Shown here one piece after another: positions 1 to 43,386 of a stretch of 43,386 nucleotides of DNA. A program made the translations under genes and the position numbers. Within the stretch, counting starts at the first letter, position 1. Every line of letters starts with the position of its first letter. The DNA is from a virus. The DNA lies in IMG/VR virus record IMGVR_UViG_3300045988_088603, positions 1 through 43,386 of that record; one strand, given 5' to 3'. The notes under the pieces were generated by a model. The model searched no databases, was not told the DNA's origin, and worked only from the letters and a program-made list of their open reading frames with translations.

Positions 1-55
1 GCATATGATATTACTTCTCCCTAAACAAGTGAATTATATCATACATCCTGCAAAA
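1..55. repeat. Terminal direct repeat, left copy (identical to 43332-43386)
   Basis: GCATATGATATTACTTCTCCCTAAACAAGTGAATTATATCATACATCCTGCAAAA is read at both ends, 55/55 identical. Confidence 0.95.
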
Positions 56-67
56 TTACAATTTGAT

Positions 68-94
68 AAGGGTGTATTTTTTGTACCCTTTTTT
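68..94 (+). terminator. Rho-independent terminator-like hairpin upstream of int
   Basis: AAGGGT (68-73) pairs with ACCCTT (85-90) and is followed by a T-run to 94. Confidence 0.55.
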
Positions 95-112
95 AGAAAG
101 GAATGATGATAT

Positions 113-1354
113 ATGGCACTGATCAAATGTCCAGAATGCGATCTGCAGGTAAGCGATCACGCAATTGCTTGCCCTCACTGCGGATATCCTATTAATACTA
201 AAGTGGCCAAACAACAACAATCAAAATCTCGTAGAAAAAAACGTCTCCCTAACGGTTTCGGCCAGATCACTAAAATAAAAAACAGCAATCTCCGAAACCC
301 ATACAGAGCTATGGTTACTGTAGGAAAAGACTTCTATGGCAAGCCGATCTGTAAACCTCTAAAACCAAATGCATACTTCAAAACTTACAATGATGCTTAT
401 GCTGCATTGGTTGAATACAATAAAAATCCTTATGATTTAGATGATGATCTGACAGTAGAACAACTTTATGAAAAATGGACCGATGAATACTTCAAGACTT
501 TAACCAATCCATCCAGCATACGAACTATCAAGTCTGCTTGGAACTACTGCTCTGCTATTTACAACATGCGTGCTAAAGATTTAAGACCCCGGCACATTAA
601 AGGCTGCATGGAAGATGGTACATATGTTGTTGATGGTGTAGAGAAAAAAGCATCTTCAAGTACAAAAACAAAAATAAAATCTCTATTTAATCTTATGCTT
701 GACTATGCAAACGAAAATGATCTTGTAGAAAAGAACTATGCTCGAACATTTAAGTTATCTGATGATATTATTAAAGATGTCGAGGAAGAAAAGAAAGATC
801 ATATTGACTTCACAGATGAAGAAATGCAAAAATTGTGGAATAACTTATATGATGTAGACTATGTAGATGTGCTACTAATCCAGTGTTATAGCGGATGGCG
901 CCCACAGGAATTAGGCTTGTTAAAGATGGAGAATGTTGATTTAGAAAATTGGTTTATTACTGGCGGTATGAAAACTGATGCTGGAAAAGATCGTGTGGTT
1001 CCAGTCCATCCAAAGATTCGCAGCTTAATAAAACATCGTTACCAGGAAGCTTTATCTCTTGGAAGCAAATACTTGATTAATTGTACTGATACTAAAACCC
1101 ATCGAAGTAGCTTAAAACTCACATATGATAAATATCGACATAGAGTTGAAAAGATTGTTAACAAGCTGGAATTAAATCCAGAACATCGTGCTCACGATGG
1201 ACGTATCCAATTTGCTACAATGGCAAAAGATGCAAAAGTAAATGAATATGCTCTAAAACGTATCATAGGACATAAAATCGACGACCTCACAGAAAAGACC
1301 TATACAAAGAGAAAAAGAGAATGGCTTATGGAAGAGATTCTAAAGATAAAATAG
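113..1354 (+). CDS. int: Tyrosine-type site-specific integrase with N-terminal zinc ribbon
   Basis: 413-aa ORF. The C-terminal catalytic pattern is R in SGWRPQEL, HxxR in AHDGR, GH in IIGHK and Y in EKTYTKR. The N-terminus has CPEC...CPHC. It is co-oriented with the lysogeny operon across the junction. Confidence 0.9.
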   Translation: MALIKCPECDLQVSDHAIACPHCGYPINTKVAKQQQSKSRRKKRLPNGFGQITKIKNSNLRNPYRAMVTVGKDFYGKPICKPLKPNAYFKTYNDAYAALVEYNKNPYDLDDDLTVEQLYEKWTDEYFKTLTNPSSIRTIKSAWNYCSAIYNMRAKDLRPRHIKGCMEDGTYVVDGVEKKASSSTKTKIKSLFNLMLDYANENDLVEKNYARTFKLSDDIIKDVEEEKKDHIDFTDEEMQKLWNNLYDVDYVDVLLIQCYSGWRPQELGLLKMENVDLENWFITGGMKTDAGKDRVVPVHPKIRSLIKHRYQEALSLGSKYLINCTDTKTHRSSLKLTYDKYRHRVEKIVNKLELNPEHRAHDGRIQFATMAKDAKVNEYALKRIIGHKIDDLTEKTYTKRKREWLMEEILKIK

Positions 1355-1369
1355 AATATTACATAACAA

Positions 1370-1408
1370 AAAACAGAGTCAAGACTTACCATCTCGGCTC
1401 TGTTTTTT
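1370..1408 (+). terminator. Rho-independent terminator after int
   Basis: AAAACAGAG pairs with CTCTGTTTT around a loop of about 15 nt and runs into a T-tract (1401-1408). Confidence 0.6.
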
Positions 1409-1410
1409 GT

Positions 1411-1723
1411 TATTCTGATGTAGGAGTCGTGTGTACGAATAATGTATGAATAATGTACGAATCGTCCACTTTTCACTACTTCTTACCGCTTTTAACTCCG
1501 TTCAAAAACCACGTATTTAAGCGGTTTCTTAGAATTTACCTGCTTTAGCAGCTTCTTCAATGTAAGCTTAAAAGTACGGGTTTATGCGGTTTGTTTGGTG
1601 TGCTTATAGTAATAATGTAGAAATAGTTTAATTCCTACAACGTTTATTTTTGGTTTTCAAATTTATCAAAAGTCATTCTATATTTTTATAATAACTTACA
1701 TCATACCTGAAAGCAATCCTTTA
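1411..1723. other. Candidate attP region with arm-type repeats
   Basis: This non-coding gap lies between int and the far end of the lysis module. GAATAATGTA occurs at 1437-1446 and 1448-1457, and AATAATGTA at 1611-1619. TTTAWGCGGTTT occurs twice (about 1514 and 1580). Confidence 0.4.
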
Positions 1724-2422
1724 TTAATTCTTTCTGTTAGAATATAAGGCTGCACAAGTTTTTTTGCCACAGTATGTTCCTGTTGTTCTCCATCCTAATT
1801 GCTTCCAATATCTCTTGAGCTGTGCTGTGGTCATTCTTCCCCAGATTCCATCCACTTCAATGTTAGTTCCAGAAGTCAGTGAATTTAGTTTCTTCTGCAT
1901 CCACTTGATTGCTCCTTTGTCGGATATCTTCTTTACTGCAGTGTACTTTTCCGGGTCATAATCTGGTCTTGCAAATCCACGGATCACACTCTTGCTCCTT
2001 GTTCTTCTCATGACTACTCCACCATTATCGTCGCTACTCCTTGATGTATTTCCTTCAATCGTTGTATATGTACCGTCTGAATTTGCTTTCTCAACAATAC
2101 CAATGTGAGATGCTCTACCTTTTCCAAAATCCATCAGACAAAGATCTCCTGCCCGTCCAGTGGAGTGCCAACGATCATGTTTTTTATAATAGTTTTCTAC
2201 GTCTGGGCAGTATGCTGTCTTTTTACCGCCAAAGAACAAATCTGATGCATCACACATCTTAAAAATATCCCATACAAATGTACAGCACCAAGGATAGCTT
2301 GATCCAGATACCACTCTTCCATAATAATCGTTATTGAATTTGACTTTGTTACTGTTTGCTGGATTTTCTTTTGTTCCGAGATAACTTACTGCCTTTTTAA
2401 TAATTGTACTTGCTTTTGCCAT
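1724..2422 (-). CDS. Endolysin: CHAP/NlpC-P60-type cysteine peptidase with C-terminal peptidoglycan-binding repeat
   Basis: The catalytic-Cys context is SYPWCCTFVWDIF and the His context is ASHIGIV. The C-terminus GIWGRMTTAQLKRYWKQLG resembles PG_binding_1. The SD is AGGAGGAAAAATAAA-ATG, and the gene lies directly downstream of the holin. Confidence 0.85.
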   Translation of the reverse strand: MAKASTIIKKAVSYLGTKENPANSNKVKFNNDYYGRVVSGSSYPWCCTFVWDIFKMCDASDLFFGGKKTAYCPDVENYYKKHDRWHSTGRAGDLCLMDFGKGRASHIGIVEKANSDGTYTTIEGNTSRSSDDNGGVVMRRTRSKSVIRGFARPDYDPEKYTAVKKISDKGAIKWMQKKLNSLTSGTNIEVDGIWGRMTTAQLKRYWKQLGWRTTGTYCGKKTCAALYSNRKN

Positions 2423-2435
2423 TTTATTTTTCCTC

Positions 2436-2855
2436 CTAATCTGGTAATTCTTCTGTCATATCCTCTAAAAACTTCTGTATGTAATTTCTAACTCTTACCG
2501 GTACTGGTAAGCCACACAATGCTGCGTTCTTTAAAATACTGACCGCCTCATATAATCCGTCCATAAGTGCAAAAAATTCTGACAACCCTAACTTTTCCAC
2601 TCCCAGGAACTGTACATATTGTTGAGGTACAAGACTCAATACATTAATGTGTGCGATCATATCAATTCCCATTAAGAAGCAGATCGAAATCAGCATTGCT
2701 GCCTTTCTGATTGCTCCGTCAATTCCAACACAGCTGTTAAATTTATGTTCTTTGATTGCTCTGCATGATCCTAAGATTGTATCTAAACATACTTCAATCA
2801 TCACAATCCGGAAGAACATATTATTGCTGAGTAACATAATAAATTCTCTCATCAT
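2436..2855 (-). CDS. Holin (Phage_holin_4 / toxin-secretion-lysis holin family-like)
   Basis: 139 aa with several TM helices. The motif DTILGSCRAIKEHKFNSCVGIDGAIRKA is typical of this holin family. It is adjacent to the endolysin. Confidence 0.75.
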   Translation of the reverse strand: MMREFIMLLSNNMFFRIVMIEVCLDTILGSCRAIKEHKFNSCVGIDGAIRKAAMLISICFLMGIDMIAHINVLSLVPQQYVQFLGVEKLGLSEFFALMDGLYEAVSILKNAALCGLPVPVRVRNYIQKFLEDMTEELPD

Positions 2856-2995
2856 TTTAATTTTCCTTTCTTTTTATTAAATTTTGGTATAAAAATAAGG
2901 CCTCTGCAGGTCCTGCTCTGATTTCTATAAAATTTTTCATTTTTTCCTACCTTTTTCTTTAAATTGATTTCATTGTATGTCAATATTTTCAAGTA

Positions 2996-3021
2996 TCAAA
3001 AAAGACGTTCTCTCGAACGCC
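2996..3021 (-). terminator. Rho-independent terminator after the 213-aa membrane-protein gene
   Basis: On the minus strand, GGCGTTC-GAGA-GAACGTC (one G-U pair) is followed by TTTTTTG, immediately after the stop at 3022-3024. Confidence 0.65.
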
Positions 3022-3663
3022 TTATCTCTGTATTAATTCGGGACTTTTTTGTACACCTTTTTCATTAAATTCACTACGTTCATTTTTCTCTAATTCAAAA
3101 ATCATTTCCTGTTCATATTGATTTTCTCTTAGATCATTAAATGTAAAACGTAAATAAATTTCGTTGTTATCCTGTTCCCCTTTATTATAAGTGTAATTTA
3201 TACCCCTTTCTAGTTTTTCTCCTTTTTCAATTGCTGCTGTCAAATATTCTCCATTGCATTTTATATTTACTGCACTGTCCAATCCGACATTTTTGATGGT
3301 AACTCCTAGCCGTTGTTCATCAACACATCTAGAATCCTGTGGTTTTTTCCTGTTTTCAGCTTTTATTTTATCTCCTTCTAACGAGCCAATATGTGTAGCC
3401 TCTAATACTAAAAATGGTCTGATTTCATCTATTTTATCTTTTTTCCTATTATCATCAGAATCTTGTAATGTAATTGCAACTCCAGAAATTGTAATCACAC
3501 CACCTATTATAGCTCCAAGAAACGATCCTAAAAATCCAAGCCAGCCTGTAAAATCTGTTGCTTTTACTCTTATCGTTATTACAATAGCTAATACTAATAC
3601 AGCCAGCGATACCCGGATTGGTATAATGATTTTATTTTTATGTTTCTTATTAAATTCTTCCAT
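3022..3663 (-). CDS. Accessory membrane protein (2 N-terminal TM helices plus soluble C-terminal domain), function unknown
   Basis: 213-aa ORF with TM segments IPIRVSLAVLVLAIVITI and WLGFLGSFLGAIIGGVITISGVAI. It has its own terminator, sits in an AT-rich region, and lies between the fibre genes and the holin. Confidence 0.7.
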   Translation of the reverse strand: MEEFNKKHKNKIIIPIRVSLAVLVLAIVITIRVKATDFTGWLGFLGSFLGAIIGGVITISGVAITLQDSDDNRKKDKIDEIRPFLVLEATHIGSLEGDKIKAENRKKPQDSRCVDEQRLGVTIKNVGLDSAVNIKCNGEYLTAAIEKGEKLERGINYTYNKGEQDNNEIYLRFTFNDLRENQYEQEMIFELEKNERSEFNEKGVQKSPELIQR

Positions 3664-3760
3664 ACATCATGTCCCCTTTTATAATTTATATATTTTTTAT
3701 CATTCTATCCTACAATATATAAATAAGCAATGATATTTTGTATCATTTTCTTTTACTGCA

Positions 3761-3769
3761 TGCTATAAT
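3761..3769 (+). promoter_or_regulatory. Extended -10 promoter element (TGCTATAAT) for the small plus-strand ORF
   Basis: A TGnTATAAT match lies 43 nt upstream of the ATG at 3812. Confidence 0.45.
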
Positions 3770-3811
3770 TATATATAGAGAGTAGCACCCCTTTTAAAGG
3801 AGGATACGCTT

Positions 3812-3958
3812 ATGTTTTTTGATTGGTTTGATATGTTAATTAAGATTGTACTTGGTGCTTGTACAATCTACCCCTTGGCAAAGTTTATTTATAATAAGAT
3901 TATTACCGACATTGCTCGCAAGGTCGTTGAATTATTAAAGCACCTAAATGATTCTTAA
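3812..3958 (+). CDS. Small hydrophobic protein (48 aa), divergent from the 213-aa gene; below the ORF-track size cutoff
   Basis: The SD AAAGGAGGA ends 7 nt before the ATG. The product is MFFDWFDMLIKIVLGACTIYPLAKFIYNKIITDIARKVVELLKHLNDS, with an N-terminal hydrophobic helix. Confidence 0.5.
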   Translation: MFFDWFDMLIKIVLGACTIYPLAKFIYNKIITDIARKVVELLKHLNDS

Positions 3959-4093
3959 TATAAATTCTATAAAATTTTGTCAATGGCGGGGAAAGGAGAA
4001 CAGATCCAGTTGAATGAAATACGGCCTATCCTTGTTCCTCACTTGTTACTCATTGTGTGGACGGGTGCTACTTATTATAATTTCTGTTCTTAA

Positions 4094-6028
4094 TCAACCA
4101 GATACTTTTTCTTCAAGTGCTTTAATTCGCTCTTCAAGCTTTGTAGACTCAAATTTATCATATACCTTAGCCCACGTTGTGATTTCAAGATTGTCTGTTC
4201 CTTTTGCAATCATATATTCTAATAATTCTCGCAAATTATTAATATGTTCTAAGTCGCTCGTACTGTCACTCCCATGCATAGCTACAACAATAAAAGATTT
4301 ATTCTTAATTGCATTGTCCACATAACTTTTCGCTCCGTCCATTGTGTAATCATGATACCACCATCTAGGATGATAATATGCTTTCGATGATGATAGTCCG
4401 TTTTGATCTGAATAATCGTAATATTTACGTGACCAATTATCTAATCGGATATCGTTCGAAAGATAATTAGCACCACCAGCTGTTATGATTCCTCGCACTG
4501 TATAGCCAAGATTTTCAAGTTCAATCTTTGGCTCTCGGAACACATCTGCATAATCTTCTTCCGTACTATCTGCTGTGATATATTTACCACTGTGTGCTAA
4601 GATTTCGCCACCATCTGCAACAACAAGATCACAGATGTCTTTAATTGTACGTCCATCGTTTTTGTAATCTGTATTCAAATTTCCTGTGATAATCGCTGGG
4701 CAAAACGGAATATTTAATTCATGACATAAATCATAGACATCTGGAAGATATTTATTAGCATCATCGATGGTTAAAACGAAATATGCCTTGTCAAATGCCG
4801 AATAAGCAAAATCATTCATCCGTTGCATTTTGGCAATCTGCAATTGAGCTTGTTTTAAATCATAACTAATTGTTGATTCATCGGGAATTAATCCTTCCAA
4901 TCTTTTCAATTCTTCTTTTATGTTGTATTTTTCAAACTGTAATCCTTGTAAATCAATAGTTTGATCCCCATCATTATCGTTTACATAAGCTTTGTACGCC
5001 CTTTCGGGCACAACTATATCTTGATACACGTTATTATTCCATGCATTATCAGGATTTACATAAGATAAAAGAGTTCCATTTTTATCATAAAACAAAATTA
5101 ATGGAACGTTTCCGCCAGCATATCCTTTTGCTTTTATCGTCTGCCCGATATATGTATTTATAATGTAAAATTTCGATTTTCCTTCCTTTTCTATCTTTCC
5201 GGTATAATTTATTTTTGTTGTTTCCCCTGCAACATCTAGTGAAATATACTTCTTAGTTGAGAATAGTGAATTTGATATAGTTTCCAACTGTGTATTATGC
5301 GTGTCAATAACATCTTGCACCTCCTGAATATTCTTATTTGCATTAAATAATTGTTCTTTTACATTGTAATTTTTGTCAAATATACGCGTATAGCAAATAA
5401 TGTTATCAGCGTCATCTGTAGCATTGACAATGACATATCTTGACCCATTGGGTACCGGTACTTCTATCATTTTCGATGTCCATCCACCAACAGTAGTTCC
5501 TGTTACATTTTTTAAAGGATCAAGAAAAATACAGTGCAAAACATCCCCTCCTGCATAATCCTTTACCATAATAGTTTTATCCTCATCACAAAGTTCATAT
5601 ATTTTGTGAAATCTATCTGTCGCTGTCTTCTTGCAAAGTTTTCCATTGGCATCTGCATAGCCATTCCAATCAGAATTAATAGGCATTGCAACAGATGATT
5701 CTCTATCCCCAAATATGGATTTATTAAGAGGCTCTATATTGCGAGTTCCATTTCCTTCTATATTCAATTGTAAATCTACAACTTGTTCCCTAATTGCTTC
5801 TCCAGCATTATCATAAACAATACCATTCGCTCCAACTCGAATATCTTGCAGTTCTGCATCTCCTGTCGTACTTCCATCTTTAAGCTTTGCAAGATTAGAA
5901 ATTCTTGCATCCTGCTTTGCCATTGCCTGCTTCAGATTGGTATTCTTATCCCAGGAAACTTGATCCGCAGTTGTTGCTGGAAAAACCTGTTCTCCTTCTT
6001 TATTTTTTAATATCATATTTTTTCCCAT
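4094..6028 (-). CDS. Tail fibre / receptor-binding protein with C-terminal CE4 (polysaccharide deacetylase)-like domain
   Basis: 644 aa. The N-terminus has a fibre-type motif (EGEQVFPATTADQVSWD). Two internally similar modules are present (MVKDYAGGDVLHCIFLD and IKAKGYAGGNVPLILFYD). The C-terminal part has LTIDDA, ILAHSG and VVAMHGSD, resembling CE4 motifs 1, 2 and 5. Confidence 0.7.
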   Translation of the reverse strand: MGKNMILKNKEGEQVFPATTADQVSWDKNTNLKQAMAKQDARISNLAKLKDGSTTGDAELQDIRVGANGIVYDNAGEAIREQVVDLQLNIEGNGTRNIEPLNKSIFGDRESSVAMPINSDWNGYADANGKLCKKTATDRFHKIYELCDEDKTIMVKDYAGGDVLHCIFLDPLKNVTGTTVGGWTSKMIEVPVPNGSRYVIVNATDDADNIICYTRIFDKNYNVKEQLFNANKNIQEVQDVIDTHNTQLETISNSLFSTKKYISLDVAGETTKINYTGKIEKEGKSKFYIINTYIGQTIKAKGYAGGNVPLILFYDKNGTLLSYVNPDNAWNNNVYQDIVVPERAYKAYVNDNDGDQTIDLQGLQFEKYNIKEELKRLEGLIPDESTISYDLKQAQLQIAKMQRMNDFAYSAFDKAYFVLTIDDANKYLPDVYDLCHELNIPFCPAIITGNLNTDYKNDGRTIKDICDLVVADGGEILAHSGKYITADSTEEDYADVFREPKIELENLGYTVRGIITAGGANYLSNDIRLDNWSRKYYDYSDQNGLSSSKAYYHPRWWYHDYTMDGAKSYVDNAIKNKSFIVVAMHGSDSTSDLEHINNLRELLEYMIAKGTDNLEITTWAKVYDKFESTKLEERIKALEEKVSG

Positions 6029-6043
6029 TGATTTTCTCCTTCC

Positions 6044-6739
6044 TTAGTTGTATCCAATCTGATAGCAATCATAATAGCATGTATTATGTGTTTGATTTGC
6101 TGGATATGTTTTTGCATATGCCTGGCTTCCATCACTTTTAATTCCATAAGATGATACGTCATCAGTTCCAGCTTTTATTTCATATTCATCTTTAGTTGCA
6201 CCTTCCATATGCTTTATTGCACAAAATCCTGTCCAATCTTCTCCATAGTTTCCTCCAGCGATAATCCAAACTACTACATTATTAAAAGCTTTATCAAAAT
6301 ACACCATTCCCTCACCCGACTTATGCTGATAATTGAACTGTAATACCTTACCTGCCAACTGATCCCATGTCATATCTGCCGTTGCTCCGTTGCCAATAGC
6401 GGCGGCAAGTTTGCTTTTTCCGTTACTGGCACTTTGAAAAACCTCCTGAATTTTTCCATTGATCTTTTCACTACTCCATGTTGAGGCCACGCCAATCTCA
6501 TCGTCATTTATCGTATGCACTGGGAGATCTGCTGACTCCCCTTCTTCTACAGTCATATATGGCGTATTATCCAAATGCTCTTGCATTTCTTTGTTTTCTT
6601 TTATAACCGCAGCAACCGAGTCAGGATGCCCAGTCGCATCTTTATAACATTGCTCAATGCTGTCGTGGATGCTTTGCCTTACATCTCGTCCGAGCTTCTT
6701 GTGTAACAAATTATCCAGTAATTCCTGTATTTTCGCCAT
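6044..6739 (-). CDS. Phage structural protein of the fibre/baseplate module, function unassigned
   Basis: 231-aa ORF with SD AGGAGG 6 nt before the ATG. It lies between the Tal-like gene and the fibre gene. Confidence 0.7.
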   Translation of the reverse strand: MAKIQELLDNLLHKKLGRDVRQSIHDSIEQCYKDATGHPDSVAAVIKENKEMQEHLDNTPYMTVEEGESADLPVHTINDDEIGVASTWSSEKINGKIQEVFQSASNGKSKLAAAIGNGATADMTWDQLAGKVLQFNYQHKSGEGMVYFDKAFNNVVVWIIAGGNYGEDWTGFCAIKHMEGATKDEYEIKAGTDDVSSYGIKSDGSQAYAKTYPANQTHNTCYYDCYQIGYN

Positions 6740-8183
6740 TGCTTACCTCCTGCATCTGAATTGTTTTAACTGTTCCTGTTTTATCACAAAAATAAAGAAC
6801 TCCATCCTCGACATATAATGATCCATCACTTTCCGGATAATTATCTGTAGAATGAAATCCTATTGTTTTCCCTACTTGCATTGTCCCTTCTTCAGCTATA
6901 TAAGGGATGTTTCCGTAATTGTTTCCTACAGTTCTGTCATTAATGCTTTTTTGGACTTCTTCGACTGCTCCGGCTGCACTTCCCGCTGTTTTTGCTGCAT
7001 TTTCTGCATTTTTTTCTGCTGCCGCAGCTTTTGCAATAGCTTCACTCGATGCAACTGATAGTGTTTGTATCATGCCTTTTACATTATTTGTTCCTGCAAC
7101 AGTGTCAGTCAGTGAACTAATTGTTCTTCCTAATGTTATCTTATTATTGGCCGGATTCTCTAAATCTAGTTCGTACTTACTTACAAGATAGTACGTGCTC
7201 ACATCTCCGAATGTGCTCATGATTCCATGCTGTGTAGAAATGCAAGGAACAAGATCTCCAAGTCTGATTGCGTTAATATCAACATCAATCATATGCAGAT
7301 CAACAGCTGTAAGTTCAATCGTGATTGCTAAGTTGATGCACTTCTGCAGATATTTATTTGCTTCTTCCAGTAGTTTGTCTGGATCATATACCTCAGAGAA
7401 ATCAACCTTGTCATAAATCCAACCATACAAATTTACTGCGTCTTGGTTATATACGTAATCTGTTCCATTGTGTCCATTTGCTGTTGTGATTGTCACGTTG
7501 TCTTTTCCAACTGGTATAATCGCTGTTTTAATGTCTTCTGCTTTAGAGTATTTCTTCAGATCAAGAAGATTTTCTCCAAATCTGATAACCTGATTACTTA
7601 CATTTCCGTATCGTTTCACATAATCGAGGTATCTCACATCATCCTCATGACGGACACGAAGATACCCATCATATTTCTCTAAAAAATTAGAATTAATAAA
7701 ATCCCAAGTTTTCTCATAATTTGTCGATAAACTTGGAATCGTAACACTTTCGATATCGATCACGCCGATTTCAAATCTCTTTGCTTCCTCTACCTGTGAA
7801 TTATGTTCGTGAATCAATCTTTTAAAAATCTCTATATTGGTATCGGCTGTCCCAGCTTCTGTTGTTTCGGTTCCGTAATTATGCGGTCGTTGAATTGAAT
7901 CTAACAAAAAAGACAGCTCTCCTTCACAAGAGATCTGCCCTGTGTTTTGAAAATCTTTTTCATCCGTTAAACTTCTTCCGGAAAATAACAGTTCAACATC
8001 TTCATAAACATCGATTCGAGATTTTAACTTATTGATATCGTTAACGTGAGGATGCGTTTGTAACATCCCAAAATCAAGATTTCCTGTTTTATTTAGCTCT
8101 AATGATATCTTAGGACTAAGCACCATATAATCCGGATCGCGGACATCATGCAGTGTTTTCCCATCACATAGTATCTTGTACAT
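6711..8183 (-). CDS. Tail-associated (Tal-like) baseplate / minor structural protein
   Basis: 490 aa, directly after Dit. The N-terminal region looks like a prophage-tail/Tal N-domain. Assignment rests mainly on synteny. Confidence 0.7.
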   Translation of the reverse strand: MYKILCDGKTLHDVRDPDYMVLSPKISLELNKTGNLDFGMLQTHPHVNDINKLKSRIDVYEDVELLFSGRSLTDEKDFQNTGQISCEGELSFLLDSIQRPHNYGTETTEAGTADTNIEIFKRLIHEHNSQVEEAKRFEIGVIDIESVTIPSLSTNYEKTWDFINSNFLEKYDGYLRVRHEDDVRYLDYVKRYGNVSNQVIRFGENLLDLKKYSKAEDIKTAIIPVGKDNVTITTANGHNGTDYVYNQDAVNLYGWIYDKVDFSEVYDPDKLLEEANKYLQKCINLAITIELTAVDLHMIDVDINAIRLGDLVPCISTQHGIMSTFGDVSTYYLVSKYELDLENPANNKITLGRTISSLTDTVAGTNNVKGMIQTLSVASSEAIAKAAAAEKNAENAAKTAGSAAGAVEEVQKSINDRTVGNNYGNIPYIAEEGTMQVGKTIGFHSTDNYPESDGSLYVEDGVLYFCDKTGTVKTIQMQEVSNGENTGITG

Positions 8184-8903
8184 TTATAAACTGCCTCCTC
8201 GATAATCGACAGAAACTGTCCCATTTCCTGTAAACGTTAAAAGGTTATCCCCTTCTGATAACCAGATATCGAACACTTTACTTTTGCCTTTTGGAAGATC
8301 ATAAGTGACCCCGTTATATGTAACCTGCATCGGTGTATCACATTCGATCACAGGAATCACTCTCTTTCTTCTTCCATAAATATTTAGCTCGTATTTTCCA
8401 GAAACTTTGATGTTTCCATATTCACGGATGATATCAGTTTCAAAATTAAAATCATCCCATAACCAATCTTCCAGAGACGAAGCAACTTCATACTTATATG
8501 GATCAACTTCTCCGGACATTACAAGCTTTCCATTTATACGATCTGTCTTTTCGACATCAATCGTAAGTCGGCCAATGTAATAAAAAGATGGATCAGTATC
8601 GAGTATGATCTTCATTTTCTTACCAACCAGGTAATTTGCAATGTCCGATACAATAGATCCCCATTCAAAAAAGTCTTCGTCCGGAGTTTCAAATTCTAAG
8701 GAAAGACTACGATTCTTGTACTTCACATCTCCGCCGGTAACCGCTTCAGTGATATCCAGTGTTCCATCTGCTCCTTGAATATCCAGTTCATATGTTTTTG
8801 GTTCAGGAAAACCAAGAGTGATCGCAGTCCATCCAAGATTCCAATCCTTTAAGGTATGTTTTTCTCCGATCGTGACTCCTAATGTTCCTGGCATACTATA
8901 CAC
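8184..8903 (-). CDS. Distal tail protein (Dit)
   Basis: 239 aa, overlapping the tape-measure stop. This is the canonical position immediately downstream of the TMP. Confidence 0.75.
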   Translation of the reverse strand: MYSMPGTLGVTIGEKHTLKDWNLGWTAITLGFPEPKTYELDIQGADGTLDITEAVTGGDVKYKNRSLSLEFETPDEDFFEWGSIVSDIANYLVGKKMKIILDTDPSFYYIGRLTIDVEKTDRINGKLVMSGEVDPYKYEVASSLEDWLWDDFNFETDIIREYGNIKVSGKYELNIYGRRKRVIPVIECDTPMQVTYNGVTYDLPKGKSKVFDIWLSEGDNLLTFTGNGTVSVDYRGGSL

Positions 8904-11900
8904 CTCCTCTTGATTTTCGTGTTGCTCTTGTACTTAATTCTGTGTCCATGTAAGGGGCGATTACTCTTGTAATCTCTCGACCATCTACAATCACAGGCAC
9001 CTCAATTCGTTCTGGTCCAGTATAGACTACTGATTCTGATCCATTCGATGAATCTGTTTGCACAACCGGCTGCATCCTTGTTGTGATCGTCTGCATCTGC
9101 AGGTTAATCGCATCCTGCATCCTTGACTGAATGTCCTGTACGTTCAGTTTTGCTTTTGCAAATTTCTGTGCCATGTTCTGAGAAATCGTTCCCATTTGTT
9201 TATACAGATTTGGGGCTTCTTTTTCATGTCCTTTGATTGCTCCTTGAATATCACAGGAACCAATCTTTGCAAATTCTCGAGATGGGGAATGAATCTTAAG
9301 TGTCTTTTTGGCTGTCTTAATAATGTTCTGGCAGATTTTCTTCATGGATTTGCTGAGGTTTCTGGTTTCGCTTTCCATACCTGCAGTTAATCCCTTTGCA
9401 ATATTAACTCCTGCCTGTTTCATCTCTTTCTGCAGATCATCCGTTACTGTTTTCATTTCAGATTCATAATTTGCTTGAAGTTTTGCAAGATCATCTCCAA
9501 AGAAGTTTTCAGAAAATGTTTTGGACATGCTCTGTTGCTGATTCCACTTATTAATGTAAGCCTGCTGTTCAGCTTCTGACATATGCTGAAACCATGCCAT
9601 ATAAGCATTTCCTGCATCAATGTCCATTCCGAGAATCTTTTCCATCATAGACTCAGGAATCTTGCTTTCTAGCGACTTCAAGTTCTTTTGATACTTTTCA
9701 ATGTCCATGATATTCTGATCAAGGTTATAGATATTTCCCCAAGATTGCTGTTTATCAGTTAAACTGTCCATCTTGCTCTTGATGTTGTTATACGCTTCCT
9801 GGTATTCATCTGACAGATCCTGTAACTTTTCCTGTGCAATCTTATTTAATCGATCAGCTTCTTTCTCAAATGCATCATTGTATGCTGCTGCCGTTTTTTC
9901 TCCCGCAATTTTTAATTGCTTTTCTTCTGCAGCATTCTGCTTCTTTAACTTTTTCAGCTGTTTTTTTAATTTTGCTTTTTCCTTTTTATTTTTTGTCTTA
10001 CTGATCTTATCTTGGAGATTTTTCTCTGCTGTATCGTGCTTCGAAGAAACTTTACTTGTCTGCTGATCAATGATTTCTTGTACAGTTTCTGATGATCTTG
10101 ACTTTGCTGTGTTGAGTGCTTCGGATATTCCAGAAACAAGGTTGTTTCCAATATCGGAATAATTCCCTTTCTTGGAAGCACTTTTAGCTGCAGATAACGC
10201 TTCATTTACAGATAGCTTCATTTCTGCATTGAGTTCTGTCTGTCCTTCTCTGACACCCTTTGCTACACCTTTTGGAATATTCTTACCAATCGCATCTTTA
10301 TATACACGAGATGGAGAATGGATTCCTAAGGCTGTTGCTGTAGCTTCTACCGATGCGTTAGCCATCTCTCCAGAAGCATCTTCCACATCTTTCGTATGCT
10401 TTCGGATACCTGCTGCCATTCCTAACGGCATCCATTTTCCTACGTCACTTTCCATGACACGGGATGGTGAATGAATCTTACCTTCTGCTTTTGCGGCTGC
10501 AACTGCTGCTCTCACTGCTTCTCTTGCGGCTGCTGATACAGCACCGGAATTTGATCTGATACCAGATGCAATTCCCGCAGATAAATTGCTACCAACGGAC
10601 ACGAAGGATGATTTTTGACTACTTGCTCCGGAAGAACCTGCTTTTGCTACTTTTGAACCTGCAGATTTTGATGTTCCAGATTTTGATGTGATCCCTTTAG
10701 AAAATTCTGATGTCATCTTTCCGCCGGCTGTTTTTGCTTTGCCTGAACCAGAAGCAAGCCCTGCTGCGGTTGTCTTACTAATTTTATCCGCAGCTGATTT
10801 TGCTTTACCAGATCCTTTTGAAAAAGAAGATAAATAACTATTAAACGATTGAACTCCGACACTTGAATTATTCGTAGCAGTAATCTTACTTGCTTTTTTG
10901 ATTGCTGTGCTATTTTTCTTAACTGTAGTAGCTGCTTTTCCTGTTTTGGTTGCAATAGCATCAAACGAACTTGCTGCAGCTGAATTATCTACCTTGCCGA
11001 TTTTTAAACTGTTTTTTATCTTTGTTGCCTGGCTTTTTGTCTTTTGCGCTGTACTATCAATAGCTTTTGTAAGACCAAATGCATTCTGATCTCCGGATAA
11101 GTCTATCTTTGTTAGTTCTTTGATTGCATCTTGAACTGGCGTCTTTCCTTGTGCAACTTTCGTTGCAAGTTCTGTTGGAATCTTAGATCCATCAATTCCT
11201 GCTTTTGTTATTGCTTCCTGGAAAGAAATCATACGACTCAATGCAGCCGCTGCTTCCTTTGGCTTTCCACTACCAGATGTGATTGCATTTGCTAAATAAT
11301 CCGGTACTTGTACACCGCCTTGCTGTGCTTTAGTTTTCAGATCCTCGAATGTAACAAGATTTTTTACTGCTTGCACAGAAGTAGGAACGGCATATTGTCC
11401 AGAGCTGATTCCTTGTGCTACGCTATCAGGAACTTTAACACCTGCATCCTTTGCCTTTTGGATCAGATCAGTCCAATTGATCGCATTCTGCATCTGTTTT
11501 GCAGCACTCTTAAATGATATAGATCCATCTGAAATTCCCTTTGACAAATACTGTGGGATCTTCATCCCCTGTTCTTGCATCTTGGCCAACTGATCGGAAT
11601 TAACCAGATTGTCTAATTTGATCAAGCTCTTTAATTCTTTTCCGGAAGTTGGATTTGCATAAACACCCTGTTTAATTCCCTCTCCAACAGACTTCGGAAT
11701 ATCACTTGCTTTAATCTTTGCTTGTTTGGCCAGATCATCTAAGGATTTCAGATACTCTGTATAATTTGTCTGAGCTGTATATTTGTCTGTATATGTAGTC
11801 AATTCTTTTTGTGCTGCATGTAAATTTTTACCACTTTGCTCAACTGCCTTATTGGCTGTCATCATTGAATCATAGTATTTTGTCAGATCATTAGAAGCTT

Positions 11901-14292
11901 TCTTATATTCATCACTGCTTGTTGTTATCTTTCCCTGATTTACCTTTGCGGTAACCTGATTCATTTTTTCAACAGCGGCATTATATTTGTTTGTTGCTTC
12001 TGTCTTTTTCTTAATGGCATTTTCATTTTCGATATCGGCTTTAGCCACTTTGGATGCCGCGCTTTCCATTCCTTTCTGGTAAGCCTTGGCCATTGCCTGT
12101 TCTTTCAATGCTGCGATGTTTTTCTTGATCGCAGAAGTAGACTTATTTAGCTTATCTGCTTCTTTGTCATACTCAAGATTCAGCCCTGGTAATAATTCAT
12201 TTAACTGTTTAACAACACTTGCGATCTGTGCTTTTGTCCTGGCACTTTTATGCTCAACATTCATCAGTTTTGTTAATCTCTGATACAGTTGATCCGCCTG
12301 AACACCATTTGCACGTGTGGAATCTACATTTTTCTGATTTTGCTTATGCAAACTCTTGATCGATGCAGCCATCTCTTCTTGTTTCTCTTTCAATTTTGTA
12401 CAAGAGGAATAGTATCTATCCGCTTCTGTAACAGCCTTCTTCTGTGTCAAAACATATGCTGCAACTCCTGCTGCTAATGCTCCAACTGCCACAACTCCAA
12501 TTCCAACCGGGCCACCTAAAGCTGTGCAAACTGTTTTGAAGGCTGCTGTTGCAGTTGTAGCTGAGATTGTCTTTCCGGTAAATAACTGGATTGCTGTTCC
12601 TAATATCTGAACACCTGTACTTGCACCTTCTGTAGCTGCAGATACGGTTCTAAACGCAGTTACTACTGTTGTTACTGCTTTGTATCCTTTAAAAACTGTA
12701 AGTAAGCTAGTAGCAACAGGTAAAGCTACTTCCATGTTATTGCCAACAAGTTTCGCAGCTGCTCCTAATACCTTTAATCCACCGCCACCAACTGCTTTTG
12801 CTACTGTTCCAAGATTTTCAACGGTATTTATAGCTTCTTCAGGAACAATTTTTTTAATTCCACCCTTTTTCAATTTGCTAGATAGGATTCTTAATTGCTT
12901 TGTCCCAACACCAACGGCTTTTGTTAAAGGTGTCTTAATATCTTCATAAATACCGATTCCAACAGACTCTGCTGCTGATCCGAGGTCGTACAATGCTCCT
13001 TGCAGATTGTTGTTCATAACATCGGCCTGTTTCTTTGCTGCGCCAGAAGAATTATCAATCGCCTTTTGTAATTTGTTGAAATCAGAATCAGATGCATTAA
13101 CGATTGCCAACAGACCTGACATCGCTTCCTGTCCTGCGATACTTGAAGCATAAGAAGCTTTCTGACTTTCTGTTAATCCAGAAAATTTTTCTCTCAATTC
13201 TGCCATCGTTTCGCGAAGTGGCTTCATTGATCCATCAGCTTTTGTTGTACTGATACCAAGCGCATTTAATGCTGTAGCTGCATCTTTCGGAGGTTTGACA
13301 AGTCGCGTAATGATAGATCTCAAAGATGTACCTGCTTGGCTTCCTTTGATTCCGGCATTCGCCATCAGTCCAATTGCTGTAGCTGTATCTTCGATACTAT
13401 ATTTCATGGATCCGGCCAATGGTGCAACATACTTAAAGGTTTCTCCCATCATTGCAACATTGGTGTTAGAACTACTCGATGCTTTCGCTAGCACGTCTGC
13501 AAAATGTCCAGAATCCTTTGCTTTCAATCCGAAAGCGGTCATTGAATCTGTTACAATGTCGGATACTGTTCCAAGGTCTTCTCCGGAAGCTGCAGCTAAA
13601 TTCATAACGCCAGACAATCCAGAAACCATCTGGTTTGTTTTCCATCCGGCCATAGCCATGTATTTAAGTGCTGTGGCAGATTCTGTAGCAGAAAACTTTG
13701 TTGTAGCTCCCATCTGCTTTGCTTTTGCAGATAGCTTTTCCAGGTCTTTTCCAGATGCTCCGGAGATTGCCTGGACCTCACTCATTCCTGCTTCAAAAGA
13801 CTTACCTACATCGATTGTCTTCTTTGCGGCCGCCACAGATGCAACTCCAATTACTGCTGCAGATTTTTTCATTAGTCCGGCCATCTTTGATGTTGCACTC
13901 TCTGTACTTGCTACTGTACTTTGATTAGATTCTTCCCAAGACTTTTTTGCGCCATCTGCACTTTCTTTTGCAGTATCCTTTACCTTTTTATGAGACTGCT
14001 GCATCTTCGTAGATGCGGATTCTGTTCCTTTTGCTGCTGAATCAGCTCCTTGTTTGGCTGCCTGTCCTGCTTTCGATGCTGAATCTTTTGCACTCTTTTC
14101 TACTTGCTTTCCAGTTTTCTCTGCGGATTTAGCAACTTCTTCTACACTCTTTTGTGCCTGATCACAAGCTTTATCTATATCCTGTGCTGTACTCTTAGAA
14201 GAAGACTCAACTTCTTTCTTAAGATCGTTTAATCCTTTTTCTGCGCCAGAATTATCCAGTTTGGTTTCTATTGTAACTGTACCATCTGCCAT
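8896..14292 (-). CDS. Tail tape measure protein
   Basis: 1798 aa. It has a TP901-type core (GMSEVQAISGASGKDLEKLSAKAKQMGATTKFSATESATALKYMAMAGW), TM-like hydrophobic stretches, coiled coils and internal repeats. Confidence 0.95.
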   Translation of the reverse strand: MADGTVTIETKLDNSGAEKGLNDLKKEVESSSKSTAQDIDKACDQAQKSVEEVAKSAEKTGKQVEKSAKDSASKAGQAAKQGADSAAKGTESASTKMQQSHKKVKDTAKESADGAKKSWEESNQSTVASTESATSKMAGLMKKSAAVIGVASVAAAKKTIDVGKSFEAGMSEVQAISGASGKDLEKLSAKAKQMGATTKFSATESATALKYMAMAGWKTNQMVSGLSGVMNLAAASGEDLGTVSDIVTDSMTAFGLKAKDSGHFADVLAKASSSSNTNVAMMGETFKYVAPLAGSMKYSIEDTATAIGLMANAGIKGSQAGTSLRSIITRLVKPPKDAATALNALGISTTKADGSMKPLRETMAELREKFSGLTESQKASYASSIAGQEAMSGLLAIVNASDSDFNKLQKAIDNSSGAAKKQADVMNNNLQGALYDLGSAAESVGIGIYEDIKTPLTKAVGVGTKQLRILSSKLKKGGIKKIVPEEAINTVENLGTVAKAVGGGGLKVLGAAAKLVGNNMEVALPVATSLLTVFKGYKAVTTVVTAFRTVSAATEGASTGVQILGTAIQLFTGKTISATTATAAFKTVCTALGGPVGIGVVAVGALAAGVAAYVLTQKKAVTEADRYYSSCTKLKEKQEEMAASIKSLHKQNQKNVDSTRANGVQADQLYQRLTKLMNVEHKSARTKAQIASVVKQLNELLPGLNLEYDKEADKLNKSTSAIKKNIAALKEQAMAKAYQKGMESAASKVAKADIENENAIKKKTEATNKYNAAVEKMNQVTAKVNQGKITTSSDEYKKASNDLTKYYDSMMTANKAVEQSGKNLHAAQKELTTYTDKYTAQTNYTEYLKSLDDLAKQAKIKASDIPKSVGEGIKQGVYANPTSGKELKSLIKLDNLVNSDQLAKMQEQGMKIPQYLSKGISDGSISFKSAAKQMQNAINWTDLIQKAKDAGVKVPDSVAQGISSGQYAVPTSVQAVKNLVTFEDLKTKAQQGGVQVPDYLANAITSGSGKPKEAAAALSRMISFQEAITKAGIDGSKIPTELATKVAQGKTPVQDAIKELTKIDLSGDQNAFGLTKAIDSTAQKTKSQATKIKNSLKIGKVDNSAAASSFDAIATKTGKAATTVKKNSTAIKKASKITATNNSSVGVQSFNSYLSSFSKGSGKAKSAADKISKTTAAGLASGSGKAKTAGGKMTSEFSKGITSKSGTSKSAGSKVAKAGSSGASSQKSSFVSVGSNLSAGIASGIRSNSGAVSAAAREAVRAAVAAAKAEGKIHSPSRVMESDVGKWMPLGMAAGIRKHTKDVEDASGEMANASVEATATALGIHSPSRVYKDAIGKNIPKGVAKGVREGQTELNAEMKLSVNEALSAAKSASKKGNYSDIGNNLVSGISEALNTAKSRSSETVQEIIDQQTSKVSSKHDTAEKNLQDKISKTKNKKEKAKLKKQLKKLKKQNAAEEKQLKIAGEKTAAAYNDAFEKEADRLNKIAQEKLQDLSDEYQEAYNNIKSKMDSLTDKQQSWGNIYNLDQNIMDIEKYQKNLKSLESKIPESMMEKILGMDIDAGNAYMAWFQHMSEAEQQAYINKWNQQQSMSKTFSENFFGDDLAKLQANYESEMKTVTDDLQKEMKQAGVNIAKGLTAGMESETRNLSKSMKKICQNIIKTAKKTLKIHSPSREFAKIGSCDIQGAIKGHEKEAPNLYKQMGTISQNMAQKFAKAKLNVQDIQSRMQDAINLQMQTITTRMQPVVQTDSSNGSESVVYTGPERIEVPVIVDGREITRVIAPYMDTELSTRATRKSRGGV

Positions 14293-14395
14293 GTCTTCAC
14301 CTCGTCAAATAACTAAAAATCTAAAGTTTCTAAGCTATTTGACGTCCTGGGTGCTCAACCTGCAGATCCAAGCTCTCGCCTGTTCGCTTCTCTTA

Positions 14396-15046
14396 TCACA
14401 ATATTCCTGACAGATCACCGCCATTTAGCAGTATCTGTGTTATCTCATCCTGTCTCTTCTTCTCTTCTTTACTTATATCATCCGGAAGTGCATAGATCTT
14501 TTGCATCTCCCTTACCCTTTTTCTCTGTTCTTTGTCAAAATTCTTCAACTCTGCCCCACGATATCCGATAATCTCACAGATCTTACAATCATCATGAAGG
14601 GCACTGAATAGTGACATAAACTTCCACCAGTGCAAAAAATCAACCTCAAACAGATCGATCTTATAATCCTGCATAAACCCTGCATTGATATAATCAAAAT
14701 CATATTCAAAGCTGATCACTTTTTTCTTTGTTTTTGTTTTTGTTTGTTTATCTTCCTTACCGCAGGAATAAAACCACAGCATTTTTTCCATAGCTTCTTC
14801 CAGATCATCCGGAACATTATCTTTGTAAAAGAGTTTTAGTGCATCATAATATTTTGCATTTTGAATCGCATCTTTTTCTTCAATATCGATCTCTTTCATC
14901 ATTTCTTTTGCAAACTTCTTTTGATCATCTGTAACTTCTTTTCCGAAAATAATTCCTTCAACATTCATGATCGTTCGGAAATCAGCATCGATCTTATATG
15001 TTTTACTCCCGATATCCACTGACACCGGGAGTTCTCTTCTGATCAT
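14396..15046 (-). CDS. Tail assembly chaperone-position protein (Phage_Gp15-like)
   Basis: 216 aa located just upstream of the TMP. The N-terminus (LPVSVDIGSKTYKIDADFRTIMNVEGI) resembles the Gp15 family. Confidence 0.65.
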   Translation of the reverse strand: MIRRELPVSVDIGSKTYKIDADFRTIMNVEGIIFGKEVTDDQKKFAKEMMKEIDIEEKDAIQNAKYYDALKLFYKDNVPDDLEEAMEKMLWFYSCGKEDKQTKTKTKKKVISFEYDFDYINAGFMQDYKIDLFEVDFLHWWKFMSLFSALHDDCKICEIIGYRGAELKNFDKEQRKRVREMQKIYALPDDISKEEKKRQDEITQILLNGGDLSGIL

Positions 15047-15393
15047 TCAACTCCTAACATCTTAGACAGTTCATTGACTCTCTTTTCATGATCTGCTAAC
15101 TGTGAATCTCTGATAGTATAAAGCTTCTTAACTGCTTTCGTTCTTTCTGTCAAATCATGTTTAGCAGTAAAGATTTTATCTGCAGAACCTTCTCCAAATA
15201 CTGCATCAAAAAACCTACTCATGATTTCTGACTCGTTTGCAACGCCTTCTGGACCCATCATTCCATCTTTTACATTCTTTTCTTCGTACTCTCCAAGTTC
15301 CTTCCACATCTCTTTGCTTGCATCATTAAACTTCTTCATCATATCTGCATCCAGAAAATTAAATGCAAGCTTCTCTCCATTCCAAATAAACAT
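15043..15393 (-). CDS. Tail assembly chaperone-position protein (Gp14-like)
   Basis: 116-aa acidic protein lying between the major tail gene and the Gp15-like gene, with an ATGA overlap to the next gene. Confidence 0.6.
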   Translation of the reverse strand: MFIWNGEKLAFNFLDADMMKKFNDASKEMWKELGEYEEKNVKDGMMGPEGVANESEIMSRFFDAVFGEGSADKIFTAKHDLTERTKAVKKLYTIRDSQLADHEKRVNELSKMLGVE

Positions 15394-15439
15394 ATATCTT
15401 ACTCCTTAATTCTAATTCCAATCTTCACTTCGCTTTCGT

Positions 15440-15946
15440 TTACTCTGTCGCTGAATCCGGTGTAAATGTCTTTGCCTTTATATCAAATTTACCCATAACA
15501 GGATCTCCTTTGTCGTGAAGTGTTCCCTCAACCTGTAATTCTCCGTCATTATCAGAGAAACTTGAAATTTCAGCAGCTACGGTAAACTTACGTGCTTTGA
15601 ATGCTGTCCCGGAGGTATCTCCCTCTGCTTTTTCATCCAAATCAACGCGAACAAATTCACGTTCTGCATCTGCTCCTGTTTTCCTTTCCTTGCCGATACT
15701 GATCAGGTCCTTAATAACTACTTCGCTTGGAATCTGATCCGCGGTAAATCCATGTTCGCCTTCATAGCTTGTAATGCTTGATGTGGATGATTTATCATTG
15801 ATATATTTTTTGCTTGTTGTCTGTGCTCCTGGATCTTCATTTAACTCTGTAAAACCAGATCCCATTAATTCAAACGCTTCAGACACTTTTAAATAAGACG
15901 CTTCCTGATAACGCTGTTTTACTGTTTTGCTTGCTGTTTCTGCCAT
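15440..15946 (-). CDS. Major tail (tube) protein
   Basis: 168 aa. By synteny it follows the head-tail connectors and precedes the chaperones and TMP. Confidence 0.7.
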   Translation of the reverse strand: MAETASKTVKQRYQEASYLKVSEAFELMGSGFTELNEDPGAQTTSKKYINDKSSTSSITSYEGEHGFTADQIPSEVVIKDLISIGKERKTGADAEREFVRVDLDEKAEGDTSGTAFKARKFTVAAEISSFSDNDGELQVEGTLHDKGDPVMGKFDIKAKTFTPDSATE

Positions 15947-15947
15947 T

Positions 15948-16385
15948 TTATATTCCTCCTAATTTCTGATAATAAATTAACTGGCACTGAATCTGGTACT
16001 GTGCTTTTGATGCATCTGCGTTAAACACGTAGCCATTTGTCAGTGCCTGTATTTTAATTGCTCTTTTTCCTTTATCCATTTCCGGAAGATCATTATTAAT
16101 CGTACATCGTTCCAACCAGTCTGAGAAATCTTCGTAAAACTCCGCTACGTCAATATTCTCTGCAACGTCTGCCCCGAAGTACTCACGGCTTGCCAGAATA
16201 AAATTAAAACGGCGTTCTGTGTCGCCGTTAATATATCTTTTTTTAATTGGCTGTGATGTTACGGATGCTTCGATCGCATAACTTTTTGTATCCTCCGGAA
16301 GATGTTCCACGCCCACCAGATCATCAAATGTGGACAATCCTGGATAGTCCTGGATAAATGCTCTCACACTTGCGATCACACTCAT
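15948..16385 (-). CDS. Tail terminator / tail-completion protein
   Basis: 145 aa, assigned by its position in the connector module. Confidence 0.55.
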   Translation of the reverse strand: MSVIASVRAFIQDYPGLSTFDDLVGVEHLPEDTKSYAIEASVTSQPIKKRYINGDTERRFNFILASREYFGADVAENIDVAEFYEDFSDWLERCTINNDLPEMDKGKRAIKIQALTNGYVFNADASKAQYQIQCQLIYYQKLGGI

Positions 16386-16711
16386 TCTGCTTTACCTCCT
16401 ACAAAATCTGCAACAGACTGGACGATCTGATCTCCATTGTCTGCCCAACATCTTTGATCCCATTCTTTTCCACGGAGTCCTTTTCCGCCATTTTCATGGT
16501 ACTGTTTCTGTGCATATGGAGTTATAAACTGGATTGAGTCCACGTTCTCTATTGCGGTATCTTTTAATACTCCGGTCAAAAATGGAACATATGGATCCAT
16601 CTTTCTTCGGAACTCTCCGGTAAAAAATCTTTGTGCAGGTCCACCAACTTGAAGACCTCTTGTCTTTAAAATCTGATCGGGTGAAAGTTCGACTTTAACC
16701 TGTGTTCCCAT
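16382..16711 (-). CDS. Head-tail joining protein (HK97 gp10-like position)
   Basis: 109 aa, with translationally coupled overlaps on both sides. Confidence 0.55.
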   Translation of the reverse strand: MGTQVKVELSPDQILKTRGLQVGGPAQRFFTGEFRRKMDPYVPFLTGVLKDTAIENVDSIQFITPYAQKQYHENGGKGLRGKEWDQRCWADNGDQIVQSVADFVGGKAE

Positions 16712-17122
16712 TTAAGCACCTCCGATTCTCCAATGCGGTAAACTTCCTCTCCGATTATCCGAAAACGATAATACTTTTCCTGTATACTGCTGCTTTAAAA
16801 ATTCTGATTCTTTCTCAAAATCTTCTAACAATCCTTTTCCAAACAGATCCCCGTTATTGATCGTCCAATACTTTTCTGCTTCTTCGGCAGATAATTCCCG
16901 ATACTTATCAGCATCAATGTATTCTTTCCCTTGCGTATCTGCAGATAAAGGGATGCGGATCTGATACATATCTGCAGAACTGAGTCCTTGATCGGTAACA
17001 GTTGTCTGCTGCTTTGTGTAAAAATTAACACCTTTGATCTGAGTCTTTAAATAGATCTTTCGTGCTGTCTTTTTATCAACTCCGTGACTGTTATAGATTG
17101 TGAGGTCTGCATTTGTCATCAT
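16712..17122 (-). CDS. Head closure / head-tail adaptor protein
   Basis: The ORF track starts at 17161. The internal ATG at 17122 (MMTNADL) has the SD-like AGGGGGTG upstream and reduces the overlap with the preceding gene. Confidence 0.55.
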   Translation of the reverse strand: MMTNADLTIYNSHGVDKKTARKIYLKTQIKGVNFYTKQQTTVTDQGLSSADMYQIRIPLSADTQGKEYIDADKYRELSAEEAEKYWTINNGDLFGKGLLEDFEKESEFLKQQYTGKVLSFSDNRRGSLPHWRIGGA

Positions 17123-17498
17123 ATGGCCCACACCCCCTGTACATGAGTCCCGTATGTGCAAGATAAGGATATGCTGCTTTTTGACAACGATGCTCCACAG
17201 TGCCTATTGTTTTGCTTTGACTCGTCACAAAACTTACACTGTATCCATCGTTGTTCTCACTTGCAATCTCCCTTCCTGCATCATCTTTTCTCATTCTGTC
17301 CTGATACATTACATCTGCCACTGCGCATGTGGCCAGACTCACTTCCTCTGGAATCTCTGCCATATCATCAACTCTGGCAAATGTAAGGAATTTCACAAAA
17401 ATGCTTGCCTTTAAGATCATTCCAGGGAAAGCTTTCTCCGGTATGATCTCGCCATAAAATTTATTTTCGTAGAAATCCCTGTTTGCATATTCCACCAT
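17091..17498 (-). CDS. Head-tail connector (gp6-like DNA-packaging/connector protein)
   Basis: 135 aa, directly after the major capsid gene. Confidence 0.55.
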   Translation of the reverse strand: MVEYANRDFYENKFYGEIIPEKAFPGMILKASIFVKFLTFARVDDMAEIPEEVSLATCAVADVMYQDRMRKDDAGREIASENNDGYSVSFVTSQSKTIGTVEHRCQKAAYPYLAHTGLMYRGCGPYDDKCRPHNL

Positions 17499-17511
17499 AC
17501 CGGATCACCGC

Positions 17512-18639
17512 CTATCCTCTGGAAATGATTCTTGCAATTGGAATTGCTTTATGATCGATTACTTTCTTATTTTGACCAGTTTTTCCGTTGTTGACAAGTT
17601 CCCAGTTAGATCCATCTGCAAGTTCTGCGTCTGTTGGCGAATTTGTAGCCTGTTTTTTCTTTGTATAAGAAATTCCATATGGGGCAAATACTTTTCTCTG
17701 TCTCATAAACAATGTATCCTCCCCACCATTTTTCATTGGATTACGATACATTTCATATGGGACTTTTGCACCAATGTCTTCGTAATCAAATGCTCCATCT
17801 CCTAATGCAAAGGTTGTATATTTCGTATAAGCTTCCTGTGCCGCAACATAACCAGACTCTCCTTTTGTTCCGCTTTCTTCTACTGCAGCAACTTCTTCCG
17901 TTGGCATAGAGTCATCGATCAGAACTAAACGGCCATTCCATGTTGCAAGTGTTAACTGTCGTTCAATACCATTTGAATCAGTCTGAGTCATATATTTTAA
18001 CAGCTTCAAATTTTCAAGATTTGTTGCAACTGCACTGTGCATGATCGCAATTGTGAATTTGGATTTATTATCCCCTGATGCTCTCTGTAAAGCTGTATTT
18101 AAAGTATCTGCCTGTACAACATTTTTAACATTCCCATCCTTATCTGTTGCAGTAACTTCTGTAATATCAGAAGTATGATTATCCACGAAAGTCTTGTTTT
18201 CTTTTCCTGTCATTGCAAAGATACCTTCCAGTTCTTTTACAATGGTCAACTGGTCAAGATCGGCTTTATAGTCATTCACCTGTGCTGCAACATTATCCAT
18301 AAAGCTTACACCGCCTGTAATGTCTTCGGAAAAGTCTCGTTCTGTCCATCCTTTCATACGTCCAACTACAACAACACCTCTTTCGAATGTATCTGTGCTG
18401 TCCGATGTAAGATCGGTCTCGCCATCATAATTCTGTGCAGTTCCACCAATTAAACCATGCATTGGTAAAGTTGCATATGATGTTCCTGTCTGAGAACTGA
18501 ACGTATTTTTAATATCCTGATTACCTTTTAAGGCTCTTGATTTGATCAGTTCGTTTCTTTTTAAATTTGGAATCCTCTCTGTATAAGCACCAAATGCCTG
18601 AGGATTAAATGATTTAGAATCAAATTTTGCTCCTGCCAT
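17512..18639 (-). CDS. Major capsid protein
   Basis: 375 aa, immediately downstream of the scaffold gene. Size and position are typical. Confidence 0.85.
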   Translation of the reverse strand: MAGAKFDSKSFNPQAFGAYTERIPNLKRNELIKSRALKGNQDIKNTFSSQTGTSYATLPMHGLIGGTAQNYDGETDLTSDSTDTFERGVVVVGRMKGWTERDFSEDITGGVSFMDNVAAQVNDYKADLDQLTIVKELEGIFAMTGKENKTFVDNHTSDITEVTATDKDGNVKNVVQADTLNTALQRASGDNKSKFTIAIMHSAVATNLENLKLLKYMTQTDSNGIERQLTLATWNGRLVLIDDSMPTEEVAAVEESGTKGESGYVAAQEAYTKYTTFALGDGAFDYEDIGAKVPYEMYRNPMKNGGEDTLFMRQRKVFAPYGISYTKKKQATNSPTDAELADGSNWELVNNGKTGQNKKVIDHKAIPIARIISRG

Positions 18640-18654
18640 TTTTTACTCCTTTAT

Positions 18655-19251
18655 TTAAATCTCTGCTCCGGGATTCTGTTCCATATAGTCACAGAGTTCC
18701 GAATATGTCATTTCACTTGGTTTCTTTCCACCAATACCGCCGGAACCACCATTTGTTCCTTTAACGATCGTTGGTGCAGGTTCATCGCTTTCAAACAAAA
18801 AACCGTTTTCTTCCTTGATCTGTGACAGCTGTTCGTCTAAACCAATGATCTTTCCATCGTTTAGTTTCAGTCCGTCCATATCAAGTAACGCTTTGACCGC
18901 TTTGCTGTTTCTAGCTTTCGCTCCTGTCAATGCTGCAGATAACGCATAATCAAATTTCATTTCTGAAATCTGAGCATCTGCATCACTCTTTGCTTTCTCA
19001 GCTTTCTCTTTCCAGTCATCTGCTGCCTGCTTGATGCCGTCAATATCCATATCTTTAAACTTCTGAATTTCTGCATTTGCATCGTTTACCTGAGTTTCAA
19101 GACTTTCTGCTTTCAGCTTATAGCCGTCTCGCTCCTGAGTGATCTTCTCTGCTTTCTTCTGTTCTTCTGCGATATCCTTTCCGTTCTCAGCCATGATCTT
19201 ATCGATCACTTCCTGGGAAAGATTTAAACCTTTTAAAAAATCTGTTTTCAT
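18655..19251 (-). CDS. Scaffolding protein (GP20-like)
   Basis: 198 aa, acidic and coiled-coil rich (EEQKKAEKITQERDGYKLKAESLETQ). It precedes the capsid gene. Confidence 0.8.
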   Translation of the reverse strand: MKTDFLKGLNLSQEVIDKIMAENGKDIAEEQKKAEKITQERDGYKLKAESLETQVNDANAEIQKFKDMDIDGIKQAADDWKEKAEKAKSDADAQISEMKFDYALSAALTGAKARNSKAVKALLDMDGLKLNDGKIIGLDEQLSQIKEENGFLFESDEPAPTIVKGTNGGSGGIGGKKPSEMTYSELCDYMEQNPGAEI

Positions 19252-19479
19252 GTTACTATGCTCCTTTCGTATTAGGTTGTTTTAGGCGTGTAACCGACCG
19301 CCACGAACCGACTGTTTAAGGTCTGATCAGCTGACCAATGTTATTTCTTTGCATAAAAATAACACCCAGATCTCTCTGCGTGTCCTCTGCAGCTTAACCC
19401 TGCTGCGGGGAGATATTTGGATCACCGTCCCTTCTATTCTGTTGACTTCATGTTTCGCTGCTCCTTTCTTAAAATTTCG

Positions 19480-19511
19480 TATAAAAATACCACCTGACAT
19501 TGATCAGATGG
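19480..19511 (-). terminator. Rho-independent terminator after the 54-aa zinc-ribbon ORF
   Basis: On the minus strand, CCATCTGA-TCAATG-TCAGGTGG (one G-U pair) is followed by TATTTTTAT. Confidence 0.6.
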
Positions 19512-19514
19512 CGT

Positions 19515-19679
19515 TTAATCTAAATTAAGTTTTTCTTTACATGCATCACAATAAAATGATTTTGTTGTTTTTGGATTTCCAACTGGTACTAACTTTCCTT
19601 TTTTGCATAATGGACAAGTTGCTTCTTGCCCTTGTCTTACTTTTTTAATTGCTTCATCAACTTCATCCCAAAATCTCAT
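19515..19679 (-). CDS. Small zinc-ribbon protein (54 aa), below the ORF-track cutoff
   Basis: SD GGAGGTGA lies 7 nt before the ATG. The product is MRFWDEVDEAIKKVRQGQEATCPLCKKGKLVPVGNPKTTKSFYCDACKEKLNLD, with CxxC...CxxC. It starts 6 nt after the MuF stop. Confidence 0.6.
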   Translation of the reverse strand: MRFWDEVDEAIKKVRQGQEATCPLCKKGKLVPVGNPKTTKSFYCDACKEKLNLD

Positions 19680-19685
19680 ATATAA

Positions 19686-21356
19686 TCACCTCCACGGTAA
19701 TTCTGGATACAATTCTTTTATTTCTTTAATTATACTTCTTAATTCATCTGCAGTCAATGTATTACGGCGATACTTATGTTTTAACTCCTGAGCTCTGCAA
19801 ACGCATTCTGACCACTGTGATCCACCAATATCATATCGATGATGTGTTATTTCATGAATCAATGTTTCAGCGGTTTTTTCAATTGTTTTTGTGTCTGATG
19901 CATAAATACGAATATTATCTTTCCATTGCTTTCCGTATAACTTATCTGGATTATCAACATGATATGCTAATTCTATATTAATTTCTGGATGATCAACAAT
20001 ATATTTCATTGTCTCTTTTCCAATGTCGGACTTATTCAAATTTCTCTGAACGCTCCAATGATTGATCAGATCCTTTTGTCCTAAATTAAAATCAGTTAAT
20101 CGTTCTGTAAATTTAGATTCATTGACTTTTGTTTTTCTATTACTCCATACAGCTTTCTGTGCAACACTACGACCAAATCCAACGATATCTCCTGCTTTGT
20201 TCTTCACCGCATGGATCTGAACTCTGGCAGACTCATATCGCCTTCCTGTTTCTTTGCAGAAAGCTTTTAATACTGCTTCCTGTTTCTTTAATCTCACAGA
20301 TTCTTCATTAAACCGATTCTGTAAAGTATTTTTTAAGGTATCATCTTTCGCTTCACTGATCGCTGAATTATATCCAGCAAGTTTCCTCTTTGTCTCTCTG
20401 ATCTGTCGTTCATGACCTCTCTGCATCTGGCTCGCTTCATACTCTGTAAATTGCTTTCCGTTGTATTCTACGTTCTTTGCAGAATAATCATCTAGTATCT
20501 CTTGCGTATATGCTGGTGTCGATATTCCTGGGAAGAATGCGTGGAAGTTATGACGGCAATTCCAACCACATAAACCTGGTCCTGTACCATATCCTGTTGC
20601 TTCATAGAAGTTTTCATATTTTGGATCAGTCCCAGATAAACAAAAGACCTTCCCTTGCCATACGGCATGTTCCGGTCTTGCTCCTTCATGTGCAGTTGTT
20701 TCAACATAATCACAGTTCTGATCTTTTGCGTATTGCAAGTTCATTTCTGCTGCAGTCTGGTTTACTCCGGTAAGTACAGCTCTTCTTACCGCGACATCTA
20801 ATTTATCGACATGCTGTGACGGATATAAGACTTCTGTTCCCCGCACTGCTGCCTCTCTGATCGCATCTGCAATTGCTTTGTCATAACTGAATGCTCCAGA
20901 ACTAACTTTCATCTGTGCTCTATTACAAGCTTGTATGTAAGCTGACTGTGATCTTACTGCGGTTGTCATCGTGAGATTATCAAGTTCCTGGCATGTTTTT
21001 CTGATATTTGCTTGCAAGATTCTCTGCATTCCATTGGACTGATTTAACTTAATATCTTCTTTGCCTGCCTGTTTGTAATATACAGCCTCGTTCTTTAAGT
21101 TCCTAACACCTGCTTCTTCATACATTCTCTGAACTTCATGCTTTTGATATCCAGATACCTGACTTACTCGCTTGATCGTATCTTTATAAACAAGACCTGC
21201 ATTCTGTAAAACTTCAGCCTGATGTTTCGTTGACTCTGATACATTTCCCATCTTTACGATTCTTTTTGCCATATCAGATATGATCGCTATTGTCAGAGTG
21301 TCAATGATGCCAAGTAACTGATCGGAGAACTTTTCCAAATACTTCGGATCAAGCAT
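19686..21356 (-). CDS. Minor head protein, MuF / SPP1 gp7 family, with C-terminal HExxH metallopeptidase-like extension
   Basis: 556 aa. The MuF core motif is GPGLCGWNCRHNFHAFFPG. An extra region of about 170 aa ends with TLIHEITHHRYD (HExxH). The gene follows the portal gene. Confidence 0.8.
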   Translation of the reverse strand: MLDPKYLEKFSDQLLGIIDTLTIAIISDMAKRIVKMGNVSESTKHQAEVLQNAGLVYKDTIKRVSQVSGYQKHEVQRMYEEAGVRNLKNEAVYYKQAGKEDIKLNQSNGMQRILQANIRKTCQELDNLTMTTAVRSQSAYIQACNRAQMKVSSGAFSYDKAIADAIREAAVRGTEVLYPSQHVDKLDVAVRRAVLTGVNQTAAEMNLQYAKDQNCDYVETTAHEGARPEHAVWQGKVFCLSGTDPKYENFYEATGYGTGPGLCGWNCRHNFHAFFPGISTPAYTQEILDDYSAKNVEYNGKQFTEYEASQMQRGHERQIRETKRKLAGYNSAISEAKDDTLKNTLQNRFNEESVRLKKQEAVLKAFCKETGRRYESARVQIHAVKNKAGDIVGFGRSVAQKAVWSNRKTKVNESKFTERLTDFNLGQKDLINHWSVQRNLNKSDIGKETMKYIVDHPEINIELAYHVDNPDKLYGKQWKDNIRIYASDTKTIEKTAETLIHEITHHRYDIGGSQWSECVCRAQELKHKYRRNTLTADELRSIIKEIKELYPELPWR

Positions 21357-21366
21357 CTGTGATCAC

Positions 21367-22758
21367 CTACTCTTCCTGGATGGTAAAACGATCATCCTGT
21401 GCCGGCATCATTTTCAATGCTTCTTCCTCAGATACGCCATACTTGGCCGCAATGTATATTTCTTTTCGGATCAGTCCTGCAGTTGCATCCTGCTGCATAC
21501 TCTGCAGTTCCTGTTCTTTATCGATCACGATCGAATCGTCCCAGTCAAAACTGATCTCGTATTTCTTGCCACCATTCAGGTTCGCAAGTTGTGCGATCAC
21601 ATCCATTGCATAGACTAATTGTTCTAATGCTTTTTGCAATGCTTTTTGAATATCAGATACTGTACTATATGATCGCTGTTTGCTTGCCTTAATTTCTTCT
21701 GCAGTCTTATCGACTGTGTTTGGATCACTTAAAGTTCCATAGGCGAGACCTACGTTAAACTCAATTCTTCTAAGGATCGTATTGAATCCATTGATAAGAC
21801 TTTCGTCACGGATCGGTGGTGCAAACACTTTGTACTGGTCACGATCCTCGTCAAAGTCCATCATCCGAAAGAGTCTTTCTTTTCCTTTCGGAAGGTCAAA
21901 TTCTCCATTTTCCTTTCGCTTAAATAATCCAATATCTGCATCGATTGCCAGTTCGGATCCCTCATATTCCCATAAGATTCTCGTCCATTGATAATCAGCT
22001 TCTTTGATATCATCGATTGCTCTGGAATATACAGATACTCCCAACGGAGATGAATCATCGACATTATTTGCATTTGGTATCTTGAAGTATGCGAATAACG
22101 GCTTTTTCACGTTTAAGATCGTGACAGCTTCTTCCAGATTTTCCCACTCTGGTACAGCACTAAGCGGTACTTCTTTTCCTAATACCTCAACATTATCAAG
22201 ATCCTGTCTTACAAAAGCCTTATTCATAATGTGATATGTAGTGTTCTCATCATGCTGATGGTATTCCAATCTTGTATATACCTGTTTCCCGATCGTTACA
22301 GTTTCCATAAAGACCGCTGCGATAACTTCCCCTCTGGAATTAAATTTCGTTGGGAAAAAGTGATCAGCTTGGACCATGTCAACTTCAATGTGTCCGTCAG
22401 AAACATAAGGCTTCATTGCAAGTCCGCCTTTTGCACAGGCATATTCCGTATACGTTCGTATGTTATCAGTCACGGTTTGGTATTCATCGTTAAGAAACTT
22501 GTTCCCTGTAATCTCTGTTTTTAATTCCAGTGTAACAAGCCTTGCAAATTCTCCAGCAATAGCTGCAGGTAATCCGCAAAGTTTTAGTTCTTTTCTTTTC
22601 CACGGCGGTTGATTTTTATACATCTTCGACCAGAGATCAATTTCTCTTGCCATCTTGTCTGATACGGCAACATCAACTCCGATCGCATCCCTGATATTTT
22701 CTTTTCCAAGCATTTTTCTTATCACCTGCCTTATTCGCTCAATAATTTCTTTTATCAT
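21367..22758 (-). CDS. Portal protein (SPP1 gp6-like)
   Basis: 463 aa, between terL and the MuF gene. Confidence 0.85.
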   Translation of the reverse strand: MIKEIIERIRQVIRKMLGKENIRDAIGVDVAVSDKMAREIDLWSKMYKNQPPWKRKELKLCGLPAAIAGEFARLVTLELKTEITGNKFLNDEYQTVTDNIRTYTEYACAKGGLAMKPYVSDGHIEVDMVQADHFFPTKFNSRGEVIAAVFMETVTIGKQVYTRLEYHQHDENTTYHIMNKAFVRQDLDNVEVLGKEVPLSAVPEWENLEEAVTILNVKKPLFAYFKIPNANNVDDSSPLGVSVYSRAIDDIKEADYQWTRILWEYEGSELAIDADIGLFKRKENGEFDLPKGKERLFRMMDFDEDRDQYKVFAPPIRDESLINGFNTILRRIEFNVGLAYGTLSDPNTVDKTAEEIKASKQRSYSTVSDIQKALQKALEQLVYAMDVIAQLANLNGGKKYEISFDWDDSIVIDKEQELQSMQQDATAGLIRKEIYIAAKYGVSEEEALKMMPAQDDRFTIQEE

Positions 22759-22762
22759 TTAA

Positions 22763-24028
22763 TCAACTCCATTTTCGTTCACGTCTTACGATCGTGTAAG
22801 CAAAATATCTCACTGCATCCATGCAATGATCATGCTGCTTCACTGGTTTATCTTCTCCACGTTCCAATGCCTTATCATCCCAGATATAAGAGCCGAACTC
22901 TTTGATTGTTTCTTTACAACATTCAGAGAACAGTAATACACCTAGATTTAACAGATTTCCAACAAATCGAATACCATCAAGTACATCATTCTTTGCTTTC
23001 TTAACCTTAAATCCTCGTTTCTTAAGCTCTGCGATAAAGGATGCTGCTGCCGGATCGACAATGATCGATTCAACATTGATTCCTTCCAGGAACTCTTCCA
23101 TGTCATCTGCATACTCTCCGTCTGTCTTCTGCGTAGTCTCATCTCGGCCAGAATAGTAATATTCCTTTGTAGCAACCCACTGTCCCTTGTGATTCTTTTC
23201 CCACAGAAGATATACTGTCGCATTCTGTGTACCATAATCGACACTGACGTATTTACTGCCGGTTGTTGACTGCTTTTCTGATGTGACATGCTTTTCTATA
23301 TTAAACATGTCGTAAATAATTCCCTCAGCTACGGCCCACAGACCTAAGATATAACGCTTATAAAACACTCCGGTATACATTGCTCGATATCGTGCTTTAA
23401 TTCGCTCAGATAAGCTTAAATTGTCGTCCATCGTAAAGTGTAGATAGACAAGTTTCTTTTCATCTGCACGATCAATCCAGTTAGTTTTAAACCAGTGATA
23501 CGGCCCATCTGGGTTACAGTTGAACCAGTATTTAGATCCATCAACAGAACAACGTCCTGTTGCCTGGTCAACAAAAGATTCAGGCATCAATGCAACTTCA
23601 TCAAAAAAGACTCCTGCAAGTGTGATACCCTGTATCAAATCCTGTGATCGCTCATCCTTACCGCCAAAGATGTAAAAAAAATTCTCTTTGCCACCTCTTC
23701 GGATAACAACTAAATTATCAGCTCTATGATCTTCAACGTGATACCCTCGACTCTTAAGCATAAGCTTTAACCAAAAGAGTACGTTTCTCCGGAAAGAACC
23801 GATCGTCTTACCACACATACCAAAATTCTGTCCATTGAACGTTTCCATTGCCCACATTGCAAAGGACAAGCACATAGAAACAGTTTTTCCCGATCGGATA
23901 GCCCCATCGGCTATGATTCCATCTTGATCATATACGGGTGAATTGGGCAGCCACCAGGTAAGTATCTTTTTCTGCTTCTTAGAGAACGGCCGAAACTTAA
24001 AGACAGCTTTCTTTATTCTTCTTCCCAT
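22763..24028 (-). CDS. terL: Terminase large subunit
   Basis: 421 aa with Walker A (GAIRSGKT) and Walker B-like (VFFDEV) motifs and a C-terminal nuclease region. It overlaps terS. Confidence 0.9.
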   Translation of the reverse strand: MGRRIKKAVFKFRPFSKKQKKILTWWLPNSPVYDQDGIIADGAIRSGKTVSMCLSFAMWAMETFNGQNFGMCGKTIGSFRRNVLFWLKLMLKSRGYHVEDHRADNLVVIRRGGKENFFYIFGGKDERSQDLIQGITLAGVFFDEVALMPESFVDQATGRCSVDGSKYWFNCNPDGPYHWFKTNWIDRADEKKLVYLHFTMDDNLSLSERIKARYRAMYTGVFYKRYILGLWAVAEGIIYDMFNIEKHVTSEKQSTTGSKYVSVDYGTQNATVYLLWEKNHKGQWVATKEYYYSGRDETTQKTDGEYADDMEEFLEGINVESIIVDPAAASFIAELKKRGFKVKKAKNDVLDGIRFVGNLLNLGVLLFSECCKETIKEFGSYIWDDKALERGEDKPVKQHDHCMDAVRYFAYTIVRRERKWS

Positions 24029-24891
24029 ACATCTGCCACCTCACCTTTTAAGGCTTCGATGAATCCATCATCTTCTGTCTCTTCTTCGGATGTTCCGGAC
24101 ATGATCGCTGTCTTAGCTCTGATCTGCTCAATCTTAGCTTTCTGTTCAGCTGTAGCAATGTCCATATGGTCTGCAAGCCATTGCAAAGCTTTCATCTTAT
24201 CAACCAGCTTAATACTCGCTCCGTCTTTTCCTTGCTTCACTTCCGTGATCAGTGTTCCATCAACATCTTCAGATTGTTTGAATTTCACAGTATTGACTTC
24301 TTTTTCGAGAACTTCTTTTTCTCCAGTTTCTTTGTTTTCTACCATTACTGGACCAAAAGCACCCATAACTTGAATATTTTCTCGCCCAAACGATACATAA
24401 TCTGTTACATCCGCAAATGCAATGTCCATAAACTTTTGAAAGATATCTTCCTGCTTTAGCAATTCTCTGTTCATATGATTCTGCTTTAGCTGTTCAATCT
24501 CTTTTCTGATCACTTGATTCTTCATAAGCCTGCTTCCTAATACGGCAGCAGATGCATAAGTACATCCTGGATAAGCTTTCATGTAAGCTTTCGTGTAATT
24601 AAACATCCTGGATTGATACAAACAAAAAAGCTGCTGCTGATCGGTAAGTTCATCGTTGATCACGACCTGACTTACATCCTCTGCAACAGCTTCTTTTTTG
24701 TGTGCACCCTTTTTATTTTGTGTGCACCCCTTTTGGATGCATCCTGTCTTTTTGTTCCTCGACCATGCGTATCGTTTCTTCCACGATTTCACAGTGTTCA
24801 TCGAGACTCCATACTTGGCAGCAATGCCTTTATACTTCATTCCGGCCACATAATCGGATTCTGCCAATATGTAGTTTTTTTCTTCATTCAA
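24013..24891 (-). CDS. terS: Terminase small subunit (Terminase_2-like) with N-terminal HTH
   Basis: 292 aa. The HTH is GIAAKYGVSMNTVKSWKKRY. The segment QQLFCLYQSRMFNYTKAYMKAYPG is typical of small terminases. Confidence 0.8.
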   Translation of the reverse strand: MNEEKNYILAESDYVAGMKYKGIAAKYGVSMNTVKSWKKRYAWSRNKKTGCIQKGCTQNKKGAHKKEAVAEDVSQVVINDELTDQQQLFCLYQSRMFNYTKAYMKAYPGCTYASAAVLGSRLMKNQVIRKEIEQLKQNHMNRELLKQEDIFQKFMDIAFADVTDYVSFGRENIQVMGAFGPVMVENKETGEKEVLEKEVNTVKFKQSEDVDGTLITEVKQGKDGASIKLVDKMKALQWLADHMDIATAEQKAKIEQIRAKTAIMSGTSEEETEDDGFIEALKGEVADVWEEE

Positions 24892-24921
24892 ACATTACCA
24901 CCTTCTTTCTTATTTCTTAAA

Positions 24922-24995
24922 TGGACCTCCAGGGACTCGAACCCCGGACCGATCGGTTATGAGCCGACTGCTCTGACCAGCTGAGCTAGAGGTCC
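24922..24995 (-). tRNA. tRNA with CAU anticodon (Met, or Ile2 if lysidine-modified)
   Basis: A 74-nt cloverleaf was folded by hand: acceptor GGACCTC/GAGGTCC, D-arm GCTC-AGCTGGTCA-GAGC, anticodon arm GTCGG-CTCATAA-CCGAT, T-arm CGGGG-TTCGAGT-CCCTG, discriminator A. No CCA is encoded. Confidence 0.85.
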
Positions 24996-25017
24996 TTATG
25001 CCGGATTACTCCGGCTT

Positions 25018-25533
25018 TTATTCTACAAACATCCAATCTTCTGCTAACATATCTGCCTGGCTTGCTAACCATCCCATTTGTACGCCAGACGTGCCGATAA
25101 ACGCAATTGCTTTATTTCCAATATCATTGTGATCACAATTAACGATCGTTCCATCTGCTGCCTTAAATGAAATACATGTTGCAAGCTGAATATACTGGTT
25201 CTTTCCGTTCCAACCTATTCTTTTAACTTTAAGGCCACGTTTCAAATATTTAATAGCATCCCCAAAGCTAAATGTAGCCACTCCACCAAGCACAGGACAG
25301 TTCTCTGGATTTGCCACAATCCATTCATTGGATAAGATGTTAGAAAGTGTGTACTCAACTCTCTGTGTCTCTCTAATATCAAGTAGATCTCCCTGTCCTT
25401 TGTCAGTGTCCTTCGGTCTGCACTGCATCATAACCGTTTCTTTCTCTGCATCCCAGTACCAGTATCCGCCCCAGGATGGAAGTTTTACCCTATGACCTTT
25501 TTTCATTAATTCAAATGCATCTTTAAAATTCAT
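25018..25533 (-). CDS. Tandem DUF2829 (Tad2-like) protein
   Basis: The second half, FSFGDAIKYLKRGLKVKRIGWNGKNQYIQL...GWLASQADMLAEDWMFVE, is a textbook DUF2829 signature. The first half (MNFKDAFELMKKGHRVKLPSWGGYWYW...LSNILSNEWIVA) is a diverged copy. The start at 25533 is preferred over 25596 because a terminator-like hairpin occupies 25561-25590. Confidence 0.75.
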   Translation of the reverse strand: MNFKDAFELMKKGHRVKLPSWGGYWYWDAEKETVMMQCRPKDTDKGQGDLLDIRETQRVEYTLSNILSNEWIVANPENCPVLGGVATFSFGDAIKYLKRGLKVKRIGWNGKNQYIQLATCISFKAADGTIVNCDHNDIGNKAIAFIGTSGVQMGWLASQADMLAEDWMFVE

Positions 25534-25560
25534 ATCTCTTTCCTTTCTCAATTTAGACAT

Positions 25561-25590
25561 AAAAAGACCCGGGGTCCGAAGATCACCCGA
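25561..25590 (-). terminator. GC-rich imperfect hairpin with UUCG loop plus T-run after the 4-TM gene
   Basis: The minus strand reads CGGGTGATC-TTCG-GACCCCG (two bulges) followed by GGTCTTTTT. Confidence 0.45.
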
Positions 25591-25604
25591 GTTCATTCTA
25601 TCTG

Positions 25605-26156
25605 TTATTTTATACTTTTATTCAATTCATCCATTACTTGTTTCTGATCTTCAGACATATCTGAATTTATAGTTTTTCCTTCTTTAATCCCGCTATCATC
25701 AGAAAAAATCAATTCTAGCATATATTTAATGCTTCTATATGTCAGAATCATAAAAAGAAGGAAAAAATAAATCCATAAATAAAAACTATACGTTCTTACT
25801 TGTTTTTGAAAACTTTCATTAAAATACATAAAAACTGTTACGGTTGCACTAAAAAGACCCACCACCACTGTTCCTTTTATATATTTTTGAAACAGTTTAT
25901 TAGTATCTTTTTGAAATACACGCATAACAAATTTAGATTCTTTCTTCATCCCCATGATTACTGGCATTATTGCACCGAAGAACCCAACAATTAAACCTGT
26001 CATGGTTAGTACACTATCTAAAGCATCATATAAATGTTTATCGTTTATATAATTTATTTTACTTCCCCACAACAGCACAACTACAATTAAGCTTAAAACA
26101 TATGGATAACCTCTTTCTAAATAATATGCTATTGGATTCCATCTATTTTTTTTCAT
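25605..26156 (-). CDS. Four-TM membrane protein (183 aa), second gene of the accessory cassette
   Basis: Hydrophobic helices are YPYVLSLIVVVLLWG, LTMTGLIVGFFGAIMPVIMGM, GTVVVGLFSATVTVFMYF and SFYLWIYFFLLFMILTY. The gene is AT-rich and lies 12 nt after the upstream gene. Confidence 0.8.
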   Translation of the reverse strand: MKKNRWNPIAYYLERGYPYVLSLIVVVLLWGSKINYINDKHLYDALDSVLTMTGLIVGFFGAIMPVIMGMKKESKFVMRVFQKDTNKLFQKYIKGTVVVGLFSATVTVFMYFNESFQKQVRTYSFYLWIYFFLLFMILTYRSIKYMLELIFSDDSGIKEGKTINSDMSEDQKQVMDELNKSIK

Positions 26157-26168
26157 TTAACCATCACC

Positions 26169-27080
26169 CTATTCCATTGATAGAAATTTATGTAATTCCT
26201 CTCTTTTTTCAACAAAACAGCGTACCATTCTTTTATATATCACGTCCGTGTCTAGGGTTTCTCGACTTTTTAAAGTAAATTCTATTTTATCGCTTGTTAC
26301 ATTATCAAATAAATCGATAACTTCAGCTGTAGTATCATCATCGTCCTTTACTGTAATTTTAGCCCCACTTACATGGTGACTGTCTTCTCTCACATCATTG
26401 ATTATATTTTGAACAGTATATCTGTCTAAAGTTTCTATGCCAGAACGACCTAAACTTATTGTCACATGTGCGCAAACTCCTCCAACATTTGCACATGACT
26501 TTATTAGTTTACCCAATGGCTTTTTGTCATCTGTATATAATTGATTTAAATTTGCAAATGAAATATCAATCTTTTTATAATAGTCCCTCTCAAAAGCTTT
26601 TTCATCAAGAACAAAACTAATAGGCGACAAAATAAATTTCTCATCCCTATTACCGTTTAAATCAGTTACAATCTCTTGGAATTTTGTAGGTGATATAGAA
26701 AATCTATTCATTTGAAACATTATTATTCCAGTTTCTCTTTCGTAAACAAAAGATACATCTTCTCCTATATACTCGTCATCATCTAAATGTAGCGGCTCTG
26801 CTTCAGTATTTTCCTTGACTTTTGATGGAATATTAGTATCTCTCATTTTCATTAATTTAACATACCATAAACCATAGTCCTTGTTTGTGATCATCTTTTC
26901 AATTCGATATTTTAATCCTGAATGCTCAATTTCTCTTGTTTTAACAATTACTCCTCGTCTATATAAATTAGCTAATAATTCACCTAAATCAAAAACTTTC
27001 GGACTTGACCATTCGCCGTTGTCTATGTAGCTTTTTCTGATCTGATAATAATTAAATTTTATTGTTCTCTTATATTCCAT
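26169..27080 (-). CDS. Soluble 303-aa protein of unknown function, first gene of the accessory cassette
   Basis: Long uninterrupted AT-rich ORF with a GGGAG SD. I recognise no catalytic motif. Confidence 0.8.
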   Translation of the reverse strand: MEYKRTIKFNYYQIRKSYIDNGEWSSPKVFDLGELLANLYRRGVIVKTREIEHSGLKYRIEKMITNKDYGLWYVKLMKMRDTNIPSKVKENTEAEPLHLDDDEYIGEDVSFVYERETGIIMFQMNRFSISPTKFQEIVTDLNGNRDEKFILSPISFVLDEKAFERDYYKKIDISFANLNQLYTDDKKPLGKLIKSCANVGGVCAHVTISLGRSGIETLDRYTVQNIINDVREDSHHVSGAKITVKDDDDTTAEVIDLFDNVTSDKIEFTLKSRETLDTDVIYKRMVRCFVEKREELHKFLSME

Positions 27081-27178
27081 TTTTATCTACTCCCGTGCGA
27101 TCATCATTTTTTTACATTTTAGCACTATTTGGTATCTTATACTACATAATTCGATAAAAAAATTAAACGCACCGTAAT

Positions 27179-27229
27179 ACAGAACATATGTTCTGTTTTT
27201 ATTATATACACATTTTTCAAGATATTCAA
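27179..27229 (-). promoter_or_regulatory. Sigma-A-type promoter plus 18-bp palindromic operator/5' hairpin for the cassette
   Basis: On the minus strand, TTGAAT (27229-27224), a 17-nt spacer and TATAAT (27206-27201) are followed by the perfect palindrome ACAGAACATATGTTCTGT (27196-27179). Confidence 0.6.
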
Positions 27230-27238
27230 TACAAATAC

Positions 27239-27266
27239 ACAAAAAGAACACCGCATTTCTGCGATG
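27239..27266 (-). terminator. Rho-independent terminator after the late-regulator gene
   Basis: On the minus strand, CATCGCA-GAAA-TGCGGTG (one G-U pair) is followed by TTCTTTTTGTG. Confidence 0.6.
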
Positions 27267-27353
27267 CTCAAAAAAAATTTGCACGGGACGATTGATTGGA
27301 CTCTATCCAATTTCCTCAAGTATAACTATAACACACTTTTTTGTTTAATTTGT

Positions 27354-27770
27354 TTAATCTTTTAGATTTTCACTAACTATTTGAGAAATTCTGCCTTTTG
27401 TATACCCCAATTGTTCTCCAACTTCCTGTTGTGTCATGCCATTTATGTAAATGAGTTCAAAAATCTGTCTTGCATTGCTATCAGGAATCAAGCTGATAAA
27501 CTCTTCAATCTCTGTCAGAAGTTCATCCACCTGTTCCTGTCTCTTTCCGTTGATCATCATCTGCCGATAGATCACATCTGTTTGTTTCGGCTCTGACATC
27601 ACAACACTCATGTGCGTTTCGATATAGGGGAACGTGTTCATGGATCCTTTTACTTTTCCAGTAACTGTCGGAATCCTCTCTGCTCTCTCATTCAGTTTCT
27701 CCATTTTGTCTTCCAGCATCTTCTGCTCCCTCTTCAGAGATCGATACTGTCTTAGTTTTTTCTTATCCAT
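27354..27770 (-). CDS. Late-gene transcriptional activator, sigma-70 region-4-like HTH (RinA/ArpU/DUF1492-like)
   Basis: 138 aa. The C-terminus is ARQIFELIYINGMTQQEVGEQLGYTKGRISQIVSENL. The gene sits between the replication and packaging modules. Confidence 0.7.
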   Translation of the reverse strand: MDKKKLRQYRSLKREQKMLEDKMEKLNERAERIPTVTGKVKGSMNTFPYIETHMSVVMSEPKQTDVIYRQMMINGKRQEQVDELLTEIEEFISLIPDSNARQIFELIYINGMTQQEVGEQLGYTKGRISQIVSENLKD

Positions 27771-27805
27771 GCCTTGCCTCCTGTCACCTATGTTGCATCA
27801 GCATC

Positions 27806-28000
27806 CTAAACATCTCCCCAGTGTTTCACGCAATGCCTATGTACAAAACAATCTGTCCTTCTCTTTGTTCTGGACCACTCTGTCTCATCGTCCTCCGGAT
27901 CCATCGCTTCGCCGCAGACTACACAGCAGGGACGAGCCCCACCGTGTTTCTCTCTGGTCTTCTTGTATGCATTCATTGCTGTCCTGTTATTTTTGATCAT
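27806..28000 (-). CDS. Small Cys/His-rich hypothetical protein
   Basis: 64 aa with CCVVC...CFVHRHC. It is coupled by an ATGA overlap to the upstream ORF. Confidence 0.55.
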   Translation of the reverse strand: MIKNNRTAMNAYKKTREKHGGARPCCVVCGEAMDPEDDETEWSRTKRRTDCFVHRHCVKHWGDV

Positions 28001-28185
28001 TGTCTTTCTCCCCCCCCTGCATCATAGATCTCACATGAGATCACCTTATTGCCAACTCCATTATCCACAACTTCGAAATCGACATCGTATCCGACCTCAG
28101 CCAGATGATCGATGATCCCAAAGTCATTGCCATTATCCTGCGAATGAATATAGACCCTCGCAAGTTTCTGTCTGATCTGTGCCAT
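27997..28185 (-). CDS. Hypothetical protein
   Basis: 62-aa ORF in the operon, with coding-like composition. Confidence 0.5.
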   Translation of the reverse strand: MAQIRQKLARVYIHSQDNGNDFGIIDHLAEVGYDVDFEVVDNGVGNKVISCEIYDAGGGERQ

Positions 28186-28209
28186 AATTAATTCACTCCT
28201 TAACTTTCC

Positions 28210-28593
28210 TTAACGATTTTCTCTGATCGTAAGCTCAATGCCAGTCTCATCTCTGGTTGCCTCCAGGATGTCTGCCCATGTAACTAATCCGTCATTCATA
28301 CATTCTGTTTTTAAGTTAAATCTGGCTTTGAACTGATCCAGCCGTTTCTTGCCAAAACCAAACTCATCTCTTAGCACCATGATGCTCATAGCAAGAACGG
28401 TATCCAGGATCTGCTCTTTGATCTTCTGTGCCGCTTTATCCATTTCTCTATGATCGACAGGAACCTTGATCCCTGTAACTCTCCGGCGTTTCATTTCTCT
28501 CTCTAAGGCTTCTGCTCCGCCTTCTCTCACAATGCGTAAAGCAAGTTCCAATCCTTCGGTCCTGCCTTCCATCTTTGCATCAATCTTTCCCAT
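28210..28593 (-). CDS. Hypothetical protein (replication-module associated)
   Basis: 127-aa ORF overlapping the SNF2 stop. Confidence 0.65.
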   Translation of the reverse strand: MGKIDAKMEGRTEGLELALRIVREGGAEALEREMKRRRVTGIKVPVDHREMDKAAQKIKEQILDTVLAMSIMVLRDEFGFGKKRLDQFKARFNLKTECMNDGLVTWADILEATRDETGIELTIRENR

Positions 28594-29968
28594 CGCTCTC
28601 TCCTTTCACGCTCTTGATCCTTGCCTTTAAGGCATCCAAAAATGAATCCTGTGTAACTTCTTTTGCTTCCAGTGCATCCATGACGTTCTCATCATATCCG
28701 CCGGCAGTAACCAGATGATGGATCACAACATTCTCTTTCTGGCCCTGCCGGTACAGTCTGGCATTTGCCTGCTGATATAGCTCTAATGACCAGTTAAGTC
28801 CAAACCAGACAATGATGTGCCCACCTGCCTGAAGGTTTAATCCGTATGCTGCACTTGCCGGATGTGCAAGCAGGATATCCATCTGCCCATTGTTCCAGGC
28901 TGTGATGCTGTCCGGATTCTTTAACTCTCCGATCCGAAGCCTGCTCTTTTTCAAAGCCTTCTGGATCCGTGCCTTGTCATGCTTAAAGTTATAAAACACT
29001 AAAATTCCTTTTCCAGCATTTGCATCGATGATCTCTTTTAAGGCTTCGATTTTCTCATCATGCACCTCATGGTATATACCGTCTGCATCATAGACAGCTC
29101 CGTTGCAAAGCTGCAAAAGTTTATTACTTAAAGCCGCTGCACTTGTAACGTCAATAGTCTCTCCATCGATATCCGCAATCATCGTCTTCTCCAATTCTTC
29201 ATACTGCTTCTTTGCTTTATCCGGAAGTTTGATATGACGGACATTATCGATCCGTTCTGGTAATTCCAGATAATCCTCTGCTTTCATGGAGATACAGATA
29301 TCTTTGATCCGTTCATTGATCTCTTCGTCTGCCCATGTCCTCGGGTTGTACTCATAGATCACATTTCCGTTTCTTGCTCCTGGTGTGAAGTAATTATCAC
29401 GGTATCCGGTTAGTGTCTTTCCTAGCCGTTCTCCTTCATCCAGGAGATAGATCTGTGCCCACAGGTCTTCCAGTCCGTTCGGAGTCGGTGTTCCTGTAAG
29501 CCCTACGATCCGGTGGATGTGACTCCTGACACTTTTTAATTTTCGGAATCGTTTTGCTTTGTTGGACTTAAAGCTCGACAACTCATCAATGATCACCATG
29601 TCAAACGGCCAGTCATTTTTGTAATAATCAACCAACCACGAGACATTGTCTCTTGATAACACCCAGATATCGCCGGGTGTGTTGATCGCTCTGATCCGCT
29701 GTTTGATACTTCCAAGGACTGGGATCACCCGAAGCATCTTTAAGTGATCCCATTTCTGTGATTCTCTTGTCCATGTATCTTCTGCAACTTTCTTCGGCGC
29801 GATGACAAGAACTTTCCGGACTGCAAACCGATTGAATCTCAGATCATTGACTGCTGTCAGTGTGATCACTGTCTTTCCAAGTCCCATGTCAAGAAACAAT
29901 CCTAAGACCGGATCCGTGATCATGCGGTTAATGCAGTATCGCTGATAATTGTGTGGTACAAATCTCAT
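28580..29968 (-). CDS. SNF2-family helicase/ATPase
   Basis: 462 aa. Motif I is LDMGLGKT, motif II is VIIDELSSF, and the C-terminal helicase motifs are QANARLYRQGQ. Confidence 0.9.
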   Translation of the reverse strand: MRFVPHNYQRYCINRMITDPVLGLFLDMGLGKTVITLTAVNDLRFNRFAVRKVLVIAPKKVAEDTWTRESQKWDHLKMLRVIPVLGSIKQRIRAINTPGDIWVLSRDNVSWLVDYYKNDWPFDMVIIDELSSFKSNKAKRFRKLKSVRSHIHRIVGLTGTPTPNGLEDLWAQIYLLDEGERLGKTLTGYRDNYFTPGARNGNVIYEYNPRTWADEEINERIKDICISMKAEDYLELPERIDNVRHIKLPDKAKKQYEELEKTMIADIDGETIDVTSAAALSNKLLQLCNGAVYDADGIYHEVHDEKIEALKEIIDANAGKGILVFYNFKHDKARIQKALKKSRLRIGELKNPDSITAWNNGQMDILLAHPASAAYGLNLQAGGHIIVWFGLNWSLELYQQANARLYRQGQKENVVIHHLVTAGGYDENVMDALEAKEVTQDSFLDALKARIKSVKGESDGKD

Positions 29969-30300
29969 ATCATGCCTCTCTGTTCTAACTCTGCGATCTT
30001 GTCCAAGGCCTTACCTGGATTCCATGCTTCGATCTCCCAGATCACTCGGTCAATATCTTTTTTATTATCAAGAACGGTTGCATAACATCCTGTCGCCAAG
30101 ATCTTACGGATCTGAACTTTCTGAAGCGGTGTTGTTTTTTCTCCTGGTCGTTTCAATTCTACGAATCCGGATTTTCCACCCTGAAGGACTACAACCCTGT
30201 CTGGTACTCCAGCATTGCCCGGGGACACAAACTTATACGCCATACCGCCGACCTCTTTTACTTCATCCCTGAACTTGGATTCTATACTGCTTTCTCTCAT
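29965..30300 (-). CDS. VRR-NUC domain nuclease
   Basis: 111 aa. GVPDRVVVLQGGKSGFVELKRPGEKTTPLQ matches the PD...ExK VRR-NUC pattern. Confidence 0.8.
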   Translation of the reverse strand: MRESSIESKFRDEVKEVGGMAYKFVSPGNAGVPDRVVVLQGGKSGFVELKRPGEKTTPLQKVQIRKILATGCYATVLDNKKDIDRVIWEIEAWNPGKALDKIAELEQRGMI

Positions 30301-30316
30301 ATCATTCTCCTTTGCT

Positions 30317-30561
30317 GTTAACGTGTTTACATATTGCCCTTATATATATACGCGTGTATGTATGCACATGGGGTACGTTATACTATTACCCTTTATATTT
30401 TATTTTTAAAGAACTTAATGTTAACATTGTTAACAATAGCTACAGCCATTGAATTTACTGGGTTTTTGGTGTTAACTTTGAATGTTTACACAATGTTATC
30501 TTTGTTAACAGCCATATTTTTTGAATGTTAACAACTGTTTGTCTTTTTACCCTTTGTTAAC
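30317..30561. repeat. Iteron cluster: seven TGTTAAC(A) copies plus a 30-bp alternating pyrimidine-purine tract (putative replication origin or operator array)
   Basis: GTTAAC occurs at 30317, 30420, 30429, 30471, 30504, 30527 and 30556, each preceded by T. GTTTAC variants lie near 30324 and 30484. Positions 30341-30370 alternate Py-Pu perfectly. Confidence 0.6.
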
Positions 30562-32961
30562 ACGGATATACCCTCTTTGCGATCCGTACGGACCAACTCT
30601 TACAAGTTGTCTTCTTTCCCAACCTTGCATACAATTTAAGATTCCATTGATTTCTATAATATCGTGTCTTTTCATCTGCTTTAGATCCCCTCCGAAGCAC
30701 TCACACCATACTTCAGCCGCACATATTCGGTCCCTTTCTACTAAGTTGCTCTCATCTTTTACTTGAAATTCGCTATTGAAAAAGGACTTTCTCTGCGCAA
30801 CACTCTTCTGTGCCCAGTCTGTTGGAATCTTCTTCTCCAGGAACTCTCTGATCACACCTTCTTTTGGAGATGCTTCTCTGTAAGTTTCCTGCTTCTCTTG
30901 TGCCACTCTGGCAACATCTCCAGACATATACAGCGGCTCTCCTAACATCCATCTTGCAGCCGCTTCTGCCCATACCTGATCGACTTCTGCCGGCAGTTCC
31001 TGAAAGATGTTCTTCTTTGGTTTCTGTTTTCCAAGTCCAACCGGCCAGAACCTTCGGTTTCCCGTTCTGTCCTTTAAAAACTCTTTATCGTTCGTAGTTC
31101 CTACGATGATACAGTTTCGTGGGAAATTTGCAGTCCTGCGTCCATATGGCATACGATAAACGTCCTCTTTCTTACTTAAGAACTGCTTGACTGCATTCAT
31201 CTCTGATCTGTTAAATCCAGTTAACTCTCCAGCTTCAATGATCCAGTAGCCCTGCACCATCTCCGCTGCATCTTTCCCTTCAAAGGTACTCATTGAATCG
31301 GAATACCAGTCTTTGCCCAACATTGAAAAGAACGTACTCTTTCCAACGCCCTGCGCTCCCGACAGGATCAGCATATAATCAAACTTACATCCTGGATGCA
31401 TGGCTCTGGCAACCGCAGCGCACAAAGTCTTTCTTGTTGCCGCACGTACATATTCAGAATCTTCTGCTCCGAAATAATCGATCAATAGCGTATCTAATCG
31501 TCTGACCCCATCCCAGTTAAGGCTTGTAAGGTATTCTCGGATCTTATGTCTTTTATGTCGATTTGCATAGATCGCCATGCCGTCTAATATCTTCTTTTCT
31601 CCTGTGATCCCGTAAGTCTTCTCCATGTAATGTCTTAATCCGGCATCATCTTCATCGGTCCATGCGCGATCCTTATAAGGGAACTCCGGATGAAATTCCC
31701 ACGGCATCGGCCTGCAAACAGTTGCTCTGTTCGCAAATTCATCATGATATAATCGGTCCTTTAAGTTTGGATCGTTCTCCAGAATGATCAACACGTTATC
31801 GATCGTCTTATTCGGCATTCCTGTCTGTGAACTGCAGCTTAACTTTTCCATCCAGTCAAGATCTTCTTTTGATATATCCTGTGAAAATTCGGACTGTGCG
31901 CGTTCATATCGTTCTGCAGTAATGACTTTTGCAACATTTGGCTGTTCCATCGCAAACTCACACATTGCAGAAAAGGATGGAAGCCTTGTGATCGGCGTTC
32001 CTTCCTTTGATCCATAATCAAGTTCATAAAACTTATGGATCCGGACCAGATCAAATGCATTGCATAATCTTCCACCTGCAGGATCTGTGGCATGATGGCT
32101 GTATAAGAATAATCCATCCTCATATAACACGGCTCCGCCAACTGTCGAACCCTCTGTATAGGTATAGCGGCCCGGATGCATATCACATGGCTCATAGATA
32201 CCACCTAAGAACGCATCCATTGCCTGCTCTACTGTATAGGTCTTACAAAATGCACCGACGATTCCTTTCTTTTCTAATGGATTTCCCTGTTTTTTGATAC
32301 TGCGGTCACGGAGCTTTACCGCTCCTGGCACTTCCGGCCACTGTGTGATATCTCTCCAGTTATCATATGTTGCAAGCATTCCGTCTTTACTTAAAAACGG
32401 CTTGTCTGCATAGCAGAATCGATACTGACTGTCCTTACTGCAGCTTGGCCAGTACATCAATCGGACTGTTTCGAAAGTTGTCGGGTCAAAGATGCCCATT
32501 CCGATATACTCCGCGGCACGTCTTGCAATCGGCTCATATTCATCCGGAGAAGCAGGCTGATCCAGTGGCAGAATGATTCGAAGTCGCGGTGCTGCTTCTT
32601 CATGCTTCCTGGTACTGTAGACCACATAAGAACAACCAAGGTTTTCTAAGATGCCGATCACCTCATCAGTTCCACCCGGTTTTATATGGTCGGCATCAAG
32701 TGTGATCAGATAGCGATAACCGGCATTTTCATTTCTTCTCTGTTCTCCGGAAAGTTCGCCACCGACAAAACCGCCGACGTCCTTGATCTCATCCTGCTTT
32801 GCTTTGCGGTAACCCATATACTCTGCCAGAGTTTCTTCTGTCCTGATCGGATGTTCAAGCTTCTCTACAAAATCAGACCAGTACATCTCCTGTTTCAGCC
32901 AGGTCTTTGATCTTCGGCTGCTTCCCGTTGATATTTTAATTTTTAAGTCATTCTGAAACAT
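30547..32961 (-). CDS. Primase/helicase of the VirE (virulence-associated protein E) P-loop family
   Basis: Walker A is LSGAQGVGKST. It has a large N-terminal primase-polymerase-like region. The start at 32961 (MFQND) has SD AGGAGG 6 nt upstream and follows the polymerase stop; the ORF-track start is 33006. Confidence 0.85.
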   Translation of the reverse strand: MFQNDLKIKISTGSSRRSKTWLKQEMYWSDFVEKLEHPIRTEETLAEYMGYRKAKQDEIKDVGGFVGGELSGEQRRNENAGYRYLITLDADHIKPGGTDEVIGILENLGCSYVVYSTRKHEEAAPRLRIILPLDQPASPDEYEPIARRAAEYIGMGIFDPTTFETVRLMYWPSCSKDSQYRFCYADKPFLSKDGMLATYDNWRDITQWPEVPGAVKLRDRSIKKQGNPLEKKGIVGAFCKTYTVEQAMDAFLGGIYEPCDMHPGRYTYTEGSTVGGAVLYEDGLFLYSHHATDPAGGRLCNAFDLVRIHKFYELDYGSKEGTPITRLPSFSAMCEFAMEQPNVAKVITAERYERAQSEFSQDISKEDLDWMEKLSCSSQTGMPNKTIDNVLIILENDPNLKDRLYHDEFANRATVCRPMPWEFHPEFPYKDRAWTDEDDAGLRHYMEKTYGITGEKKILDGMAIYANRHKRHKIREYLTSLNWDGVRRLDTLLIDYFGAEDSEYVRAATRKTLCAAVARAMHPGCKFDYMLILSGAQGVGKSTFFSMLGKDWYSDSMSTFEGKDAAEMVQGYWIIEAGELTGFNRSEMNAVKQFLSKKEDVYRMPYGRRTANFPRNCIIVGTTNDKEFLKDRTGNRRFWPVGLGKQKPKKNIFQELPAEVDQVWAEAAARWMLGEPLYMSGDVARVAQEKQETYREASPKEGVIREFLEKKIPTDWAQKSVAQRKSFFNSEFQVKDESNLVERDRICAAEVWCECFGGDLKQMKRHDIIEINGILNCMQGWERRQLVRVGPYGSQRGYIRVNKG

Positions 32962-32971
32962 GCCGTTCCTC

Positions 32972-34951
32972 CTACTCTTTCTTATAGAAATCTCCTGTAA
33001 ATCCATCTGCGTTTAACGGCAGCCCTTCTGCCCACTCCGGAGCCCTGCACATCAGATCGATGGCTTTCTCCAGTGTCAGATCAGAACCTTTTGGCACTTC
33101 TGCTATGATCTCATCGTGGATATGAAAGTTGATGAGATAACCACCGAATAACATATTTCGGATCGCATTCGCCAGCAGATCTCTTGCCACTGCCTGTACA
33201 ATATTCTCGACTAGTTTCCCACCGTACGTTTCAAGTCTCTGCCATTTTTTCGTTCCATCGATGCCCATGTATGTGATACTCTTATTTCCCCATGCATTCT
33301 CTCCGATTTGCGGGTCTGGATAAAATAAGCATCGTCCGGAAGGAAGTTTGATCATAAAATAATCTGCATCTCTCATAAACGTGATCCCATGCTGGATCTG
33401 GTTTGTTGTTCCGAGTGTTACCGTCTCGATTGCACAATTCTCTACCGTATACCAGAAATCCTGAATCCGTTTGTTCGCTGTCCTCCATCGGTGTACGATA
33501 TCCGGAAGTTCTTCTTCCGTAAGTCCCATCCTTAATGCTCCCATCTGGATCAATGCTCCGGTACCACCTTGGTATCCGAGAGCTAATTCTGCGACCTTTC
33601 CTTTTGCCCTGAGTGCATATTCCGGATTTCCTTTTTTGATCTTCTTGATCGGTACGTTAAACATACTGGATGCCGAAGCCTCGTAAATCTTGCCGTGGGT
33701 ACGGAAGACTTCCAGTCTCCAATCCTCTCCGGCTAACCAGCTGATCACTCTCGCTTCGATCGCTGAAAAATCCGCAACCACAAACTCATATCCTTCTCTC
33801 GGAACAAATGCCGTCCGGATCAGCTGTGAGATCGTATCTGGCAAGCTGCCATAAGTCAGTTCCAGCATCGCTGCATTTTCCTGTTTTACCAGGTTCCTTG
33901 CCAGTGGCAACTCCGGGATATAGTTTCTCGGAAGGTTCTGAACCTGTACCAGACGTCCTGCCCATCTTCCTGTCCTGTTTGCACCATAAAACTGTAATAA
34001 TCCACGGACTCTTCCATCCTTGCAGACCGCGTTTTCCATAGCTGTGTATTTCTTCACGGAACTCTTGGCCATCTCTTTACGTTTCTTCAGAACATAATAA
34101 ACTGCAGGGTTTGCTTTTATCTGTGGGGCTTCTAACAGTTCGTTCACTGCTTCTTTCCCTAACTTATCAATATCTTTCCCGAGTTGATCAGATAACCACT
34201 GTTTTAACTGGGCAACACTGTTCGGATTATCGATTCCAGAAACACGCCGGATATCATCTCCAAGCTTTAATGCTGCCTGATCACTTAATTCCAATGCCCC
34301 ATTAATCAGTGCAAGGTCCACCTGAGTCCCCTGTTGATTAATAGTCTGGTCATAATGCCAGTTAGTCCATTCCTGCGTTGGAACCGGATAATCCTTTAGA
34401 TGATCCTCGATCGCACGTTCCACTTCCACATCTTGTTTGCAGTATTCTTTAAACAGGTTCCATTTCTCTATATCATGTTCAGGAAAGTTTCTTGTGCGTC
34501 CGCCGTTTCTCTTTGTAGGCTTGCATGGTACACAAAAATAACGGATCAGTGCTTTTCCAACTGCCATCTTTTGCTTCTCCTGTGGAAATCCCATTGCTTT
34601 CCCAACTCCTGCAAGGGATGCCGGATACCCACAGTAAAGAGAATGGATCATCGTACACTGCCACTGATCCGGCCAGATCTCATAGAACTGACTTAATGCA
34701 TTAATCTCAAAGTTTGCGTTATGAGCCATCTTGATCGTTGCCGGTGCTTTCAGATCATTGATCACGTTTTCTGGAAGTTTCTCCCCCTGTGCAAGATCTA
34801 TGATCTCAACAGGTCCGTCATCGTAAGCGTAAGCAAACAGCAGAATCTGAAAGTCCGGAGACTGCACGTACTTGTACAGCCCGGACTTTGCAATGTCTAC
34901 ACTACTATAAGTCTCGATATCGATATGCAGGATGTTCTTGCGCGGGATCAT
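32972..34951 (-). CDS. Family-A DNA polymerase with 3'-5' exonuclease domain
   Basis: Exo I is HIDIETYS. Motif B is RAKGKVAELALGYQGG. Motif C is HIHDEIIAEV. Confidence 0.9.
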   Translation of the reverse strand: MIPRKNILHIDIETYSSVDIAKSGLYKYVQSPDFQILLFAYAYDDGPVEIIDLAQGEKLPENVINDLKAPATIKMAHNANFEINALSQFYEIWPDQWQCTMIHSLYCGYPASLAGVGKAMGFPQEKQKMAVGKALIRYFCVPCKPTKRNGGRTRNFPEHDIEKWNLFKEYCKQDVEVERAIEDHLKDYPVPTQEWTNWHYDQTINQQGTQVDLALINGALELSDQAALKLGDDIRRVSGIDNPNSVAQLKQWLSDQLGKDIDKLGKEAVNELLEAPQIKANPAVYYVLKKRKEMAKSSVKKYTAMENAVCKDGRVRGLLQFYGANRTGRWAGRLVQVQNLPRNYIPELPLARNLVKQENAAMLELTYGSLPDTISQLIRTAFVPREGYEFVVADFSAIEARVISWLAGEDWRLEVFRTHGKIYEASASSMFNVPIKKIKKGNPEYALRAKGKVAELALGYQGGTGALIQMGALRMGLTEEELPDIVHRWRTANKRIQDFWYTVENCAIETVTLGTTNQIQHGITFMRDADYFMIKLPSGRCLFYPDPQIGENAWGNKSITYMGIDGTKKWQRLETYGGKLVENIVQAVARDLLANAIRNMLFGGYLINFHIHDEIIAEVPKGSDLTLEKAIDLMCRAPEWAEGLPLNADGFTGDFYKKE

Positions 34952-35616
34952 AATCCCATAACTCCGCTGCCATTGATCGGAGCCCCCGTGATCGGATTAA
35001 TTCCAGTGACAGGATTCACACTCTGCTGTGTAGCTGCAGCCTGTGTGTTCATCTGCGGAACTGCTGCGTTCTGGACATTTGCCTGTGGCATTGGTCCAAA
35101 GTCTTCCGCTGCTGTTGTTCTTCCTGTTAATGGATCTCCTTCTCTGGTTTTCTGGACATTGTTCAGTCCGCATCCAACACCTCTATTTCCATTTGTGTTA
35201 TATGGGAAAAAGTTTAAAGAAACTCTTCCATAGCATCCGGCATATACTTCTGCTGGATTTAAGATTGCCTGACAGTTTGCATCGACGACTTCTGGTCTCT
35301 GTTTACTGGATGCCGTCATAACCATATGTCCTTTACACTCTTCTCCAAATGGCTCTCCGTTCGGTCTTGCACCATCTCCATCATGCATCGGATTCTTCAA
35401 CATTGCCGGCATCTGCCCGTTGAATTTTGTAGAGACACCTTCCTGTGCTGCAGCCTGCATTGCTGCTTGAATCGCATTGATCGTTACTGTGTCTGTCTTA
35501 GGAATCAGGATCGTCACAGAATATTTTTCTTCCTGTCCCGGATTGTTTGCATGTGGCTGAAATACGTGTGGAAATGAAAATCTTACTTCACCTGTTGTTA
35601 CTTTTGTATTACTCAT
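34948..35616 (-). CDS. DUF2815 family protein (SSB-like)
   Basis: The N-terminus TTGEVRFSFPHVFQPHA, the Q/N/A-rich tail and synteny with DUF2800 and PolA support the call. Confidence 0.75.
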   Translation of the reverse strand: MSNTKVTTGEVRFSFPHVFQPHANNPGQEEKYSVTILIPKTDTVTINAIQAAMQAAAQEGVSTKFNGQMPAMLKNPMHDGDGARPNGEPFGEECKGHMVMTASSKQRPEVVDANCQAILNPAEVYAGCYGRVSLNFFPYNTNGNRGVGCGLNNVQKTREGDPLTGRTTAAEDFGPMPQANVQNAAVPQMNTQAAATQQSVNPVTGINPITGAPINGSGVMGL

Positions 35617-35631
35617 AATTTTTTACTCCTT

Positions 35632-36780
35632 TTATTTAAAATCTTCTGCTGCTGTTGTTTTCGGGTTATAGACCGGACGTTTATCAGATTCCGATGCAAG
35701 CGTTGGCTTCCCATTTGGCTTTTGGATGAACTCCCCGCAGATCGTCTGGAAGTCTTTCTTTCCGACCATCTTTTCAAGATCTGTCAGGGTAAGCTGTGCC
35801 CTTTCATACAGAGTTTCTTTTGGATATCCATTCTGTTCCAGAACATCCGCCATCTTCTCATAATCTGTGATCATACGATTACTTCTGCCTTCAACGATCT
35901 TCCATCCTGGGATCTCTCCGCCATCGATCAGTTTTGTCTGCGCATAGGACTTTAATTTTTTATGCCATGCAACCAACTGTTCTGCTTTTGCAAGGGCTTC
36001 TCCCACCTCTTCGTCTGAAAGCTCCGGTGGAAGTTTTGTTTCATAGGTTTCCAGAAGTTCCAGATTGTCATAAGCTCTTTGTCTGCAATTTAAGACTTTG
36101 CAGAATCTGCAGTGTTCTCCAGAATGAAACTCCCCTTCTCCTTTGTAAGCTAATTCAGCTTTCGGTTTGACTACGACTTTGCCCCATGTTGTCAACTCTC
36201 GTTTGTTCGTTTTCCATGTCGAAAAGTTATTGAGTCTTGGCTGCACGATATGAAAAAAAATGTCCTCGATCGGATATAAAAACCCATAAGCTTTTAAGGC
36301 TCCTAACGCATACAATCCCATCTGCGGATTCCCACCTGCATTTACTGGAACACCTTTTCCATATTTAAAATCGATCACATGCATGACCGTACCGCAGATC
36401 AGGATGCAGTCTGCAGTACCGAATCCATCCGGCACGTACTCGTCAAACTCAACTCTTTTTTCCACCGCCATATATGGTTTTTCAGGAAGACTGTTGCTAA
36501 GTGTTTCCACATAATCAACATACTGATCTGTGAATCCCTGCATCTCTTCCTGATACATCTCATTCTTTTTAATCTTGTTCATTCTTCTGGTATAAGTTCC
36601 AGTCTTTAAAGAATCTGCTGTCAGTTTTAACTCACAGATTTCATGTGCCAGAGTTCCTTCTTTGGCATAAGAACTCTCTGTATCTGGAAGCTCATCACAC
36701 AATTTTGCGGAAGGAGTACAGTGAATCCACTGCACCGCTCCGCTTGCTGATAACAAAGCATGTTTTCTTTTCTTGGCCAT
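35632..36780 (-). CDS. DUF2800 / PD-(D/E)XK Cas4-RecB-like nuclease
   Basis: The nuclease core is GTADCILI...IDFKYGKG. The C-terminal Cys cluster is HCRFCKVLNCRQRA. Confidence 0.8.
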   Translation of the reverse strand: MAKKRKHALLSASGAVQWIHCTPSAKLCDELPDTESSYAKEGTLAHEICELKLTADSLKTGTYTRRMNKIKKNEMYQEEMQGFTDQYVDYVETLSNSLPEKPYMAVEKRVEFDEYVPDGFGTADCILICGTVMHVIDFKYGKGVPVNAGGNPQMGLYALGALKAYGFLYPIEDIFFHIVQPRLNNFSTWKTNKRELTTWGKVVVKPKAELAYKGEGEFHSGEHCRFCKVLNCRQRAYDNLELLETYETKLPPELSDEEVGEALAKAEQLVAWHKKLKSYAQTKLIDGGEIPGWKIVEGRSNRMITDYEKMADVLEQNGYPKETLYERAQLTLTDLEKMVGKKDFQTICGEFIQKPNGKPTLASESDKRPVYNPKTTAAEDFK

Positions 36781-36781
36781 C

Positions 36782-37228
36782 TTAGATCACCGCCCCAATC
36801 GCTTTGATCGCAGATGCAAACTCCCCATACTTCTCCTGTGGCAGGTCCATTAATGTCTGTGCACCCAAGGATGCCAGCGTATTCTGTACATCCTGCATCT
36901 TTCCGGCATCGATCAGACCTGTCGCTGCGACTGCCAACTGCTCCATCGAATATGTAGGCGTAGCTGTGGCTGTTGGCACTGGGTTAACCGCAGATGCTGC
37001 ATTTTGTGCCACGGGCGCTGCTGGTACAGGCTGTACTGGTGGCGTGCTTGGTACAGTTGTAGCTGCTGGCGCAACTGTTTCCGTTGGTACAACTGTCTGC
37101 TGCACTACGGGTGCTACCTTTGCTGCATCCATCTGTGTTTCCTCTTTGCTGTTCCCTGCTGCATTTGCCAGTGCAAAAATGGCATTTGCCAGATTGTCAA
37201 GCCCTGTTACGTTTACTGTGATTTCCAT
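36782..37228 (-). CDS. Hypothetical protein with a P/A/T/V-rich low-complexity linker
   Basis: 148 aa with a strong SD (TAGGAGGA). The plus-strand ORFs opposite are shadows of the biased composition. Confidence 0.65.
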   Translation of the reverse strand: MEITVNVTGLDNLANAIFALANAAGNSKEETQMDAAKVAPVVQQTVVPTETVAPAATTVPSTPPVQPVPAAPVAQNAASAVNPVPTATATPTYSMEQLAVAATGLIDAGKMQDVQNTLASLGAQTLMDLPQEKYGEFASAIKAIGAVI

Positions 37229-37409
37229 TATTAAGTCCTCCTAATTCTTCTTTGTTTAATAGATACCCGATCCCCAAGATTTGAAAGATCAGGTTTGTAT
37301 CAAGATCCTGTCCAGCTTTATGCAGCCGGACAAGAGTTTCAACCCTTTCATAAGATGCAGCTAATTCATCGTATACTTCACGACTGATCAGCAATCTATC
37401 TTCCTTCAT
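37197..37409 (-). CDS. Hypothetical early protein
   Basis: 70-aa ORF in the operon. Confidence 0.5.
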   Translation of the reverse strand: MKEDRLLISREVYDELAASYERVETLVRLHKAGQDLDTNLIFQILGIGYLLNKEELGGLNNGNHSKRNRA

Positions 37410-37412
37410 CGT

Positions 37413-37719
37413 TTATATCCTTTCTACTTGTTTCTTAAACCCACACTCTGTCGTCATTCGCCACTGTACTGCTTTTGAAATCTCTTTATCTAAAGGATCT
37501 AATTCTTTGGACAATGCGTTCGCTAATACTCTCAGAGATGCTACGATATAAGGTAGTGTTCCTTCAGAAACAGGTGTTACACTATCTGATATTTTAAGAA
37601 GAATGTCCCTACATACTTCCCCAACAATATCGTTTACTTTATCTCCCTGATTGATTGCTGCACATTTGTATGCTTCTTCTATTTTTTTTTTCGCACTGTA
37701 ATAAAAACTCTTTTGTCAT
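37413..37719 (-). pseudogene. Early gene of about 101 codons interrupted by a frameshift at an A10 run (assembly error, phase variation or programmed slippage)
   Basis: The ATG at 37719 (SD AGAAGGA, ATGA overlap with the upstream stop) reads 12 codons into the A10 run (T10 on the plus strand, 37682-37691), then stops after 26 codons. The +1 frame is open for 90 more codons to the TAA at 37413-37415 and has no start codon of its own. Confidence 0.55.
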
Positions 37720-37970
37720 TGTTCCTTCTCGCTTTCTGTGCTATAATGCACTTGTGTTAAACTATTTATATCCGCACCTTCTGGAGTTGTTGCCTCAGGG
37801 GTGCATTTTTCTTTTATTAGGTTTTTCACTCTCTGGTATGTCGCAAGTTCTCTTTCTAGCAAACAAACTTCCATCAAGTTACTTGACACTTGATTACGTC
37901 TCTCGATATTTCTATTCAGAATATCAGTCCACTCATCAATTTCTTTCAGAATCAGCGTTTCATCAATCAT
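37716..37970 (-). CDS. Hypothetical early protein
   Basis: 84-aa ORF with SD AAAGGAGAAAAAG upstream. Confidence 0.6.
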   Translation of the reverse strand: MIDETLILKEIDEWTDILNRNIERRNQVSSNLMEVCLLERELATYQRVKNLIKEKCTPEATTPEGADINSLTQVHYSTESEKEQ

Positions 37971-37989
37971 CGATCATCTTTTTCTCCTT

Positions 37990-38115
37990 TCATTTCATTG
38001 TTAATTTATCCAGCATCCAGTCCATCGCTCTTTGTCCGATTTTTGTCTTAGATAAAATCAAACAAATGATCATGCTGACTGTTACATATAAGCTAAACAC
38101 CATTGCTGTTGCCAT
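37990..38115 (-). CDS. Small hydrophobic protein (41 aa), below the ORF-track cutoff
   Basis: The ATG directly follows the TAA of the upstream gene (TAAATG). The product is MATAMVFSLYVTVSMIICLILSKTKIGQRAMDWMLDKLTMK. Confidence 0.4.
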   Translation of the reverse strand: MATAMVFSLYVTVSMIICLILSKTKIGQRAMDWMLDKLTMK

Positions 38116-38388
38116 TTATGCTCCTTTCTCTGGTTGATATAAAACACCTGTCACTTCCCAAAATAACTTTGGACTGATGTAATAATTAATCTTCTTACTT
38201 CCTGGCTTTCTAAACGCATATCCGATTGGAAGCCACCCTGCTTCAATGCCTGCCCGGATAAAGCAAGCATCTTTTCCCATCTTCTTTGCTGCATACGCTA
38301 CCGGTACATTTCCTTCTGGAAATTGCTCTGGTACATTTGCGTATGCTGCTAACATTCTTAAAATTTGCCTTCTGCTCATGTCTTTCAC
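38116..38388 (-). CDS. Putative DNA-binding early protein (excisionase/HTH-like), function uncertain
   Basis: 90 aa with SD AGGTAGGTGA. The segment VAYAAKKMGKDACFIRAGIEAGWLPIG is loosely HTH_17/Xis-like. Confidence 0.45.
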   Translation of the reverse strand: MKDMSRRQILRMLAAYANVPEQFPEGNVPVAYAAKKMGKDACFIRAGIEAGWLPIGYAFRKPGSKKINYYISPKLFWEVTGVLYQPEKGA

Positions 38389-38517
38389 CTACCTTTCTTC
38401 AGATGGCTTAATTCCCTGCCCGACGATTGAGTGCTATTTTTAATAATTAACCAATTTAGGGAGGATTTAAGGATTCTGTGCATCGGACAGAGGATTAAGC
38501 CATCCGCTATTATTCTG

Positions 38518-38546
38518 TTGTCTTTCTTCCATATATCTCCTATACT
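38518..38546 (+). promoter_or_regulatory. Candidate promoter for the plus-strand 246-aa gene
   Basis: TTGTCT (38518-38523), a 17-nt spacer and TATACT (38541-38546) lie 50 nt upstream of the ATG, which has SD AAAGGAGAA. Confidence 0.5.
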
Positions 38547-38596
38547 TAAATCACAGGGCACTACCATGTCCGAGTATTCAAGAAAGGAGAATCCTA

Positions 38597-39337
38597 ATGA
38601 AATACAATAAAAATGCTACATTTTCTAAAGAACTATCATCAATTCAAAAAACTTTAGATTCATATCAAAGGTTGTATAATACGACAGCCATAAACACAGT
38701 TTCCAAAAGTCTTATGCAATTTCAATCAACTATGTCAAAACAACTAAATACTCAAGCCGCTGCCGCAACGCTTGTAATGCAGCAAGCATTAAGCAATCAA
38801 ATGAGTGCTTCGATTATGCAACTTTTTAAAATGGTTGAATCCTACAACAATCTCGCTAAAAGTATTGGATCATCCCTTAATCAAGTTGCTGTTCGCGGAT
38901 GTGCGGCTAAAGCCAAAGCTTTGGCTAGTTGTATAAATCTCAATCCATCTCAAACTCTTGTTTCTGGTGTTGCATCAGGAATACTTAGCAATAAAAATAT
39001 TGATGATGACATTGTCATTCCCAACGAAATCGCTATATCTATTTCTGATACACTAGGAATTTCTGCTGATGAACTTGAACCTGCTATTCCATATAAAGAT
39101 TCCAAGAAAATATCTATAGAAAAATTTGCTTTGTGGCTTGGTATTTTCTGTTCACTTTCTGGTCTTTTTGGAACTTTGATATATACTCCTATCACTGATT
39201 ATCTTTCTGGGAAATCTACTGAGAAATATCAGCATCAAATGCTTCAAGAAGAACACAAGCAAACAGAACTTCTTGAGAAAATTCACATCGATTTACAGAA
39301 AAATAATTCTTCTACATCTACAACCAAAGAAAAATAG
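38597..39337 (+). CDS. Reverse-oriented accessory protein with C-terminal TM anchor, function unknown
   Basis: 246 aa with a Q/S/A-rich helical N-terminal half and the TM segment FALWLGIFCSLSGLFGTLIY. It has its own promoter and terminator and is embedded antisense in the early lytic operon. Confidence 0.75.
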   Translation: MKYNKNATFSKELSSIQKTLDSYQRLYNTTAINTVSKSLMQFQSTMSKQLNTQAAAATLVMQQALSNQMSASIMQLFKMVESYNNLAKSIGSSLNQVAVRGCAAKAKALASCINLNPSQTLVSGVASGILSNKNIDDDIVIPNEIAISISDTLGISADELEPAIPYKDSKKISIEKFALWLGIFCSLSGLFGTLIYTPITDYLSGKSTEKYQHQMLQEEHKQTELLEKIHIDLQKNNSSTSTTKEK

Positions 39338-39530
39338 ATGTTCTTGCCAAAACAACCACTATTGCAAGTACATAGATTAATATTCTCTGGACTAGAAGAT
39401 CTCTTTTTATATCTCTTAAGGGATCTTCTTTTTTGATACTCTTCATTGATCTGACAACTGAAATTATTCCAAAGATACAAATCCCTGCTGCCACTAATCT
39501 AGTTATCTGAATATATCTCGTCTTTCTCAC
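39318..39530 (-). CDS. Possible 2-TM small membrane protein; start codon unclear
   Basis: 70-aa ORF with two hydrophobic helices. The only start is a GTG embedded inside the GGAGGTGA SD itself, and the ORF overlaps the plus-strand terminator. Confidence 0.3.
   Translation of the reverse strand: MRKTRYIQITRLVAAGICIFGIISVVRSMKSIKKEDPLRDIKRDLLVQRILIYVLAIVVVLARTSIFLWL
39394..39436 (+). terminator. Terminator-like hairpin after the 246-aa gene
   Basis: AGAAGATC (39394-39401) pairs with GATCTTCT (39422-39429) around a 20-nt loop and is followed by TTTTTTG. Confidence 0.45.
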
Positions 39531-39560
39531 CTCCTGGTTATTTAGTTTTTAATTTCTATG

Positions 39561-39577
39561 GTAACTTTTAAAGTTAC
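39561..39577. promoter_or_regulatory. Operator palindrome GTAACTT-TTA-AAGTTAC (third copy, downstream of cro)
   Basis: Perfect 7-bp inverted arms with a 3-nt spacer, the same arms as at 39788-39804. Confidence 0.6.
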
Positions 39578-39583
39578 TTTAAA

Positions 39584-39775
39584 TCAAAAAAAAATTTCCA
39601 TGGGATTTTCTATATGAAGTTCTTTGATCATAATTTCGATTTCATCACTTCCAAAAACACCTTTTGCCATCTTCTCATAAAATGTTTTAGGAGTGATTCC
39701 AATTAAATGAGCCACATTTGTCTGTGACAAACCTCTTTCAGATATAATTCCACGAAGTTTATCTGTTCTAATCAC
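39584..39775 (-). CDS. Cro-like XRE-family HTH regulator (first gene of the lytic operon)
   Basis: 63 aa with a GTG start 7 nt after GGAGG. The HTH is GLSQTNVAHLIGITPKTFYEKM. It is divergent from the cI-like gene. Confidence 0.8.
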   Translation of the reverse strand: MIRTDKLRGIISERGLSQTNVAHLIGITPKTFYEKMAKGVFGSDEIEIMIKELHIENPMEIFF

Positions 39776-39787
39776 TTTCTCACCTCC

Positions 39788-39836
39788 GTAACTTTTTAAG
39801 TTACTTTAATTATATCACGAAAAAGTAACTTGTCAA
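39788..39836 (-). promoter_or_regulatory. Early lytic promoter with overlapping operators
   Basis: On the minus strand, TTGACA (39836-39831), a 16-nt spacer containing a TG and TATAAT (39814-39809) form the promoter. The half-site GTAACTT (39825-39831) lies in the spacer, and the full palindrome GTAACTTTTTAAGTTAC (39788-39804) lies between the -10 and the SD. Confidence 0.7.
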
Positions 39837-39895
39837 GATATTTTTGATTGATTTTATAACATTTTTGTGATAATATTAAGTTACTAAGAAAGGAG

Positions 39896-40336
39896 ATGAT
39901 GTGGATGACAGTTGGTGAACGAATACAACTACTAAGAAAGAAAACTGGCATGAGTCAGATAGACTTTGCAACAAAAATAAATGTATCTAAGCAGACTTTG
40001 TATAAATATGAAAATAATCTTATTACTAATATACCGTCTGATAAAATTGAAGCTGTTGCAGATTTGTGTCATGTATCCCCTGCTTATTTGATGGGATGGG
40101 AGGAACCAGAACCTCAATCTTCTACCATACTAAATAAGAAAGATGAAAAAGATATCGCAAAACGATTAGAACAAACTCTTGATCAACTAGAATCCGATCA
40201 AGATGGACTGATGTTCTCCGGAGAACCTTTAGATGATGAAACAAGAGAATTATTAAAAGCGAGTCTCCAAAACAGTATAACCATCGCAAAAATAAATGCT
40301 AAGCAAAAATTCACACCAAAGAAATACAGAAAATAA
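39896..40336 (+). CDS. cI-like repressor (XRE-family HTH, ImmR-like)
   Basis: The HTH is GMSQIDFATKINVSKQTLYKYENN. The probable true start is the ATG at 39905, 9 nt after AAGGAG. An extended -10 (TGTGATAAT) lies at 39866-39874 and the half-site AAGTTAC at 39878-39884. Confidence 0.85.
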   Translation: MMWMTVGERIQLLRKKTGMSQIDFATKINVSKQTLYKYENNLITNIPSDKIEAVADLCHVSPAYLMGWEEPEPQSSTILNKKDEKDIAKRLEQTLDQLESDQDGLMFSGEPLDDETRELLKASLQNSITIAKINAKQKFTPKKYRK

Positions 40337-40349
40337 AGGAAGTGATTCA

Positions 40350-40772
40350 TTGGATATTCGTAAAAAAACAAACTCACTAAAGAAAAGATATGGTACGAAT
40401 AATCCTTTTGACATTGCTAAGTATTTAGGGATAAAGGTTATATTTGAACCATTGGGATCCATTAGTGGATACTACAATAAACAGCTTCGTATGAAGCAAA
40501 TACATATAAATCATGATCTTTCTGATCACGATCAGCTATTTACATGTGCACATGAATTAGGTCATGCAATTATGCATCCTGATGCTAATACTCCATTTTT
40601 AAGAAAACGAACTGGACTTCTTGTAAGTAAAATGGAAATCGAAGCAGATAAGTTTGCAACTGAGCTTCTAATTAATGATGAAATTTTTCTTGAGTTTCAA
40701 GAATTTACTACAGATCAAATCGCACGTGCACTTGGATATAATGAGGAACTGATAAAGTTAAGATTGAAATAA
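40350..40772 (+). CDS. immA: ImmA/IrrE-family zinc metallopeptidase (anti-repressor protease)
   Basis: HExxH lies in CAHELGHAIMH. The proposed TTG start at 40350 follows AAAGGAAGTGA and the cI stop. The ORF-track ATG at 40296 would overlap cI by 41 nt. Confidence 0.8.
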   Translation: MDIRKKTNSLKKRYGTNNPFDIAKYLGIKVIFEPLGSISGYYNKQLRMKQIHINHDLSDHDQLFTCAHELGHAIMHPDANTPFLRKRTGLLVSKMEIEADKFATELLINDEIFLEFQEFTTDQIARALGYNEELIKLRLK

Positions 40773-40782
40773 GGATAAAAGT

Positions 40783-41796
40783 ATGAGAAAAAAATTATTA
40801 ACTGTTGGACTTGCGGTGTTGATGGCTATATCTTCAACTTCATGCAAAAGTTCAGAGAAAACTCAAACAGCTAAAGAAGACACGTACAAAAACTATAAAC
40901 AGTATAATACATCATTCGGATTAAAATATAAAATTCCAAACGACTGGAATAAAACAGATACAAGCACATCTACTGATCTTACGTTCAGCAAAGACGATGA
41001 CACAATAACGCATGGTTTAATAGGTGTCTATTACTATGAATTTGATGGTGACATTATACAGAAAGAGAATTTTCGTTCTCTCGTTAGCAATATAAAAGAT
41101 GGCGAAAATTACAACGGCAAATTTCATTCTGAATCGTCTACAATAAATGGAGTAAAGGTTAAATTTTTTTCATACGAACTAGATATTAATGGTGATGCTT
41201 ATTTTATGAAAGGCATAGTTTTTAATTGCGGAAATGGGTATTGTATATTAGACTTTATATACCCAACAAATAAAGATTACGAAAAACTTTTTGATAATAT
41301 TGCAAATTCAATATCTGTTAATACTTCTGCAATCGTGACTGCAACCGAAAAACCGAACGAAACAGAAGCATCAGTGTCTGCTACGGAAGAACCAACAACC
41401 ACAGAGGTCACAACTGAAGCTACAACAGAGAAAGCAACTCAAGTAAAGCCAAAATCTAAGGACATCACTGACAAAGATATTGATTTTTCGAGTGATTATA
41501 GAAATGACTCCACTGGAAAATGGAGAATTGCCATAACTTCTGACAGCTTTGATATTGAAAAATATGCTTTATCCTATTATCTCAATTACTTTAAAGCTGA
41601 TGATGAGATCCATGTTATTGTGAACTTTACCAGAATGACAACAACCAAGATTTCTGACATGGGCGATACACTTGATGTATCAATTCATGAATACACAAAA
41701 GGTGAAGAACACGATGCCAATAAGGCATTGGGCGGAATGCTTTTAAATGAGTATCACGTCAATATAAAAACTGGAAAAATAACTAAAATCCAATAA
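40783..41796 (+). CDS. Prophage lipoprotein (candidate superinfection-exclusion factor)
   Basis: The signal peptide and lipobox are MRKKLLTVGLAVLMAISSTSC. A T/E-rich linker (ATEKPNETEASVSATEEPTTTEVTTEATTEK) separates two domains. The gene belongs to the lysogeny operon. Confidence 0.8.
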   Translation: MRKKLLTVGLAVLMAISSTSCKSSEKTQTAKEDTYKNYKQYNTSFGLKYKIPNDWNKTDTSTSTDLTFSKDDDTITHGLIGVYYYEFDGDIIQKENFRSLVSNIKDGENYNGKFHSESSTINGVKVKFFSYELDINGDAYFMKGIVFNCGNGYCILDFIYPTNKDYEKLFDNIANSISVNTSAIVTATEKPNETEASVSATEEPTTTEVTTEATTEKATQVKPKSKDITDKDIDFSSDYRNDSTGKWRIAITSDSFDIEKYALSYYLNYFKADDEIHVIVNFTRMTTTKISDMGDTLDVSIHEYTKGEEHDANKALGGMLLNEYHVNIKTGKITKIQ

Positions 41797-41806
41797 TAAA
41801 AGAAAA

Positions 41807-41828
41807 CCGCCAGCTACCAACTGGACGG
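41807..41828 (+). terminator. Terminator-like hairpin after the lipoprotein gene
   Basis: CCGCCAG-CTACCAA-CTGG(A)CGG preceded by an A-run. It has the same loop as the hairpin at 43282-43302. Confidence 0.5.
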
Positions 41829-41940
41829 AACATTGCGACATCGCAACAACTGAACTTTGAAAATATAATATACTTACCCAGGAAGTCGTCAGGCGGCAAG
41901 TCTCCAACACCGCTCCGAGCATTGCGGAAAGGAGGCCCTT

Positions 41941-42024
41941 ATGAGTACATATGAGGAATTTATGATCATCATAAATGTTGCACTATTAATTATTGCCATT
42001 CTGAACTATACACATAAAAAATAG
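41941..42024 (+). CDS. Hol-Tox-like small hydrophobic toxin (27 aa), candidate type I toxin
   Basis: SD AAAGGAGG lies 7 nt before the ATG. The product MSTYEEFMIIINVALLIIAILNYTHKK has one TM helix and a C-terminal KK, the pattern I recall for the putative holin-like toxin family (PF16935). Confidence 0.55.
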   Translation: MSTYEEFMIIINVALLIIAILNYTHKK

Positions 42025-42121
42025 CCGTCCTGCCCCTGGTAAGTGTAGAACGACCATTTTTCGTTAAGCATTCGCCGGAGCGGATGGGTTTGCTCCATCG
42101 TGCCGACTTATTACCAGATAC

Positions 42122-42150
42122 ATTATAATTAAGATTTTTAATTTTTTCAA
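42122..42150 (-). promoter_or_regulatory. Consensus-like convergent promoter (candidate antitoxin sRNA promoter)
   Basis: On the minus strand, TTGAAA (42150-42145), a 17-nt spacer and TATAAT (42127-42122) point into the 3' end of the toxin ORF. An overlapping plus-strand TATAAT (42124-42129) could instead serve rhuM. Confidence 0.45.
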
Positions 42151-42211
42151 CACCATTTCGGTGATCTCGCCCAAATGGTCCATAAAATATATAACGAAAG
42201 GATGTGAATAT

Positions 42212-43276
42212 ATGGACTTTGAAAAAGAAATTGCTGTCCGTAAGCAGCGTATCTTAAATCAAGCAACTCCTGATACAGCAAATTATACTATTGATAATAT
42301 TGCTGAAGGTGAAATTCTCTTTTATAAAGAGGATGATAAAGATATTAACGTCAGCGTTTTATATAAAGATGATACTTTTTGGATGACACAAAAAGCTATT
42401 TCTGAATTATTTCAAAAAAGCGTTTCCACAATATCACGACATATTTCAAATGTATTTTCCGAAAATGAATTAGATGAAAAAAGCAATTTGCATTTTTTGC
42501 AAATTCCAAATTCTGACAAACCTATAAAAATATATTCTCTAGATATGGTTATTTCTGTAGGTTATCGCACTAATTCTAAACAAGCTACTTTATTCAGGCA
42601 ATGGGCCACTGCTACCTTAAAAGAATTTATTACTAAAGGTTTTGTCATAAATGATGATATGCTTAAAAATGGAAATCCGTTTGGAAAAGATTACTTCGAT
42701 GAACTGTTAGAAAAAATCAAGGAAATTCGTGCAAGTGAGCGACGTTTCTATCAAAAAATCACTGATATATACGCACAATGCAGTTATGATTATGATCCTA
42801 ACAGTGCGATCACAAAAAACTTTTTTAAGAATGTGCAAAATAAGCTTTTGTTTGCAGTAACTGGTCAGACAGCTCCTGAAATTATTCATTCTCGTGCTGA
42901 CAGCCATAAAGATCATATGGGTCTGACTTCTTGGAAGAACTCTCCTGATGGAAAGATACTCAAATCAGATACGATTGTTTCTAAAAACTATTTAAATCAG
43001 ACAGAGCTATCTGATCTTAATGACATTGTAAATATGTATCTTGACTATGCCGAAAACCAAGCAAAAAGAAATAAATTAATGTCTATGCAGGATTGGATTT
43101 CAAAATTAGATGCATTTCTACAATTTAACGAATATGATATTCTACATAATTTTGGTACTGTCACAAGACAAATTGCCAATGCCCTAGCGTATCACGAATA
43201 TGAAAAATACAGAGTTATTCAAGATAAAGAATATGTCTCAGATTTTGACAAAGAAATGCATAAATATCTTAAATAA
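42212..43276 (+). CDS. rhuM: RhuM-family protein
   Basis: WMTQKAISELFQKSVSTISRHISNVF...YSLDMVISVGYRTNSKQATLFRQWAT...IRASERRFYQKITDIY is characteristic of Virulence_RhuM. The ATG at 42212 (SD AAAGGA) is preferred to the GTG at 42161. Confidence 0.8.
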   Translation: MDFEKEIAVRKQRILNQATPDTANYTIDNIAEGEILFYKEDDKDINVSVLYKDDTFWMTQKAISELFQKSVSTISRHISNVFSENELDEKSNLHFLQIPNSDKPIKIYSLDMVISVGYRTNSKQATLFRQWATATLKEFITKGFVINDDMLKNGNPFGKDYFDELLEKIKEIRASERRFYQKITDIYAQCSYDYDPNSAITKNFFKNVQNKLLFAVTGQTAPEIIHSRADSHKDHMGLTSWKNSPDGKILKSDTIVSKNYLNQTELSDLNDIVNMYLDYAENQAKRNKLMSMQDWISKLDAFLQFNEYDILHNFGTVTRQIANALAYHEYEKYRVIQDKEYVSDFDKEMHKYLK

Positions 43277-43281
43277 AAAAA

Positions 43282-43302
43282 CGCCTGGCTACCAACCAGG
43301 CG
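43282..43302 (+). terminator. Terminator-like hairpin after rhuM
   Basis: CGCCTGG-CTACCAA-CCAGGCG is a perfect 7-bp stem preceded by A7. There is no downstream T-run, so it may act mainly as a stabiliser or on the other strand. Confidence 0.5.
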
Positions 43303-43331
43303 AAGCTTAGAAGCTTATCAACTACTTTGCA

Positions 43332-43386
43332 GCATATGATATTACTTCTCCCTAAACAAGTGAATTATATCATACATCCTGCAAAA
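43332..43386. repeat. Terminal direct repeat, right copy (identical to 1-55)
   Basis: Same 55-mer as 1-55. The window starts and ends exactly on the repeat. Confidence 0.95.

What the first reader, a model, noticed from the sequence alone, without database searches (positions are those of the whole stretch)
25018..25596. Tandem DUF2829 (Tad2-like) protein: candidate immune-signal sponge next to the putative defence cassette
The C-terminal half carries the DUF2829 hallmark (KRGLKVKRIGWNGKNQYIQL ... GWLASQADMLAEDWMFVE). The N-terminal half is a second, diverged copy (KKGHRVKLPSWGGYWYW ... LSNILSNEWIVA). DUF2829 is the family of Tad2, the phage protein reported to sequester the Thoeris gcADPR signal, with some members also binding cyclic oligonucleotides. 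A single-chain tandem duplication would differ from the single-domain homo-oligomeric Tad2. It lies directly downstream of the candidate defence cassette and upstream of a tRNA and terminase, forming a compact defence/counter-defence island.
Basis: partly seen in the sequence, partly recalled or inferred. Interest (0 to 1): 0.7.

Follow-up and report, generated by a model that had tools for sequence, protein, structure and literature searches.

The report
Two-domain Tad2-family phage sponge candidate
A temperate gut-Clostridia phage encodes one protein that joins two different members of the Tad2 family, phage proteins that soak up bacterial immune signals; the layout is common in gut prophages but I found no report of it, and its binding activity is untested.

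Summary
The ORF at 25018..25596 (-) encodes two Tad2-like (PF11195) domains. The real start is probably the ATG at 25533, giving 171 aa.

- **C-terminal half:** a canonical Tad2 domain (69.7 bits; PDB hits to SPO1, Hgm, Spt and Mo Tad2). It keeps 7 of the 10 SPO1 gcADPR-contact residues. Its Thr-to-Ala change also occurs in Tad2_82, which is tabulated as a type I Thoeris inhibitor.
- **N-terminal half:** a diverged Tad2-like domain (23.9 bits alone; profile-profile probability 96%; best fold match SPO1 Tad2, TM 0.58). Its pocket positions are changed in a fixed way (Asn to Gly, Trp to Tyr, Asp to Asn).
- **Origin:** both halves have stand-alone relatives, so this is a fusion of two Tad2 lineages, not a recent duplication.
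- **Distribution:** the layout is not unique. It matches PHROG 1048, occurs in 74 Clostridia species genomes and in at least 589 IMG/VR contigs.
- **Selection:** both halves are under purifying selection. The insertion region of the C domain is swapped between near-identical phages.
- **Neighbours:** the upstream DUF6731 + membrane-protein pair sits in a variable slot and is not a fixed partner.

Sponge function is inferred, not shown. I rate it a new variant of a known kind.

The parts
25018..25533 (-). Most likely coding sequence of the two-domain Tad2-family protein (171 aa plus stop at 25018..25020)
   Evidence: ORF list. Homologues start at the equivalent Met. PF11195 87.2 bits in two stretches. 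phrog_1048 matches end to end, E 9e-58.
25534..25596 (-). Upstream in-frame extension of the mechanical ORF, probably not translated. It holds a hairpin plus T-run (25565..25580) and the ribosome-binding site AGGAAAGAG (25536..25544).
   Evidence: Sequence. Terminator-like site. No conservation of this stretch in homologues from other genomes.
25312..25533 (-). N-type Tad2-like domain (residues 1-74). Hallmarks are K17-L-P-x-W21-G-G23-Y24-W25, R54, Y61-T62 and N65.
   Evidence: PF11195 E 6e-5, 23.9 bits alone. hhalign against the C-half profile 96%. AF2 pLDDT 90; Foldseek best hit SPO1 Tad2, TM 0.58. The listed residues are at least 95% conserved in 103 unique tandem proteins.
25273..25311 (-). 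Inter-domain linker (residues 75-87, NPENCPVLGGVAT), partly conserved (N78, L82, G83-G84)
   Evidence: Alignments A1 and A4. AF2 secondary structure shows only a short helical turn here.
25021..25272 (-). Canonical Tad2 domain (residues 88-171) with pocket motifs G-W108-N109-G and G-W155-L-A-S158-Q-A160-D161
   Evidence: PF11195 69.7 bits. PDB sequence hits to SPO1 Tad2 (E 4e-11), HgmTad2/AcrIIA7, SptTad2 and ModTad2. Pocket residue lists from the papers.
25078..25197 (-). Variable insertion region of the C domain (residues 113-152). It is exchanged as a cassette between closely related phages.
   Evidence: L096, L099/L100/L104 and L113/L167 have near-identical N domains and different insertions. 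Lowest conservation in the protein, 0.57 against 0.76 for the C core. The equivalent region forms the cyclic-dinucleotide site in HgmTad2 and SptTad2.
25605..26156 (-). Upstream neighbour: 183-aa protein with four hydrophobic segments (context, not part of the protein)
   Evidence: ORF. Only a weak PADLOC hit, PDC-M18B, E 5e-4. No Pfam hit above cut-off.
26169..27080 (-). Upstream neighbour: DUF6731 protein (context). It occupies a slot that holds other accessory genes in sister phages.
   Evidence: PF20505 190 bits. phrog_10865. No PADLOC hit. The slot holds YfbU or Abi_alpha in L004-L015.
24922..24995 (-). tRNA-Met (CAT) between the Tad2-family gene and the small terminase gene (context)
   Evidence: ARAGORN.

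Best explanation
The gene encodes a single-chain, two-module member of the Tad2 family of phage 'sponge' proteins, carried as an accessory gene by a temperate phage of gut Clostridia.

The C-terminal module is a canonical Tad2 domain. After oligomerisation it is expected to form the inter-subunit pocket that sequesters TIR-made cyclic ADP-ribose signals (3'cADPR / 1''-3' gcADPR) of Thoeris. That would stop the signal from switching on the Thoeris effector.

The N-terminal module belongs to a separate, strongly conserved Tad2-like lineage ('WGGYW' type) that also exists as a roughly 70-85 aa stand-alone phage protein. Its pocket positions are remodelled in a fixed way: W kept, Asn to Gly, Trp to Tyr, Asp to Asn, plus an invariant Arg54. 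It most likely either binds a different nucleotide signal or acts as the constant partner and scaffold of the assembly.

Shown here: domain identity, fold, residue conservation, purifying selection, distribution and modular exchange.

Inferred: oligomeric state, ligands and anti-defence activity.
For: - **C domain identity.** It hits PF11195 at 69.7 bits and solved Tad2 structures by sequence (SPO1 E 4e-11; Hgm, Spt and Mo Tad2). The whole model's top 24 PDB fold hits are all Tad2.
- **C domain pocket.** SPO1 contact residues W25, N26, I63, T65, W73, S76 and D79 align to identical W108, N109, I146, T148, W155, S158 and D161 (alignment). Only T78 to A160, D67 to G150 and H71 (deleted) differ. 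W108, W155 and D161 are at least 95% conserved in 103 tandem proteins.
- **The T-to-A change is tolerated.** The same GWLASQAD motif is in Tad2_82, tabulated y/y/y against type I Thoeris in Table S2 of bioRxiv 10.1101/2025.08.24.671296. Tad2_82 is 45% identical to the window's C half.
- **N domain.** Pfam E 6e-5; hhalign 96%; best fold hit SPO1 Tad2. Its conserved residues sit in the same elements that line the Tad2 pocket.
- **Selection.** dN/dS is about 0.05-0.25 for both halves at unsaturated dS.
- **Precedent for fused sponges.** Acb4-Tad2 of phage Pm86 and Tad2-Sequestin fusions are reported, and Pm86 Acb4-Tad2 blocks both Thoeris and CBASS (PMC12265669). Pm86 ORF47 lies next to the lysis genes, like the tandem gene in phage phiRg507T2_3.
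- **Accessory-gene behaviour.** The gene occupies different positions in different phages.
- **Arms-race-like pattern.** The insertion is exchanged between near-identical phages.
Against: - No binding or infection data exist for any tandem member. No 'WGGYW'-type sequence was found in the supplementary files of the 84-sponge survey that are held as text.
- In Tad2 each gcADPR pocket uses W, N, W and D from two protomers. If the N and C domains pair with each other, every pocket would be half non-canonical and might not bind gcADPR.
- The oligomeric state could not be modelled.
- The N half alone is just below Pfam's cut-off, and only one Tad2 chain passes in its fold search.
- A minority of family members have a degenerate C domain (HWKED...WKETMIE in L082, L088, L137). 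The family's common function therefore cannot rest on the canonical pocket alone.
- The gene usually sits in late-gene regions, whereas the Tad2 authors suggest sponges act best when made early.
- Whether the hosts carry Thoeris or other TIR signalling systems was not examined.
Confidence: 0.6

Rival explanations
1. Pseudo-tetramer with hybrid pockets. Two chains assemble into a Tad2-like four-domain particle in which each ligand pocket is built from one N-type and one C-type domain. This gives asymmetric pockets tuned to a ligand other than gcADPR, for example His-ADPR, N7-cADPR or an unknown signal.
For: - The linker is short and partly conserved (13 residues).
- The single-chain AF2 model has pTM 0.74 with pLDDT 90, which suggests a defined relative placement of the two domains.
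- Tad2 pockets are formed by two protomers.
- N-type pocket positions are changed to fixed alternatives rather than being lost at random.
- Tad2 family members are known to have diverse specificities.
Against: - Both domain types also exist alone, so each can presumably self-assemble.
- No multimer model could be made.
Confidence: 0.25
2. The N-type domain is only a structural scaffold or stabiliser. The protein is functionally an ordinary Tad2 gcADPR sponge with fewer sites per unit mass.
For: The N domain lacks Asn26, Ser76 and Asp79 equivalents. The C domain keeps them.
Against: - The N domain is at least as conserved as the C domain overall (0.71 against 0.67). Polar and aromatic residues R54, Y61, T62, N65, Y24 and W25 are at least 95% conserved at pocket-equivalent elements.
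- It persists as a stand-alone gene in several phages.
- Some family members keep the N domain while the C-domain pocket degenerates.
Confidence: 0.2
3. The protein is not an immune-signal sponge at all. The Tad2-like fold is used here for another purpose: a morphogenesis or lysis accessory role, an anti-CRISPR-type activity as once proposed for AcrIIA7, or regulation of the adjacent prophage-encoded DUF6731 + membrane-protein cassette.
For: - The gene commonly lies between the minor capsid/MuF and scaffold genes, or between holin and endolysin.
- PHROG 1048 has no assigned function.
- A DUF2829 protein was first reported as an anti-CRISPR.
Against: - The anti-Cas9 activity of AcrIIA7/HgmTad2 could not be reproduced.
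- The pocket residues of the C domain are conserved, which a purely structural role would not require.
- The upstream cassette is replaced by unrelated genes in sister phages while the Tad2 gene stays.
- The same slots hold a validated sponge fusion in phage Pm86.
Confidence: 0.12

Closest known systems
Tad2 (Thoeris anti-defence 2; SPO1 gp34.65; Pfam PF11195/DUF2829), including HgmTad2/AcrIIA7, SptTad2 and MoTad2
   Same: The C half has the same fold, the same GWNG and GW-x-x-SQ-x-D pocket motifs, and 7 of the 10 SPO1 gcADPR-contact residues identical. The N half has the same fold class. It is phage- or prophage-borne and moves between genome positions like an accessory gene.
   Different: This is 171 aa with two unlike Tad2-type domains in one chain, where characterised Tad2 proteins are roughly 80-105 aa single domains forming homotetramers. 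The N domain lacks the Asn, Ser and Asp pocket residues. No ligand or phenotype is known.
Fused phage sponges (Acb4-Tad2 of Pasteurella phage Pm86; Tad2-Sequestin/PF21825), PMC12265669
   Same: Two sponge-type modules sit in one polypeptide, each with stand-alone relatives. The genomic position next to late or lysis genes is similar.
   Different: The reported fusions join unrelated sponge families. Here both modules are from the Tad2 family, so they could co-assemble with each other rather than form separate oligomers. I found no report of a Tad2-Tad2 fusion.
PHROG 1048 (phage protein family, function unknown)
   Same: The window protein matches this profile end to end (positions 31-195 of 211, E 9e-58). 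The architecture is therefore already catalogued.
   Different: The catalogue gives no function or domain interpretation.
Tad2_82 (IMG/VR metagenomic Tad2, 80 aa) from the sponge survey, bioRxiv 10.1101/2025.08.24.671296
   Same: It has the same GWNGK and GWLASQADML(A/E)DDW motifs, including Ala in place of the adenine-contacting Thr. It is 45% identical to the C half and is tabulated as active against type I Thoeris.
   Different: It is a single domain with a different insertion region.

Membership tests
Tad2 / PF11195 (Thoeris anti-defence 2-like domain) | Significant match to the family profile above the curated cut-off (25 bits) | tested here: met
   Whole protein 87.2 bits. C half alone 69.7 bits. 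The N half alone is 23.9 bits, just below the cut-off, but is counted as a second stretch in the whole-protein match.
Tad2 / PF11195 | N-terminal half is homologous to Tad2 domains | tested here: met
   hhalign of the N-half profile against the C-half profile gives 96%, E 4.8e-9. Pfam E 6e-5. The N-profile search of PDB sequences puts Tad2 chains on top, but weakly (E 0.03-0.2).
Tad2 / PF11195 | Tad2 fold (N-terminal helix, antiparallel sheet, short C-terminal helix) | tested here: met
   Whole model pLDDT 90.4; the top 24 PDB fold hits are all Tad2. N half alone: best hit 8smf_G, E 0.012, TM 0.58/0.60, with nothing else significant. The evidence is weaker for the N half.
Tad2 (functional gcADPR sponge) | gcADPR pocket residues (SPO1 W25, N26, W73, S76, T78, D79; Hgm W21, N22, G23, W87, S90, T92, D93) in the C domain | tested here: met
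   W108, N109, G110, W155, S158 and D161 are identical. T78/T92 becomes A160, as in the active Tad2_82.
Tad2 (functional gcADPR sponge) | The same pocket residues in the N domain | tested here: not met
   W21 is kept. Asn becomes G22, Trp becomes Y61, Ser is deleted and Asp becomes N65. These changes are fixed in 74 of 74 genomic homologues.
Tad2 (functional gcADPR sponge) | Short single-domain protein forming a homotetramer with inter-protomer pockets | not testable with these tools
   The protein is a two-domain chain (not the usual form). No multimer prediction and no access to model coordinates was available.
Tad2 (functional gcADPR sponge) | Binds and sequesters gcADPR (or other immune nucleotides) and rescues phage from Thoeris | not testable with these tools
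   This needs biochemistry and infection assays.
Fused two-module phage sponges (PMC12265669) | Two sponge-family modules in one chain, each with stand-alone homologues | tested here: met
   N type alone: CP51 gp6, RG-TP1 gp24, L166, P0223, P0265. C type alone: P0195, P0216.
Known anti-phage defence systems (PADLOC), for the neighbouring cassette | Profile match of DUF6731 or the membrane protein to a catalogued defence system | tested here: inconclusive
   DUF6731 has no PADLOC hit. The membrane protein has a weak hit to candidate PDC-M18B, E 5e-4. No paper mentions DUF6731.

The most novel reading that the evidence does not exclude
The 'WGGYW' N-type domain is a distinct, uncharacterised Tad2 subfamily whose remodelled, invariant pocket (W21, G23, Y24, W25, R54, Y61, T62, N65) binds an immune signal that no known sponge targets. 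Fusing it to an exchangeable canonical Tad2 module would give gut-Clostridia phages a two-specificity, or hybrid-pocket, sponge. The second module's insertion is swapped by recombination as hosts change their signalling systems.
Probability: 0.3. Interest if true: 0.75.

Novelty: new variant of a known kind. Interest (0 to 1): 0.5.

Why it matters
Sponge proteins are a main way phages defeat signalling-based immunity (Thoeris, CBASS, Pycsar). The characterised members of the known sponge families are short homo-oligomers.

A widespread hetero-tandem of two Tad2 lineages would show another route by which sponges diversify:
- asymmetric or dual pockets encoded in one chain;
- a constant module paired with a cassette-swapped module.

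The N-type lineage is abundant in human-gut prophages and untested, so it is a concrete candidate for a new ligand specificity. It could also point to which signalling defences matter in Lachnospiraceae and related gut bacteria.

If instead it behaves as an ordinary Tad2, the result is a useful annotation for PHROG 1048 and for hundreds of gut phage genomes.

Tried and rejected
- **Recent tandem duplication: rejected.** The halves share only a 23-residue BLAST match, and each has separate stand-alone relatives.
- **192-aa (or 201-aa) reading with the upstream Met: rejected** in favour of the 171-aa form (RBS, hairpin, homologue starts).
- **Obligate functional link to the DUF6731 + membrane cassette: rejected.** Sister phages carry YfbU or Abi_alpha in that slot.
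- **N half as another sponge family (for example Acb4): not supported.** Pfam lists only PF11195 even at E up to 10.
- **Near-identical DNA in GenBank phages:** none apart from a tRNA fragment.
- **PADLOC and NCBIfam:** nothing for the Tad2-family protein.
- **BFVD fold search:** only single-domain Tad2-like matches, no full-length tandem model.
- **Literature searches for tandem, duplicated or fused Tad2:** only heterologous fusions found.
- **Searches for DUF6731:** nothing found.
- **Inter-domain packing:** I could not inspect it because model coordinates are not exposed. I had no multimer prediction.
Full report
**1. What is in the sequence**

The window is a complete-looking temperate phage or prophage. 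At one end it has an integrase (113..1354), an endolysin and a holin. Tail and head genes follow, then the large and small terminase subunits (22763..24891, - strand). Further on come a replication module (SNF2 helicase, primase-helicase, DNA polymerase) and a lysogeny module (Xre-type HTH, M78 peptidase, RhuM).

The finding's ORF, 25018..25596 (-), lies between the small terminase gene plus a tRNA-Met (24922..24995) and a pair of genes. That pair encodes a four-segment membrane protein (25605..26156) and a DUF6731 protein (26169..27080; PF20505, 190 bits).

The mechanical ORF is 192 aa, but the real start is very likely the ATG at 25533 (MNFKDAF..., 171 aa):
- Homologues from 74 other genomes begin at the equivalent Met.
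- AGGAAAGAG lies 7 nt upstream.
- A hairpin with a T-run at 25565..25580 lies inside the supposed extension.

**2. Are there two Tad2-like domains?**

Yes.
- Pfam PF11195 matches the 171-aa protein at 87.2 bits in two stretches. The C half alone gives 69.7 bits (E 3e-19). The N half alone gives 23.9 bits (E 6e-5), marginally below the 25-bit cut-off.
- A profile built from N halves aligns to a profile of C halves with hhalign probability 96% (E 4.8e-9, 63 columns).
- AlphaFold2 with a 30-sequence alignment gives pLDDT 90.4 and pTM 0.74. The secondary structure repeats: helix, strands, short helix, strand.
- Foldseek against the PDB returns 24 hits with E below 1e-3. All are Tad2 structures (SPO1 8wje/8smf/8sme/8smg, HgmTad2 8kbi/8kbj/8kbk, ModTad2 9eib/8v3e, SptTad2 8wjd). 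The next hit has E 0.17.
- The N half modelled alone (pLDDT 90, pTM 0.80) has SPO1 Tad2 chain 8smf_G as its only meaningful match (E 0.012, TM 0.58/0.60). Everything else has E of about 1 or worse.

The C half is therefore unambiguously Tad2. The N half is a diverged Tad2-like domain, supported by three independent but individually modest lines.

**3. Pocket residues**

The SPO1 Tad2 structure paper names W25, N26, W73 and D79 (from both protomers), plus T78, I63 and T65, and the water-coordinating S76, D67 and H71. The HgmTad2 paper names W21, N22, G23, W87, L88, S90, T92 and D93. W21A/N22A and S90A/T92A/D93A mutants lose binding.

| SPO1 Tad2 | C domain (HMMER alignment) | N domain (profile-profile alignment) |
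|---|---|---|
| W25 | W108, identical | W21, kept |
| N26 | N109, identical | G22 |
| G after N26 | G110, identical | G23, kept |
| I63 | I146, identical | not mapped |
| T65 | T148, identical | not mapped |
| D67 | G150 | not mapped |
| H71 | deleted | not mapped |
| W73 | W155, identical | Y61 |
| S76 | S158, identical | deleted |
| T78 | A160 | S64 (variable) |
| D79 | D161, identical | N65 |

The Thr-to-Ala change is not disqualifying. Tad2_82 is an 80-aa metagenomic Tad2 with the same GWLASQADML motif and is 45% identical to this C half. In Table S2 of the 2025 sponge survey its three type I Thoeris columns read transformed, collapse and validated.

The N-domain replacements are fixed, not random. 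S-W-[GAT]-G-Y occurs in 74 of 74 genomic homologues, and Y-T-x-x-N in all but one, where the motif pattern did not match (L081). K17, L18, P19, W21, G23, Y24, W25, R54, Y61, T62, N65 and W71 are at least 95% conserved in 103 unique tandem proteins.

**4. Is it a duplication?**

No, it is a fusion of two lineages.
- The two halves share only a 23-residue BLAST match.
- The N type exists alone in Clostridium phage vB_CpeS-CP51 (gp6, 68 aa), Ruminococcus phage RG-TP1 (gp24, 75 aa, annotated DUF2829) and phiCT19406A. It also stands alone in an IMG/VR contig whose copy is 78% identical to the window's N half (L166, 74 aa), and in P0223 and P0265.
- The C type exists alone as complete proteins of about 90 aa that are 65-69% identical to the C half (P0195, P0216).
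- Larger arrays also occur: a three-domain protein (P0135) and a 481-aa protein with the N-type domain followed by further DUF2829-like repeats (P0229).

**5. Distribution**

The architecture is common.
- The protein matches PHROG 1048 (function unknown) end to end (E 9e-58).
- The 5.8-billion-protein search gave 5,490 hits.
- The 50%-clustered library gave 2,944 hits at E of 1e-3 or better, including about 20 full-length tandem clusters among the best 150.
- One scan of GTDB species genomes found 74 full-length tandem genes. They are almost all in Clostridia: Blautia, Coprococcus, Bariatricus, Merdimonas, Anaerobutyricum, Dorea, Faecalimonas, Oscillospiraceae, Clostridium intestinale and Paraclostridium bifermentans.
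Of the 80 closest, 78 are tandem and 75 keep both GWNG and W-x-x-S-x-x-D in the C domain.
- Cultured phages with the full-length gene include Ruminococcus phage phiRg507T2_3 (72.5%) and Dorea phage DO134P1 (66.7%).

**6. Selection and modularity**

For pairs with unsaturated synonymous divergence (dS 0.1-1.1), dN/dS is roughly 0.05-0.25 in both halves. One exception is 0.51, at a very low dS of 0.019. Neither half is decaying.

Conservation is highest in the N domain (mean top-residue frequency 0.71) and the C-domain core (0.76). It is lowest in the C-domain insertion, residues 113-152 (0.57).

Phages whose N domains are 90-99% identical to the window's carry at least three unrelated insertion cassettes (L096; L099/L100/L104/L110/L112; L113). 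L167, whose N half is about 71% identical, carries the L113-type cassette. In all of them the flanks (...KYLKRGL... and ...WLASQxDxLAEDW) stay the same. More distant genomes add further cassette types. A minority have a degenerate C domain (HWKED...WKETMIE in L082, L088, L137).

In HgmTad2 and SptTad2 the equivalent insertion forms the second, cyclic-dinucleotide site. In MoTad2 the same protomer interface is predicted to hold the cUMP pocket. The authors already noted that this region is highly variable. The cassette swapping seen here fits diversification of a secondary ligand site, but that is inference.

**7. Genomic context**

Exact-protein look-ups show sister phages with the same replication genes, the same sigma-70-region-4-like regulator and the same tandem gene. 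The slot between regulator and tandem gene differs: DUF6731 + membrane protein in the window, a YfbU-domain protein in L004-L009, and an Abi_alpha-domain protein in L010-L015. The terminase modules also differ.

In the window, a terminator-like hairpin (27246..27269) and a promoter-like site (TTGAAT-17-TATAAT, 27201..27229) precede the DUF6731 gene. This fits a separately transcribed accessory unit, but these are only consensus matches.

A Pfam census of flanking genes covered two genes on each side of the 74 genomic loci. In other prophages the gene typically lies in one of two places:
- between minor capsid/MuF and scaffold genes (upstream Phage_min_cap2 13 and Phage_Mu_F 9; downstream Phage_scaffold 10 and DUF4355 8);
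- inside the lysis cassette (holins upstream, amidases downstream).

The experimentally validated Acb4-Tad2 fusion of phage Pm86 also sits just after holin and lysozyme. A late-region location therefore does not argue against sponge function.

DUF6731 itself has no PADLOC hit and no literature. Its defence role is only suggested by the slot it occupies.

**8. Mechanism**

Best-supported reading (confidence about 0.6): a two-module Tad2-family sponge.
- The C module should bind TIR-derived cyclic ADP-ribose signals as canonical Tad2 does.
- The N module either binds something else through its remodelled pocket or serves as the constant assembly partner.

Two quaternary models are open:
- **(a) Separate modules.** A tetramer of chains with separate N4 and C4 sponge modules, like the published Acb4-Tad2 fusion.
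- **(b) Pseudo-tetramer.** A dimer of chains forming a Tad2-like particle with hybrid N-C pockets, or one C-C' and one N-N' pocket.

Each Tad2 gcADPR pocket takes W, N, W and D from two protomers. Model (b) with N-C pairing would therefore give asymmetric pockets and probably a different specificity.

I could not discriminate between them.

**9. Comparison and novelty**

The protein belongs to the Tad2/PF11195 family by profile, fold and (for the C half) pocket residues. It departs from every characterised Tad2 in being a hetero-tandem.

Fused sponges are known (Acb4-Tad2, Tad2-Sequestin). I found no description of a Tad2-Tad2 fusion or of the 'WGGYW' lineage. No such sequence appears in the supplementary files of the 84-protein survey that are held as text.

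It is already catalogued without function as PHROG 1048. I therefore rate it a new variant of a known kind and of moderate interest. It is not surprising in principle, but it offers a concrete, abundant and untested sponge lineage in human-gut phages.

Noticed in passing
window 25605-27080 (-); compare L004-L009 5439-5972 and L010-L015 5208-6014: The slot between the sigma-70-r4-like regulator and the Tad2-family gene is a variable accessory-gene hotspot in sister phages. It holds DUF6731 plus a four-segment membrane protein here, a YfbU-domain protein in one group and an Abi_alpha-domain protein in another. DUF6731 has no PADLOC hit and no literature.
   Followed up: partly
L096, L099, L100, L104, L110, L112, L113, L167 (IMG/VR), residues about 102-154 of the protein: Phages with 90-99% identical N domains carry unrelated insertion cassettes in the C-terminal Tad2 domain, with conserved flanks (L167, at about 71%, shares the L113-type cassette). 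This looks like recombinational swapping of the region that forms the second ligand site in HgmTad2 and SptTad2.
   Followed up: partly
P0229 (481 aa) and P0135 (242 aa): Larger arrays exist. P0229 has an N-type domain followed by three or four further DUF2829-like repeats. P0135 has three domains: a Tad2-like domain, then the N type, then the C type.
   Followed up: no
window 25565-25580 (-) and 25000-25015 (+): Two small GC-rich hairpins with T-runs flank the Tad2-family gene. One lies between the membrane-protein gene and the likely true start codon. The other (+ strand sense) lies between the stop codon and the tRNA-Met gene.
   Followed up: no
window 24922-24995 (-): A tRNA-Met (CAT) gene sits directly upstream of the small terminase gene. 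A 59-nt stretch of it is the only part of the 12-kb query around the gene (window 20000-32000) with near-identical DNA in GenBank phages (Vibrio phages, 88%).
   Followed up: no
window 27201-27269 (-): A terminator-like hairpin follows the regulator gene, and a good promoter-like site (TTGAAT-17-TATAAT) lies just ahead of the DUF6731 gene. The DUF6731, membrane-protein and Tad2-family genes may form their own transcription unit.
   Followed up: no
genome loci L016-L092, flanking genes; P0037: DUF6275 (PF19791) proteins turn up repeatedly next to the tandem gene: 5 upstream and 5 downstream in the census. One homologue (P0037, 197 aa) is annotated with both PF19791 and PF11195.
   Followed up: no
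window 42161-43276 (+), 39896-40772 (+), 113-1354 (+): The lysogeny end of the element carries a RhuM-family protein (341 bits), an Xre-type HTH with an M78 (ImmA/IrrE) peptidase pair, and a tyrosine integrase with an N-terminal zinc ribbon.
   Followed up: no
P0171 (78 aa): One 'short' homologue ends in VSYTHLDVYKRQ, a string that to my knowledge is an assembly or contamination artefact. Some apparently stand-alone N-type entries in protein databases are therefore truncated artefacts rather than real short genes.
   Followed up: no

Follow-up and report, generated by a model that had tools for sequence, protein, structure and literature searches.

A candidate SOS-gated, Rex-like gene pair in a cargo hotspot of a temperate Bacillota phage

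Between a presumed late regulator gene and the terminase genes of the viral record IMGVR_UViG_3300045988_088603 (43,386 nt, analysed over its whole length and called the window below) lies a cassette in which a gene for a soluble protein is followed by a gene for a small membrane protein, and the question is what such a pair does for the phage. The initial annotation, made from the sequence alone, proposed an uncharacterised defence or abortive-infection system with its own promoter and flanking terminators. Both open reading frames, one of 303 aa for the soluble protein and, 12 nt downstream of it, one of 183 aa for the membrane protein, are present where it placed them (Table 1), and the cassette is as AT-rich as it noted, with a GC content of 0.28-0.32 over positions 25501-27500 versus 0.42-0.48 in the flanks. 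When the 2.8-kb region was compared by megablast with 50,697 phage records, no match was found.

Table 1. Coordinates of the cassette and of the features around it (positions in the window)
Feature	Positions	Strand	Description
Regulator gene	27354..27770	-	sigma-70 region 4/ECF-like, 138 aa; presumed late-gene activator; left anchor; at least 84% identity in 36 related viral contigs
Intrinsic terminator	27246..27269, T-run to ~27239	-	end of regulator-gene transcript, left scaffold; -15.2 kcal/mol
Promoter P1	27201..27229	-	sigma-A-type, TTGAAT-17 nt-TATAAT; 10/12 consensus positions; function predicted
Palindrome	27179..27196	.	perfect, 18 bp, ACAGAACATATGTTCTGT; core GAACATATGTTC at 27182-27193
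Putative second promoter	27116..27124	-	extended -10 TGCTAAAAT, ~36 nt upstream of start codon
Gene 1	26169..27080	-	303 aa, soluble; Pfam DUF6731; modelled RexA/RdgC/CENP-N-type fold
Gene 2	25605..26156	-	183-aa membrane protein, four TM helices; candidate membrane effector/anchor
Boundary block	25541..25597	-	GC-rich UUCG hairpin + T-run (25561-25590); putative terminator; right cargo junction
Tad2-like gene	25018..25596	-	anti-Thoeris family, separate cargo; PF11195, E 1.7e-24, two matched stretches
Phage tRNA-Met (CAT)	24922..24995	-	right anchor with terS
terS	24013-24891		right anchor of hotspot with tRNA-Met

No motif had been assigned to the soluble protein, and a new family had been considered; the protein instead falls in an existing Pfam family, DUF6731 (PF20505), one of those that the initial annotation had listed for a profile search. 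The match is full-length (E 8e-56, 190.1 bits against a gathering cut-off of 27 bits, residues 4-292 of 303) and the domain is present in all 83 of the 83 word-indexed homologues, with phrog_10865 as the PHROGs assignment. DUF6731 comprises ~1,700 clusters at 50% identity. PADLOC and NCBIfam profiles gave no match to the soluble protein, the DUF6731 profile found only a chance-level Cas2 match among PDB sequences (E 0.054), and a literature search found no paper containing ‘DUF6731’ or ‘PF20505’.

The AlphaFold2 model of the soluble protein (pLDDT 85.7) has a split antiparallel sheet of the RexA type, running from an N-terminal sheet with helices (residues 1-142) through a middle domain of four strands and three helices (147-245) to two C-terminal strands and a long helix. 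A Foldseek search of the PDB, which had been suggested as a check, ranked lambda RexA first (8twq_B, E 2.5e-7, probability 1.0), followed by CENP-N/CHL4, the latter being the yeast CENP-N, and by RdgC (2owl, E 0.015). Matches of the model in BFVD are annotated as RdgC or ‘recombination-associated protein’. The order of secondary-structure elements agrees with the published RexA architecture, and RdgC and the IML3/CHL4 kinetochore subunits are given there as structural relatives of RexA (Adams 2024, PMC11077077). Over the whole chain, the global TM-score between model and crystal RexA is low (0.34-0.37), plausibly because crystal RexA is closed and AlphaFold favours an open state. Profile match and model together show gene 1 to encode a DUF6731 protein with the RexA/RdgC/CENP-N fold. 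By analogy, we propose that this product may bind DNA and serve as the sensor or regulator of the pair, although DNA binding is not to be taken for granted in a mildly acidic family (median pI 5.9).

At the level of sequence, comparison with RexA became informative only after the DUF6731 alignment had been deepened by a representative search. The shallow first alignment gave weak hhalign probabilities of 3.7-6% against single sequences of RexA and of pFR81 as well as against the RexA alignment. With the deep alignment, the probability against a 25-sequence RexA alignment was 37.6% (P 3.4e-4), where the usual standard is 90%, and the match was colinear over 251 columns (residues 8-301 against 2-271, score 34.4). 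None of 81 controls, consisting of one reversed and 80 column- or block-shuffled alignments, reached this score; their scores did not exceed 25.8, nor their alignments 63 columns. Where the two families are most conserved, their blocks stand in register, namely FxKxxD..K[VI], LxDDEx[IL]G, an xPI hinge and a [KR]xK-D[DE] strand, the last of which aligns with R219/K221 of RexA, at ~15% identity between the DUF6731 protein and RexA. Profiles of the RexA sequence family itself (PF15969, PADLOC RexA and phrog_12654) gave no match, at Pfam E <= 1 and over 48 family members for PADLOC; lambda RexA as positive control scored 1e-97 and 9e-110 in the same libraries. For the membrane partner, there was likewise no RexB (PF15968) match in Pfam, PADLOC or PHROGs, and hhalign of its family against a 5-sequence RexB alignment was not significant (P 0.065 over 39 columns).

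The four TM helices claimed for gene 2 (approximately residues 17-31, 48-68, 96-112 and 124-146) are borne out by four hydrophobic segments in the family average. By the positive-inside rule, the topology is N-in/C-in, with a basic, cytoplasmic TM2-TM3 loop and a charged C-terminal tail; the AlphaFold2 model, built on a word-indexed homologue search that supplied 4 close relatives, has a pLDDT of 46. To assess whether the two genes belong together, a point that the initial annotation had singled out for checking, we considered each locus with enough DNA downstream of the DUF6731 gene to be informative. In 28 of 28 such loci across Bacillota, including 22 of 22 genome loci, three further phage families and the cultured phages phiCp-A and AP45, a membrane protein gene of one and the same family lies directly downstream. 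The pairwise identities of the two proteins are also correlated (r = 0.87, Mantel 0/2000), which supports a conserved, co-evolving pair.

A moron or defence hotspot had been suspected between the late activator and the terminase, and comparison with 36 close relatives confirms it. Only two carry the cassette; the other 34 have near-identical backbones, some with TerS 99-100% identical, and hold at the same slot a Tad2-like gene, YfbU, DUF2806 or one of two other soluble and TM protein pairs (types B and C). The cargo junctions lie at ~27092-27262 and 25541-25597, and the tRNA-Met block is 92-95% identical in all relatives, even where terS differs. The Tad2-like gene in the window, which probably starts at the ATG at 25533, occurs only in some relatives and is absent from one that carries the pair (L029). 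The soluble proteins of types B and C, compared as single sequences with the DUF6731 and RexA profiles, have no significant similarity to either. The cassette is thus optional accessory cargo, a moron with separate transcription signals, in a real hotspot.

Both terminators described for the cassette are present, but they are not its own, being common to relatives with other cargo. The hairpin after the regulator gene is well supported (z = -5.07, matched by none of 200 shuffles). All 36 related phages keep it, and the C>T/G>A exchange seen among them (CGCAG..GCG versus CGTAG..ACG) is compensatory; in L065 a different hairpin stands in its place. Taken by itself, the UUCG hairpin is not distinctive (-13.4 kcal/mol, z = -1.1), and its support comes from the boundary block, which is conserved at 91-96% identity also 3' of the type B TM gene and of the YfbU gene in related phages. 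The promoter claim holds in that the two hexamers and their spacing are there, but not in that P1 is the cassette's own. Promoter-like matches number 24 in this AT-rich stretch versus 11.8 expected, so that the consensus match alone is weak evidence. The -35 side of P1 (down to ~27241-27262) is common to all related phages, the homology extends through the -10 in about half, and the whole leader is common only to type B phages, where P1 is identical. In phages with other cargo, the backbone homology stops inside or just after P1 and the hexamers differ (with a TGTGATATAAT-type -10). We therefore reject the idea that promoter and terminators travel with the cassette, since the terminators and the -35 side belong to the scaffold and the rest is common to type B. 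Further down the leader is the putative second promoter (Table 1), and in L061 a near-identical leader motif, TGGTAAAATGTAAAAAATGAT, precedes an unrelated type C cassette.

The perfect palindrome reported at the 5' end of the unit is also present, and its core equals the LexA box consensus of B. subtilis and Clostridium (PMC4234289), that is, a Gram-positive LexA (Cheo/SOS) box. It begins 4 nt after the -10 hexamer of P1 and so overlaps the predicted transcription start, and the core is the sole GAAC-N4-GTTY site in the 43-kb window. Searching within 400 nt upstream of homologous operons, we found similar boxes at 13 of 30 divergent DUF6731 loci, versus 0.038 expected per locus (420 nt; binomial P ~1e-6 to 3e-9). 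Most of these are inside the spacer between TTGACA-like -35 and TATAAT-like -10 hexamers, and phiCp-A has one (GAACATATGTTT) at -226. The cassette is thus apparently under host LexA/SOS control. The predicted box makes it less likely that a lysogen simply expresses the pair constitutively; repression by LexA would keep expression low in a healthy lysogen, which would be unusual for a standing defence.

On balance, and with confidence a little above even, we favour the explanation that the cassette is an SOS-gated, Rex-like two-component accessory module of a temperate Bacillota phage. As long as the lysogen is undamaged, LexA would hold P1 low, and a weak second promoter may supply a basal level of the products. 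Activation of RecA, for which damaged DNA, induction of the prophage or ssDNA produced by an incoming phage could be the trigger, would remove LexA and allow both proteins to be made. By analogy with lambda Rex, a dimer of the soluble subunit would then bind DNA or replication or recombination intermediates and contact the membrane partner, which may perturb membrane energetics and so stop both the cell and competing phages from growing, as in exclusion or abortive infection. A role of the pair in phage exclusion or defence is by this analogy plausible.

The same RexA/RdgC fold and predicted LexA control would also suit a pair that tunes the lysis-lysogeny or induction decision, with exclusion of other phages as a side-effect: it might reinforce lytic commitment as RexA does at the CI-Cro switch, or damp RecA like RdgC, which reportedly inhibits it, and through the LexA box, expression would depend on the same signal by which prophages are induced. 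RexA does not need RexB to stabilise the lytic state, and exclusion may be incidental (Adams 2024, PMC11077077). We nevertheless find this reading rather unlikely. Of 36 close relatives with the same regulator, 34 can dispense with the pair, the DUF6731 gene always travels with a membrane protein, the alternative soluble and TM pairs in the slot resemble arms-race turnover, and the neighbours of the cassette are anti-defence and moron cargo, while the ImmR/ImmA-type switch module (39896-40772) is ~13 kb away. In an SOS-induced membrane toxin module for addiction or persistence, with TisB-like logic and no phage sensing, the 4-TM protein would be the toxin and depolarise the membrane, and the soluble protein would regulate it or act as its antitoxin. 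The predicted LexA box and a small multi-TM protein with a basic loop fit such a module, as does the HicAB locus that adjoins the pair in a Hungatella-type prophage. It is improbable, given that a conserved 300-aa partner with a RexA fold is far larger than typical antitoxins, that strict co-evolution and the soluble-first operon order resemble sensor-effector systems, and that no toxin-antitoxin family in Pfam, PADLOC, PHROGs or NCBIfam matches the pair.

Kiwa, to which the initial annotation likened the cassette, joins a 4-TM sensor and a DNA-binding effector in a membrane supercomplex, which detects the attachment of phages and shuts off their replication and late transcription. The likeness lies in similar sizes, in the layout of a 4-TM protein and a soluble DNA-binding protein of ~300 aa carried as mobile-element cargo, and in KwaB binding DNA, non-specifically, while tethered to KwaA (PMC11785009). 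Profiles, gene order and fold are all against it, and a Kiwa-like mechanism has very little in its favour. We rejected Kiwa membership, as no KwaA, KwaB or DUF4868 match was found for the window proteins, 48 DUF6731 members and 23 TM-family members, and hhalign against one KwaA and one KwaB sequence gave nothing. In Kiwa, kwaA (4-TM) precedes kwaB, whereas here the soluble gene comes first, and KwaB consists of a Rossmann-like domain with a parallel sheet plus DUF4868 (PMC11785009), unlike our model. The E. coli KwaB (pFR79, Rousset 2022) has no match among PDB sequences, so the absence of Kiwa from the Foldseek matches is unusable as evidence; a literature search found no paper linking KwaB to RdgC. 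Equally hard to credit is a core lytic-cycle function such as lysis timing, DNA packaging or an injection accessory. The position before terS does recur in several unrelated phage backbones, but the cassette is missing from the 34 near-identical backbones, the phiCp-A pair sits between endolysin and resolvase genes, and a holin and an endolysin are encoded elsewhere in the window.

If the preferred Rex-like explanation holds, an uncharacterised Pfam family of ~1,700 sequence clusters would gain a testable function, Rex-type systems would extend to Bacillota (with phages of gut Lachnospiraceae, of Clostridium, of Listeria and of the Bacillus group among them), and SOS gating would be a new regulatory logic that bears on whether Rex is a defence or a switch modulator. 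More broadly, and only as a tentative possibility, DUF6731 with its 4-TM partner might form a large Bacillota-wide branch of Rex-like systems, set apart by being wired directly to the SOS response of the host. Once LexA is cleaved, be it after DNA damage, after infection by a phage or when several prophages in one cell are induced together, a sensor with the RexA fold and its membrane effector would be armed, mainly for competition between phages at induction and not as a standing defence, and the sibling pairs in the slot would be further branches of one superfamily. The type B cassette has the LexA-box leader in common with this one. The cultured phages phiCp-A, AP45 and Listeria LM 4-11-1 carry the pair and are usable for experiments. 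The compact hotspot mapped here, from the regulator and its terminator to tRNA-Met and terS, also offers its other occupants, the two soluble and TM pairs and the Tad2-like gene, as candidates for the discovery of defence and counter-defence functions.

Rex is, to our knowledge, the oldest known phage-exclusion system. Studies of it have so far been confined to lambda and a few actinophages, and there is still dispute about how it works and what its true biological role is. The cassette resembles lambda Rex as a prophage-borne two-gene operon in which a soluble gene (~280-300 aa) precedes a small 4-TM gene. The soluble proteins have in common the split fold of a globular and a dimerisation domain and the same structural neighbours, and RexB and gene 2 are alike in their 4-TM, N-in/C-in topology with a basic TM2-TM3 loop. 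The differences concern size (183 aa with a charged C-terminal tail in gene 2, 144 aa in RexB), location (between the late regulator and terS here, behind a terminator and promoter of its own; beside cI for rexAB), control (apparent LexA repression here, co-transcription with the repressor from PRM in lambda) and hosts (Bacillota versus Enterobacteria). RexA homologues adjoin S24 repressor genes. Even for lambda, Adams 2024 (PMC11077077) raise the question whether exclusion is the true function of Rex. RdgC has the fold class in common with gene 1, and an SOS link is plausible; it differs in being chromosomal and stand-alone, with no partner in the membrane, and as a structural match it falls far behind RexA.

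Compared by description, the Rex-like systems of actinophages (Sbash gp30/gp31, CarolAnn, Butters and Toast) are similar in being divergent pairs of RexA-like and RexB-like proteins in temperate phages, in a host phylum other than Bacillota. Some of these pairs lie away from the repressor or are inverted relative to it, those of Sbash, CarolAnn and Butters exclude other phages according to genetic studies cited in the same paper, and the homologues from Sbash, CarolAnn and Toast form dimers and bind DNA when purified (PMC11077077); the part of that paper used here makes no mention of SOS-box control for them. PDC-M18, a candidate system from E. coli P4-like satellites, corresponds to ‘RexA + 4TM’ (pFR81), which Rousset et al. 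2022 (PMC9122126) cloned; the seven systems for which they report protection do not include it. DUF6731 members did not match PDC-M18A (0 of 48 at E <= 0.1), hhalign of DUF6731 against the pFR81 soluble protein was not significant, and that protein is longer, at 386 aa. Gene 2 resembles PDC-M18B at E 5.3e-4 (17.5 bits), as do 5 of 23 members of its family at E <= 0.01 (best 5.5e-6), where the genuine pFR81 proteins score 3.3e-16 (4-TM, PDC-M18B) and 2.3e-34 (soluble, PDC-M18A). This is the sole defence-database match of the TM family. PDC-M18, which has a soluble protein labelled RexA by its authors, a 4-TM protein of ~175 aa and a place as swappable cargo in a mobile-element hotspot, is the nearest catalogued candidate to the cassette.

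The window comprises an entire temperate phage, with a CHAP endolysin, a holin, a structural and packaging block, and a replication block of DNA polymerase A, a VapE-like primase/helicase and an SNF2 helicase. Its lysogeny module is of the ImmR/ImmA kind, not a LexA-like S24 repressor, and a scan of the window found no LexA box near this switch. All sequence features listed for the cassette in the initial annotation were found. The two minus-strand ORFs are separated by 12 nt and lie in a segment (25501-27500) with a GC content of 0.28-0.32 vs 0.42-0.48 in both flanks. The upstream hairpin with its T-run (27246-27269) folds strongly (-15.2 kcal/mol, z = -5.1). At 25561-25590 the UUCG hairpin is present but statistically undistinctive on its own (z = -1.1). 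Averaged over its family, the hydropathy of the partner gives four TM segments, with N-in/C-in topology by the positive-inside rule; the loop of 31 residues between TM2 and TM3 is basic, and the C-terminal tail is charged.

Features of the window, of alternative cargo in related contigs (L handles) and of cultured phages
Feature	Location	Strand	Remark
Tyrosine integrase	113-1354	+	N-terminal zinc ribbon
tRNA-Met (anticodon CAT)	24922-24995	minus	between Tad2-like gene and terS
Tad2-like (Thoeris anti-defence 2, PF11195)	25018-25596	minus	two matched stretches; probable start 25533
Partner ORF	25605-26156	minus	183 aa
Soluble-protein ORF	26169-27080	minus	303 aa
Perfect palindrome	27179-27196		18 bp
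Promoter hexamers (P1)	27229-27201		TTGAAT-17-TATAAT
Sigma-70-region-4/ECF-like regulator	27354-27770		138 aa
Lysogeny module	39896-40772	+	ImmR-like HTH (HTH_3) + ImmA/IrrE peptidase (M78)
RhuM-family gene	42161-43276	+	right end of window
447 + 367-aa pair	L044:5452-7846		no family matches
DUF2806 protein	L075:5174-6115
YfbU-domain protein	L055:5603-6136
235-251-aa protein	L058:5546-6301
crAss001_48-like protein	L060:7223-7672
Type B pair	L045:5692-7144, L047, L060, L076		~300 aa soluble + ~190 aa multi-TM (phrog_4672 + phrog_4613)
Type C pair	L061:5619-7210, L062-L064, L071, L073		~300 aa soluble + ~190 aa multi-TM, no family
Pair in Clostridium perfringens phage phiCp-A	MW478289.1 24429-25894 (L090)		between endolysin and resolvase
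Pair in Aeribacillus phage AP45	KX965989.1 23703-25189 (L091)		just before terS
Two Listeria phages	OR846730.1, OR848098.1		both families

The identical cassette was found on many phage contigs of roughly 40 kb in which the replication module is conserved and the packaging and head modules differ. Using the regulator as anchor (at least 84% identical), we assembled 36 related viral contigs, only two of which carry the cassette; as had been proposed, the regulator-terS interval is a hotspot, here of 1.0-3.6 kb with alternative cargo. Its right anchor is the tRNA-Met adjoining terS, a block 92-95% identical in all 36 relatives, even where terS is only 28% identical. The cargo of relatives includes a Tad2-like gene, soluble-plus-TM pairs of types B and C, and five further units (see table), none of these five being represented in PADLOC; the 235-251-aa protein is N-terminally anchored and coiled-coil-like. 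Most of these other cargoes have an TGTGATATAAT extended -10 promoter directly past the conserved terminator.

Homology breakpoints assign the upstream terminator to the conserved scaffold, together with the -35 side of P1, the predicted cassette promoter, since homology to phages with other cargo stops at ~27186-27262; the complete promoter and leader are common only to type B phages. A compensatory double change in this terminator (CGCAG...GCG to CGTAG...ACG; 27246-27269 and the same place in L042-L077) is covariation evidence that it is functional, and three contigs (L065-L067) have a different hairpin at that position. Other cargo genes, too, are followed by the terminator-like block found at 25541-25597. 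Thus, while the signals behind the description of a unit with its own promoter and flanking terminators are present, the terminators and part of the promoter are features of the slot, not of the cargo. Given these breakpoints and the presence or absence of the cargo, the unit is a genuine moron, and the comparison shows it to be accessory hotspot cargo. Directly downstream of the pair is the Tad2-like gene, so that a candidate anti-defence gene adjoins a candidate exclusion system; it is separate cargo, found in only some relatives and missing from L029, a contig that has the pair. In a Hungatella-type prophage (L038/L039:6191-9258), HicA/HicB toxin-antitoxin genes lie upstream of a DUF6731 + TM pair, and between the pair and terS come a YjcQ-family gene and an HTH gene, so that several accessory modules have gathered in the same slot.

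The soluble protein belongs over its full length to Pfam DUF6731 (E 8e-56) and falls in phrog_10865, which rules out an unrecognised family; the profile searches suggested in the initial annotation thus succeeded in Pfam, with no match in PADLOC or NCBIfam. Among the papers searched, none named DUF6731 or PF20505. From 48 homologues AF2 gave a confident model (pLDDT 85.7), and when it was compared with the PDB by Foldseek, as had also been suggested, lambda RexA (8twq) ranked first (E 2.5e-7, probability 1.0), followed by E. coli RdgC and chains of CENP-N/CHL4. As proteins structurally related to RexA, Adams et al. 2024 (PMC11077077) name RdgC and the IML3/CHL4 kinetochore subunits, CHL4 being yeast CENP-N. 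The order of secondary structure in the model matches RexA, a split globular domain with an inserted four-strand dimerisation domain. The global TM-score is low (0.34-0.37), as expected if the model is open, because according to the same paper RexA is closed in the crystal and open in AlphaFold.

RexA HMMs did not match the soluble protein, and a first, shallow profile-profile comparison of DUF6731 with RexA was weak, yet colinear. An exhaustive representative search gave 1,714 DUF6731 clusters at E <= 1e-3, those listed being stand-alone proteins mostly of ~300 aa with a few shorter fragments, and diverse members from it were used to deepen the alignment. Against a 25-sequence RexA alignment, hhalign then gave Prob 37.6% and P 3.4e-4, pairing residues 8-301 with 2-271, vs a score of at most 25.8 and at most 63 aligned columns for controls (the RexA alignment in reverse, and 80 versions of it shuffled by column or block). 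The best-conserved blocks of the two families align (FxKxxD..K[VI], LxDDEx[IL]G and an xPI segment at the RexA hinge), and the [KR]xK-D[DE] strand of DUF6731 falls on RexA R219/K221, mutation of which abolishes DNA binding (PMC11077077). The structural match, the controlled alignment and the coinciding blocks therefore establish a RexA-like fold for the modelled protein and make common ancestry with RexA probable.

Wherever a genome locus extends far enough downstream (22 of 22 loci), a multi-TM ORF of 156-196 aa comes after the DUF6731 gene, at -35 to +23 nt, and these ORFs form one sequence family. The loci include Lachnospiraceae, Clostridia, the Bacillus group, Caloramator, Syntrophomonas, Veillonella, Levilactobacillus, Ruminococcus and Oscillospiraceae, and the pairing recurs in phages of three other families and in phiCp-A and AP45, which are cultured, bearing out the co-occurrence raised as a check. 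Pairwise identities of the soluble protein and the partner correlate (r = 0.87; Mantel 0/2000). The 4-TM protein is an obligate partner, in rexA-rexB order. Its sole database match is the B component of the PADLOC candidate system PDC-M18 (E 5.3e-4), which 5 of 23 partner-family members match (best E 5.5e-6). PDC-M18, system 4 of the P4-satellite hotspot (PMC11754643), was traced to pFR81, a 'RexA + 4TM' construct from Rousset et al. 2022, whose proteins match PDC-M18A at 2e-34 and PDC-M18B at 3e-16, so an independent weak sequence link also reaches a RexA-associated 4-TM protein. Similarity of the partner family to RexB was not significant (P 0.065), and the AF2 model of the partner was unusable (pLDDT 46). 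Overall, a Rex-like fold and architecture is very likely. The pFR81 soluble protein, though labelled RexA in 2022, has no current Pfam-A match at E <= 0.01; it matches PDC-M18A and phrog_24371. Table S2 of that study (PMC9122126, supplementary file 3) lists one more construct of this sort, pFR86 'RexAB-like'.

Type B and C pairs, which matched nothing in Pfam or PADLOC, may be further Rex-like branches. The closely related type B cassette has promoter, LexA box and 5' leader in common with the window as far as 27092, and hhalign found weak similarity between its TM protein and the partner family (P 0.0013). The leader of type C is a separate one, yet the TG(C/G)TAAAATGTAAAAAA motif is in common.

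The palindrome core, GAACATATGTTC, has the sequence of the LexA operator found in B. subtilis and clostridia (consensus GAAC-N4-GTT[CT]; PMC4234289) and starts 4 nt past the -10 hexamer. The 43-kb phage has no second site of this kind, although with 0.5 expected per window a single site could be chance. Among 30 homologous operons, with 25-40% protein identity to the window's and unalignable DNA, 13 have a box of the type GAAC(A/G)T(A/T)TGTTC in the 400 nt ahead of them, against a background of 0.038 per locus (binomial P ~1e-6 even with related loci collapsed), and in most of these the box sits exactly between TTGACA-like and TATAAT-like hexamers. The predicted operator is thus conserved, and LexA control of the pair is likely a family trait. 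In phiCp-A, GAACATATGTTT lies 226 nt upstream of the pair.

We lean slightly towards an SOS-wired Rex-like module with a putative exclusion role, for which exclusion itself stands at even chances. Cleavage of LexA would derepress the operon; as a dimer that senses DNA or nucleoprotein, the soluble protein would engage the membrane partner, which would compromise membrane energetics and exclude competing phages by Rex-type abortive infection. The main rival, a modulator of induction or of the switch, or an RdgC-like modulator of RecA, draws on what counts against simple defence: under SOS gating a healthy lysogen should express the pair at a low level, the soluble-protein family is mildly acidic, PDC-M18 is outside the seven protective systems of Rousset et al. 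2022 (PMC9122126), and lambda RexA stabilises the lytic state without RexB (PMC11077077). An SOS-induced membrane toxin module is less likely, as is a core lytic function, which is contradicted by the lack of the cassette in 34 of the 36 close relatives.

Cultured phages carry true members of both families, their genes annotated as hypothetical or left unannotated, and phiCp-A, AP45 and the two Listeria phages are usable experimental handles. The uncharacterised family DUF6731 gains a fold and a context. The likeness to Kiwa suggested in the initial annotation is rejected: neither the window proteins nor any family member matched KwaA, KwaB or DUF4868, the gene order of Kiwa is opposite, and KwaB, in which PMC11785009 describes a Rossmann-like domain joined to DUF4868, has a fold unlike the soluble-protein model. 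The finding is real, and the pair is best described as a new, SOS-wired version of a Rex-type prophage module with two components.
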